Assembly: GCA_951406725.2 (NCBI GenBank)
Contig: OX597816.1
Location: 171,244,001-171,308,000, forward strand
Origin: Octopus vulgaris
Lineage: Eukaryota
Direction: 5' to 3'
DNA length: 64,000 nt
Shown here: piece by piece, positions 1 through 64,000 of the stretch
Numbering within the stretch: position 1 is the first letter of the stretch
Layout: the number at the start of each line of letters is the position of its first letter
Position numbers and translations under genes: made by a program
Notes under the pieces: model-generated
Seen by the model: the letters and a program-made list of their open reading frames with translations, nothing else
What the model was told of the DNA's origin: nothing
The model's database searches: none

Positions 1-1030
1 CCATATGAGTTCAATAAAGGCGACAATGCAACGGAAAGTGTGAGGAATATTAATGCAGTATGTGGAGATTGGACAATAAGCGTAAGCCATTACCAAAGGT
101 GGTTCCAGATATTGCAAGCCGAAAACTACAGCTTAGAAGATGAGCCTTGTCCTGGAAGATATGTAGAGCTCTACAAGGACGTCCTACAAAACCTGGTGGG
201 ACAAAATTTCAACGTAACTGTACAGAAACTAGCAGAGAAGCTTGGATTTGGTCATTTAACCATTCATCGAACCTGCATACCATTGGAAATGCCAGCAAAT
301 TGGGTCAATAGGTTCCTCACAAACTTTCTGAGTCTAATCGTGCACAGAGACTATGTGCTCTTATCTGCTGTCACATCTCACAAATGAACCTTTCTTGAAC
401 CAAATAGTGACTGATAATGAGAAATGGATTCTCTATAAAACTGTGAGGAGCCAAAGACAGTGGGTAGAGAAAGGAGAAACGCTAGCACACAAGGCTAAAG
501 AAGGTCTTCACACATGTAAGGTGTTATCTGTTTGGTGGATATCAGAAGTTAAGTCCACTTTGAACTTTTAAACCCAAACCAAAGAAGGAGATCTACTGCA
601 AGCTGCTTAAGTCAGTGCTAAAAGAAAAACAACCATCTTTGGTTTCAAGACAAAAGGTGTTCTTCCATCAAGATAATGCTTGGACACATACAGTAAGGAT
701 GACATTCCAGAGGTTGGAGAAGTTTGAATGGGAAACAATGCTCTGGACATTGCCTCATCTCATTATCATTTATTCCGCAGTCTTCAAAATCATTTGGACG
801 GAAAAAACATGAATTCTGTAGACAAGGTCAGAAAAGTACTGGACAAGTATTATTCCTCAAGCACAAGCGAAATTTGGAAGAAGGGCTTTGCAAGTCAACC
901 ATTTAGTTGAAAAAGTATTAGATGAAAGAAAATGCAGGAGAGCCTATTTCAGATTAAGAAAGAACTTGTTTGCCTTAATTTTGAAATATAAAAGTATAAA
1001 GAAAACCACATAATTTATGGGATGACCCTA
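1..1030 (+). mobile_element. Degenerate mariner (Tc1/mariner) DNA transposon, left end outside window; frameshifted transposase
   Basis: Broken frames give mariner motifs (SLEDEPCPGR, FLNQIVTDNEKWILY, FFHQDNA, YHLFRSLQNHL). Right terminal repeat ACCACATAATTTATGGGATGACCC then TA at ~1005-1030 matches the ends of the copy at 40854-41733. Confidence 0.9.
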
Positions 1031-1058
1031 TATATATATACATGTGGATGAATGCATT

Positions 1059-1103
<45 letters not shown>

Positions 1104-1213
1104 AAGTATACACACACACATATGTATATATATATATATATAAATTTACATATATATATATAAATATACATACATACATATACATACGTATACATATATA
1201 TAAATATACATAC

Positions 1214-1245
<32 letters not shown>

Positions 1246-1293
1246 ATACGTATACATATATATAAATATACATACATATACATATATATAAAT

Positions 1294-1344
<51 letters not shown>

Positions 1345-1790
1345 CATATATATATACATATATATAAATATACATACATATATATATAAATATACATACA
1401 TATATATATAAATATACATACATATATATATATATATATACACATACATATATATATAGAGAGAGATAAATATACATATATATACATATATATATATACA
1501 TACATATATATATAAATATACATACATATATATATATTTAAATATACATACATATATATATTTAAATATACATATATATAAATATACAAACATATACATA
1601 TATAAATATACATACATATATATACAGTTTTTAAATATACATATAGATACAAATACACACACACACATACATATATATATACAGTTATAAATATACATAT
1701 ATAGAGATATACCTACATACATATATATATATAATATATATAATATATTAATAAATAAAACATATGCATATATATATATACATATATGTA
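1031..1790. repeat. Compound (TA)n/(CA)n/(TACA)n microsatellite
   Basis: Directly visible; source of the YIYI/CICI pseudo-ORFs. Confidence 0.95.
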
Positions 1791-1992
1791 TGTACCTACT
1801 TCTACATGTATATATACATGCATATATGGGTACAGGACACCAAAAAACGTCGAACACAATGAGAAATGAAAACATAAACACAAAACCAAGGAAATGGACA
1901 TTTTTTTAAAACAACAAAAAAATTGAGTACAGGACAAATAACACAAGGAAAAAACCCCTTCTTCAGCCGCCATGGTTTCATCTACTCTGTGT
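1745..1992. repeat. Interspersed repeat; second copy inverted at 6541-6785
   Basis: acaggacaccaaaaaacgtcgaacacaatgagaaa...ccccttcttcag...atggtttcatctactct is the reverse complement of 6541-6785. Confidence 0.85.
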
Positions 1993-1994
1993 TT

Positions 1995-2211
1995 AGTTAT
2001 AAATATACATACATAAATATACACACACATATATATATATATATATAGTTATAAATATACATACATATAGATATAAATACACACACACATACATCTATAT
2101 ATATATAGTTATAAATATACATACATATAGATATAAATACACACACACATACATCTATATATATAGTTATAAATATACATACATATAGATATAAATACAC
2201 ACACACATACA

Positions 2212-2250
<39 letters not shown>
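1995..2250. repeat. Minisatellite, ~60-bp unit, 3-4 copies
   Basis: Unit tagttataaatatacatacatatagatataaatacacacacacatacatctatata repeated in tandem. Confidence 0.9.
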
Positions 2251-2257
<7 letters not shown>

Positions 2258-3472
2258 TATACACACACACAAATACATAGCAAAAATTTAGATTCAGATG
2301 AATATGGTAACTAAGTTGAGGCACCAGAATTTAGTACGGTATTATCCATACAATTTCAAAATGAAGTGATTAAAATCGAAATAAGCAACAAGAATATCCA
2401 GAGGGAATGTTGTACGATCATCTCAAGCAACTCCATTTAATTGAACAATGCATTCATTACATCAATTTAAATACAGAGCAATCCTCAGCTGCATAAAGAC
2501 ATAGAATTTAATTAAATTAAAACAGATGGACACATTAGTATCCAAGAAGGGAAAGAGATTGAGAAAGAAGATGCTTGTCACTGTTTTATGGGGTCAGTTT
2601 TAATTTATAGACTAGTTTATCAAATACTCAAAAGTATTAAGAAAAACGTTTTATCCTTTTGTTATAATAATCTTCTGAATAATCCTAAACTTTAACTTTA
2701 TACAATATGATAATATTGTTTAAAATATTTTACTATAGTACCACATGATAAGATTTCCCCTGTTTCATTACCAATGGTCTACTATCAGCTTGCCCCCTTT
2801 TAATTGTCAACTAACATCTTGATTTAAGATTTTCTTTACCAAATCTCAACATAATGCTTCAAATAAATCTTGTTAGTTTTTTATGGCTATACCCAATATA
2901 ACTTCTTGTCAACTCCCTCAGCCCCATTCCTAACAGGCACTAATCCTTGTTCTTTTAGCCTTAGATATACAAAGATTTGATAAACTAGTCTATAAATTAA
3001 AACTGACCCCATAAAACAGTGACAAGCAAAATCTGTAACAAGTCTTTCTTCCTGATACCTTTGTAGCTTCTAAGCTGAAGTGAAGACAGCATGTCCCTTC
3101 ACAGCACACACACATATACATATATACACATACATATATATCATTGTGAATTATATATACACATATCATCATCAATTATGTATGTACATATCTGTCCCTT
3201 TTAGTACAATGGCATTGATTGGATGGCTTGACAAGTACAGACAAGCCAGTAGACTGCTAGGTTTTATGCCTGCTTTGGCAGGGTTTCTACAGGCCCTGCT
3301 AATGCCAACCACTTAGAGTGCACTGGATGCTTTTTACATGGCACATGAAATACGCATATAAAACATTTGCATGGTGTGTGTATCTATCTATCTATATATT
3401 ATATGGAGGGCATTATTACACATAAATGCCCTCTATATAATATAAATAAATATATTCAAGTGGAAAAAATTT

Positions 3473-3547
3473 ACAGATTTTTTTCTTTTATGAGGTTTTT
3501 CACGCTACCTACTTGATAATTTCTTATGAAGATTTTATCCTATTTTT

Positions 3548-3588
<41 letters not shown>

Positions 3589-3675
3589 ATGTATGTATAC
3601 AGATTTTTTTCTCTTATGAGGTTTTTCACGCTACCTACTTGATAATTTCCTATGAAGATTTTATCCTATTTTTAA

Positions 3676-3743
<68 letters not shown>

Positions 3744-3819
3744 TACAGATTTTTTTCTCTTATGAGGTTTTTCACGCTACCTACTTGATAATTTCCTATG
3801 AAGATTTTATCCTATTTTT

Positions 3820-3878
<59 letters not shown>

Positions 3879-3990
3879 ATGTATGTATACAGATTTTTTT
3901 CTCTTATGAGGTTTTTTACGCTACCTACTTGATAATTTATTATGAAGACTTTATCCTATTTTTAAATTATATATATATATATATATGTTT
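3473..3990. repeat. Tandem array of 4 units: ~80-bp unique core plus variable (TA)n
   Basis: acagattttttt...gaggtttttcacgctacctacttgataatttcctatgaagattttatcctatttttaaat starts at ~3473, 3599, 3745 and 3889. Confidence 0.95.
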
Positions 3991-4864
3991 GTATATGTAT
4001 GTATGTTTACACACACACTCACAAGCATTCAGATATGTAATATATATGCACGCACACATATATTCTACATATTTTATGTTATATACAGTACATATACAGT
4101 ATACATTACATATACTTAAAAGCTTATATAGTAGTGCATGGTTTAACACTTAGGATGTTGGACTCATGACTGTAAGATTATGGTTCTGATTCCTAGACCA
4201 GGCAACGTATTGTATTCTTGAGCAAAACACTACATGTAGCTTTTAGCCCACCCAGCTGGCAAAAATGAGTATTCCTGTGATGGGCCAGCATTCTGTTCAG
4301 CGGGAGAGTATACTGACCAGAGAATCAAGGAAACTGACCCTATGAATCTACCATGACTCAAGGAGCTTTATCTTTCTTAAAGCTCATATGTATATGTGTG
4401 TGTGTGTGTGTGTGTGTTTGCACGCGCACGCACACAAATGTGTGTATAAAATCATCATCACTATTTTAATATCCATTCTGCCATGCTCCTATGGATCGTA
4501 GGGAAATTACTGAGAGATTTTTTACTGTCAGATGTCCTGCCCCTCACAGCACACCACACTTCTCTCCGTGAACAATAATATTTTTTAATGATCAGATATG
4601 CTTTCATAGAAGATTGGAAATGAAAGGAATCATTTATATGATGGTAGTACTTGCTTTGAAGTCAAGGAAATGCAAGCAGACAAACACATGCAGATACACA
4701 TATCCATGCATAATGGCTTGTGTAAGTTTCTATTGATCAAATCCATTCCCAAGGATTTGGTTGGCTCAGAATTATGGTAGAAGACACTTACCAAAAACCC
4801 TAGAGCAATGCCTGTACATATAATATTCTAAAAATGCGTGTGCACGTGTGCGTGCGCATGCACA

Positions 4865-5022
4865 CACACTAGATTTCTTTCAGTTTTCATCTACCAATTC
4901 CACTCAGCAGGCTAGTCAGCCGAAGGCTACAGCAGAAGACACTTGTCCATGGTGCCACGCAGTGGGGACTGAACCTGGAACCATATGTTGAGAAGCAAAC
5001 TTCTTACTACACAGCCAGGCCT
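4865..5022 (-). mobile_element. Old partial copy of SINE family A (5' half)
   Basis: Diverged match to the reverse complement of the 5' part of 8448-8871. Confidence 0.75.
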
Positions 5023-5107
5023 GTGCCTTTTGTGTGTGTGTGTGTGTGTGTGTGTACATACATATATGCACACACACACACAAACAATGGCTCATTTAAG
5101 TTTCTGT

Positions 5108-5181
5108 CTATCTGGGAATCGAAACCGCGATCCTACGACCGCGAGTCCGCTGCCCTAACCACTGGGCCATTGCGCCTCCAC
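5108..5181 (-). mobile_element. tRNA-derived head fragment of SINE family B
   Basis: Reverse complement gtggaggcgcaatggcccagtggttagggcagcggactcgcggtcgtaggatcgcggtttcgattcccag matches the heads at 57350 and 60628. Confidence 0.85.
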
Positions 5182-6180
5182 ACACACACAGACACACACA
5201 TATATATATATATAACATAACACTACATACAAATATGACATATTATTCAAGTATATTATATACATTATACATAACTCTTGCATCCATCCATATGTATGTA
5301 TCACTAGAAGTCAGTAATGACTACAAGAACAGTATATTCTTATGCTTAAATGTGACCATTGAAATTATGGCAATGGAAAGATTCTAGAAAATCAAACACT
5401 CTGACACCTTATAATAGACACATGTAGCATGTCTGTCTGAAATGACAGACCTACACATTCCTAACTACAACCAAATGCATTGTCTTCTTCTATCCATGTT
5501 GAAAGGCAACTAATAGATAGAAAAGAAAATAGCTATTCCTCAATGCTGGCAGGATTCAATTTATTGAATAATTGAGTTAAAGAAAATGAAAATTCCAACA
5601 TTTGGACAACATAGAACGTTATTTCAAGAATTATAATAAAAAAAGAGAGAAATTGCAACTATGTAAATTAAAAAAAAAAAAAAAATCAACTCCAGCAGAA
5701 TTCTAATTAGATTCCTGTGAAATGAAGCTAGCCAGAGTCAAAAAGCTAGCAAGCTGGCTGGGGATCTGCACAGAATTCTCATTAAACATGTTTGATTTGT
5801 GCTGGTTCAATTCTTTTAGCCATAAACAGGCACCAAGCATTACTGCTGAAAATGATATTTCATCATCTAATGCAGCTGAAGTTATGACTGATTCCAGTAG
5901 TATTATCATTTTGTGGAGTAGTACCCAAGAAAGATGATATAGTTTACTTGTACCTCTTCATTTCCCAATATCTCCCCACCACACATTTTGATATCATATA
6001 CAAATCTCTTATACCCCTTCCATTATCAACTTGCCACTTATCTATCTACGTAATCTACCTCTTTTTATTATACTTTCTCTCTCTTCCACTACTCTCAGAA
6101 AATCACTGCTTTTTCCTCCCAGTATAAAAGAGGCAGGAAATTCAACTAAAATAACACTGACATGCCATTGAATGTAATAT

Positions 6181-6519
6181 CAGAGACCCACTTCGGTCAC
6201 GACACAGACCATGGGATTGCACCTAGAAAGTTACCCTCCTAGACACAAGTCCGGGCGAGGCTGTTAATGGAAGACCAGCAGTCGCCCATGCATACCACCT
6301 CCCCTCTCCACGCCACCAGTGTTATCCAAGGGAAAGGCAACGGTCAATACAGCTTGGCACCTGTGACGTCGCAACTCATTTCTACAGCTGAGTGAACTGG
6401 AGCAACGTGAAATAAAGTGCCTTGCTCACGAACACAACACGCAGCCCGGTCCGGGATTCGAGCTCACAACCTCACGATCGTAAGCTCGACGCTCTAACCA
6501 CTGAGCTATGCGCCTTCAC
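6181..6519 (-). mobile_element. SINE family C, full length (tRNA head + Meta/MESC-like core + tail 1)
   Basis: A box TAGCTCAGTGG and B-box-like CTCGAATCC on minus; core gagcaaggcactttatttcacgttgctccagttcactcagctgtagaaatgagt; 10-bp TSD aatgtaatat (6171-6180 / 6520-6529). Confidence 0.9.
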
Positions 6520-6540
6520 AATGTAATATATATATATATG

Positions 6541-6776
6541 TAGAGTAGATGAAACCATGGCAACTGAAGAAGGGGTTTTTTCTTTGTGTTAATTGTCCTG
6601 TACTGTATTTTTTTGTTGTCAAAAAAAATGTCCAGTTCCTTGGGTTTGAGTCTATGTTTTTGTTTCTCATTGTGTTCGACGTTTTTTTGGTGTCCTGTAC
6701 TCATATATGCGTGTATATATACATGTAGAGGTTGGTACGTACATATATGTATATATATATGCATATGTTTTATTTA

Positions 6777-6785
<9 letters not shown>
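6541..6785. repeat. Inverted second copy of the 1745-1992 repeat
   Basis: Reverse-complement similarity to 1745-1992. Confidence 0.85.
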
Positions 6786-6819
<34 letters not shown>

Positions 6820-7692
6820 ATTCCATTGAATTAGGTACTTAAATTGAGGCACCAAACCAGTTTAGTATAGTCAGCACAGCTCAAAGTTAGATGAACAAAA
6901 TGAAATGGCTGTAATGCATTGATACCTGGACATCCTTGTTACTTATTTGCATTATATATATATATATATATATAAGATTACCAGTTGTAATAGTATTGTA
7001 ACAACATCAGAAATTCATTTTGAAGTTACAGGTATATTCAGCCAGTCATCTACATTACATTCATCTTTACTTTTAAACCTGTTTCTTTTTACCCTCTTAT
7101 CCATCTATGCAATATAGTATAGTCCCTCACTATAAAATAACTGTAACCCAATATAATGCTTGAAATCAAATCTATTGCTAGCAAATAATCAACAGGAACA
7201 ATTAAATAATTGGGATGGCTTATTCTGCAATAAAATACTCGATGCAATAAAAACACAAAACACTGAATTTACAAATCTTTTCAACCCAAAACAGGATGGA
7301 AACAAAATCCAAGAGAAAAAAGAAAATAGAAATGTATGTCAATAAAATGAATTGTTAAAGACACAAGAGAACACACTCGTTTGGTTACAATATCTAATGA
7401 AAGGAAATGCTAAATTGTTTAGCAACGGACAATTTTAGGTAAAAGAATTGATACAAAAGAAATCCGAGAAGTAGTTTACCGGGAGATGTTTGTAAGAAAA
7501 TATGATGGCAGTGAAAACACACAGAGGAAAAAAGAAGAAAAAAAGGCCAACTGTGAATTAAAAAAATGTTCTAGTTCTCCAAAAGTATTTGTAGAAAAAG
7601 AATGTTTTAACATATTGGTAAGTAGTTTTAATGTGTAATACCTGGCAGTTCATACAAGTGAAGTACATTTTATGTATGTATGTAGGTATGTA

Positions 7693-7737
<45 letters not shown>

Positions 7738-7761
7738 GTGTGTGTGATTGTGTATAGAAGA

Positions 7762-8215
7762 ATATATTAATAAAAAGAATTCCAACCTTGTCTGATTTTC
7801 ACGTTTTATTTACAATCTTATAATGATATATTATAAGATAATATATTATAATTGAGTAAAATAAAATGAAATAGTAGAATGTTAAATATTCATTCTGATT
7901 GAACTAGTACTTTCATGCATTGAATTCTGCAATCTTCGGGTTCATGTAGTAGTGTTGACAGTCATGCTTCACAATTTTTGACAAAAATTGTGAAGTCAAA
8001 AATTGTGAAGCATGACTGTCAACACTACTACATGAACCCGAAGATTGCAGAATTCAATGCATGAAAGTACTAGTTCAATCAGAATGAATATTTAACATTC
8101 TACTATTTCATTTTATTTTACTCAATTATAATATATTATCTTATAATATATCATTATAAGATTGTAAATAAAACGTGAAAATCAGACAAGGTTGGAATTC
8201 TTTTTATTAATATAT
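7762..8215. repeat. Perfect long inverted repeat: two 221-bp arms, 12-nt loop
   Basis: 7762-7982 is the reverse complement of 7995-8215; outer and inner paired coordinates both sum to 15977 and no mismatch was seen by eye. Confidence 0.95.
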
Positions 8216-8447
8216 ATATATATATATATATATACAAATCTGGTTGGAAGAAAGAGTTTTTGCTTACACAAAAAACAAATGAAGAATCTTACAATGGACA
8301 CCTAATACAATTAACATTATAAAATGATAATTTCTTTAATGCTACTTATTACTATGACTAATGTTGTCATTCTTTTTATTTATTCTCCCAACTACGTAAC
8401 TCATTATTTCATTGTAATATAATTACTATAATATATATATATATATA

Positions 8448-8612
8448 GGCGCAGGAGTGGCTGTGTGGTAAGTAGCTTGCTAACCAACCACATGGTTCTG
8501 GGTTCAGTCCCACTGCGTGACACCTTGGGCAAGTATCTTCTACTATAGCCTCGGGCCGACCAAAGCCTTGTGAGTGGATTTGGTAGACGGAAACTGAAAG
8601 AAGCCCGTCGTA

Positions 8613-8665
<53 letters not shown>

Positions 8666-8870
8666 ATGTTTGTGTGTCTGTGTTTGTCCCCCTAGCATTG
8701 CTTGACAACCGATGCTGGTGTGTTTATGTCCCCGTTACTTAGCGGTTCGGCAAAAGAGACCGATAGAATAAGTACTGGGCTTACAAAAGAATAAGTCCCG
8801 GGGTCGAGTTGCTCGATTAAAGGCGGTGCTCCAGCATGGCCGCATTCAAATGACTGAAACAAGTAAAAGA

Positions 8871-8871
<1 letters not shown>
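8448..8871 (+). mobile_element. SINE family A, full length (tRNA head, CORE-like segment, internal TA/TG tract, stem-loop 3' tail)
   Basis: A box TGGCTGTGTGG, B-box-like GGTTCAGTCCC, caccttgggcaagt core, 3' ggcggtgctccagcatggccgc...tgactgaaacaagtaaaagag; at least 6 further near-identical copies in the window. Confidence 0.93.
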
Positions 8872-8909
<38 letters not shown>

Positions 8910-8953
8910 TAGATAGATATGATAATTCCCTGGTTGCCAAAGAAACAGAGTAA

Positions 8954-8993
<40 letters not shown>

Positions 8994-9539
8994 GAACACA
9001 AAATTATGGAGTGTGAAATCTCTGTAGTACAACATCAGATTAATGTAATTTGCCTTCTGAATAGGAAAATGAACCTGTCAGCCAGACTTCTTTTTTTTTT
9101 TCTCTGCTATTTCTAAGAGGAAAAGTTTGCTGTCATCAACATTCATATGCATTTGTTCAACAAAGCATTTTCCAATAGCATAAGCAATGTATTGAAAAGT
9201 GAATGAAAAGAAGTATTAGAAAGTGACAGTTGTTGAATTATGGAACCTTCATTTCTTTCAATCATTCAGATGTTAAGTAAATATATTTGCAAATGCAGTT
9301 TCAATAGGATAATTATTTAATAATTCAGTCAATCTAGCTTTGGACAGCAAATCAATACACTGATTGATCATCAGTTGTAGAAAACTACACTCCAGTGGAA
9401 TGTTAAGTTGATAAAAGGTTACACAAGTCAGTCTCATAGCATACTGGAATCTTTCTTGTAACCTTGGATATGACAATTCAGCTTTTTCCAATTTATGTAA
9501 GGGAGATTGAATGAGTATCAGGCTTCCGAGGAAAGTTAC

Positions 9540-9557
9540 CTGTGATAAACCAGAGTC
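9540..9557 (-). CDS. Candidate 18-nt microexon of the PIX gene
   Basis: Minus strand ctcctgtttcttttag|GACTCTGGTTTATCACAG|gtaact: strong acceptor and donor, length divisible by 3. No transcript evidence. Confidence 0.45.
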
Positions 9558-9905
9558 CTAAAAGAAACAGGAGGACGTTTGCAATTATTCACTTACTGCA
9601 ATTAAACACCTGCACTATGTCCACACATTTATACTTCTGGTTCTCAAAAAGTGTTGCTGATTTCATGTATACAGAAAAAATTATCATTAACTCAAATGAT
9701 AAATAAATAAAAGTGAAGGGAAGAGACTACATTTTCAAAGGAAAATTGCAAATATGAATTAAATTAAAGTATATAAAATTCATTACAGATGTCAAACAAA
9801 TTTGCCCTTTAACTTCATAAAAAGTTACTAACATATTTTTGTAAGATAAGTCTTCAATAACCAGAGGAATATTTCTAAAAGTAGAAATATGCAATAAGTT
9901 ATAAA

Positions 9906-10657
9906 TGTACATTATTTACAATGGATGGATAGGTGTCTTCATCTTGCTTCTTGTTTATCACAACATTTCAGCTGATGTACTCTCCAGCCTTCATCAGGTG
10001 TTCTGGTGGAATTTTGAACCCAATCCTTTATTTGACTAATAGGGTATTCATTCCTAAGGTATGCTGCTGCTGTTATTTTTCTGTTGATATTATTTTTCAA
10101 TTCCCTGCCTGGGATTGAACTTACAATCTGAGGGTTAGTAGCCCTCACTCTTATCGACTATGCTATATGCTTGTGGGCAATTATAGAGTAACTTTTAGGA
10201 CTTATAAACCTATTATTTTATCCTTTCTTAATACTGGTTCCCATATCACATTCATATCTGCACTGGGTCTGCTTGGTTATTGTGTCCTAGCATATGTGCA
10301 GCCTGTTTTAATTTCCCTAAACAGACCTAGTGCAGATATGAATGTAATACTAGGTTTATAAGCCCTAAAATTCACTCTATAATTGCCCACAAGCATATAG
10401 CATAGTGGATAAGAGCATGGACTACTAACCCTCGAATACTAAGTTCAATCCCAGGCAGGAACTTGAAAAAATAATATCAACAGAAAAATAACATCAGCAT
10501 CATTCCTTAGGGATCAGAACAGTGTACCCCATTAGTCAAATAATGAGTTGGTTTTGAAATTCTACGAGAACACCTGATGAAGGTTGGAGAGTACATCAGA
10601 CAAAACGTTGTGATAACAAAATGAGGACACCTATATGCCCATTGTAAATAATGTACA
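9906..10657. mobile_element. Foldback element: two diverged ~340-365-bp inverted arms, each with tRNA-like A/B boxes followed by a hammerhead-ribozyme core
   Basis: Arms ~9906-10271 and ~10322-10657. Right arm has A box TAGCATAGTGG (10398-10408), B box GTTCAATCC (10443-10451) and CAC-CTGATGA...AAAAC-GTT-GTG (10571-10612). Left arm on minus has CTGATGA-AGGCTG...CAGCT-GAAA. Confidence 0.8.
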
Positions 10658-11281
10658 GAATTCCTCATCTGTAAGTTATAAATTGACATAGGTTAGAACC
10701 TTCTACATTGATAAAAAATTTCAAATTTCTTAACTATGCCAGAAATGCATATTATCAAGAAACCAGCAAGCAATAATTTAAATGACTAATTTATAAGTAA
10801 ATATATAAATGCAGTATGGCAATACTTTAACTACTGTACAAATGTAACTGATCTGTAACAATAGATGGCTATAGTTCAGAACTATACAAGTACAAATAGT
10901 AATGCTGATCCAGTGATAAAGGCAGCATTCTCAGTAGACGAACGAGGGTCCTTTTGATACCAACCCACCTGAGACCACCTCAGGTTCTATAACATAATCT
11001 TGCTGTTTTATAGTAGTCCAAATAATAATCTTTCATCAAAATTTTATGCTAACTTGTTCTAGTCCCCAGCTTAATAATGATAATGTTATTTTAGTAAATA
11101 CTTTGTTATTTTAAAACCTAATTGAAACAAAGATAGTATATTTCTGAAATCAGCTATTTTTAAAAATATCTTTTCATCTTTTATACAGATATTAATCATA
11201 CAAATGGAGATATCAAAATATTTATTAATAATCAAATCAATATACACTAAAGATAACTGAACAGAATGGGTGGGTAGGTGG

Positions 11282-11326
<45 letters not shown>

Positions 11327-11754
11327 TGTGTGTGTGTGTGCACGTGTGCATGCATGGATGCATGCATGCATGCAACTGTATTGAGTAGATTTTAGTCTAA
11401 GCCAAGAGAAAGAACAGAAATGACAGAACCATTTACTCCTATGAGACAAATCTTGTAGATCTTAGAAGGGCAGGTTAGAATCTAAAGACAATTCCTTCCA
11501 CTCTTCACTACAGACTCAGCACTTCATTGGAAAGTAGTACACAAATGGAGATGTTGCAAACATCAATTCTTAGGTTTAATTTAGAGATAATCTTGTCTGT
11601 ACAATATGAAAGCTATTTAGAACATCTAGAGCACAAAGTTGGCTTTCAAACTTCAAAAATTGTTAATAGCATATCAGAGTAGCTAATGACATTTTGGAAT
11701 GGAATATACTGAAAGTCAAAAAATATTGTTTGAAACTGTGGGGAGAAAGAGTTA

Positions 11755-11976
11755 TTAACCCTTTCGTTACTGTATTTATTTTGAGATGCTCTGTGTTTCT
11801 TTCAATTACTTTAAATATAACAAAGAATTTAGTAAAATAACTTAGTTATCATTCAGCTAGTGTTAGGAACATAAATTGTGACTAAGGTTTGGTGGAAGAT
11901 TTATATTATTTGAAAACAAGACATTTGTACTCAGAGCCAGAGCCGGTTTCAGCCGGGTTAGTAATGAAAGGGTTAA
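11755..11976. mobile_element. piggyBac-type MITE family 1
   Basis: TTAA-CCCTTTC...GAAAGGG-TTAA termini; other copies at ~38055-38267 and ~61327-61556. Confidence 0.88.
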
Positions 11977-12890
11977 ATAGTATCAGCCAGTTAAGTATAA
12001 GCCTGAGATCAAAAAACAAATAAATATAGTACCACTAAGAAACTTATTTATCTATCATCATTATCATTATTATTACTACAACTACTACTACTATTACCTT
12101 TAACATTAACAATTGTTCATGAAGCTTGAGGAAAGATAGATTAAAGAATATTAGTAGTACTTGATTTTTTTTTTTTTTTTGTAGGTGCAAGACCACATAT
12201 TTATAAAGAGAAGAGGAACAGCCTTGCTTCATGCTATTACCATTCCCAGAGACAACTGTAGTGTAACTGAATAAAAGTTGTAAGTCATTCATTAATCAAA
12301 TAATATAAATGTTGATGAATATCAAATAATATGGTACAGTAAGATAAGAAACATATAACAGCTAAATTTGACTGTTTAGGCATTGAGTACTAATAAAAAT
12401 TAAAAGCTCAGAAAAATTACTAAAACCAACACTAGAGAAAGAGTGAGTTTTCTATCTGACACTGTTACTTAAAAAGTATACTTATCACTTTAGCATTATT
12501 CACAATGTTTCACAAACATGATACAAAGAATAGGCAGATCTTGGCCATCGTTTAATTGGGACAGAATGGAAGGGCACCTGTTGCAAAAGGTGCAATAATG
12601 GTTATTTGAGCACCACAATTTTCACTGACGTAACCCGAAGGTATTTGGTGATAAGCTATAAATTTTTCAAGTACCTTTTTTGTGTGTTTGTATAAATGCT
12701 TTAAGATGCATGTATATGCCAATTTTCTCAATGACAGATATGGTATGTATCTTTAGTTATCCTAAAGTCAGAATATTCCTAAATTTACAAGACTCAAAAC
12801 ACATCAAACATGGAAGAAATATTGCCTCCAGCCCCATGCAATAAAAACAACAACAAAATGAAAAAAGAAAGATCTTTATACTACATAGTT

Positions 12891-12963
12891 GCCTCCATAG
12901 CTCAGTGGTTAGAGCACTGGTCTTGTAAACCAGGAGTCGTGAGTTCGATCCTCACTGGGGGCT
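12891..12963 (+). tRNA. tRNA-Thr(TGT), intact cloverleaf, intronic and antisense to the host gene
   Basis: Acceptor GCCTCCA/TGGGGGC, D-arm GCTC..GAGC, anticodon arm CTGGT-CT-TGT-AA-ACCAG, T-arm GTGAG-TTCGATC-CTCAC, discriminator T. Confidence 0.93.
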
Positions 12964-12974
12964 TCTGTTACACA

Positions 12975-12980
12975 TTTTTT
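12975..12980 (+). terminator. RNA polymerase III terminator (T6)
   Basis: TTTTTT 11 nt after the tRNA 3' end. Confidence 0.75.
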
Positions 12981-13046
12981 CAGCGGTGGTGCCCCAGCAT
13001 GGCCGCGGCCTTCGGGCTAAAAGATTTTTAAGGATTTAAGGATTTA
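12981..13046 (+). mobile_element. Isolated retroelement 3'-tail fragment related to the family A tail
   Basis: gcggtggtgccccagcatggccgcggccttcgggctaaaa followed by repeated aaggattt; same GGTGCYCCAGCATGGCC motif as family A 3' ends. Confidence 0.7.
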
Positions 13047-13485
13047 CATGATCCCAAATATAATGAAAAGCTGTATGTTCTTTAAATTAAAGAAAAAGGT
13101 ATATCTAACCAAGAGGAAAGGTTTAATAAATACCACCAGATAATGGAATAAAAAATGTGCCCACATTGTAAAGTAACTTAAATATGTAACCATAGAAAGA
13201 AAATATAAACCAGTTACTGGATTAAATTCAAAATAAATGAGGGCACATTATCAATATCATTTCCATGATGCAAATTCACTTTTTATTATTAACACATGCA
13301 CACTCTCTATTACATGTGTATATATATATACACATATATATTCACACACACAATATACATACACACATACACTTATCTGGCAGGCAGCTTGAAGTTAATG
13401 GAAAATCAGTCAGCTTTACCTTACGTGGATGCATGTAATGCAACAAAGAATAGCTAAAACTTAAATATTACTAATACAAAATAAA

Positions 13486-13518
<33 letters not shown>

Positions 13519-15612
13519 AAATTTGTTCTGCAAGCTTTTTCAGAAAATAACTTTTTAAATTTCTCTGTACAGTTGATGGGTGGTTTTACAAGAAATATGT
13601 TACATGTGTATGCTCTAATATATGTGAGTGTATATTGTGCTCGGTTTGCTAAATGATATTAAAAGATTGTATTATCATCAGAAAGTCTCCCTAAATAATA
13701 AAGTAGAAACAGATAAGCTATAATCTAAAATTTGAAAGTTTGCCAAAAACCGTCTTACATTTGAAATCTTCAAAGAGTAAGAATACATATCTATAATTCA
13801 AGGCCATCCCAATAATTAAAACTAATTCTCCTCCATGGCAAAAGTTAAGTTTTATTAAGTTTTAAAAAATTTTTGAAACAGCTAAATGGCAGGAATATAT
13901 TATTATCCTCATAAAAAAAAAAACATTAAAAAAATATCATAGAATGAAAATATTAAAATTTTGATTCCATCCGAAAAAATGCATATAGCATTTTACTTTC
14001 TACATAAATTATCAAAACTTTCAATATGTTTTTCTTATAGGTCATATCAATAGAAAAATTCTGCTCTGCTTATGATTCAATTCATGAAAATACTTATTAA
14101 ACTGGAAATTTTGAAGTAGTTCTAGTGCTGGTATTAAAGTAAAATTTTAATGAAAATGGACATTTGCCCACATTATGGTTAAACTGAAGAAATGTAATGA
14201 GTGTGTTGTATCATGTGTAAGCTGTGATGTATCATGAATGGAATGTTTATTATATTGTGTAAATGTGTAATAAAATACCTTTGATGTACAGACAAGGTAA
14301 GGGTTTATTTATATTATCATTTTTTTTTTTTTCACAAATGAACAGAAATATAATGAAATTGTCTCAAAACAAGTTCTCTTGTATTTACCAATCATAGTTA
14401 ACATAGAAAAATGACATGAAATTTGGGTGAGTAGTAAGCACTTGTTCCAAATTTTTTTTTTAAATTGATCTTGAAATTAATTGGGTTTGTAATGAGCAAT
14501 CATCTATTAATTTGATTGAAAGCTCAATGTTTTATCATGCAACTTTACAACAACCAAAGAAAAATATGAAATCAAATCGTGGCCTTTCTGCTTTCAAAGA
14601 TACGAATGTTGTGAGGTAAATGAGATATGAGAGGCAGTATCATATAAAACTGAAGATGGTGACTGAACAAGACTAGTGAGAGAATTTGTTACAAGTTTTA
14701 AGTAAAAACTGATATACATCAAACATGTTAAGATTCTATTTCTAGAAATCTGATATAACTGACAGATTTGTTTTCTTTACAGGATTGTAATTCAATTATG
14801 CTACAACTCAATTATAAGTTAGGTAATGTAAGAAATAGATTTTTAAAAAATTAAAGTTTTCTGGCAAGAAAAGTAAGAGAAAAATTAATGGCTTTATTTA
14901 GTTTGCTGCAAACTGACGGTAATTCTTCTTGGCTTGTATCAAGAGACAAGATACAGCCAATATCAGAGACCAGATAACAAGGTAGCAGCTATCTATTAAC
15001 AAATAACTGTGATAATAACCATATTTTTATTATAAAGGCTCCTTCCTTATTCTACCCCAAGTCAGCTTCACTTTTTACTAACTTATTTTAGTATTCATAA
15101 AAAGAAAATACTAATAAATCTGTTAGGAAAATACAAATATTAGACAAAACATATAAACACAGTGCATGTATATATGTATAGGTGTGTGTATGTATGTACA
15201 CAGATGTAAAATTTTATGTACAATTTAAAAAAATATAGATGAAAAATAAAGAAAATAACACAATTAAAAAATAACATTGATAAAAACAAAAAAAATAACA
15301 AACTACAAAATGTGTTTTCTTTTTACAGATACATTTTTTTTTTTCTTAAAGGCAAATTACTTTTCTTTGGAGCTTTGCTTAATGTCAACCAACAACTTTA
15401 TTATTAGTTTCAGGCATCAGCCTGCTATTGTTGTTGGAACAAAAAAAAAAAAAAGTCTCAAAATAATCTACAGCCATATTGTGTTCATTCAGTTATTTTC
15501 CATTCCTGAACAGATGTTAAACTTGGAAAGGTGGTAGGTATCAAGCTGGTGACTTTAATATTACAACTATTAAGGTTTGAGAAAGATGTCAGTCAACGTG
15601 TGGGGTGTAGGT

Positions 15613-15794
15613 TCATAACCGTTTGATAGTCCGTGCTAAACCTTTGGCAAGTGGGAAACTGGCACAGCAGAATCCCCTCATCATACGCCCCTGCACAACA
15701 TGGTACTCCTCATTGTCAGGTGAGATCAGTTGATCGCCATTTGCGGAACTATCCACGTTAGCATTGTCCTTAAGCCGCAGCTTGGCTAAGTCCA
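15613..15794 (-). CDS. Candidate alternative exon of the PIX gene: 108-nt cassette (15687-15794) or terminal exon by read-through to TGA
   Basis: Acceptor gactttgctgtacag|TG is phase 1, matching the GIT-binding exon. Open frame LDLAKLRLKDNANVDSSANGDQLISPDNEEYHVVQG, internal donor C|gtatga (phase 1), read-through RMMRGFCCASFPLAKGLARTIKRL*. Non-repetitive and GC-richer than the flanks. Confidence 0.6.
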
Positions 15795-16832
15795 CTGTAC
15801 AGCAAAGTCCCGGAAAAGCAGCATTAATAAAAGAGCAGGCGATGATGAGGCAAGTGGGAAGAAATACAGAAATAGACAATGGTGACAAGGTAACTGATGA
15901 CATAAGTCAAATTACCTGAGACTAAACACTGTAAGTAAGGTTAAAATAACAGTCTTATGGTTTCCAATAAGAATCTAATTACAAATTGTTTGAGTTATAC
16001 ACATGTGTATGTATGTGAGTGGACATATAATTACAGATATACACACACACAAAGGAGCAAAAATATTGATTTAAGTTGTAACATTTATACCAATGCAGAG
16101 CTATAGGAAACTGAGGAGACAGCATTTTCAATGTTTTCACTTTTTCTTGTCTATGTGTGTGCACATGTGTTAGAGTGCCTCAGCGAGTGTAATCTTGATA
16201 AATTGCCTAACCTGATGCACATGATCTAACAAGAGATAGCAAAAATAAACCAAAAACAAATCCAACGATTACGTCTCTGTACTTGCTTTAACAACCTCCC
16301 TTAATCTAAGAGAATAATTCTCTATAAATGGCCAACTGTTCTGAAAGATTAATCATAAAACCATGTAATGAAGACAGAAGCATTGTCTCCCTAAATTACT
16401 ATAAATTCATAAGAATATCTATAAAAGAGTATTACTGTGGGGAGGAGGAAAATCTGATAGAACACAACTACAGGCTTCAAAATGAATGCTATGTTATGTT
16501 GCTAAACTCTGGATTAAAAACTAACCCAGGATCAACATAGCCACTCATACTTTTAGCACTGATGAAATTAGTACAAATTTTAGAGATCAGTATAACAATT
16601 TGGGTGCTATATGTAATGTCACCTGATTTAACAGCACTAGCTGAATTCAGATGCCTTTAGCAGAGTCCCTACTTTGTTGCAAGCTTTCAGGCTAACATAA
16701 CTTCCTTCCTTCTTTCCTTCTTTCTTCACACCAATCTCAAATATAATGAGAAAGGTTTTGAGCACGGCCCTTCTTCCTTTAAGTAAGTCATTAAGGGGAT
16801 GACATCCCTCCTCTGAAAAACTGACCTTGTTT

Positions 16833-17062
16833 CTTAACCCTTTATCAATATAACCGGCCATATCTGACCAAAAATATTCAGCCTGTTCTATGTTCAAACT
16901 GGCCAGATCAGGTCTCTCACACCAACCCTACAATATCATCTTAAAAATTAGCAGCTATCTCATCAAAATCTCATAGCTACAAGATAATGCATGATTAGTT
17001 CAAAACAATTTGGATGACAAAGCATTAATTTTGGCAGAATAATGCAAACACTAAAGGGTTAA
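16833..17062. mobile_element. piggyBac-type MITE family 2
   Basis: TTAA-CCCTTT...AAAGGG-TTAA; related copies at ~51930-52158 and ~60583-61159. Confidence 0.85.
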
Positions 17063-17898
17063 AGAAATCAACAGTGCTACATAGTTGATCCATGTTGAGC
17101 CAAGTGGGAGGTTAGGGACAAGGAATAAAGTTATCATGATGCTATGAATCTGCTAATTTGAAGGTGGATAACAGGTAATATTCAATATCTTCCTGATATG
17201 AAAAGCAGACTTAAACAAATTGAGAAACAGTATTTACTGACCATGAGTATAAGCTGATATCAGTATACAGAACTGAATGCTGCTACCAATGTATAAACAA
17301 AAGCAACATCTGGGTCATTTTACTTTTTTACATAAAGAAGGAAGAAGCAGTGTCAAAAAGTTTGTTCTGATACTAATGAATCAATTATATTTATGAATTT
17401 CTACTCAAAAAGAACCCATAATTTTTCTGCCTTACACAGACATCGCAATTATTAATTCTTTACACTAATCGTCTAAGTCAGACTTTAAGAATTTATGTAT
17501 GAGGTTAGTAAAAAATTGTTTACAAATAAAAACAAAATACACGAATACTAATTAAAACTGTAAAATAAAATAATGGTAAAGAGTTCCATGAAATTTGTTC
17601 TTCTCTTATTTAACTTTCTACCATTAATAATTCAACATGAAATTGTGAAAACACATTCAACAGATAGCTTAAATTTTATTGTACATTGGCTTATATTCTT
17701 ACACACAGTAACTTAATATTTACTGTGTTTACAGATTAGGTTTAATATTAGAATTAAAATGCTACTAGAAAGCAAATGTCAGTCATATCATATATGGTTC
17801 TCTGAACATAGAGGAAGCCCTAACCATTTCTAATAGCAGAAAATAAAATAAATTACAACATATAAAAGGCATTTGGCTTCTGAATCATGAGTGTGCAT

Positions 17899-17960
<62 letters not shown>

Positions 17961-19420
17961 GAATACCTAAACTTATGTTAGTAATTGGTTGCAAGACATG
18001 CAATTAACTCAAAAACGATGAAACATGAAAAAACACTTTTAAAAATTAATTTGCTTATATTTATTTTGATAAATGGTTTGTACATATTTTCCCACATTCT
18101 ATTTGATCTTCTACTTTAGTATCGGTATTAAGGTGTTTTATTTTTAATTTGTATGCTGAAACCAATGTAAAGTCAGATAAATTGACTAATTAGCTTTTTT
18201 CTTCATTAATTTTTAAAAGGAAAAAATGTAACTCAAAATGATTGTAAGTCGAGGTATGCCTCTATATATGCATGCACACACACACACACACACACATAAT
18301 TGAAATGGAATTTGAATGGGATGAAAAGTGGTGGTGTCACTATATCAAATGAGAAGGAATAGAAATGCTATCTCTAAAAAATAATGCAAGGTGAGTGAAT
18401 CATATGAATGGAAGTTAAATGTAATTAATATAAACGAAAAAAAATATATTCTGCATATGAATTAGGAATGAAGGAAATACATGCAGGATTAATGAAAGAA
18501 TATATTCAGGGAAGATTTATAAAATCTTAAGTTCCAAAATGACATTTCTGCACAGTGAAGAATTTTACGATTGACTTTATCAAATAAAGCACTAGGTGAG
18601 TCAGATAAATTCCAGAAAACACATTATGGCCTGTGTCAACAAATAAAAAAAAACATAAAATGCTCATAACAGATTCCTACTACTCTTCTGTACACAGTAC
18701 AGGTTACTAACTTATTCATTGCTCTTTGTGACCATTTTATATTTTGTAAAGACACCGAAGTTGTTTCTTTAACTAAACACCATCATTTCTGTGTCATAAT
18801 TACTGTGACAATACATTCTATCACACACAACAGCTATAACTAAACAAAATAAGATTCAGTAGCTACAACACAATTTCAAAATGAAAGTTTAAATCAAATA
18901 ATTGATTAGAGATTAAATAGATTACAATTCTGTACTGAAAAGTCTCCAAGTTCACCTTAGCATTTTTTTCTAGTATCATAGTGAAATAATTACTAAAATA
19001 TGAAATATAACAAGAGTATAACTCACTTTAGAATTATGTAGTGCCCATAACAACTAATAGAATAATCAATGTATGTCACTTATGGAATGAATAACCAAAG
19101 TAAGCCATGTGTTTTAATATCTTTCCCCCCAGTCACCTGTTCATTACATTTAGAATAACAAAAAAATTTGCATTGTTTTAGCTTATAACTGGGTTTGTGC
19201 TTGGGGGTGTGTAATGAAAAGGCTTAGATTAGAAGCTGAAAAGTATCTTAAACTGTTATAACTTGTGCAATTTATTTTTCAACAATCAAACATATTCAAA
19301 GAAATTAGAATATTTAATTTGGTCTTATGCAAACAGTGCCCTTACAGTAAAACGAAAAAAAAATAAAAATAAAAACACTCACACGCAGAAGCACATAATA
19401 AAAGGTAATATATAAATATT

Positions 19421-19652
19421 AAAGGCAGCGAGCTGGCAGAAAAGTTAGCACACCGGGCGAAATACGTAGCCGTATTTCGTCTGCCTTTACGTTCTGAGTT
19501 CAAATTCCGCTGAGGTCGACTTTGCCTTTCATTCTTTCGGGGTCGATAAATTAAGTACCAGTTACGCACTGGGGTCAATATAATCGACTTAATCGGTTTG
19601 TCTGTCCTTGTTTGTCCTCTCTGTGTTTAGCCCCTTGTGGGTAGTTAAGAAA
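19421..19652 (+). mobile_element. SINE family D (Nin/Deu-like domain)
   Basis: aaggcagcgagctggcagaa head, B box GTTCAAATTC, gcctttcattctttcggggtcgataaattaagtacc core; copies at 22152 and 62875. Confidence 0.88.
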
Positions 19653-20029
19653 CAGGTAATATACAAATATGTACATGTGTGTGTGAGAGTAAGAGCAAGA
19701 CAGTGAAACAGTGTAGGGCTGTTTACAGTATCCAACCAGACAGCCAACGGACCCACTCAATACTGTAGATAACAGCAAGACCCCTACCCAAACCCTACAT
19801 AATAGAAGGGAAAATAATCAAGCTTGCCATAGACCATAAATATCCTGAGCTGAAATTATGGTTTTGAAAAGGAAAATGGAAAATGAAGGAAAATAAAAAA
19901 TGAACTTCATAGTAACTTCTGAAATGGATGCAGCACAACAGAAAGATGTCAGTCAACTACAGGTGTGCTCATCAATCTACTTTACCCTAACGAGATTGTG
20001 CTGATTAATCAATTGGCAATCACTGTCAT

Positions 20030-20290
20030 CATCATCATTGTTGTTGTTTTAATGTCCACATTTCCATGCTTGCATGTGTCAGACAGAGTTTACAGGGGGC
20101 AAATTTTCTAAGGCCAGATGCCCTTCCTGTTGTTGCCAACCCCCCACCTGTTTCGAAGTAAGATGATATTTTCGAACGGGCCAAACATGTTTTCATAAAA
20201 TACTGGAATTGAATGATACTGCTTTTATGACAATGACACTGATTAACAATTGTCATGCAATGTCAAGATAAGGAGACACAAACATACATG
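20030..20290 (-). mobile_element. Old SINE/RTE-tail remnant
   Basis: (cat)n...tttccatgcttgcatg...gatgcccttcctgttgttgccaacc is a diverged form of the family E 3' end. Confidence 0.6.
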
Positions 20291-20296
20291 CACACA

Positions 20297-20781
20297 CATC
20301 ATCATTGTTCGACCGGGGTCGAGACAATGGAATTTACCATGCTACGCCAGACTTCACGGTCCATCATGGCATTACGAAGGTCCTGTTGCCGGATGCCTGT
20401 ATCCCTGGAGATTACATCAGGGTAGGAGAGTGTGCACCCTCTGGTATCGCGAGTAGATGGCTTCCAGAGGAGAAGAGTAGAAATTGCCTCGTTTTCAGCT
20501 CAACAACAATGTCCAGCAAACTGGACTCTCCTACCTTTCACAAGAGATGACACAGGTGGTAGTTTCCCATATATTTGCATTTTGGTTGGATGGCGCTTCC
20601 ACGAGAGATTTTGAGCTCTCATAAGGAGGCGAGTGTAGGTTCCATCCAACCGCCTCTCAAGCTTCTTTGATAACGTCCAGGTTTCTGAGCCATATAGTAG
20701 AATTGGTTCGACTGTGGTTTTGAAGATTTCAAGTTTGAAGTCTCTACTTAGATTTGATGACCAGATCTTATGCATGTCATT
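20297..20781 (-). mobile_element. 5'-truncated RTE-clade LINE (ORF C-terminus and 3' end)
   Basis: MHKIWSSNLSRDFKLEIFKTTVEPILLYGSETWTLSKKLERRLDGTYTRLL...QFAGHCC*AENE...MMDREVWRSMVNSIVSTPVEQ*, ending in (TGA)n; one premature stop at 20500-20502. Confidence 0.9.
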
Positions 20782-22151
20782 ATACACACATACACACACA
20801 ATGGGTTGCTTTTAGTATCCATCCACTAGGTCCATTCACAAGGCTTTGGTCAACCAGAGGTAACAGTAGAAGATGCCATATAGTGAAATGAACCTGAAAT
20901 CATGTGGTTGGCTATTAAATGAGTGTTAAATTAGAAGTACAATACTAAATGATACTAAATTAACATTTTCCAACAGTTCTAAAGAAAGTAAATCAGAAAG
21001 TAGCCCTTATACTCATAGTGGCAGCTTAGTGAGTACTCAGAAGAACAAAGATACATCTGAACTAACAAAGGAACTTTGGCATAATTGTTTTGCTACAAAA
21101 AAAGAAATAAAAGCAGCTAAATTTCTATAGGCCAAACACCCGCCACTGGAGGATGTACTTCTAGGCAGATTTCTATGTGAGAAAATAGTCATGTAAACAG
21201 AACTGTTTAGGGACTCAATAAGAAAAAAAAACAATCATTAATAATTTCTTTTGTTCCAAGAAATCTCTGATACCAACAGTCATATTTACTTTGCTATAGG
21301 TCAGATAATACATTGAGTGAATGTATATCATTGTGTGACTGCCTACACACTTGACTCAGCAAAAGGTGAGTTATTTTGGAGTCGTAAATCACAAAGGCAA
21401 TTTTTCAGCTAAATAACTTTGGCTTTGAAGATAGATTTTACTATACTTATAAAAGTTATACTAAATCTCAATTGTTATGATTTCAAAATATCAAATGTCT
21501 TATGCCTAAATGTATATATTGTATCCAAGAGAATTTGAACTAGGAATCTTTACTTCTAAACTGATAACAATTGTTAATGAGTGCCATTGTCATATCCTGG
21601 AGGATAAGAACATTATTATCCTTAGAGTACAAATAAAGTGTTGTTGTTTGAATTTAATGTATTGCTATGTAGACAGCCAAAAATAAGACAGATGTCAGAG
21701 ATGAAACAGATCATTGAATAAATAGCTAGTGAGAAACTTTCAATGAGAGACAGCAGAGGCTCTTCCTGGGGTTACACGGTAGTAATGTTGAGCAGCCATA
21801 CTGGTGATAAACATTACTTCTTGATAAATAAATACTCTAAATTTTAAAAGATTAGGTTAAATGTAAGAAAAAAAAATGTAATGAACAACTACTTATCTCA
21901 AACATTTAGACATAACCACATAAATGACATCAAGAAAATATACTTCTTCATGTCATCACCCCCCACTCCCAATGTCTCAACCATAATAATAGGCTGTCAC
22001 AAATTTTGAGCAAGTAACTGTTTCTACTTAAATTTAATTTAAATCAAAGAATGCAAAAATATCAATATCTAAAAGGATTCTTTTAAAGAAACCTAGCAAA
22101 ACATTTCTTTCATAGCACAAACTATTATACTGGAATGTTCAACATACCTAT

Positions 22152-22374
22152 TTCTACCCACAAGGGGCTAAACACAGAGAGGACAAACAAGGACAGACAA
22201 ATGGATTAAGTCGATTATATCGACCCCAGTGCATAACTGGTACTTATTTAATCGACCCCGAAAGGATGAAAGGCAAAGTCGACCTCGGCGAAATTCGAAC
22301 TCAGAACGTAGTGGCAGACGAAATACGGCTAAGCATTTCACCCAGCGTTCTAACGTTTCTGCCACATCACCGCC
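22152..22374 (-). mobile_element. SINE family D
   Basis: Reverse complement of the 19421 element; 14-bp TSD ttcaacatacctat. Confidence 0.9.
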
Positions 22375-23044
22375 TTCAACATACCTATGATCAAAGACAT
22401 TCCAACCTTGACCGTACCTTGCTTTTCAATATTTTGGAAAACATCCAATATGTTCTCTCTATTGTGAAACAGAAGAGTGTAATCTGATAGAGATTTTGCT
22501 GTCATATCTAGCAGGTAGAGTGATCACAGAGACTTCTTTTGTTAGTTCATGAAGAAAAATTTAATGATGTATGTATTCATGCAGATACATTAGATCTAGG
22601 TTCATAACTATCAATATATGGGTTATAAAATATAAGGCACAAATTCCCATACTTGAACAATATGATGAAATTACTAAAATATGACTAAGTTTGAACATAT
22701 ACAAGTTTGTGATGCTATGCCATAAGCAATACAGAAAATATTGAGATCTTAAATCAATAATAAATATTAAAATGCAGGTAAAACCAATGTTATAAATAAA
22801 ATATGGAAACAAAAAGATTAAAATCAGTAGCTAATATTTCTCAATCCTTTGTTATTTTACTTGTGAAACAATACCCTAACTAAAAACCATAATTTTATCT
22901 TGAAGCTCACAAATAAGAAACTCAAAAGATAGTTCTTCATATGAACAAGGTCAACTTACGACAGAGAAAACTAAGATAAAATGTGAAAATTAAAAGAAGT
23001 TTCAAAACAAAAAAAAAAACTGTTTCATGCATACATACATATAT

Positions 23045-23365
23045 CATCATTTAATGTCTGTCTTCCATGCTGGCATGGGTTGAACAGGTTGACAGGGGGT
23101 TGCCCGCTGAAGAGCTGCTCAGGTTTCATGTCTGTTTTGACACTGTTTCTACGGCTGGATGCCCTTCCTAATGCTAACCACTCCGAGAGTGTAGTGGGTG
23201 CTTTTTACATGCCACCGGCACGGGGGGCCAGTCAGGCGATACTGGCAACGACCTCGCTCGAATCTTTTTACACATGCCACCAGCACAGGTGCCTGTAAGG
23301 CGATGCTGGTAACGATCACGCTCCTAACGGTGCCTTTCACGTGCCACCAGCCCAGAAGCCAGTTA
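23045..23365 (-). mobile_element. Family E retroelement (RTE-type 3' end, (ATG)n tail)
   Basis: catcatttaatgtctgtcttccatgctggcatggg...ggatgcccttcctaatgctaaccactccgagagtgtagtgggtgc. Confidence 0.8.
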
Positions 23366-23439
23366 GCCGCTCTTTGCAAAGGTGCATTATGTAGAGTGGA
23401 ATGCTTTACAAGATTCCATATGAATACTCTGTGTAGGTG

Positions 23440-23945
23440 TGTCATCACCGTCATCACCAATTAAGGTCCCATTTTCCATGTTGGCATGGTTTCTACGGCT
23501 GGATGCCCTTCCTCACGCCAACCATTTTACAGAGTGTACTGGATGCTTTTACGCAGCACTGGCACAGATGCATTTACAAGACACTGATTCAGGTGCTCTT
23601 TACCTGGCACCAGTTCCCATGAGCCTACAAGATCAAGAATGCTCAGCTGGAGAGGGACGCAGGGGACAAACCTGTATTCAAGGGCAACTACACTTTCACT
23701 TAGCTTGACATCCCTTTTCATGCACAGCAAACCCCCAGGAGTTTCAGTCCCTTGTCATCTCCTCTGTGAGTCCCAACATCTGTAGATCCTTTCTCACCAC
23801 TTCGTCCCACAAGTTCCTTCTACAATTAGAGATCAGCACCTCTTGATGCAATTGTCTTCACTCATACACATTTCTTGGCTATATGAGTGCAGTCTTCTCT
23901 CTTGCATGCTACATTTGATGCCTCGTATACCCAGTTTTTCTCTCT
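23440..23945 (-). mobile_element. Decayed RTE LINE 3' end
   Basis: Minus strand reads RGIKCSMQERRLHSYSQEMCMSEDNCIKRC (degenerate RTE C-terminus); 3' end resembles family E. Confidence 0.6.
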
Positions 23946-24175
23946 GTCATGTGTGTGTGTGTGTGTGTGTGTGTGTACTCATACACAAGACTTCACAAGC
24001 TGTGAAAAAATATATATATATAATCACACATTCACACCTTATGTATGTGTGAAGTCTTATGTACGTGTACACTCACTCACATACACCCATAATATATATG
24101 TATATGAGAAAATATTTTTTTAATAGATCAAAATCTAACAGTTTATTGTAATGCCACACTAACTCATAAAAACAT

Positions 24176-25444
24176 AAGTTAAGTCAAAAGTCTTTCCAGA
24201 TTTTCACTGATGATTTTTGGCAACTCGTACCTTTATGTTATATCATTTTGACACAACTAGTTATCCAATCGTTATTAAATCTTTTATGCTTTATTTTCAT
24301 ATATAACGTAAACATTCTTTATTCTTTATTTTACAGTTTTAATATTGAGAGGTGTAAAAAATTGCAATTAGAGGCCTTTTAACACAACCTGTAGGAAAAA
24401 GGACTGAGCGCAAGGGCAGAAACAAAACAAATGAATGGTGTGGAAGGCCCAGGAACTGTCAAGGAAGGAGTGGCACAAAACTGGTTCAGACATTTGAAGG
24501 AAGGTGAGGCTTTGCTTCAAATGGTTGAACAGCAACAAAGCACAAGCTCTTATACATTTTCACAAAGAGGAATGACCATCAAGGAAACCTGTTGTAGAAG
24601 ATGAAGTCTTCTTTCAAATGGTTAAACAACTGCCAAGCACAAGCTCTCATACATTTTTGGCAGACCTTGCTCTTTCACAAAGCACCATCAAGTGACTCGG
24701 TCCTTATGAACAGACACTATCAACAAGTTCCTCATGAACTGACCAGTGACTAGGCTCAGCAACATGTGAACATTTGCAACAACTGCCAGCAAATCTTTGA
24801 GATGCCCATTTTTTGGAGTTAAATTGTAACTGGGGATGAAAGTTTGATCTATTTTCGTAATCCTAATAAGAGAAATCAATGGCTTCATTCTAGCTAGGCT
24901 TCAGAACCTGACGTCAAACAAGTGTTGTTTGAACAGAAGATTATGTTGCGTGTTTGGTGCAATTTTTTGAGATAATGCGCTTTGAGCTTGTTCCAGATGA
25001 TTACGTTTCAATGCTAACCTTTGCGCTCAACAACTGCAGCAAGTACATGATGCTTTCAAAGCCTGCTGCCAAGCACTGGTCAATCAAAGACTTGCACTCC
25101 AACAGAATGACATTGCCCCAGCAAACACAAACTTAAAGAACGTGAAGGGCTGGAAGTACTGCTCACCCTGCCTACAGTCCAGACCTGATTCCATCAGATT
25201 ACCACCTTTTCCAAGCCAGGGTTCATTTCCTGCATGGATACATGTTCAATAATGTGGATGAAATTGTAAATGGGTGCAAGGGGGCTTTTTGCATCTAAAC
25301 CAGCTAAATGGTTGCTAGCATTGAATTTCTGGCTCAATGATGGCAACAGACAATAGAATATGATGGTATATATTTACATACACAATTTGTTTGGACTATT
25401 AATTAAAATTTGAAATATGAAAAAACTTTTGACTCAACCTGGTA
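24176..25444 (+). mobile_element. Degenerate mariner transposon, second subfamily
   Basis: Motifs AQNWFRHLKEG, IVTGDE, HPAYSPDLIPSDYHLF; imperfect TIRs gttaagtcaaaagt / acttttgactcaac; ~45-bp internal duplication (~24517 and ~24613). Confidence 0.85.
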
Positions 25445-25627
25445 CTTTCTAAATCAATGATGATAAAAACATAGCCACATGTCACTTTAAAAAAAAAAGA
25501 AAAGAAATCAAGCAGCTTCACATCAACATACTAAATTTAGTTACCAAAACATAACTATTATTTTTTTTTTCCTCAGTCCCTCAAAATTTATAAGTAGACT
25601 TCCAGGAGATTTGTTTTACATTTTTTT

Positions 25628-26035
25628 TTTTTACTTGTTTCAGTCATTTGACTGAAGCCATGCTGGAGCACCGCCTTTAGTCGAGCAAATCGACCCCGGG
25701 ACTTATTCTTTTGTAAGCCCAGTACTTATTCTATCGGCCTATTTTTACCGAACCGCTAAGTGACGGGGACGTAAACACACCAGCATCGGTTGTCAAGCAA
25801 TGCTAGGGGAACAAACACAGACACACACATACATATATATATATTATATATATATATATACACACATATATACGACACGCTTCTTTCAGTTTCCGTCTAC
25901 CAAATCCACTCACAAGGCATTGGTCGGCCCGAGGCTATAGTAGAAGACACTTGCCCAAGGTGCCACGCAGTGGGACTGAACCCGGAACCATGTGGTTGGT
26001 TAGCAAGCTACTTACCACACAGCCACTCCTGCGCC
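25628..26035 (-). mobile_element. SINE family A, full length
   Basis: Reverse complement of 8448-8871. Confidence 0.93.
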
Positions 26036-26909
26036 TATATGTATTTGAAAAATTTCAAAACACTATGATGGAACATTTCCACCTTTTGGATAATCTATAT
26101 ATGTCTACAGATTTCTATGTACATTTGCTGCAATCAATTCTACCCCACATCTGAGAGCATGACCTAGTGTATATATATATAAACATTACAAAGCATTCAT
26201 GAACATACATTCAAACACATGTACTAACATTCTTAAGTTTATTCGGTGTTTAACAAATTTCATATCTAATCAAAATCTAGGCAGGGAAATATATAAAATA
26301 AAGACAAAAAAAATGAATTAAAACTGAACAAATATCTGATATTGTACTGACATTTGCTTTAGAACAACTAAACCAAATAAATTTTCTTTGGAATAGCTAA
26401 CCCCAATAAATAAACTTACTGATTTGCAAATATTTTCTAAGGATTAGCTAAAAAAAAATTGGAAATACTTTTCAAGTTACACTATGAATAGCTCTGTATG
26501 ATATAAAAGGCTACAACATAATTCATAGATTAACAACTTTTAAACAACAATTTATGAAATACATTCTAACTACAGAAAAATATTCAAAAATAAAAAACAA
26601 CAAAAGTTTGAAATAAATTGGCTAACAAAAAACAAGATGTGATAATCTCTTGTGGACTAAATAACAAATGAGCAATTAAGCATGCTATCTTGATGATGCT
26701 AGGGTGCAAATTGTGTGACTGAACATAAAAACAAAACTCACAACAAGAGATACAACAATAAATACAGTGGCAACTACATTAATAACAACCATGCAGACAC
26801 TAGGCAGGAAACTAAAATGAAGCAAGGACAAACAGCAAATCTTATGACTGAACTGAGATACAGGACTGATGCGGAAATCTTCAAGGCAATAAACTAAACA
26901 GCAATTGAA

Positions 26910-27300
26910 TATATATAAAAGTGAGGTTGTGTGCTGTCTGTCTCCTACGATTTAGATTCCTAACGACTCCCACATTTTGCGGTGCAGTTTAACCAAAACC
27001 GGCTATCTTATAGTCGTGATTCATATCGAGCCCTTCTGGGTATTAGCGTGCGTCTACGATGAGTCTACGATTTAAAAAATTTACCATCAATTTTTCCCAT
27101 TTTTAATGCATTTTTGGCATATATAAGGGAAGTAACTCTCTAAAAATTTATTATTAAATCTCAGAACGTAAAAAGCTACAGTAACACCCCCCCCCTTTGT
27201 GGTTAGCCATATTGAGATGGCTATTATACTTTACATCTCTAAAAATGCTTATATAGTTATTTCCCTTACAAACCCGAGCAACGCCAGGCGATACTGCTAG
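26910..27300 (+). mobile_element. Non-autonomous Helitron-like element
   Basis: 3' end CCCGAGCAACGCCAGG..CTAG followed by T; 5' TATATATAAAAG and short CTGT repeats; CpG-richer than flanks. Confidence 0.7.
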
Positions 27301-27789
27301 TTGAATATAAATATAAACTCTATCTTCTATTAAAGTAACGGTTGTGGTGATTACAGTGTAAACTAAATGAAGTAATTAAAACATTTCGGGGGTTTTTTTG
27401 TTTTTTCTTTGGTTTTTTTTCATATTTTAGTCATGGGAGGATGAGCAGCATCCGCAACCTTATTCAATATCTCCAAAAACAGTGAAAGAAAATGCCTAGA
27501 CTGGGATGTCTAGCCCAATGCTTGAAACAGGGTGAATTCTGCTAAGGCACCATTGGCCAGGGAGTGGAGTTAAACCAGATGACTATGCAAAAAACAAGAG
27601 TGATTCTTCCAGGGGATCTGGACACAATTTCATTCTACCAAAGACTGTGTTCTACCAGAAGCCACGGTGGATGAGATTTGTCCAAAGTGCTACACCATGG
27701 GATTAAACTCAAAATCATGTAGCTGTGTACTAAAAATTTTAACAGCACAACCATGCCTGTGCCCTGCATGTATGTATATATAGATAAGA

Positions 27790-28168
27790 TGTGTCCGTGG
27801 CACATAAAAAAAAAACACCATCCGAGCGTGGCCATTCGCCAGCCTCGTCTGGCACCTGTGTCGGTGGCACATAAAAAACACCATCCGAGTGTGGCCGTTC
27901 GCCAGCCTCGTCTGGCACCTGTGTCGGTGGCACATAAAAAACACCATCCGAGCGTGGCCGTTCGCCAGCCTCGTCTGGCACCTGTGTCGGTGGCGCATAA
28001 AAAGCACCCACTACACTCACGGAGTGGTTGGCATTAGGAAGGGCATCCAGCTGTAGAAACACTACCAGATCTGACTGGCCTGGTGCAGCCTTCGGGCTTC
28101 CCAGACCCCAGTTGAACCGTCCAACCCATGCTAGCATGGAAAGCAGACGTTAAACGATGATGATGATG
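27790..28168 (+). mobile_element. Family E element with three 63-bp internal tandem units
   Basis: ggtggcacataaaaaacaccatccgagcgtggccgttcgccagcctcgtctggcacctgtgtc repeats with 63-bp period (27863, 27926, 27989); ends in (gat)n. Confidence 0.9.
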
Positions 28169-28606
28169 CACTGAAAAATATATGTACACAATAAGGGGTA
28201 AGTAGAACTAAAGGATTTTGAAGCTGCCCACATACTGAATTCTAGCTGGAAGAGGTGGAAAATATTAATAAGAAAGAATTAAATACCTTCATACTTTAAA
28301 GTCAAATTTGAGGCACAACCAGTGCCACAGAACAAGCCTTCCATATGAGCCATGGCAGACTCTATATGATCATTGGACCCGGCAGAAATAGCATCCAAAT
28401 CTTCCTCTAAAACACACACTACTAATTTAAAAAGGAAGGACACAATAGTCCAAACTAGCATGATCTGAAATGTCTTTTATAACAGATCTGCTTAGTTGGG
28501 GCTGAAGTGGGACTAAACAACAACAGTAGCCTTCATTGCAACTTCCACAACTACATACATATTTATAAATATACATGTATGCATGTATTTATTATATATA
28601 TATATA

Positions 28607-28766
28607 GGCGCAGGTGTGGCTGTGTGGTAAGTAGCTTGCTTACCAACCACATGGTTCCGGGTTCAGTCCCACTGCATGGCATCTTGGGCAAGTGTCTTCT
28701 GCTATAGCCCCGGGCCGACCAAAGCCTTGTGAGTGGATTTGGTAGACAGAAACTGAAAGAAGCCTG

Positions 28767-28828
<62 letters not shown>

Positions 28829-29020
28829 TTGTTTGTCCCCCTAGCATTACTTGACAACCGATGCTGGTGTGTTTACGTCCCCGTCACTTAGCGGTTTGGC
28901 AAAAGTGACCGATAGAATAAGTACTGGGCTTACAAATAATAAGTCCTGGGGTCGATTTGCTCGACTAAAAGGTGGTGCTCCAGCATGGCCGCAGTCAAAT
29001 GACTGAAACAAGTAAAAGAG
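28607..29020 (+). mobile_element. SINE family A, full length
   Basis: Collinear with 8448-8871. Confidence 0.93.
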
Positions 29021-29215
29021 TATATATGCAAGAGCAAGTGTGTTTGAAAAGGTTTAACGAAAGCACTTACTAGAAGAAAAAAGTTTTCCCAAAAATGGTT
29101 AGTAACATCCTCACAAAAGATTTCATAAAATTATTTTTACATTTCAAAACTTTATCAAGTAATCCTCAAAGACATTCAAATATATATATAAATATACACA
29201 CATATGTGTGCATGC

Positions 29216-29249
<34 letters not shown>

Positions 29250-31319
29250 GTGCGCGCACACATAGAGAGAGAGCACAATGACCAAATAGGTTATATTAAT
29301 ATTTGATGGTTATCTCCAAGTGATTTAGCAAATGTGAGTTGCAAATGTATAATGCCTAATATAGAATAGAATTTCCTTGAGCAAAGTACTTACGTCAACT
29401 TGCCTGAGTTTATCTAATTTTAAAGTATGTACTAACTGATCAGAGTAAACTAATTTGCAATATACTAGCTTCTAAATTATGACTGAGAGTCATATGCACT
29501 CTTTACTGTCACAGACACTTGTGACAATTACAGACTCAAGTGTCTTTCCAGTGGCCAAAAGAGTAAGATAGCAAACTATTAACTTGATGTTTTCTGACAG
29601 TATTTTCCCAAAAGAATACTATCACTACCACACCATCATTATCATCATCAACATTTTACAATAAAAAGATTAACTGCAAACAAGTTGTAAGCCAAATTCA
29701 CACTACACATGTGTGTTCTTTTTTCATCATCATCATCATCGTTTAACGCCTGCTTTCCATGCTAGCATGGGTTGGACAATTTCAATCATACCTGCAAATT
29801 TGAGAAGGAAGAATCTTGCACTTACACAGTCCAGAAATTTTGTTATGAATTTTTCTGGACTTGAAGGTAAAGGATTCATGAAAATGTTGTTGATTTAATA
29901 TGAATAAGTCAATGCAACAGAATGGTTTGGCAGACTCATTAGAATATCAGATAGGATGCTTTGCAATATTTGTTTTAATCCTCAGCATATTGCTAATCCC
30001 ACAGTGAAGTCAACACATTGTTTTCCATCCTTTATTGTGGCAATAAAGAAAATACCAATCCAGAACAATGTGAATTAGTGGAATTGTTAAAGAGTTAGAT
30101 GAGATGCAGGCAGTTTCAGTCTTTTGAACTCAAACTCTGCTTCTTACCACAAGGAACAGTGATACGATTGTCAAAAAAGATGATAGTATGACCAAAGAGA
30201 CAAGAAAACCTGTAATTAGACAACTCCAGCAGGTTGGCAACCCAAGAAGGGTATTGCTAAATAAAATCTTCACATCAGTTAAGAATCAACCAGGAATAGG
30301 ATTAATGGAAAGTGTCTTCATGGACGGATGCAGTCTGAAAATTTGGGGAGAAGCAAAAGGGGAAAACGTCTATAGGAATACACAGGATTATAATCCACAA
30401 TGTTTAAGTTTCAAGGGGGTATTATAATTACTGATAAGACTGGAAGCAAAATCATAAAACTAATATAACGAGAAAAGTTGTAAAATTCCACATTTTCTTT
30501 TCTTTTCTTTAATATATGGTACTGTGTAAGTGGGTAAGTTTAGCAGTAAATTTAAGTTAATTGACTGGGTATCCATTTTTAAAGTAGCTGAAGAGTGACT
30601 CTTAGAGTAGAGTTAAATATAACATGATAAAAATTTTTATAATAGCTCTTCATAATATTTTTACAGCACTTGATTGTGTTATAACCAATATGGAAGGTGT
30701 CAATATCATATAATCATTACCATAAGAAGATACAGTGTCTCTGAATAAACAATAGATTAATATTTTCTCTTCGCAAAACAGATTTTCAATAAATGTTTTA
30801 TGCCAATTTCTTGATACGTGACTAGTATATCAATTTTCTTTATCGTTTATCTTTTTTTTTTTACATAACGTACATAAACAAGACCTCCATTATTTCTTTC
30901 ACTAATTCGCACATGCAAGAATTTTATTTTAGCATTTTCACTTTAACCTTAATGTCATTTTGAAAGAACAGAAAGAAAATGGACTCGAGACCAGTAAAGT
31001 TGAAACTACTGATATAATTGGGGCAGGGTGAAGTATGGAAAAAAATGGTAACCGATATAATTTGCTTTTGCAATATGGTTTCAAATTATTACTACAAAAC
31101 TGAGAATATGTGTCTACATATGTACACACACATATCTATATATGTATATATAAACAGGAAACGACATATGTATACATATATACAAATATGAACACATGAA
31201 TGTAAATACGCACATGTATGCTGATACTGAAATTAAACATTAAAATGCACGAATAAAAATATACATCAAGTAATCTACATATATATATATATATATGTAC
31301 ATATATACATATATATATG

Positions 31320-31505
31320 TGCAGGTGGCACGTAAAAAGTACCCACTACACTCTTGAGTGGTTGGCGTTAGGAAGGACATCAAGCTGTAGAAACTCTTTC
31401 AGATCAAGACTGGATCATGGTGCAGCCATCTGGGCAGCCCTCAGTCAAAACCGTCCAACCTATGCTAGCATGGAGAACGGACGTTAAACGATGATGATGA
31501 TGATA
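31320..31505 (+). mobile_element. Family E 3' fragment
   Basis: ggttggcgttaggaagg...gctagcatggagaacggacgttaaacgatgatg. Confidence 0.85.
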
Positions 31506-31885
31506 CATACATACATACATATATCCATAGATACATATATATATATATATATATATACATACAAATACATACATACATACATATATACATAGATATATAT
31601 ATATATATATAGATATATATACATATACATACATATGAATACATACGTATGTATAGATACACAGATATATACACATACATATAAATACATACATATATAT
31701 AAATACACAGATATATACATACGTATACATATATACTTATATATACATACATACTTATATATATATATATACATATGCATATATATATATACATACATAC
31801 ATATGTATACATATATACTTATATATATATGTAAATACATATATATACATTTTTACTTATATACACATATATGTATATATATGTG

Positions 31886-31945
<60 letters not shown>
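31505..31945. repeat. Compound TA/TACA microsatellite
   Basis: Directly visible. Confidence 0.9.
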
Positions 31946-32729
31946 AAAATGGGACAAGAACACAAACAGTTAGTTGAAACAAAAAAGGGGCAACAAAATA
32001 CCCAGACAGATGATACAAAGAAAACAAGGACGGATCATTCGGAGATTTCTTTCCTCAGTCGAGTTCCAGAATTTCAGCTGGTTATACTCGAGATTGCTCC
32101 AATCTGGCCAGGAAAAAATAAGCTAAGAGCATTATATTCCTTTGAAAAAAAGCAGTGAATGTATATGAAAACAAGGACGGGGAATAAAACAGAAATGTTA
32201 CACAAATACAAATAACAGGACATAACAACAGGTGTCTTTCGACTAATGACAAATTAAATTAAGCTGGCATGTGTGGAAGTAAAGCCTTACAGCAGGGACA
32301 TACGATTTATCAAGCACAGGAAGGAATATAGATGTTGCACAGACAGTAGTCCAACCAAGAAAGAAAGGTTTGGCCTGGCAGAACACTGGTCACGTGGAGA
32401 CAGAAGAGAGAGAGGTAGAGGCATACATGTGCGTGTATGTCTATCGGGTTATGTGTGCATTTTGTTTCGTGTATGCACGTGTGCTTGAGTATGTGTGTGT
32501 ATGTGGTTGTGTGTACATTTATGTGTGTGTGTGTGTGTGTATAAAGGTATGTGTGTCTGTGTGCATGGGGTTGTATGGGATAGGTATCTGTGCATTCCTG
32601 TGTGTGTATGTGTGTACGTTTGTGCTTGTGTGTGCACATGGGTGTATGTGGTTGTGTGTGTATGCATGTGTGTATGTGTCTGGAAGTATGTGTGTGTGTG
32701 TATATGTGCATGTAAGTGTGGTGTATGTG

Positions 32730-33095
32730 TGATAGGGATCATTGGACTCTTAAATGAATTGTTAGAAAGGATCACAAAAGTACAGCTCCCAAAATTACTG
32801 CAGACCACCTCAAGAACCAACTTTCCACAAAAACAGCCAGAAGCTGCACAAAGCTGGATTACATGGGAAGGGCTGCAATCAAAAAACCACTACTTTCAAA
32901 AACAAACATTGCAAAGCATTTAGAGTGGAGTAAAAACCTACAGATTTGGTCCCAAGAGCAATGGAAGAATGCTATTTTCTCGGGCGAGTCATCCTTTACC
33001 CTATTTCTGACCACCAGCCAAGTATACATGTGGAGACAGCCAAAAGAAGCATTTGATCTAGACAGCCTTCTTCCAACTGTTAAACATTGGAGGAG
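32730..33095 (+). pseudogene. Tc1-like transposase fragment
   Basis: GRAAIKKPLLSKTNIAKHLEWSK...WKNAIFSGESSFTLF...MWRQPKEAFDLDSLLPTVKH is a degenerate Tc1 KKPLL...W..V.FSDES.F...PTVKH signature. Confidence 0.85.
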
Positions 33096-33468
33096 CATCT
33101 GTGATTCAGAGCAACTGTCGACCTCCCAAACAAATGAAAACCTCCCGAAAATTTGTGAATGTGGAATCTTCTCCTCCTTCTTCTTCCTTACCAAGAATTC
33201 ACAACGACCTCGAACCCACAAGAGTAAACAAGAGAGACAGAGACAGGCAGAAATAAGGAAAATGCCTCTTGTATTTGAATACTATGCAAATATTCTTTTA
33301 AAAAACTTTTCTTTTAGTTTTACCAAAAATTTAATTGTTTTCCATACTTACAGCTTAAAAAGTCTCAATAACTAAAACCGGTACTGAAATATTTTTATAA
33401 AATTATTTTAGTATTTTCTACCTTGACTTTTTTTTCCATATATACCGTGTGTTCCTTTTCAACCTTCT

Positions 33469-33521
<53 letters not shown>

Positions 33522-33669
33522 TACATATATATATATACATACATATTATTATGGCTGGCCCCTCATTATCGAGTATGCCCATTGCACGAAGCTTAGCTGT
33601 TACTGGTGCTGTGATAGAATGTGACTTTTTAGCCCAGCTAAAGATCTACAGTGTCTTGTACAGAATTGG

Positions 33670-33816
33670 CAAGGTTGTTTATGGAAGGCAAGCAGTCGCC
33701 CATGCATACCAGCCACCCCTCTCCACATCACTGATGTTATCCAAGGGAAAGGGCCGATACAGCTTGGCACCAGTAATATCGCAACTCATTTCTACAGCTG
33801 AGTTAACAGGAGCAAC
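33670..33816 (-). mobile_element. SINE family C internal fragment; a 3' piece also lies at 33908-33960
   Basis: Matches 6260-6405. Confidence 0.75.
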
Positions 33817-33964
33817 ATATATATATATACACACATACATACATATATATATATATACATACATACATTCATATATATACACACATACATACATATGAGG
33901 AGAGGAGGAGACCCCCTTCGGTCATAAATGACCATGGGATTGCACCTAGAAAGTTACCTTATAT

Positions 33965-34480
33965 ATCATCATCATCATCGTTTAGCGTCCGTTTTCCATG
34001 TTAGCATGGGTTGGACGGTTCTACTGGGGTCTGTAAAGCCAGAAGGCTTCATCAGGCCCAGTCAAAATCTGGCAGTGTTTCTACAGCTGGATGCCCTTCC
34101 TAACGCCAACCACTCCGTGAGTGTAGTGGGTGCTTTTTACGTGCCACCCGCACAGGTGCCAGACAGAGCTGGCAAACGGCCACGAACGGATGGTGCTTTT
34201 TATGTGCCACCGGCACGAGGGCCAGGTGAGGCTGGCAACGGACACAAACGGATGGTGCTTTTTACGTGCCATCGGCACGAGGCCAGTCGGGGCGGTGCTG
34301 GCAACGGTAACACATCTGCAATTTCCATTGATCGATTTCGATTCTGATCCTCACTTGCCTCAACAGGTCTTCACAAGTAGAGTTTTGTGTCCCAAGAAGG
34401 GAAGGTATGCATACATAGGCTGGCTCCATCCCATGTAGAAGGCCACGGGTTATGGACTCACTTGTCCTGCCGGGTCTTCT

Positions 34481-34482
<2 letters not shown>
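33965..34482 (-). mobile_element. Family E element, longest copy in window
   Basis: (cat)n-cgtttagcgtccgttttccatg...; extends beyond the internal units to gtcctgccgggtcttctc. Confidence 0.88.
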
Positions 34483-34521
<39 letters not shown>

Positions 34522-34697
34522 TAAGCAATTAAGGGTTTAGCAACGAATTGCCTCACCACACACCGAATTTAGAAATAGCAGTCAAAGAGTTATAGCTATT
34601 CTTTCTACTAAAAGGGAGATTTCCCTTTTACATGCCGAAATCTACTTGGTGTAATTAATGATTATTCCAAATTAATTAATTTCACCCTATATTGTTA

Positions 34698-34742
<45 letters not shown>

Positions 34743-35519
34743 ATGATATATAGATAGATAGATATACATATATACATACACATACCCATACATATATTCA
34801 TACATACACACACACACACACTAAATATGCATTGAAAGAATTTGCTTTCTGATGTTTGAATTCTGAATTTTAGCCTATCCTCCAAAATGGTGAGTAGATA
34901 CACAGTGGGCATGGAGTATTAATGAGAGAAGTGGCTCTATGCCAGGTGATGAGAGGTTAAAGTATGACAGAGGGACAGGAACAGGTGCCAGTGCTATAGA
35001 AAAGCTACAAGACTATCCCAGCTGGAAAGAGGGGAAAAGACATGGCGATGAGGTGTCAGGACATACCCTCAAAGTACAAACAGGTGAGTACAAGAGAGAA
35101 TAGGGGCAGAGGACCAGAAGGGCTAGGGGTAGATATATTCATGTAAGTGTGAAAGGTAAGTGGTTGAGGGTTAGAGATAGGGATAGAAGTGAATGAAGTG
35201 AAAGGTGAACACAAGTGCAGTTTGTGGAGGAAAGTGAAGAAAATATAGGGGGGGGGTCAGAGTGATTGAGGGGTTAGGGAATAGTACGAAAGGGCAGGGT
35301 GGAGGACAACAGAATGATAAAACTGTAAATAGATGGAAAAATAAGGAAATGACATGAAGTGTGGTGAGAGGTGAGAAGGATGCAGAGACAGGATCAGAGA
35401 AAATTAGCAGCAGAAATAGCAAGCGAAGAACAAAGGTGGTGCGGAGACTGATGGCAGATATGAGAGGATGTTTGAGGAAACACACACATACATTCATATT
35501 CATTAGCATATACTCTCTC

Positions 35520-35924
35520 TCTTTTACTCTTTTACTTGTTTCAGTCATTTGACTGCGGCCATGCTGAAGCACCGCCTTTAGTCGAGCAAATCAACCCCGA
35601 GACTTATTCTTTGTAAACCCAGTACTTATTCTATTGGTCTTTTTTGCCAAACCGCTAAGTAACGGGGACGTAAACGCACCAGCATCGGTTGTCAAGCGAT
35701 GTTGGGAGGACAAACACAGACACACAAACACACACATACATATACATATATATATATATACATATATACGACACGCTTCTTTCAGTTTCCGTCTACCAAA
35801 TCCACTCACAAGGCATTGGTCGGTCCTGGGCTATAGCAGAAGACACTTGCCCAAGATGCCACGCAGTGGGACTGAACCCGGAACCATGTGGTTGGTTAGC
35901 AAGCTACTCACCACACAGCCACTC

Positions 35925-35925
<1 letters not shown>
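35520..35925 (-). mobile_element. SINE family A
   Basis: Reverse complement of 8448-8871. Confidence 0.92.
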
Positions 35926-35955
<30 letters not shown>

Positions 35956-36253
35956 TATGTGTGTGTGTGTATGTGTGTAGTACATAAATGTACACACCAC
36001 ATTCTGTGTACATTTATGAACATACATATACAAATACATATAAAACAATAAAGAAATAATGCAGAGAACTTGTTACAATTCAAAGAGAGAATTAATGATT
36101 AATTAACTCTTTATATATTTTATGTGAATCATAGAGAAAAATAAGAACAAATAATTAAAAACCAATGGTTGCCATAAGTTTATCTAAATGATATATTCAA
36201 CACACGCATATTTTCATAAAGCCACATCTCTCTCTCTGTATATATATATATAT

Positions 36254-36661
36254 TACTCTTTTACTTGTTTCAGTCATGTGACTGTGGCAATGCTGGAGCA
36301 CCGCCTTTAGTCGATCAAATCGACCCCAGGACTTATTCTCTGTAAGCCTAGTACTTATTTTATCGGTCTCTTTTTGCCAAACCGCTAGGTTACGGGGACG
36401 TAAACACACCAGCATCGGTTGTCAAGCGATGTTGTGGGGACAAACACAGACACACAAACACGCACATACACATATATATATATATATAAACATATATACG
36501 ATGGGCTTCTTTCAGTTTCCGTTTACCAAATCCACTCACAAGGCTTTGGTCGGCCTGAGGCTATAGTAGAAGACACTTACCCAAGGTGCCACGCAGTGAG
36601 ACTGAACCTGGAACCATGTGGTTCGTAAACAAGCTACTTACCACACAGCCACACCTGCGCC
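36254..36661 (-). mobile_element. SINE family A
   Basis: Reverse complement of 8448-8871. Confidence 0.92.
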
Positions 36662-36926
36662 TATATATATATATATATACTGAGATAGATTGTGTAGAAA
36701 TGTCAGGCATAACTAAGGAAATCCTACCAGACAAGGAGGGTGGTTTTTCATTGGATACTGTGGAACAATAAGCAAAACCTATCAAAGGGTAGCTAAACAC
36801 AGCAGAGTCGATAGTCATCCAACAACCAGAATGTGAGAGACTCCTAGCCTATGCTCAGACACCTCTCTAGGAGAAGGAAATCTCAAATGTATCACCTGCA
36901 ATTTCATTTGCTTCTATAATGTAGAC

Positions 36927-37127
36927 CAGTGCTTTTCAAACTTTTTGCTGGAGTGGAACCCCAAGGAAACATTCCACTGGCTCGAGGAACCTCTGTGCAA
37001 TAATTTAATAGCCTTATGCACACATATCTGCACAGGAGAATTAAAAATTACTGCCGATTTTAGCAGTTTTATAACTTCTTGCGGAACCCCTGGACTGTAC
37101 TGGTGGAACCCTGGTTGAAAACCACTG
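36927..37127. mobile_element. hAT (Charlie-type) MITE
   Basis: TIRs CAGTGCTTTTCAA / TTGAAAACCACTG, subterminal GGAACCC repeats, 8-bp TSD atgtagac/atatagac. Confidence 0.88.
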
Positions 37128-37469
37128 ATATAGACAGTTCTTCTTCTTAGGCAAATGCATACATTGTTTAGAGAGTGAAATTGGCCTGGTACAAGGCCTT
37201 CTGTCTCTTTAAAAAGCTTCAGGCACAAGCATTGCATGATTTTTTTTCAACATCTCTGTCATGTTGCTTAATTTGCCTGGTCGTAATTGAGAGAGTAAAA
37301 CATTCACGGAAAAGTTCCATGATGGAATGAAGGCATGAGTCTGCAAGTGGTAACTCTGTGAAGACCTCCTGCAAGTACCAAGCAAGACCAAAAAATCATA
37401 TCCATGTTGCTTTAGGAGAACAAGAAATTAACAGCATTGATTGAAATCGAGTTTCATCCATTGTATGCA

Positions 37470-37528
<59 letters not shown>

Positions 37529-37589
37529 ATGTATATTTATGTACATATGTGAATGTGTTGTAAATTAACTTTAATACACACACATATAC

Positions 37590-37730
37590 GTGTCACTTAG
37601 CGGTTCGGCAAAAGAGACCGATACAATAAGTCCTGGGCTTACAAAAGAATAAATCCCGGGGTCGAGTTGCTCGACTAAAGGCGGTGCTCCAGCATGGCCA
37701 CAGTCAAATGACTGAAACGAGTAAAAGAGT
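37590..37730 (+). mobile_element. SINE family A, 3' half
   Basis: gtcacttagcggttcggcaaaagagacc...gagtaaaagag. Confidence 0.9.
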
Positions 37731-38054
37731 ATATATACAAATCTATACATGCAAATATACATGCACAAAATATATATATTGGAAATCCTTCTCTTGATAG
37801 TGACGAAAGCAAATGCAACATTTGAAAATCTGTATCTTCAGCTGGTGTCACAGTGTCACAAGCATTTGCTCTTTGGCCTGTACACTTCATCTGAATGGAA
37901 TAGTAAGAACTGAATTAGCCTTTGCCTGAAGAAGGGTTCCAACTGTAGCCTCTTGTCAACTACAACCACCCTTGAATTGGTCTCACCTGCCATAATCATT
38001 TCCAGTTGTTTCAGTTAAAGGAAGCAACTGCTACATGTGTCTAATTATATGTGT

Positions 38055-38267
38055 TTAACCCTTTCGTTACCAACCCAGCTGAAACTGGCTCTGGCTCTTT
38101 AGTATAAAGTGTTGATTTAAAATCTTCCACCAAATCTTAGTCACAATTTATGTTCCTAACACTAGCTGAATGATAACTCAGTTATTTTACTAAATTCTTT
38201 GTTATATTTAAAATTATTGGAAGAAACACAGAGCATCTCAAAATAAATACAGTAACAAAAGGGTTAA
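38055..38267. mobile_element. piggyBac-type MITE family 1
   Basis: TTAACCCTTT...AAAGGGTTAA; reverse orientation to 11755. Confidence 0.88.
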
Positions 38268-40853
38268 ACAAAGGACAAAAATCATTCAAATCAGCTACTG
38301 TAACTAAATTTCACACTGACAACAATTGAAGAATGTTTCTGACTGGTCAACATAAAAACTTCGAGGCAATTACATATATAAATGAATAAAACAGAATTCT
38401 AAAAGGAAGAGTATAATCACAAACTATTTCAGGATCAGTCATCAACAAACAACCTCTTTAGCACTTCAAATGACATTTTAGTTTTATTGCAAGTTTTCTC
38501 ATGGTTAGGAACTAAGAGGTTAATGCAAAATAGATAAACAGCAAGTTAACACAGTTCTGATTCGAATTCAGAACCCCTAAATTACTAAGTTGTGTTGCAT
38601 AAAATACATAATCAACAAAGTTTAAACTCTGGCATCTTCACCATTTTTAGGAATCCAAGTCCTGTATTATGAACTGGAAGAACTTATTTCTCAGTGGAGT
38701 TTACATACACACACACACAAGGGTACAAATCTTCAACCTCTAAATTTCAGAGACAATCGTACAGATTAGATTCTCTGACAAGCTATTCATCCATGGGAGA
38801 AATTGAGGCAATTAGAGTGGTATTTAGAGTTAGTGAAAAAAGGTAATATTAAATTCTAAAGAACCTACAGCTCATTTTCAATAGTTCAACTTTTGTAGTG
38901 AATGTGTTTTGCCATTTTCTTTGCCTCTTTTCATTTGGTTACTCAGCAGTAATGTAGTTAAAAATCCATATATTTTTTTAGCGAAATGTAGTTCCATAAA
39001 TGCCTTCCTTTTCAATAATACAGATACCACATTATAAATAATAAGAAGGAAAATAAAATCCCTTTGACAGTAAAATTTCTTTAAATTTATTGAATTTTCC
39101 ATACAGATATTTGGAACACATCAAATGAAAGGACAGACAGACAGATATTCTCTTTTTAGAATAAATGTGATAAAAATATTAGTTTTAAAATATTTTCTTT
39201 TGAAAATTTCATAAGAATCTAGCCAAGGAGAAATTAGATTGCAGAAATTATAAGTTTACATATTAAGGAAAGTATCACAGTTAGAGATGTGTACAGGTGT
39301 GGAAAATAAAATATTCAACAGAAATATGATGCAACTAAAAATCATGATATTTAACATGCTCGTACAAGAACCAAAAAAGAAAAGAACAACTAGAACAAAA
39401 GAAAGATCCTAACAGTAAAGAATACTATTAGAAAATACATACAATTCATGCTAAGCAACAAAGAATTCAACACATTTGGAGACATTCTATGTATGTGATA
39501 AAACAAAAACAAAACAAAACAAGGAACAGATTATGAACAATATCAAAAACACATTAAAAATATCTATGTGTTTACAGCAATTCTGCTGTTGACAAATTTT
39601 GATTTTAATACCAAGTCATGAGGATTATTATTTTCAATAGAAATATATGAGCTAAGCTGAAACACTACAGATAGAGAGGAAATACTTTCTAAAACTCAGT
39701 CAGCTATTGTGGATAAGGTCATGAAACGGCAATATATCAAACTGCTTACTTGACTTCCAACAAGACACCTCAATGAAATCAGCACAAAAGAATGAAATTA
39801 CTGAAATACATGCATGCATACATACATATACATCCACTCAAGTACATATACATTCATATGCATATGTATACAAACAAGAGAAAAGAACACTTAAAGCACA
39901 TTGTAGATATGTGTTAACAGTTTGTGACTTAAATCTGCATTAGTTTTATAGATCTAAAATCATGTCCGTAGATCAGATGCTGTAGTAAGGCAACAAATTC
40001 TAATGAAGGCTAATTGTCATTAGGTGATATAGAAAGCTTCTTCTAATTGATTTTGATCTCCTGAGGGAGTCGAGTTGTATGGTATTGTAGCAGCTGCTGG
40101 TGGTCAACTCTGATGTGCAAGATAAGACTAGTTTCCTTTGCGTTTAATGGAAATTCAGTGAAAATCATGAAACAGTGCTATAAGTAATGGCTTAAAATTA
40201 GCTAAGAGAGAACTCAATTGATGACAGCAGTACGAAAGTTGATTTTTCTTGTCAAAGGATACAGTGGGCTGTTTGAATATGCAATATTTCTCAAAGACGC
40301 ACAGACAAAAAATACGTCCTCTAGGCAAATGCAGAGGGTAGAGTGAGACATTTCAATTGTGTGTGAGGTTATGCTAACCAACTACTGACTTTGTTTTTCT
40401 GAGAAGTTACACATACTGAAGCATCCATTAATAGACACAAACACACCTACAAGTGTGTGTGTGTGTATGTATGTACATGCATGTGTGTCAGTGCGAGTGT
40501 ATGTGTGCATGCATATGCATGTGTGTGTATCAGTGTGTGTGAGAGAGAAAGAGTCGGTGCATGTGTGTGTCAGCGTGTGTGAGTATTACAACAGCCAAGC
40601 AGAAGGCTTACTGATGGATGGAGTGTTCAAAATCCACTGTATCCTCTCCATTGTTTTTATGTCAGGACAAAAACCCATTACTCTATACAGCTACCTACTG
40701 GTCAAAAGTTTCTGGGGAATATATCTAAGATATTTTTTAGTGAGATTTATTCAATACCATATATTTCTTATATATTCATTTCATGCTATGAAACTGGAAT
40801 TAATTACCAGATTTCAAATTCTTCGCAAGACTTAGGAGATAATTATATTTAAA

Positions 40854-41733
40854 TAGGTCATCCCATGAATAATGCAGTGTTTTTATACTTCTTTTATTTT
40901 TCAAAATTAAAACAAAGTTCGTTTTAATCTAAAATATCCTCTCCATTTTCTACAATGCTCTTCCATCTATTGGGTAGACTTCCAAGGCCCCTCTTCCAAA
41001 ATTCACTTGTCCATAACAAAAAATACTCCTCCAGTACTGTTCTGACCTCATCTACAGAATTCATATATGATAATCAGATGAGACAATGTCCAGCAAATAA
41101 GGTGAGTGGAGCATCATTTCTGAATCAAACTGCTCCAACCTTTGGAATGTCATCCTCACCGTATGTGGCTGAGTATTAAACTCAGAAAGTTTGTGAGGAA
41201 CCCATTGACCTAATTTGCTGACTTTTCTGATGGCACACAGTTGTCAATGAATGGTTGAATGACCAAATTCAAGCTTATCTGTTAGTTCCTCAACAGTTAC
41301 GATGGGATTTTGTTCCACCGGGATTTGCAGGATGTCCTCATTGAGCTCTAGAAATCTTCCAGGACAAGGTTCATCTTTTAAGCTGTGGTTGCCAGCTCAG
41401 AATTTCTAGAACCACCGTTGACACTGGCTTGCACTTATTGTCCAGTCCCCATATACTGCATTAATATTCCTCACACTTTCTGTTGCATTTTTGCCTTTAT
41501 TGAACTCATAAAGCAAAATATGCCGAATATGCTCCTTTGTCACTTCCATTATAGCTTTGGAAAAATAACTGTTAAAATCGAAATGCACTCTTTCAAAACT
41601 TGCACTAAGAATAAGGATATGGTAAAATTACTACCTGCTTATATAGCAAGTTGATGCAAGTAGCTTATCTGATCCACCTCCAACTTTTAGTTCATGCAAT
41701 TGAAAAAACCGCATTATTTATGGGGTAACCCAA
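40854..41733 (-). mobile_element. Internally deleted mariner, same family as 1-1030
   Basis: Both TIRs present (TAGGTCATCCCATGAATAATGC / GCATTATTTATGGGGTAACCCAA); N-terminus MEVTKEHIRHILLYEFNKGKNATESVRNINAVYGDWTISASQCQRWF. Confidence 0.9.
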
Positions 41734-43773
41734 AAGAGGAAACAAAACAAATGTGGACTCTGCAAGCTTCAGCAAAGGCAACTCATTTCGGAGGTCAGTA
41801 ACTCTGAATTATAACTGCTATGGGGGCTTTTTAGATGCAGCCAGATAACTCCTCTAGTGCCAATGACATGACAAAAAGTATTTGTTTATACTGTAAAACT
41901 AAATCAACTAGCTATTAAAAAACCATGCCTATAAAAGATGTTAGACAACATAAATTGGCAATTTTCAATTTATAGTTTATGTCAGATAACTGCAACAGAT
42001 CAATTGTAACCATGCTAGCATGGATAGGAGGACATAAAATAATGATATTGATAATAAATTCATAGAAATACAGATGAATATGTATTCATAGACATAGATA
42101 GATATGCTCTCATGTAAAAATCAATCCTCCAATGCAAGCTAGATCAAATTTATGTGAAACAACAAAAATTACATACACATTGAGAGAGAGAGAGAGATGA
42201 GTGGAAAGAGTAATACACGGGAAGAGAGAAATAAAGAAAAAGAGAGAAATTATAATACTTCAGAAAAACTTTAGTTACTTTGTAAAGTGCTAGCTGAGTT
42301 TAAATTTAAGAACACGGAACAGATATACCAGATAAAATTTGTATTGACTTGCGCATAAAGATTTGTTTACACATACAGGTATATTAGTAGAAAAAAAAAA
42401 GCCAAGTGTAAGAGTTATATGTTCTTAATTAACGGAAACTTCTCATTAATGGTCCCCTTCCATACACACTTATCCAATATGTCACGATAGACAAGTTGAT
42501 AGGGTACAGGAACTAAGCTGATACATTCTTTATTTCTGTGGGGTAGGTGCCATTTTCCTTAAAGAGGAAGGAAAGAATTTTAAAAATTGAAATTTTAGAA
42601 TAATCGTTTTTCAGAATTTGTTGTATTGAGAGGGTCATAATGCCAATCATGAACACAAGCACTGGCTCCATTTCACTTCTTTTATTATTATTAGCCAACT
42701 AGTTAACCATATAAAAAAAATTACCTAACCCATTGCTTGGTTAATTGCTTGGTCAATCAATCAATTAGCTAGGTTTGTCTTTTCCTCATCATTTGTGACT
42801 TCAGCAATAGCAGGTCCTCACTATTCCAGGTCTGTCTGCCTCCTAGTTTTCAGATTTCGATACATATCTATAGAGATGTGAGTGATAATGTTCAAAAGTG
42901 TGTGTGAAAACACACACGTGCATCTTTGTGCATATAGTGTAGATTCTGTGAGCAAGCACATGGGATTAAGTGTGTGTACATGTGTGCATGTATGCACAGA
43001 TGTACACATATGTATGATGAAGATTCTGTGAAAGGTTTAAGTAGTTAAACAGTTATGCTGCTTTCTTTCTATGGTTAATGTCTTGGTCTTTGTAAATTCT
43101 TTGTGAATAAACTATTAAATGCCCGATGTCAGTGTGTGTGTGTGTGTGCATGTATAGACATTCAAGTTCAGTCACTTTATCATTTTTACTTTATTATGGG
43201 GAAGATCATAAAACAATTTTATGATTCTCTTCATCTTTCATTTTAATGCGTTGAGAGAAAGAACTTATCTACAAACATACCATACGCCACACATACATAT
43301 AAAAGCAAGGAAACACACACAAAATACAGGCACACACCACATGCGTATTAATCTGTAGGCCTATAATTTATGGATTGGAGGAGCCAGTTTCAGCTTGCTG
43401 TTGCATCTGATTGACACTGCCAACAGACCAATGTAATGTTAAGATGCATATGCATGGTGGCATGCATCAGCAATACTGAGGTATGCATATATATGCAGGT
43501 TTCCATATGGTTCAGTAATTTTTGTTTCTTGCCAGACAGGAGATGGGGTGCAGTCGTGGCATTTTACCTGTATTTTTCTTTTCACACACCTGTCGTAATG
43601 CTGCATCACATGGGTGTACTGATATGATTTTAATATCTATGTTATTCAATATGTCCTCATGCTTGTCTTTGGCATGCTAATAGCAATCGAATAAAGATTT
43701 TCTATCACTATATTCTTCTCAGTACTCTTCCATTGCCTCAACAAGCTCATGGCAGTTTCTCTTATATATGCTA

Positions 43774-44545
43774 TACTCTTTTACTTGTTTCAGTCATTTG
43801 ACTGCAGCCATGCTGGAGCACCGCCTTTTTTCTAGTCGAGCAAATCGACCCCGGGACTTATTCTTTGTAAGCCCAGTACTTATTCTATCGGTCTCTTTTG
43901 CCGAACCGCTAAGTGACGGGGACGTAAACACACCAGCATCGGTTGTCAAGCAATGCTAGGGGGACAAACACAGACACACAAACACACACATACATATATA
44001 TATATATGAAATCGATCAATGGAAATTGCAGATGTGTTACCAGTGCCGGTGGCATGTAAGAGAACCTTCCGTTTCACGACCGTTGCCAGGACTGCCCCGT
44101 TTCGTGTCCGTTGCCAGCCTCGCCTGGCCCTCGTGCCGGTGGCACATAAAAAGCACCATCCGTTCGTGGCCGTTTGCCAGCTCTGTCTGGCACCTGTGCG
44201 GGTGGCACATAAAAAGCACCCACTACACTCTCGGAGTGGTTGGCATTAGGAAGGGCATCCAGCCGTAGAAACACTGCCAGATTTGACTGGGCCTGATGAA
44301 GCCTTCTGGCTTCACAAACCCCAGTAGAACCGTCCAACCCATGCTAGCATGGAAAACAGACGCTAAACGATGATGATGATGATGATATATACGACAGGCT
44401 TCTTTCAGTTTCCGTCTACCAAATCCACTCACAAGGCATTGGTTGGCCCGGGGCTATAGTAGAAGACACTTGCCCAAGATGCCACGCAGTGGGACTGAAC
44501 CCGGAACCATGTGGTTGGTTAGCAAGCTACTTACCACACAGCCAC
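43774..44545 (-). mobile_element. SINE family A interrupted by a nested family E copy
   Basis: Family A 3' half 43774-44006 and 5' half 44386-44545 flank the insertion. Confidence 0.9.
44007..44385 (+). mobile_element. Family E element inserted in the (TA)n tract of a family A SINE
   Basis: Reverse complement of 33965-34340; ends in (gat)n. Confidence 0.9.
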
Positions 44546-45526
44546 TTTTCCTCTCCATATATTTAACTGGTACAACATGTTTTTTGTCTGGCAGTTGATT
44601 TTGCAGTTCATGTTACACACAATACAATTCTTATTGGTGCATATGGTCCTACCAAAAGGATATTCTAACTTGCTTTTTTTGTTTTTTTTTAGATTATGGC
44701 TGCTATTTCAAGCAGGTCAAGTGACCACATCAAACCTGCTGTTTCAACAGGCATTTATGCAAGCACAGCAGATAGCCATAGGACAGCTTCATTTACAAGA
44801 CTGAAGTAATTGAAAAAATTGTTTTCCAGAGATTTGGCTCAACTTTCAAGTATGCCTATAGCAACCATATTGAAGCCTATTTCATTTCAACTCCTCATTC
44901 AACAAGCATCGACAGACATGGAAATGAGTGGTCAAGTTTTAAAATCTGGAATGTTGATAGGAGGTGAAGTGGACATCTTGAAAACCGAAAGTGCGATAAA
45001 GGATGTTAACATAATTCAAATTTTGAATAAGCTACTTTTCAGAATTATCTCCATATTTTACTTCATGGATACTAAAAAAAAGTTTCAAAAATACAAAACT
45101 ATATTTTTCTCATTAGGATCTTTTATTCAAGTGTAACTATAAGAAAAATCAAAGAAATGAAAAGTATATCACTCAGAAGTTGCATCCATTCTTTACTCTC
45201 CCGTCTTTGTACACACATTTTACTGTAACATTTTTTAACCCTATCAATCATATAGTGTAATATTTGAATATATAGGGGAGCTCTGGCCCTTTAGTCACAA
45301 ATTGGGTTAGCATAGAACTGGATACAAAAACGTAAATGCTGACTTAAAAAATATTATTCACTGCCTACAGTGGTTGAATAATATATACATTATACATAGT
45401 ATGTGTGTATATATGTATTTATGTACATATTTTGATAGCACATGACAACAGTTTCCAAAAAATATAAAATAAAATATTAATAAATTTTTTAATGTAAAAT
45501 AGCAATATTTATTAAGTCATCTATAA

Positions 45527-45859
45527 GGAGCACTGTTCGTTACGACGACGAGGGTCCCAGCTGATACGATCAACGGAACAGCTTGCTCGTGAAATTAACG
45601 TGCAAGTGGCTGAGCATTCCACAGACACGTGTACCCTTAACGTAGTTCGCAAGGAGATTCAGCGTGACACAGAGTGTGACAAGGCTGGCCCTTTGAAATA
45701 CAAGTACTACTCATTTTTGCCAGCTGAGTGGACTGGAGCAACATGAAATAAAGTGTCTTGCTCAAGGATACAACGCGTCGCCGAGAATCGAACTCACAAC
45801 CTTACGATCACGAGTCGAATGCCCTAACCACTAAGCCACGCGCCCTAACTCTTAGTGAG
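45527..45859 (-). mobile_element. SINE with family C-type head/core and tail 2
   Basis: 14-bp TSD taagtcatctataa (45513-45526 / 45860-45873); tail matches ~60843-61010. Confidence 0.9.
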
Positions 45860-46727
45860 TAAGTCATCTATAATGAATAACAAAAATACAAATTCCCAAC
45901 CACAACTGATTCCATAATTCTTCCATAATTTTTCTTGCGCAGAGTTTTGTATTTACTCAGTAGCAAAAAGATTCAGCTCTCAAAAACCCCTTTTCACTTA
46001 TCTGTCCAACCATAACAAGTGCATATCTACCTGCTTCAAATGGTGGTTAACACTGTTCAATTTATAACACCCTCTACAGAATAAATCTGCACAGTAGTGT
46101 ATGTCTGTCATTCCTATATGAGATAAAATCAGACAAACTTGCTTACATTTATTTTAAAAGAAGTTATGAACTTTCTAATCTAAGGGACAAAAGTCCAAAC
46201 ACTTCCTCTCTCATCTATATTCTGTAATGTTTATTATCAACATCAATACATAGGTTGCTGAATTTTTATGAGTCTTTTTGAATTTATGAATAATGAAAAA
46301 CATTACATTACACATGAAAGTAAATTTTATTGTATGCCCAATTACCACAATACACAGAGGCCTGCCAAAACAGTAACATCACCCTCCATCTAATTACATA
46401 GAATCCTGACTTCAGCCAGCAAATGGTGTGAAACTGAGGTCAACCACACAAGTTTACAAACAGATCAGATTCAAAACAACCTCCCCCTCACTTCCCATTG
46501 AACTGTAACCAAGAAACAATTAACTGTATCCAGTCCACTTGGAAACTAGCTAAAGGACAGACCCTCAACGAAGTGCACAGAAAATTATGCTCAGTTGCAT
46601 GTACAACTGCCTGTTGTCTGTGCAGTGGAAACATGTATAGGTCGTAATAACCATAAAAATATGCTGCATGAAAGTGTAAAATAAAAAATCAAATTTGAGA
46701 ATGAACAAGTCTCCATATTCAATTTCT

Positions 46728-47330
<603 letters not shown>

Positions 47331-48699
47331 ATATACATCATCATCATCATCAGCGTTTAACGTCCGTTTTCTGCGCTAGCACGGGTTGGACGTACATACA
47401 TGAACATATGTATATTTAAAGAAAGCTGTTTAACTGACACAGATCAGTCAGCTTAAAATACATACAAAAGTATTACATACTTTTTTGGATTAGAGACTCA
47501 GTTCTTAAAAATTTCACCAACATGCTTTAATTTCATTCATAAGAAACTTTTAATAACTTCAGCAATTAAAACGAATATGATATCCAAATGAATTATTCTA
47601 ATAACAAGAAAATGGAGTTACAAAAACTTTAGGAAAACAAAGCAGAAAATTAATGATGAAAAATACAAAATTTCATTCATGCTATATTTTATTAAGTATT
47701 TCTATTGAAAATTGCAGCAAAGAAGCTCTAAAGAACAGAGAATTGTATCCTATAGAAAGGAAACAATACTTCAAACGCAGGATAGAAAATGTCAATATTA
47801 GAAGGACACAATATTACATTTCCACTTTCAATAATGTCAAGCATAAAGCAAGTTTCTGTATTGTTGTATGCAAGTATGTGTGCATGTGTGTTTTCCAGTG
47901 TTACCATGGGTTAAGAAATTCTAAAAGTATAGAAACATATACACAAGTATACACACACACATGCACACAAGCACGTACACACACGCACAAATAAGATTCA
48001 AGTTACAAGATAAGATTTTTCTTCTGGTGGCCAGCTTATGAGATGCGACGATCAAGATACCAAAAATTTATCAAAAGCTCAGCAGGAAACCAATTTTAGA
48101 AATATAAGAAAATAACAAAGCACTTTTTAAAATAATCCTCATATGTTAAAATATAAGTTCAATCTATTCAATAACATTTCTCTACAAAAAAAGACAAACA
48201 ACAACGAATGATGTTCATTGAAATTTGTTTCGGAGCTAAAACAGATTTATTACCTAAATTATGGTTGTTTAGATGAATCAATAATATCAGATCAAACTAT
48301 TTAAAACAAAACAAAATTTATAACCTAATCATTCATTGCTTTCATATAAGCTTTTCAATAATTAATTGCATTAATTTCTAACTTCATAAATCATTATCAT
48401 ATGCCTTCCACTGCCTAATTCATTTGGATAATTTCAATTTTCTTTTTTTGTCATTTACCAGATTTAGTGATAGCATATATATGCATATGATGTGTGTGTG
48501 TGTGCATGCTCATATGACTGTGATCATGTACGTGCATATGAGTAAGTAAGATAGCGTGTGACAAAGAAAATATAAACACACAAACACGTTTATATACATG
48601 TATACACAAACAGCAAGAGAATACATATACATGAACATCTATGAGTGCGTAAAAAACATATTTGCATGTATGTATATACATGTGTATGCATATATCTAC

Positions 48700-48734
48700 C
48701 TATCTTTCAACACACACACACACACACATATATA

Positions 48735-48771
<37 letters not shown>

Positions 48772-48787
48772 ATGTATATATATATAT

Positions 48788-48848
<61 letters not shown>

Positions 48849-48945
48849 TTCAAAGACATGATAGGAAATACATATATTCAAAAATATAGACTTCTATGCA
48901 TACACATGATACTCAGGTATGTATACGTACATATATATGTACACA

Positions 48946-48991
<46 letters not shown>

Positions 48992-49096
48992 TACCTAGAA
49001 ACACACTAATAAACATCAACATATAAACATCAAGATATACATATATATTATCTATATATATACATTTAAAGATATACATATATATATACATACATT

Positions 49097-49127
<31 letters not shown>

Positions 49128-49250
49128 ATATGTGTGTGTGTATGTGTGTGTGAGTGTGTGTGTGTGTGTGTATGCGTGTGTATATATATATATATATCTA
49201 TATATCTGTGTGTGTGTATGCGTGTGTATATATATATATATCTATATATC

Positions 49251-49319
<69 letters not shown>

Positions 49320-49325
49320 ATACTT
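48700..49325. repeat. Compound TA/TG microsatellite region
   Basis: Directly visible. Confidence 0.9.
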
Positions 49326-49329
49326 ATAA

Positions 49330-49925
49330 ATAAATAAATGGAGTTAAACACAGGTGTTATTCAAATTCTTTTACTTCTGACACATGTTTCGAAGATATCA
49401 CTGGTATTATTCCAAAGGAATAAAATGGTGTAAAGCAATTTAATCTTCTCTTCAGGGAAGTGAAGAAATGAAACTCGTCAATAAGACATTTTAACAGAAT
49501 ATGATGGATGTGTATAGTGATTAACTGAACGCTATGAATATTGTTTCAAAAAAACGTTATATGATATGACGTCAGAGGTAGCCTATAGAAAGAGGAGGGA
49601 TAAAGTAAGGAAAAACTAAATAAATGAGAAGTATATGACTACATGTAAATTAAATAAAACCATATAGACTAGGAAAAATATATATCTAGTGAATGTGAAA
49701 TGTAAAAAAATTAATGTTTAAATTATATATAAAAATAGCTATCACTTATATGAACTAAAGGTGTGTTTCTGCCAATGTTTACATTGGTATGCATGCTCTA
49801 TAACTGTGTTTCCAAAGGAATTTTTAGAAAAAAGAATAAAAAATAGTTCAGAATTACAGAAGACAGAATTCCTTGCCTTTATCATAAGGTATCGAAATTG
49901 AGAGAATCAACCAATCTAAATATAG
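49330..49925 (-). mobile_element. 3' fragment of a Penelope-like retroelement (endonuclease C-terminus + 3' region with hammerhead)
   Basis: Minus 49925-49742 reads YLDWLILSISIPYDKGKEFCL/CNSELFFILFSKNSFGNTVIEHAYQCKHWQKHTFSSYK* (one frameshift), matching the W.IL....PY....C.LC..E...I...N...E....C.H..K pattern of Penelope-like GIY-YIG C-termini. Confidence 0.75.
49366..49467 (-). ncRNA. Minimal type I hammerhead ribozyme motif of Penelope-like type
   Basis: Minus strand ACUUCC-CUGAAGA-GAAGAU...AUCUUC-GAAA-C-AUGU-GUC-AGAAGU: both core boxes, 6-bp stem II, palindromic ACAUGU stem III, GUC triplet; one mismatch at the base of stem I. Confidence 0.75.
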
Positions 49926-49964
49926 ACTCTTATGCATACACATGATACTCAATAAACAATTTAA

Positions 49965-50344
49965 TTTAGATTAAATGCCTGCCCTCACATCGCCAATATG
50001 ACCAAGGAAGCCATTCAAACACATGGCTGGAAAGTGCTGCCACACCCGCCGTACTCTCCTGATTTGGCACCAATGGATTTCCACCTCTTTTCGATCTCTT
50101 TCAAATGCTATGTGCAGAGTTTCGTTCAATACTGATGCAGAATTGAGAGCTAGGTTGGATCAATTTTTCCAGTCAAAATCGGGTGATTTCTACCGATGAG
50201 GTATTGAAAATCGTGTTGAACATCGGGAAGAAGTTGTAAACAAGAAGGGTGAATACATCATTGATTAATTAGTTGTTATTTTTTATTAAACCTTTTAAAA
50301 AATTTAAAATTAAAAAAGACAGCAGGAACTTAGTTGCCAACCCA

Positions 50345-50347
<3 letters not shown>
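49965..50347 (+). mobile_element. Mariner 3' fragment, third subfamily
   Basis: PHIANMTKEAIQTHGWKVLPHPPYSPDLAPMDFHLF...KGEYIID*; terminal ggaacttagttgccaacccaa. Confidence 0.88.
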
Positions 50348-50375
<28 letters not shown>

Positions 50376-50394
50376 TGCTTATACATATACGAGT

Positions 50395-50670
50395 TCTTTT
50401 TTTACTAGTATCAGTCATCAGACTGCAGCCATGCTGGTGCACCAGCTTGAACCTTAGTACTTTAGTTTTTTAAGCCTGGTACATATTGTATCAGTTTCTT
50501 TTGATGAACCTCTAAGTTACAGGTACATAAACACACCAACTGCAGTTGTCAAATAGTGGTCGGACACACACACACACACACACATATATACATACATACA
50601 TACAACAGGTTTCTTTCAGTTTCCATCTATCAAATTCATTCACAAAGCTTTGGTTGGTCTGAAGCTACAG
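50395..50670 (-). mobile_element. Old diverged SINE family A copy
   Basis: cagtcatcagactgcagccatgctgg...tttcagtttccatctatcaaattcattcacaaagctttgg. Confidence 0.7.
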
Positions 50671-51764
50671 TAATCACTAACTTAAACAAGGAAACCATCC
50701 AGAAGAGTTACAGGTGATTTCGAAGTTGTCTGCAGGCCAATGGTGATTTTGTTAAATAAATTTACTCTTTAGTATTTCAAGATATTTTACGTAATTTTGG
50801 TAAATATATCTGTTAAAATGAGATGTCAGTGTTATTTTCATTTTTGTGTAATTTAGATGAGAGTTCATTCACCACACCTTGTATATACACAAACATATAC
50901 CTATATACATATACATCTACATATATGATATGATGTATGACTTCTTGTTGTCACTCTTATATCTGAACTGTTATAATATCAAACGTTCCTGATATTCTCT
51001 TATTACTCTCCAACTGTGTATCTTCAAGAAGTACTCCATGATATCTCTATTCAATAATTCCTACTACCTGTACACTATGACTGCACATATGACACTCCTC
51101 TCAGACTGCTCTGCGCATGCTCATTTATACTAACTAATATAGTTCACTTAGCCAATTACAGGGATATACAGATTTCCCAAACCACAATATAAGTGTAAAG
51201 ATATATGAAGTTGTTAAGAATTTAGAAACTCTGAGAGAACGTAAAATAATTCATTTTGAACATTTGAACTGAAAGTGGAAATGCTATCAGTAGCAACATG
51301 TAAATATTGGGTTTAAAAAAAAAACCATTAGAAACAGGCAGTCTTAAATTTTTGCTCTTCAAAGCATGTTTTTTTTTACCCTATATTTACACATTATTCA
51401 TAACTTGTTTACTTCTAGTTCAACTGCTAAAAACAGATATTACACACGCACATAGACATCCCTATAGTTTCTCTCTTCCAAATTTCACTATAAAGGCATT
51501 AGATCCTCTGAGATTATAGTCAACATTTGTCTGATATGCTATGCAGTGTGGTCAAGCCCTTAAGAGCTTGGCTGTGAAAGAAACTTAACTACACAAATAC
51601 ACCTGCATCAACATATAAAAATTATCATCATTTTATGTTACGTTTTCCATAGACAGGATCTTATGGCTCAGAGGACCACACCTCACTCCAATGATTAATT
51701 TTTTGATCAGGTTCCTACAGCTTAATGCCCTTCAAAGCAAAAATGAGTGATCACGACAGTAAAC

Positions 51765-51928
51765 TGCTGTAATTGACTTTCATTGACCTGCAGAAAGCCT
51801 TACACAGGGTCCCCTCACTCTAAAATCTGCTGGTCACTATAGAAGCTAGGAGTAGATGAGTGGATGATGAGGGCCATCCAAGCCATGTACAGCAGTCCTG
51901 TCAATAAGGTTAAAAGTTAGTAATGAGA
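51765..51928 (+). pseudogene. RTE reverse-transcriptase fragment
   Basis: TFIDLQKALHRVP...KLGVDEWMMRAIQAMYSSPVNKV resembles the F.DLEKAFDRVP...KLGV.E.....I..MY RT motif. Confidence 0.75.
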
Positions 51929-51929
51929 A

Positions 51930-52158
51930 GAACTCTTTAGCATTTAAACCGGCCACATCCGGCCAAAAGTATTCTGCCTGTTTTATGTTCAAACTGGCCA
52001 CATTCAGCCTCTCACACCAACCCTACAATATCGTTTTAAAAATTAACAATTACCTCATCAGACTCTCAAAGCTACAAGATAATGCATGATGAATTCAAAA
52101 CAAGGTGGATGAAAAAGAATCAATTTTGGCAGAATAATGCGAACACTAAAGGGTTAAA
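51930..52158. mobile_element. piggyBac-type MITE family 2
   Basis: Collinear with 16833-17062; ends AAAGGGTTAA. Confidence 0.85.
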
Positions 52159-53407
52159 ATGCCAATCCCTCCTTCACAGCTTCTATTTTCTCAGTTGTTT
52201 TAATTGCATGAGAGCAGCATACTACCAGTTATCCTTCTGCTTAGAACCACTTCCCTTGCCCCTCATCCTGCAGTTTCAGCATCATCCATTACTACTTTTA
52301 TTTCCACTGAACAACCTTTGGCTCTGAAAGACTCTCTGCTATCGACACCAGCCCCACTTTTCGTCTCTTTATACCATGCCCTCAGTGAATCTCACCTCTG
52401 TTTCTGTCACTGTTAGAAAGGGGCTACATTCCATGTTAGTTGACCTTTGATAGAACTTGGATGGTAACATCTCTTTAAGAGGATTTGATATTCTTAATGT
52501 AATTATATATACAAACATATATATATACCTTTTTCTTTTGAGGCCCCATTTCTTCAATCAAAATTCATGATTTACGACCTTTTATTCATAACTATATTTT
52601 ACTTTATTCTATCTAAAATTCAATATTTCACATTTTCCTAAAGACTGTATTTAGGTAGGAACGTTTGAGGTACAATGTAATATTTTTACAAGAACTTTTG
52701 AAGATACAATGTATTACCATTTTATTTTTTGAAATTTTCAGTTATAGTTTAATTCTTGTTCAACATCTTAACCAAAGTAAATAGATGACTCATCTGTGTA
52801 CTCACCAACAGTTCATATCATCTGCCTATTTCTTATCTATCTATGGTTTTATCATACCATTGCTCCTCCCTGATCTGACCCGCTCCTATATTTCTCACCC
52901 TCGCCCAAACTGGACCAACTATGGCCCACATCTCCAGGTCCCCCATTCACTGCAATCACTTCTATTCTTATCTCTTTACACCTTCGCAGGCCTATCAGCC
53001 CATCCTCACTTCTCTGTCCATATTCTCTCTCTTTTCACATTCTTGTACCATGAGAATCTGTCCTAATACTTCATCTTTACCATTCTTTCTGCCATTCCTG
53101 CACTTTCTCTCTCTCTATCCTCCATGAAGTATAGGAACCACTTTACACCATTCACATGTAGTAAGTTACTCATGCTGGAACCATGAAAAAAGCACTCGTA
53201 TACTCTGTAAAGTGGTTGGCATTACAAAAGACATCCAACCATAGAAACTATGTCAAAGTTGACACAGGAGCATGGCAGTCTCCTCACTCACCAGATCCTT
53301 CCAAACAGTCCAGCCAATGCCAATAGGGAGCCGGATGTTCAATGATGAGATACACACACACAACATTTATATATGCACATGTATATACACACATACATAC
53401 ACACACA

Positions 53408-54600
53408 CATTCCAGAAGTACTGAACCCATCACATGTAATACAAGATAGTAGGGGAAAAAAATTTTATTTTTATAAGGGGTCATAATCTGGCTTAAAATT
53501 TTGGGGACATCCATCCTGTGTATACACACACACATTCCAGAAGTACTGAACCCATCACATGTAATACAAGATAGTAGGGGGAAAAAATTAATTTTTATAA
53601 GGGGTCATAATCTGGCTTAAAATTTTGGGGACATCCATCCTGTGTATACACACACACACACACACACACATTCCAGAAGTAATGAACCCATCACATGTAA
53701 TACAAGATAGTAGGGGAAAAAAATTTAATTTTTATAAGGTGTTATAATCTGGCTTAAAATTTTGGGGACATCCATCCTGTGTATACACACACACATTCCA
53801 GAAGTACTGAACCCATCACATGTAATACAAGATAGTAGGGGGAAAAAATTTTATTTTTATAAGAGGTCATAATCTGGCTTAAAATTCAGAGGACATCCAT
53901 CCTGTGTATACACACACACACACATTCCAGAAGTACAGAACCCATCACATGTAATACAAGATAGTAGGGGGAAAAATTTTTATTTTTATAAGGGTTCATA
54001 ATCTGGCTTAAAATTTTGGGGACATCCATCCTGTGTATACATACACACATACATACACACACATTCCAGAAGTACTGAACCCATCACATGTAATACAAGA
54101 TAGTAGGGGGAAAAAATTTTATTTTTATAAGAGGTCATAATCTGGCTTAAAATTCAGAGGACATCCATCCTGTGTATACACACACACACACATTCCAGAA
54201 GTACAGAACCCATCACATGTAATACAAGATAGTAGGGGGAAAAAATTAATTTTTATAAGGGGTCATAATCTGGCTTAAAATTCAGAGGACATCCATCCTG
54301 TGTATACACACACACACACATTCCAGAAGTACTGAACCCATCACATCACATGTAATACAAGATAGTAGGGGGAAAAAAATTAATTTTTATAAGGGGTCAT
54401 AATCTGGCTTAAAATTTTGGGGACATCCATCCCGTTTATACATATACAGACACACATTCCAGAAGTACTGAACCCATCTCATGTAATACAAGATAGTAGG
54501 GGGAAAAAAATTTATTTTTATAAGGGGTCATAATCTGGCTTAAAATTTTGGGGACATCCATCCTGTGTATACACACATACACACAAACAAACACACACAC
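53408..54600. repeat. Tandem array, 9 units of ~125-135 bp, each ending in a variable (CA)n
   Basis: Unit cattccagaagtactgaacccatcacatgtaatacaagatagtaggggg...ggggacatccatcctgtgtata(ca)n. Confidence 0.96.
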
Positions 54601-54961
54601 ACACAATCTGTGCTATAGTCAGAGTATTAGTGAAAAATATGTACTAATAAGTACACCAACTACAAAAAAAAAATTAGAAGTAAAATCCATGAGAAAAAAC
54701 TACAAAGATGGTAGTTTTCACTGGAAAAAAAAAAAACTGGAAAGAAATATTTAACAAATAGATATAAATGAAGATGTGTAAATAGAAGCAACAGTGATTT
54801 CGGTACATGAAGGAAGAGAGAGAAAAGCAACATGGCAGACTGAGGCACAACATAATGACAACAATTAAAAGTGGATCTGAAAAGATTGAAGATAAGAAAT
54901 TATAATACAAAAGCTGTCAGTGAAGCTGCATTTTTGAGAAAAAAGAAGAAAAAATACTCAC

Positions 54962-55054
54962 AGGAATTCACTGTTTGTCGGGTCTTTGCGCTGGTGCAGT
55001 ATGCTTCAATTACTCGCAAGATTATCTGGTCGTCTTCTGATTTCACAGGGTCAT
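54962..55054 (-). CDS. ARHGEF7: Internal exon of a PIX-family Rho GEF (beta-PIX/ARHGEF7-like), GIT-binding segment
   Basis: ttttccttgcttttag|AT GAC CCT...AAT TCC T|gtgagt, 93 nt, phase 1-1. Peptide DDPVKSEDDQIILRVIEAYCTSAKTRQTVNS matches vertebrate beta-PIX EEDAQILKVIEAYCTSAKTRQTLNS (recalled, not searched). Confidence 0.9.
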
Positions 55055-55203
55055 CTAAAAGCAAGGAAAAAAAAAAAAAAAGACATGTACAAAAGGAGAT
55101 ACCAGAAACCCTAGCCATTATTTTACTAAGTCAAAAGAATGAAGAGTTTATGCGCCTGGGGTTTTTATTTTTTTTTTTTTTTGGGGGGGTGCTTTTTTTT
55201 TAC

Positions 55204-55231
55204 CTATTTGTATTATATTTCTTTTAGTCAT
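55204..55231 (-). CDS. Candidate upstream coding segment (MTKRNIIQI) splicing in frame to the GIT-binding exon
   Basis: ATG ACT AAA AGA AAT ATA ATA CAA ATA G|gtaaaa; phase-1 donor, 149-nt intron, junction codon GAT. Confidence 0.4.
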
Positions 55232-57349
55232 GCATTGTTGTGACGTCCCCCCATCACCACCACCAGGTGAGAAGTAGGCTGGTCCACTACTAATAAATAG
55301 TGGAGTGACACAGTCAGTAATGTCAGCCAGCAAGGTCCGCTGTTCGGGCCAGTCCCGCAGAGACTACGAAATATGTTGTCATAATGTGGGACATAATATA
55401 CATGTACTTGTGCACAAATGTGCAAGTGGTCTTTTAGGAACAATTGTTTCAGAGCTAAATAGCTTTCTGCAAGTACTGACTCAACAATAAAATAGAAATA
55501 AAATATGCTTCTGTCAGTTAAGCAAACTGGTTCCAAGCAGAGATAAATGCCTTCACATGCACAATACAATGCTTGTAACAAGATGACCAACTGTGGAATT
55601 GGATTCGTAGATCCCCTTCCCAACCTAAAATGCAGTGATGGGTTGTTTAACTCAAAGAATTCAAGTATGCATCAAAGCAGTTGCACACAAATACAGATTT
55701 ATAATCACATGTTTTCTATATTGAGTAGATTTTACAATCTCGACATTAGCACCTGTACCAAAGCATGCACTCAAAGTACTTCAGAGCAAAATGACCTTTG
55801 TGATGGCAACCATTTGGCAATTAGCCTTTTTACCAGTTAAGAAAATAAAAAACAAAAGAAGGAACTTTAACATATGTATTCATAAAAATGTATTACACTA
55901 ATATTTAAAAAAGTTTAAAAATTTCAAGTGTATTATTCAATTGTTTATAAAAACATAATTTTCAAATATTCATGACCATTAATATTGATTTTCTTTTATA
56001 TCAGAATGTTGTTACTGGTACAAATGTAAATTTTGTGTTTATTCATTAAAGAGGGTTGCAAAATAATACAAATTATAAGTAGATACACACAGTTATAATT
56101 AGAAGTACCAACAACAAAAACATACCAAAAAAATTGTTCACACATGCATGGAGTTGAGGAAATAACAATTCTTAAACAATTTAAATTTCATATAATTATT
56201 TGTTAAATTGAATGTAACAGATCTGATTATTTCAGTTACATTTCATTTCAAGAGTGACTTTAATGTTAACACTCAACAGATTACTCAAGAAATTTATTCA
56301 CGCTCCTAAACTGATTAAACATCGTTAAAAACAATTAAACATCGAATAAACCAAACCTAATTAGTGGGATTTTTTTTTTATAAATTACAAAGCTGTGGCA
56401 AAATGTGTAAATCTGTAAATAATGGGTGGATTTTTTCTTTTTTTGTGTGTGATTTGGGATTTTAATATTTAGGGGATAAGGAAGAAAGAGAATTATGCGG
56501 GGGAAAAAAGGATGCAATATTTTACCAAAAAGAGGAAAAGTTAGAATTCTAAACTCAGGAATTATTAAATCAATGTTAACTGAATTCAATCACAGGAAAA
56601 TTATGCATTTCTGACAAAATTAGCAAATGCTATTGACATAACAGATGCAGGAAAATTAAAATGTTAAAATAATAATAATAGCATAACACATTTTAATTAC
56701 ATGCAGAACATTTATTCAACAATAACTCATGCAAATCTAATAAGGGGTTTGCATAAAAGAAATGCAGTGAGGCAAACATTTTTGAGATTTGAAGATTTTA
56801 TGATTATTGAAGTGCATGTTGTACGAAAATGAGAACAAAACATTAGGATTATCCATCTCGTGCTTCTAATGATTTACATCTCTCCTGAAATGATGTCTTT
56901 ACAAGAAAATCCCATTAAATTTGAATTTCTCTTCAGACAATAGCAATAACTGAAGATTGAATTTGGTGTAGAAATTAGATGAATGAAACACACTCCATGT
57001 GTAATTTCTTCTATTTCAATACTTTGGATAATATTCTAACACAGTCACAGCTTTCGCATCTCTTTGCAGACTAAACTGTAGAATTTTTCACACAGATGTT
57101 TAACAACTGCATAGACAATATCAAGATCCTTTACTTAAAATTTAATAAGTTGCAAGACTATACAAAATAGTGTGAAACAAAAAATAAGCGCCACCAAAAA
57201 AAAAAAACCTTAACTTTACAAGTGACCAACAGAATCAGTTGCTGACCAAGACCTGCACTAGAGCACTGCTTACATGTATGGCAGTGTTGCTACTACATAC
57301 ACAAGTAACAAAATCCACATACAAATGAAGGCCACTATATTGATTTATG

Positions 57350-57650
57350 TGGAGGCGCAATGGCCTAGTGGTTAGGGCAGCGGACTCGCAGTCGGAGGAT
57401 CGCGGTTTCGATTCCCAGACCGAGCGTTGTGTGTGTTTATTGAGCGAAAACACCTAAAAGCCCCACGAGGCTCCGGCAGGGGGTGGTGATCCCTGCTGTA
57501 CTCTTTCACCACTCTTTCTCTCACTCTTTCTTCTGTTGGCCTGCTCGCTTAGCCAGCGAGGTGGCGTCCTTCGAAGGCTAAAACGATGCGAACGCATTGT
57601 GACCAGCGATGTGTAACAACATCTGATGGTCTGGTCGGTCACGTGACATG
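57350..57650 (+). mobile_element. SINE family B with tail 3
   Basis: tRNA-like head (TGGCCTAGTGG, GTTTCGATTCC); 13-bp TSD atattgatttatg (57337-57349 / 57651-57663). Confidence 0.9.
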
Positions 57651-58371
57651 ATATTGATTTATGAGTTATTCACCAACACACTGTAAGTACTAGCTTGCTT
57701 ATGTCCCGTTTCCGCTCTCTACCTCCCCTACAATAAGAACTATCTGCTCTTCTGATCTGACAAGCCCCACACCATTTCCATTCAGGCCCACAAAATCCAC
57801 ACATCTGTCTTCCTCCCATGATTCTCATGGTGCCTCACTCTGCAGACTTCAAACTAAATAGTTTCCAGTCCTTTTTCTCACAACTGCAATTCCCTCCACA
57901 TCTAAACTTTGCCTGCACACACTAACTTTCAAATGTTCAAGCTAAACATCAATTGCATCAAACACACCAGTCTTAGAAAGTCCACAAAGGTCACAAACAC
58001 TGTTCCGCTTCTAATTCATTAAAAAAGCAACCCAACAGCAGATTAAGTCAAAAATCAAGACAGGCAAACTATAGTCAAAGACTACACCAGAGAGAATATA
58101 CTCCAAGGAAGTGTTTTGCACACTAAATGCAAATAGAATAAGGTTTCACATATGTAATTATAGTAAGTTGGAAATCAATCAACTGAGATTATCAAATTGA
58201 ATTATTAGAGAAAAGAAGCTCATCTTCTAAAAGTGTATCACCTCTAAAACTAACAAAAAACAGCAGTAAGATTAGTCTCTCAAACTGACTGATGCGAACA
58301 ACAGATCTTAAAAGGAGATCAAAACATGACTTCCTACTACTAACAAGAACAAAATATTTCCATTACAATCC

Positions 58372-58592
58372 ATTTGTGGCCGTTTGCCAGCTCCGTCTGG
58401 CACCTGTGCGGGTGGCACGTAAAAAGCACCCACTACACTCACGGAGTGGTCGGCGTTAGGAAGGGCATCCAGCCGTAAAAACACTGCCAGATCAGACTGG
58501 GCCTGATGCAGCCTTCTGGCTTCACAGACCCCCGTTGAACCGTCCAACCCATGCTAGCATGGAAAGCGGATGCTAAATGATGATGATGATGA
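58372..58592 (+). mobile_element. Family E 3' fragment
   Basis: Matches 44165-44385; (gat)n tail. Confidence 0.88.
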
Positions 58593-59145
58593 ATTACAGT
58601 TTAGCTTTCAAGATGGGATCTATTCCAATCTGCATTGTCTGTCCTATCGAAAAATTCTAATCAGTTGATATTGTTTGGCTATACCTCCTTTGCTTGTTGC
58701 TTAGAGAGGTTTTGTCTTTTTTTCCCTTCAGCTGTTTCAATAATGACAGTTGATCAAAGTTATTCAACTAATTTACATAAGTGAGACCCTATCACATCTG
58801 TGGGTAGTTGAACAACATAACTATAGTCAGACAACATAAGTGTAAACAGTGTATATAAGAGTAGTTAAACAATTTATAATCCTTTACTGTTTTACAAGCA
58901 AGGATAGAATGCTGTCATTCCCCTCCCGTTTTTCTTTACTCCTACTTTTTTAAACCACTGTATGTCCTTGTTACTTATTACTAAGTATTCAAATTTAATC
59001 AGATAACTCAAACAAAATAGAGCAAGCAGAGAAATGCATTTTGTCCAGGAGTAAAATATATGGCTAAAGGAAGGCTTGAACCTTTTTACTTAAAATCAAT
59101 AGATCAATAATTCATTATAATAATGAACTATTGATTTTAAGCTTC

Positions 59146-59436
59146 GGAGACCCCCTTCGGTCACGACACAGACCATGGGATTGCACCTAGAAAGTTACCC
59201 TCCTAGACACAAGTCCGGGCGAGGTTGTTTATGGAAGACCAGCAGTCGCCCATGCATACCAGCCTCCCTTCTCCACGCCACCGATGTTATCCAAGGGAAA
59301 GACAAAGGTCGATTCAGCTTGGCACCAGTGACGTCGCAACTCATTTCTACAGCTGAGTGAACCCGGTCCGGGATTCAAGCTCACAACCTCACGATCGTAA
59401 GCTCGACGCTCTAACCACAGAGCCATGCGCCTTCAC
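59146..59436 (-). mobile_element. SINE family C with internal deletion
   Basis: Collinear with 6181-6519 but lacks ~45 bp of core. Confidence 0.88.
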
Positions 59437-60582
59437 AATTGTAAGCTTACAGTGAAATAAATAAGAATAAATGTAAAATTTCCAAACAATTAATTTCATC
59501 TTTCATGTTACTTTGTTCCACACAAAGATTTGATCTCCTTCGTCTCTATTCCAACATATATACATATTATTAAATCAGGTTTCAACTTGTCACTTTTACT
59601 TCTAACAATGCACCTAGTCTCCAATAGTAGCTGTAAAAATGGTGAACCTAATATCAGTACACGAAGAGATAGAAAAATCCATAGATGCTGACTAAAAGAA
59701 CTAAATATCTTTTCAGCAGAATTAGTTTTGGTGGTGATAGTTATCCAAGTGAAAAGTGTTTTTTTAAACCAATCTTCTCAGTCTTACAGAATAAACAGAT
59801 TCATTGCCAAAAATAAATGGAAATAAAATAACAGCATAATAAAAATTAACATTGAGAAGAAGAAGAAAAAAACAGAAATAAGAGAAAACCAAACAAATGT
59901 GCAAGCTTTCGACAGTAAACAAAACATCAAAGTGCATTCCTGGCAGTCACAAAAAGAGTTTATGCAAAAAAGCAAACTGGACAACAAAAAGAAAAGTTTA
60001 TAAAATTAGTGAAGGTAATATAATATTCATGGAACTGTAGGAGAAACAGTAGAGTAAAAAGAGCTGGTGATGTTACAGAGGTGGTGGAGTTGATGGTGAT
60101 GATGATGATGATGATGATGACGATGATGATGTGGTGATGGTGTAGTTGATAGAGGGTTTAGCTGCAGGTTAGCTCTGAACAAACCAATAATCAAAGGTAT
60201 ACCAGCCTTCACTACCCTGCATCCCTTTTTTTCAGAATGGCAAAGGTGTGATCTGACAGAAATACGGCTGCTATTTCTAGCAAATCGAACAACTGCATAG
60301 AGGTTTCTCACAGTGATGGTAATGATAGCAGTGATGGTGGTGGTGGTGGTGGTGGTGTCAGCAGTAGACCAACAATGACAATGATAGTGGTGATGATAAT
60401 AGGAGTGTTATGATTGTAATATGTGGAAACAACGATAATGGTGTGGCAGGTGATGCCTTCCGAACAAAGGATTTGGCAACTGTAAATTCCAGGCTAATCA
60501 GCAAGAGGATTTGGCTACTGTCATTCCTATACTAATCACTAATTATCAATTAATTTAAAGCTGAGTCTTTCAGACAGATGGT

Positions 60583-61159
60583 TTACCTTTTAGCATACTC
60601 AGTCAAATGTGATGCTTATTCACACATGTGGAGGCGCAATGGCCCAGTGGTTAGGGCAGCGGACTCGCAGTCGTAGGATCGCGGTTTCGATTCCCAGACT
60701 GGGTGTTGTGAGTGTTTATTGAGCGAAAACACCTAAAAGCTCCACGAGGCTCCGGCAGGGTATGGTGGTGATCCCTGCTGTACTCTTTCACCACAACTTT
60801 CTCTCACTCTTACTTCCTGTTTCTGTTGTACCTGTATTTCAAAGGGCCGGCCTTGTCACTCTCTGTGTCACGCTGAATACCCCCGAGAACTACGTTAAGG
60901 GTACACGTGTCTGTGGAGTGCTCAGCCACTTACACGTTAATTTCACGAGCAGGTTGTTCCGTTGATTCGGATCAACCGGAACCCTCATCACCGTAACCGA
61001 CAGAGTGCTTCCATCCCCATTATTCACATTGTTTTGAATTAATCATGTATTATCATACAACTTCAAACTTTCAATGATACAATTCATTATTTCTAAAATG
61101 ACATTGTAGGATAGGTGTGAGAGACTGGATCTGGTTGGTGTAAATGCTAAAGTGTTAAC
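60583..61159. mobile_element. MITE family 2 split by a family B SINE
   Basis: Degenerate ends ttaccttttagc / gctaaagtgttaa; body resumes after the duplicated ttattcaca. Confidence 0.7.
60628..61018 (+). mobile_element. SINE family B head with tail 2
   Basis: Head as at 57350; tail as at 45527-45695; TSD ttattcaca. Confidence 0.9.
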
Positions 61160-61326
61160 ATGCTAGTAATAAAGCATAATCAAATAAAGACTTTTCAACT
61201 CAGAATCCAACCAACAGTATATATACTCTCGGCAATGCTGAGATAACAGTAAGAGTGGAGTTAGTACGGTGATGACATGATGTTGCCAATAGGATGTAAT
61301 GAATCGGGTAAGGGTTAAGGCAATAA

Positions 61327-61556
61327 TTAACCCTTTTGTTACTAACCCAGCTGAAACTGGCTCTGGCTCTGTAGTACAAACGTCTTGTTTTCATAAGTTT
61401 TGAATTAAAATCTTCCACCAAACCTTAGTCACAATTTATGTTCCTAACACTAGCTGAATGATAACTAAGTTATTTTACTAAATTCTTTGTTGTATTTAAA
61501 GTAATTGAAAGAAACACAGAGCATCTCAAAAGAAATACAGTAACGAAAGGGTTAAA
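61327..61556. mobile_element. piggyBac-type MITE family 1
   Basis: TTAACCCTTT...AAAGGGTTAA. Confidence 0.88.
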
Positions 61557-62154
61557 GAGGCCCACACAAGTGGTACTGGAGAAATATTGACATAAATGAT
61601 ATACAAATAAATACTGAAAGAATATAAGACAATTATATTGCCATAAGTTATGAATTAGCACTAAAATGTTAGCATGAAGTTGTTGGGTTTTATAGAAGAG
61701 ACTGCATAATCTATCAAATCTGTTCATTGATCTTATCCATCATCATTATCATTGTACTATCGTTTTACCTCTACCTTCTCTGCTGGCATGGGGGAGACAC
61801 ACACATATACATACATATATACACACAGACATTTACATGAAGATGTAAGTAAAGCAATATTTGAGAGAGACAGACAGGCAGACAAAAGGAAAAAATGGAA
61901 CAAAGAGTGAACTGGAAGTTTTGATCACTGAAAGATTATTGTTCTTGTTGTTGTTATTCAGCACTAAGTCAGCTATGTTCAAGCTGAGCAATGATAAAAA
62001 GTAATCCAGTTGTCATCATCCTATCCTTCTCCAATAAGCAGAGAATGCTGGACATTATCCAACATGCCCTTTTGTGAGATGATAGGGTGTGAATTAAGGA
62101 AAATTTGACTGCTGTTTCTAATAAATCAAGCAACTGTTTACACACTCACTCATA

Positions 62155-62200
<46 letters not shown>

Positions 62201-62874
62201 ATGCAGTCGTGCATGTGTGTAGTGACAATGGGGAATATTATAAGCCACCTCTTTGCAAAATTGGCTTTTAAGCAAATGGAGATCTATGTAGTGAACTACA
62301 GATATGAAACAAGAAACAACATACACAAAAGTGATTAAGAACTTTATACATTTAGTGAAGTAAGTACAGAGCCAGTTGCATTAAGTTAAAAGAAAGGCAT
62401 GGAGGTAGAGAGAGAGAGAAAGAGATCTTGTCAAATTGGATGTGATGATAAAGGAACATGATGCTGAGAAAAATATATCTGTAGGTAAGAATTTATAACA
62501 AGAAAGAGCCCAAAGTGCTAGTCCTGATTGATTAAACAATGACATATTTGAACTGTTCAACAATATATAAATACAAGAGATGCAGGTTTAATTAATGATA
62601 AAATGGTAATGATTTTATTTTTATTTCATGAAGTAAAAGATTTATTTATTTATAAGGAAAGCAGTTTGGATTTTCATGCATATAATATTTTCCAGCAGGT
62701 TTCCTACAGAAGTTCTGTCTTGCTTCCTCTCTAAGTCAAAAAAACAAAATCCAGAATTGATTTTATTGACAATACTGGAATGTGAACTCAGAGCTATAGT
62801 ATAATGCATGAAATCCAGCAACTTAGTATCTGGACAATCTTCAATACCCTGTAGATATCATATATATATATATA

Positions 62875-63093
62875 TTTCTTTACTGCCCACAAAGGGCTAA
62901 ACATAGAGGGGACAAATAAGGGACTAAGTCGATTACATCGACCCCAGTGAGAAACTGGTACTTTATTTATCGACCCTGAAAGGATGAAAGGCAAAGTCGA
63001 CCTCGGCAGAATTTGAACTCACAACGTAACGACAGACGAAATACTGCTAAGCATTTCGCCCGGCGCGCTAACGTTTCTGCCAGCTTGCCGCCT
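62875..63093 (-). mobile_element. SINE family D
   Basis: Matches 22152-22374; flanked by atatcatatatat. Confidence 0.88.
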
Positions 63094-63747
63094 TTTTATA
63101 TCATATATATCATATATATATATTAAAAAGAATCTTTTTTTTTTATATCTCAGCAATGCCAGTTACTATTTAGATGAACATCACAGTTCTCTGACAGAAA
63201 AGTCTATCAGTATTTGAACTCAGAAAATTGAGGCACTGAATTAGATAGAATAAATTATATGTGAATCACTTTAGTTATAGAAACTTCCATTAATATATAA
63301 TTTCCACTAGGAAACAAAAATAAAAATAAAACAATTTACCATTTTAGGTGAAGAAATAGAGTCATTATCTCCTCAATTATATCTCAAGGATAGAAATGAA
63401 ATACAAGGGAAGGATATTAACTGATCAGGAGTATATCAAATGGAAAAATATATTGAATTTATTCAGCTTTGATGGGAAAATGGTATGTAAGAAAGAATGA
63501 GGAAAGATTGAAGTGCAAATACATCAAATGAAAATATAGAATTTATGAATGTTAATGAATATACGATACTTATTTGTGTAGTAACTTGAATAAAATGATG
63601 CTAAAGGAAACAGAAGTGTCATGGCTACAAAAAATACAAAAAATACAACAAACAATCATGCAACTCACAAAAACATTATTTTTTAGCACTTAGCATAAGG
63701 TTAAGAAAGAAAAATTAATTCTGATGATAGATGTCTGTTGCTGCTTC

Positions 63748-63950
63748 TGATGATGATGATGATAATGATGAAGATGAAGATGATGAAGATGATGATGAAG
63801 AAGATGATGATGAAGAAGATGATGATGATGAAGATGATGATGATGAAGATGATGATGATGATGAAGAAGATGATGAAGAAGATGATGATGATGAAGAAGA
63901 TGATGATGATGATGAAGATGATGAAGAAGATGATGATGATGATGATGATA
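63748..63950. repeat. (GAT/GAA)n trinucleotide microsatellite
   Basis: Directly visible; produces poly-D/E, poly-M/K and poly-H/L pseudo-ORFs. Confidence 0.95.
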
Positions 63951-64000
63951 AAGTGGTGGTGATGCAGTTGATAGAGATAAAATGATCAAGAAGTAAATAT

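Follow-up and report, generated by a model that had tools for sequence, protein, structure and literature searches.

The closest described counterparts of the exon reported here belong to mouse beta-Pix. Two of its isoforms, termed beta-Pix-b and -d, have in common a neuron-specific insert that is the product of exon 19, and beta-Pix-d ends with the insert plus 11 residues and has no leucine zipper (PMC7135283, PMC11722029). The vertebrate insert contains the Src site Tyr598 (PMC10532151), and the available sections of PMC11581827 hold nothing further on the beta-Pix tail. The GIT-binding domain (GBD) contacts GIT through residues I535, L536, V538, I539 and Y542. The coiled-coil trimer is needed for PIX localization and for the formation of GIT/PIX condensates, and monomeric beta-Pix or a GBD peptide abolishes GIT1 phase separation (10.1101/2019.12.18.881771).

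We analysed 64,000 nucleotides of Octopus vulgaris DNA (contig OX597816.1, positions 171,244,001 to 171,308,000; hereafter the window) that include part of the PIX gene. Octopus PIX has a spliced alternative last exon that directly follows the GBD exon and ends the protein in a tail with two adjacent cysteines (Table 1).

Table 1. Features of the octopus PIX gene in the window (position 1 is the first letter of the window)
Feature	Position	Strand	Remarks
GBD exon of ARHGEF7/PIX	54962..55054	-	Pfam PF16614 match; phase-1 donor common to both 3' ends
Intron removed in the di-cysteine isoform	15795..54961	-	39,167 nt; junction contigs in runs X1 and X9
Alternative last exon, coding part	15613..15794	-	60 codons (split first one counted) + TGA
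Tyrosine in acidic context (DNEEY)	15703..15705	-	Partly conserved only
Proposed internal donor GGC/GTATGA	15681..15689	-	Phase-1 GT at 15686; present, probably chance
Near-invariant 19-residue C-terminal motif, predicted membrane anchor	15613..15672	-	FCC (Cys codons 15669-15664), Pro, +4 amphipathic pattern
3' UTR start	15470..15612	-	Contig coverage; end not mapped; candidate AATAAA at 15402, 15031 and 14898

A protein search placed the PIX exons in colinear order on the minus strand of the contig (G000:C3), from 171418388 to 171174687, and exon matches together with Pfam searches of the exons and of relatives gave the SH3-DH-PH-GBD-coiled-coil order of PIX (ARHGEF6/7). The GBD exon matches its Pfam family with an E-value of 9e-6 and 26.3 bits, slightly below the 26.8 cut-off; by sequence comparison it keeps the equivalents of all five GIT-binding residues listed above, and its 3' end is the phase-1 donor T/GTGAGT. 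The original prediction, made from the letters of the window, had placed a phase-1 acceptor about 39 kb beyond the GIT-binding exon, followed by an open frame through DNEEYH and a stop after a cysteine tail. All of this is borne out: an AG lies immediately before 15794, and the frame entered there runs through DNEEYH and ends RMMRGFCCASFPLAKGLARTIKRL at the TGA at 15615-15613. UGC splicing-regulator motifs near this acceptor were dropped from consideration, as the other two acceptors carry them too.

We checked RNA-type contigs from 4 of 24 runs (X1, X5, X9 and X10). Two of the checks proposed at the outset, for the 54962->15794 junction and for reads through 15686 to the stop, gave positive results. 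The junction is present in contigs of X1 and X9, which come from two studies (2/4 runs); in both, the match stops at 15794 and is followed by 30 letters identical to window positions 54962-54991, one short of the 31-letter bridging rule. A 31-mer graph is expected to give an overlap of 30 letters at a branch point, which would suit a GBD donor with more than one way to continue. Single contigs of X9 and X10 span 15794 to 15470/15473, running past 15687/15686 and the stop into the 3' UTR; X1 contigs stop short of 15686, X5 contributed no contig here, and contigs give no expression levels. The runs have no RNA annotation on record, and it is the splice junction itself that indicates RNA origin. 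The GBD exon and the last exon each have a single match in the assembly, which speaks against a processed copy as the source of the spliced sequence. The exon is a real, spliced exon of octopus PIX.

The intron between the two exons holds a tandem array that begins ~370 bp beyond the GBD exon (window 53393-54595), in which a unit of ~129 bp recurs in about 9 copies with 89% matches. Elsewhere in the window are open frames (20305-20811, minus strand) that we take to resemble a reverse transcriptase of an RTE-type LINE in its C-terminal part, and fragments that are presumably mariner/Tc1 transposase-like (338-907, 24691-25295, 40927-41176 and 49965-50132).

The coiled-coil end of octopus PIX is encoded by three exons (G000:C3:171181925-171174651) located 78-85 kb beyond the stop of the alternative exon; a phase-1 acceptor precedes the first of them, and an acidic tail closes the last. 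A PF16523 family search of the assembly gave no match because the domain is divided among these three short exons, which were later found by protein search. With the coiled-coil exons 78 kb further downstream, the exon at 15613..15794 is an alternative last exon, and the presence of two phase-compatible partners for one GBD donor is the hallmark of that arrangement. None of the octopus contigs examined showed a GBD-to-coiled-coil junction; we infer it from the phase-compatible acceptor and from relatives that have both forms. The proposed exchange of the coiled-coil end for a basic tail with two cysteines is right, and parallels beta-Pix-d, which lacks the zipper; the exon carries its own stop. 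The distal octopus C-terminus (L018 651-776, minus strand) has a Trp-acidic-Thr ending like the vertebrate PDZ-ligand end, and other mollusc coiled-coil forms end differently. Two small exons precede the GBD exon upstream of the window on G000:C3 (L025 5695-5739 and L027 6644-6676), and their peptides are optional among three O. bimaculoides models.

The peptide of the alternative exon is conserved in frame across molluscs, as had been anticipated for a true PIX exon placed directly after the GBD exon; the junction contigs and the mollusc PIX models both place it there. It matches the end of the Octopus bimaculoides RefSeq models XP_014789757-9 at 100% identity and a chiton model at 69%, and it also terminates RefSeq PIX models of chiton, abalone and apple snail. 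The exon is present in 20 GBD-bearing database proteins, 18 of them from ten named mollusc species in four classes (cephalopods, chitons, bivalves and gastropods). In 19/20 the protein ends at the exon's own stop; among these are 12 RefSeq XP_ models, which represent 5 species. Five carrier species (Liolophura, Batillaria, two Haliotis and Pomacea) also have a separate GBD-to-coiled-coil form. The sole contrary row among the 20, Pinctada P0163 ('hypothetical protein'), continues from the exon into the coiled coil, after the cysteines and via unrelated sequence, a join that we read as a prediction artefact. A profile search of 1.84 billion protein representatives gave 16 matches: 15 carry FCC and the tail, and the other one is a protease-like repeat with no relation to them. 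The divergent forms P0011, P0178 and P0180 may widen the range beyond the named species. Pfam contains no family for the exon, and the ESM Atlas yielded no usable look-alike.

Some gastropod and bivalve PIX proteins (P0135, P0143, P0147, P0149, P0161 and P0012) carry an optional short basic segment, beginning with Cys, after the GBD exon. It combines with either C-terminus and looks as if the GBD exon had an alternative donor further downstream. In octopus, reading through at 54961 yields a run of Phe and then a stop, and neither these basic inserts nor the extra Pinctada segment had a convincing counterpart in the window or the flanking 110 kb.

By sequence comparison, the selected element of the exon is its 19-residue C-terminal motif, F-C-C-x-x-[FM]-P-[LI]-x-[KR]-x-[LI]-x-[RK]-x-x-K-[RK]-L, in which FCC is followed by a basic amphipathic pattern. 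The invariance of FCC in our alignment of 22 distinct sequences is circular, as they were selected by FCC; the unbiased count is the 15/16 profile matches. Substitutions in the tail are mainly K/R and L/I swaps, and 21/21 distinct terminal tails retain a charge of +4 together with a hydrophobic moment of 0.62-0.75, computed for a helix over the last 11 residues. The amphipathicity of the octopus tail is modest in a shuffle test (p 0.024). The cysteine pair lies 16 residues from the end and so cannot be a CAAX box. S-acylated anchors are usually built in this way, with a cysteine pair beside a phenylalanine and then a segment of segregated basic and hydrophobic residues. The tail is likely a membrane anchor of this type, with predicted palmitoylation and basic residues.

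A less likely alternative is that the tail serves in protein binding, or as a metal/disulfide site, and docks for example on a partner or, via its basic face, on microtubules, on which beta-Pix-d acts. Lipid anchors usually need less than the near-invariance seen over these 19 residues, which include Phe, Pro and the terminal Leu; taken by itself, this invariance could just as well reflect the binding of a protein. An AlphaFold2 prediction from 6 sequences places no helix in the tail, in a low-confidence model (pLDDT 56, pTM 0.14). Beta-Pix-d promotes tubulin acetylation and is located in dendritic shafts (PMC7135283, PMC11722029). Against a binding motif, the residue pattern fits S-acylated anchors, and no partner is indicated by a Pfam family or an Atlas look-alike. 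The two roles are not exclusive.

About equally doubtful is the proposal that the exon is the orthologue of vertebrate exon 19, an ancestral bilaterian terminal di-cysteine exon to which vertebrates later added the internal donor of beta-Pix-b. In both lineages the exon lies directly after the GBD exon, its length is similar (60 vs about 70 residues), and the order DL, acidic Tyr, Arg, CC is colinear in global alignments. These likenesses are not matched by sequence similarity: HHalign comparison of the exon with the vertebrate insert is not significant (P 0.27 local, 0.5 global), and 5/6 shuffle tests gave p 0.09-0.74 whereas the coiled-coil control gave z 22. One fish tail (P0063) aligned with p 0.015. 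The profile search, which covered 1.84 billion representatives, retrieved no vertebrate insert, no named intermediate taxon came to light, and phase 1 is obligatory for any exon at the GBD donor. The conserved half also differs, being the 3' tail in molluscs and the insert in vertebrates, where fish read-through tails vary. Whether through deep homology or convergence, as originally suggested, the exon agrees with that of beta-Pix-b/d in position and motif order, without significant sequence similarity. The d-type model P0063 (Myripristis arhgef7b) has at its end Arg, four residues and Ile-Cys-Cys, with the same Arg-to-Cys spacing as octopus, a spacing absent from the fish read-through tails P0040, P0074 and P0122.

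Far less likely is dual use of the exon, in which a donor at 15687 would also splice its 5' part to the coiled-coil exons, giving a beta-Pix-b-like isoform. The downstream coiled-coil exons do lie behind a phase-1 acceptor, which would keep a join made from 15687 in frame. The 5' part has conserved motifs of its own (DLxKL and SP..[ED][ED]Y). In vertebrate proteins the two forms part at an Arg (of 33 sequences with the insert, 27 are b-type and 6 d-type); these sequences suggest that use of an internal donor gives b and read-through gives d. In octopus the phase-1 GT that splits an Arg codon exists at 15686, as predicted, but it scores no better than chance. On a generic donor matrix it reaches -3.4 bits, vs +2.0 to +7.4 for the gene's four clearest likely donors (two further candidate exon ends score 0.0 and 0.2 bits). 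Of 2566 intronic GTs, 43% score at least as high; 70% of 20,000 synonymous recodings contain a phase-1 GT that is no worse, and another phase-1 GT in the last exon (15642) scores slightly higher.

The context of this GT is not conserved either. Among the 22 distinct sequences, compared as proteins, the Arg-Met that it needs occurs only in octopus, though other molluscs may have a donor at another codon; relatives have Q-V, H-Q, R-P, R-H, Q-P, N-M or Gly-rich insertions at this position, and the stretch contains indels. Conservation is highest after the supposed donor, with 18-22/24 residues identical to octopus vs 14-20/35 before it (7 relatives). The 5' part without the cysteines, as expected of an insert-plus-coiled-coil form at that site, occurs in 0/20 GBD-bearing database proteins, a count that includes multi-isoform RefSeq sets (all 15 members listed for the Haliotis cluster, and for Pomacea 15 out of 18), and the RNA is too shallow to exclude a rare b-type join. 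The two of four runs that cover the site show no joint or loose end at 15687; contigs drop rare variants, and we do not count this blank as evidence. The exon is likely used whole and the internal GT incidental, and the proposed dual use finds no support. The acidic-context tyrosine is also variable: its position is Tyr in 14 of the 22 distinct sequences, Phe in 4 and neither in 4, and its replacement or loss in 8/22 weakens the Src-site parallel.

Although chance frames of similar length are abundant in the window, the idea that the exon is one of them, an artefact of intron DNA, is already refuted by the spliced contigs, the RefSeq models and the conservation in four classes.

We return to the preferred reading, to which we assign a probability of roughly 0.65: the GBD exon is spliced to the whole terminal exon, yielding an isoform that would keep the GBD, be coil-less and monomeric, and likely be held at membranes by predicted palmitoylation and the basic tail. 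Splicing to this exon would retain the GIT-binding helix. Loss of trimerization and of the acidic native C-terminus would leave a monomeric PIX, like beta-Pix-d, and S-acylation of the two cysteines, together with the basic amphipathic tail, is predicted to tether it to membranes. Such a monomeric, tethered GEF may bind GIT monovalently and, in doing so, could shift Rac/Cdc42 exchange activity from GIT/PIX condensates and coiled-coil-dependent scaffolds to membranes.

The exon is already in automatic gene models, and with the dual-donor logic unsupported the surprise is limited. Its interest lies in a natural isoform that keeps the GBD and lacks the coil, and in a tail nearly unchanged from chiton to octopus, which suggests a targeting signal that is under strong selection and so far undescribed. 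A literature search, with subscription papers and supplements outside its scope, found no description of mollusc PIX isoforms. It likewise found no report of beta-Pix palmitoylation; palmitoyl-proteome supplements, outside its scope, may list ARHGEF7, and the term 'palmitoyl' is absent from the available sections of PMC7135283 and PMC11722029. Somewhat more speculative than the orthology considered above is the broader view that PIX has had a terminal di-cysteine exon behind the GBD since early bilaterians, and that the nervous systems of both molluscs and vertebrates retain a monomeric, lipid-anchored PIX that draws GIT from condensates to membranes. If this were true, the mollusc motif would expose an overlooked palmitoylation of mammalian beta-Pix-d. 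The mollusc tail offers a direct test of the role of the beta-Pix-d cysteines.

Among known systems, the mollusc isoform is closest in outcome to mouse beta-Pix-d (PMC7135283): the exon is spliced directly after the GBD exon, the GBD is kept, the coiled coil is lost, and the exon has its own stop and adjacent cysteines in its tail. It differs in showing no significant sequence similarity, in having no sister b-type isoform found in molluscs, and in the residues after CC, which are 16, near-invariant and basic/amphipathic in molluscs vs 7 and non-basic in tetrapods. Like mouse beta-Pix-b, which combines insert and leucine zipper, it has an acidic-context tyrosine after the GBD (PMC10532151), yet there is no sign of the mollusc exon joining the coiled coil at the proposed donor, and the tyrosine is not constant. 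The vertebrate-like isoform logic of the original prediction thus holds for the position and the d-like outcome, and lacks support for the dual donor and the b form. Alternative 3' ends also switch lipid anchoring in the same pathway in Cdc42 (CAAX/CCAX forms; 10.1101/366369), which is a GTPase rather than its GEF and carries its cysteines in a terminal prenylation box rather than 16 residues from the end. Within PIX itself, the Drosophila dPix isoforms F, H and I likewise use alternative 3' regions and have distinct, antagonistic roles, including at synapses; these isoforms lose the Git-binding site, whereas the mollusc isoform retains it (PMC11483038).
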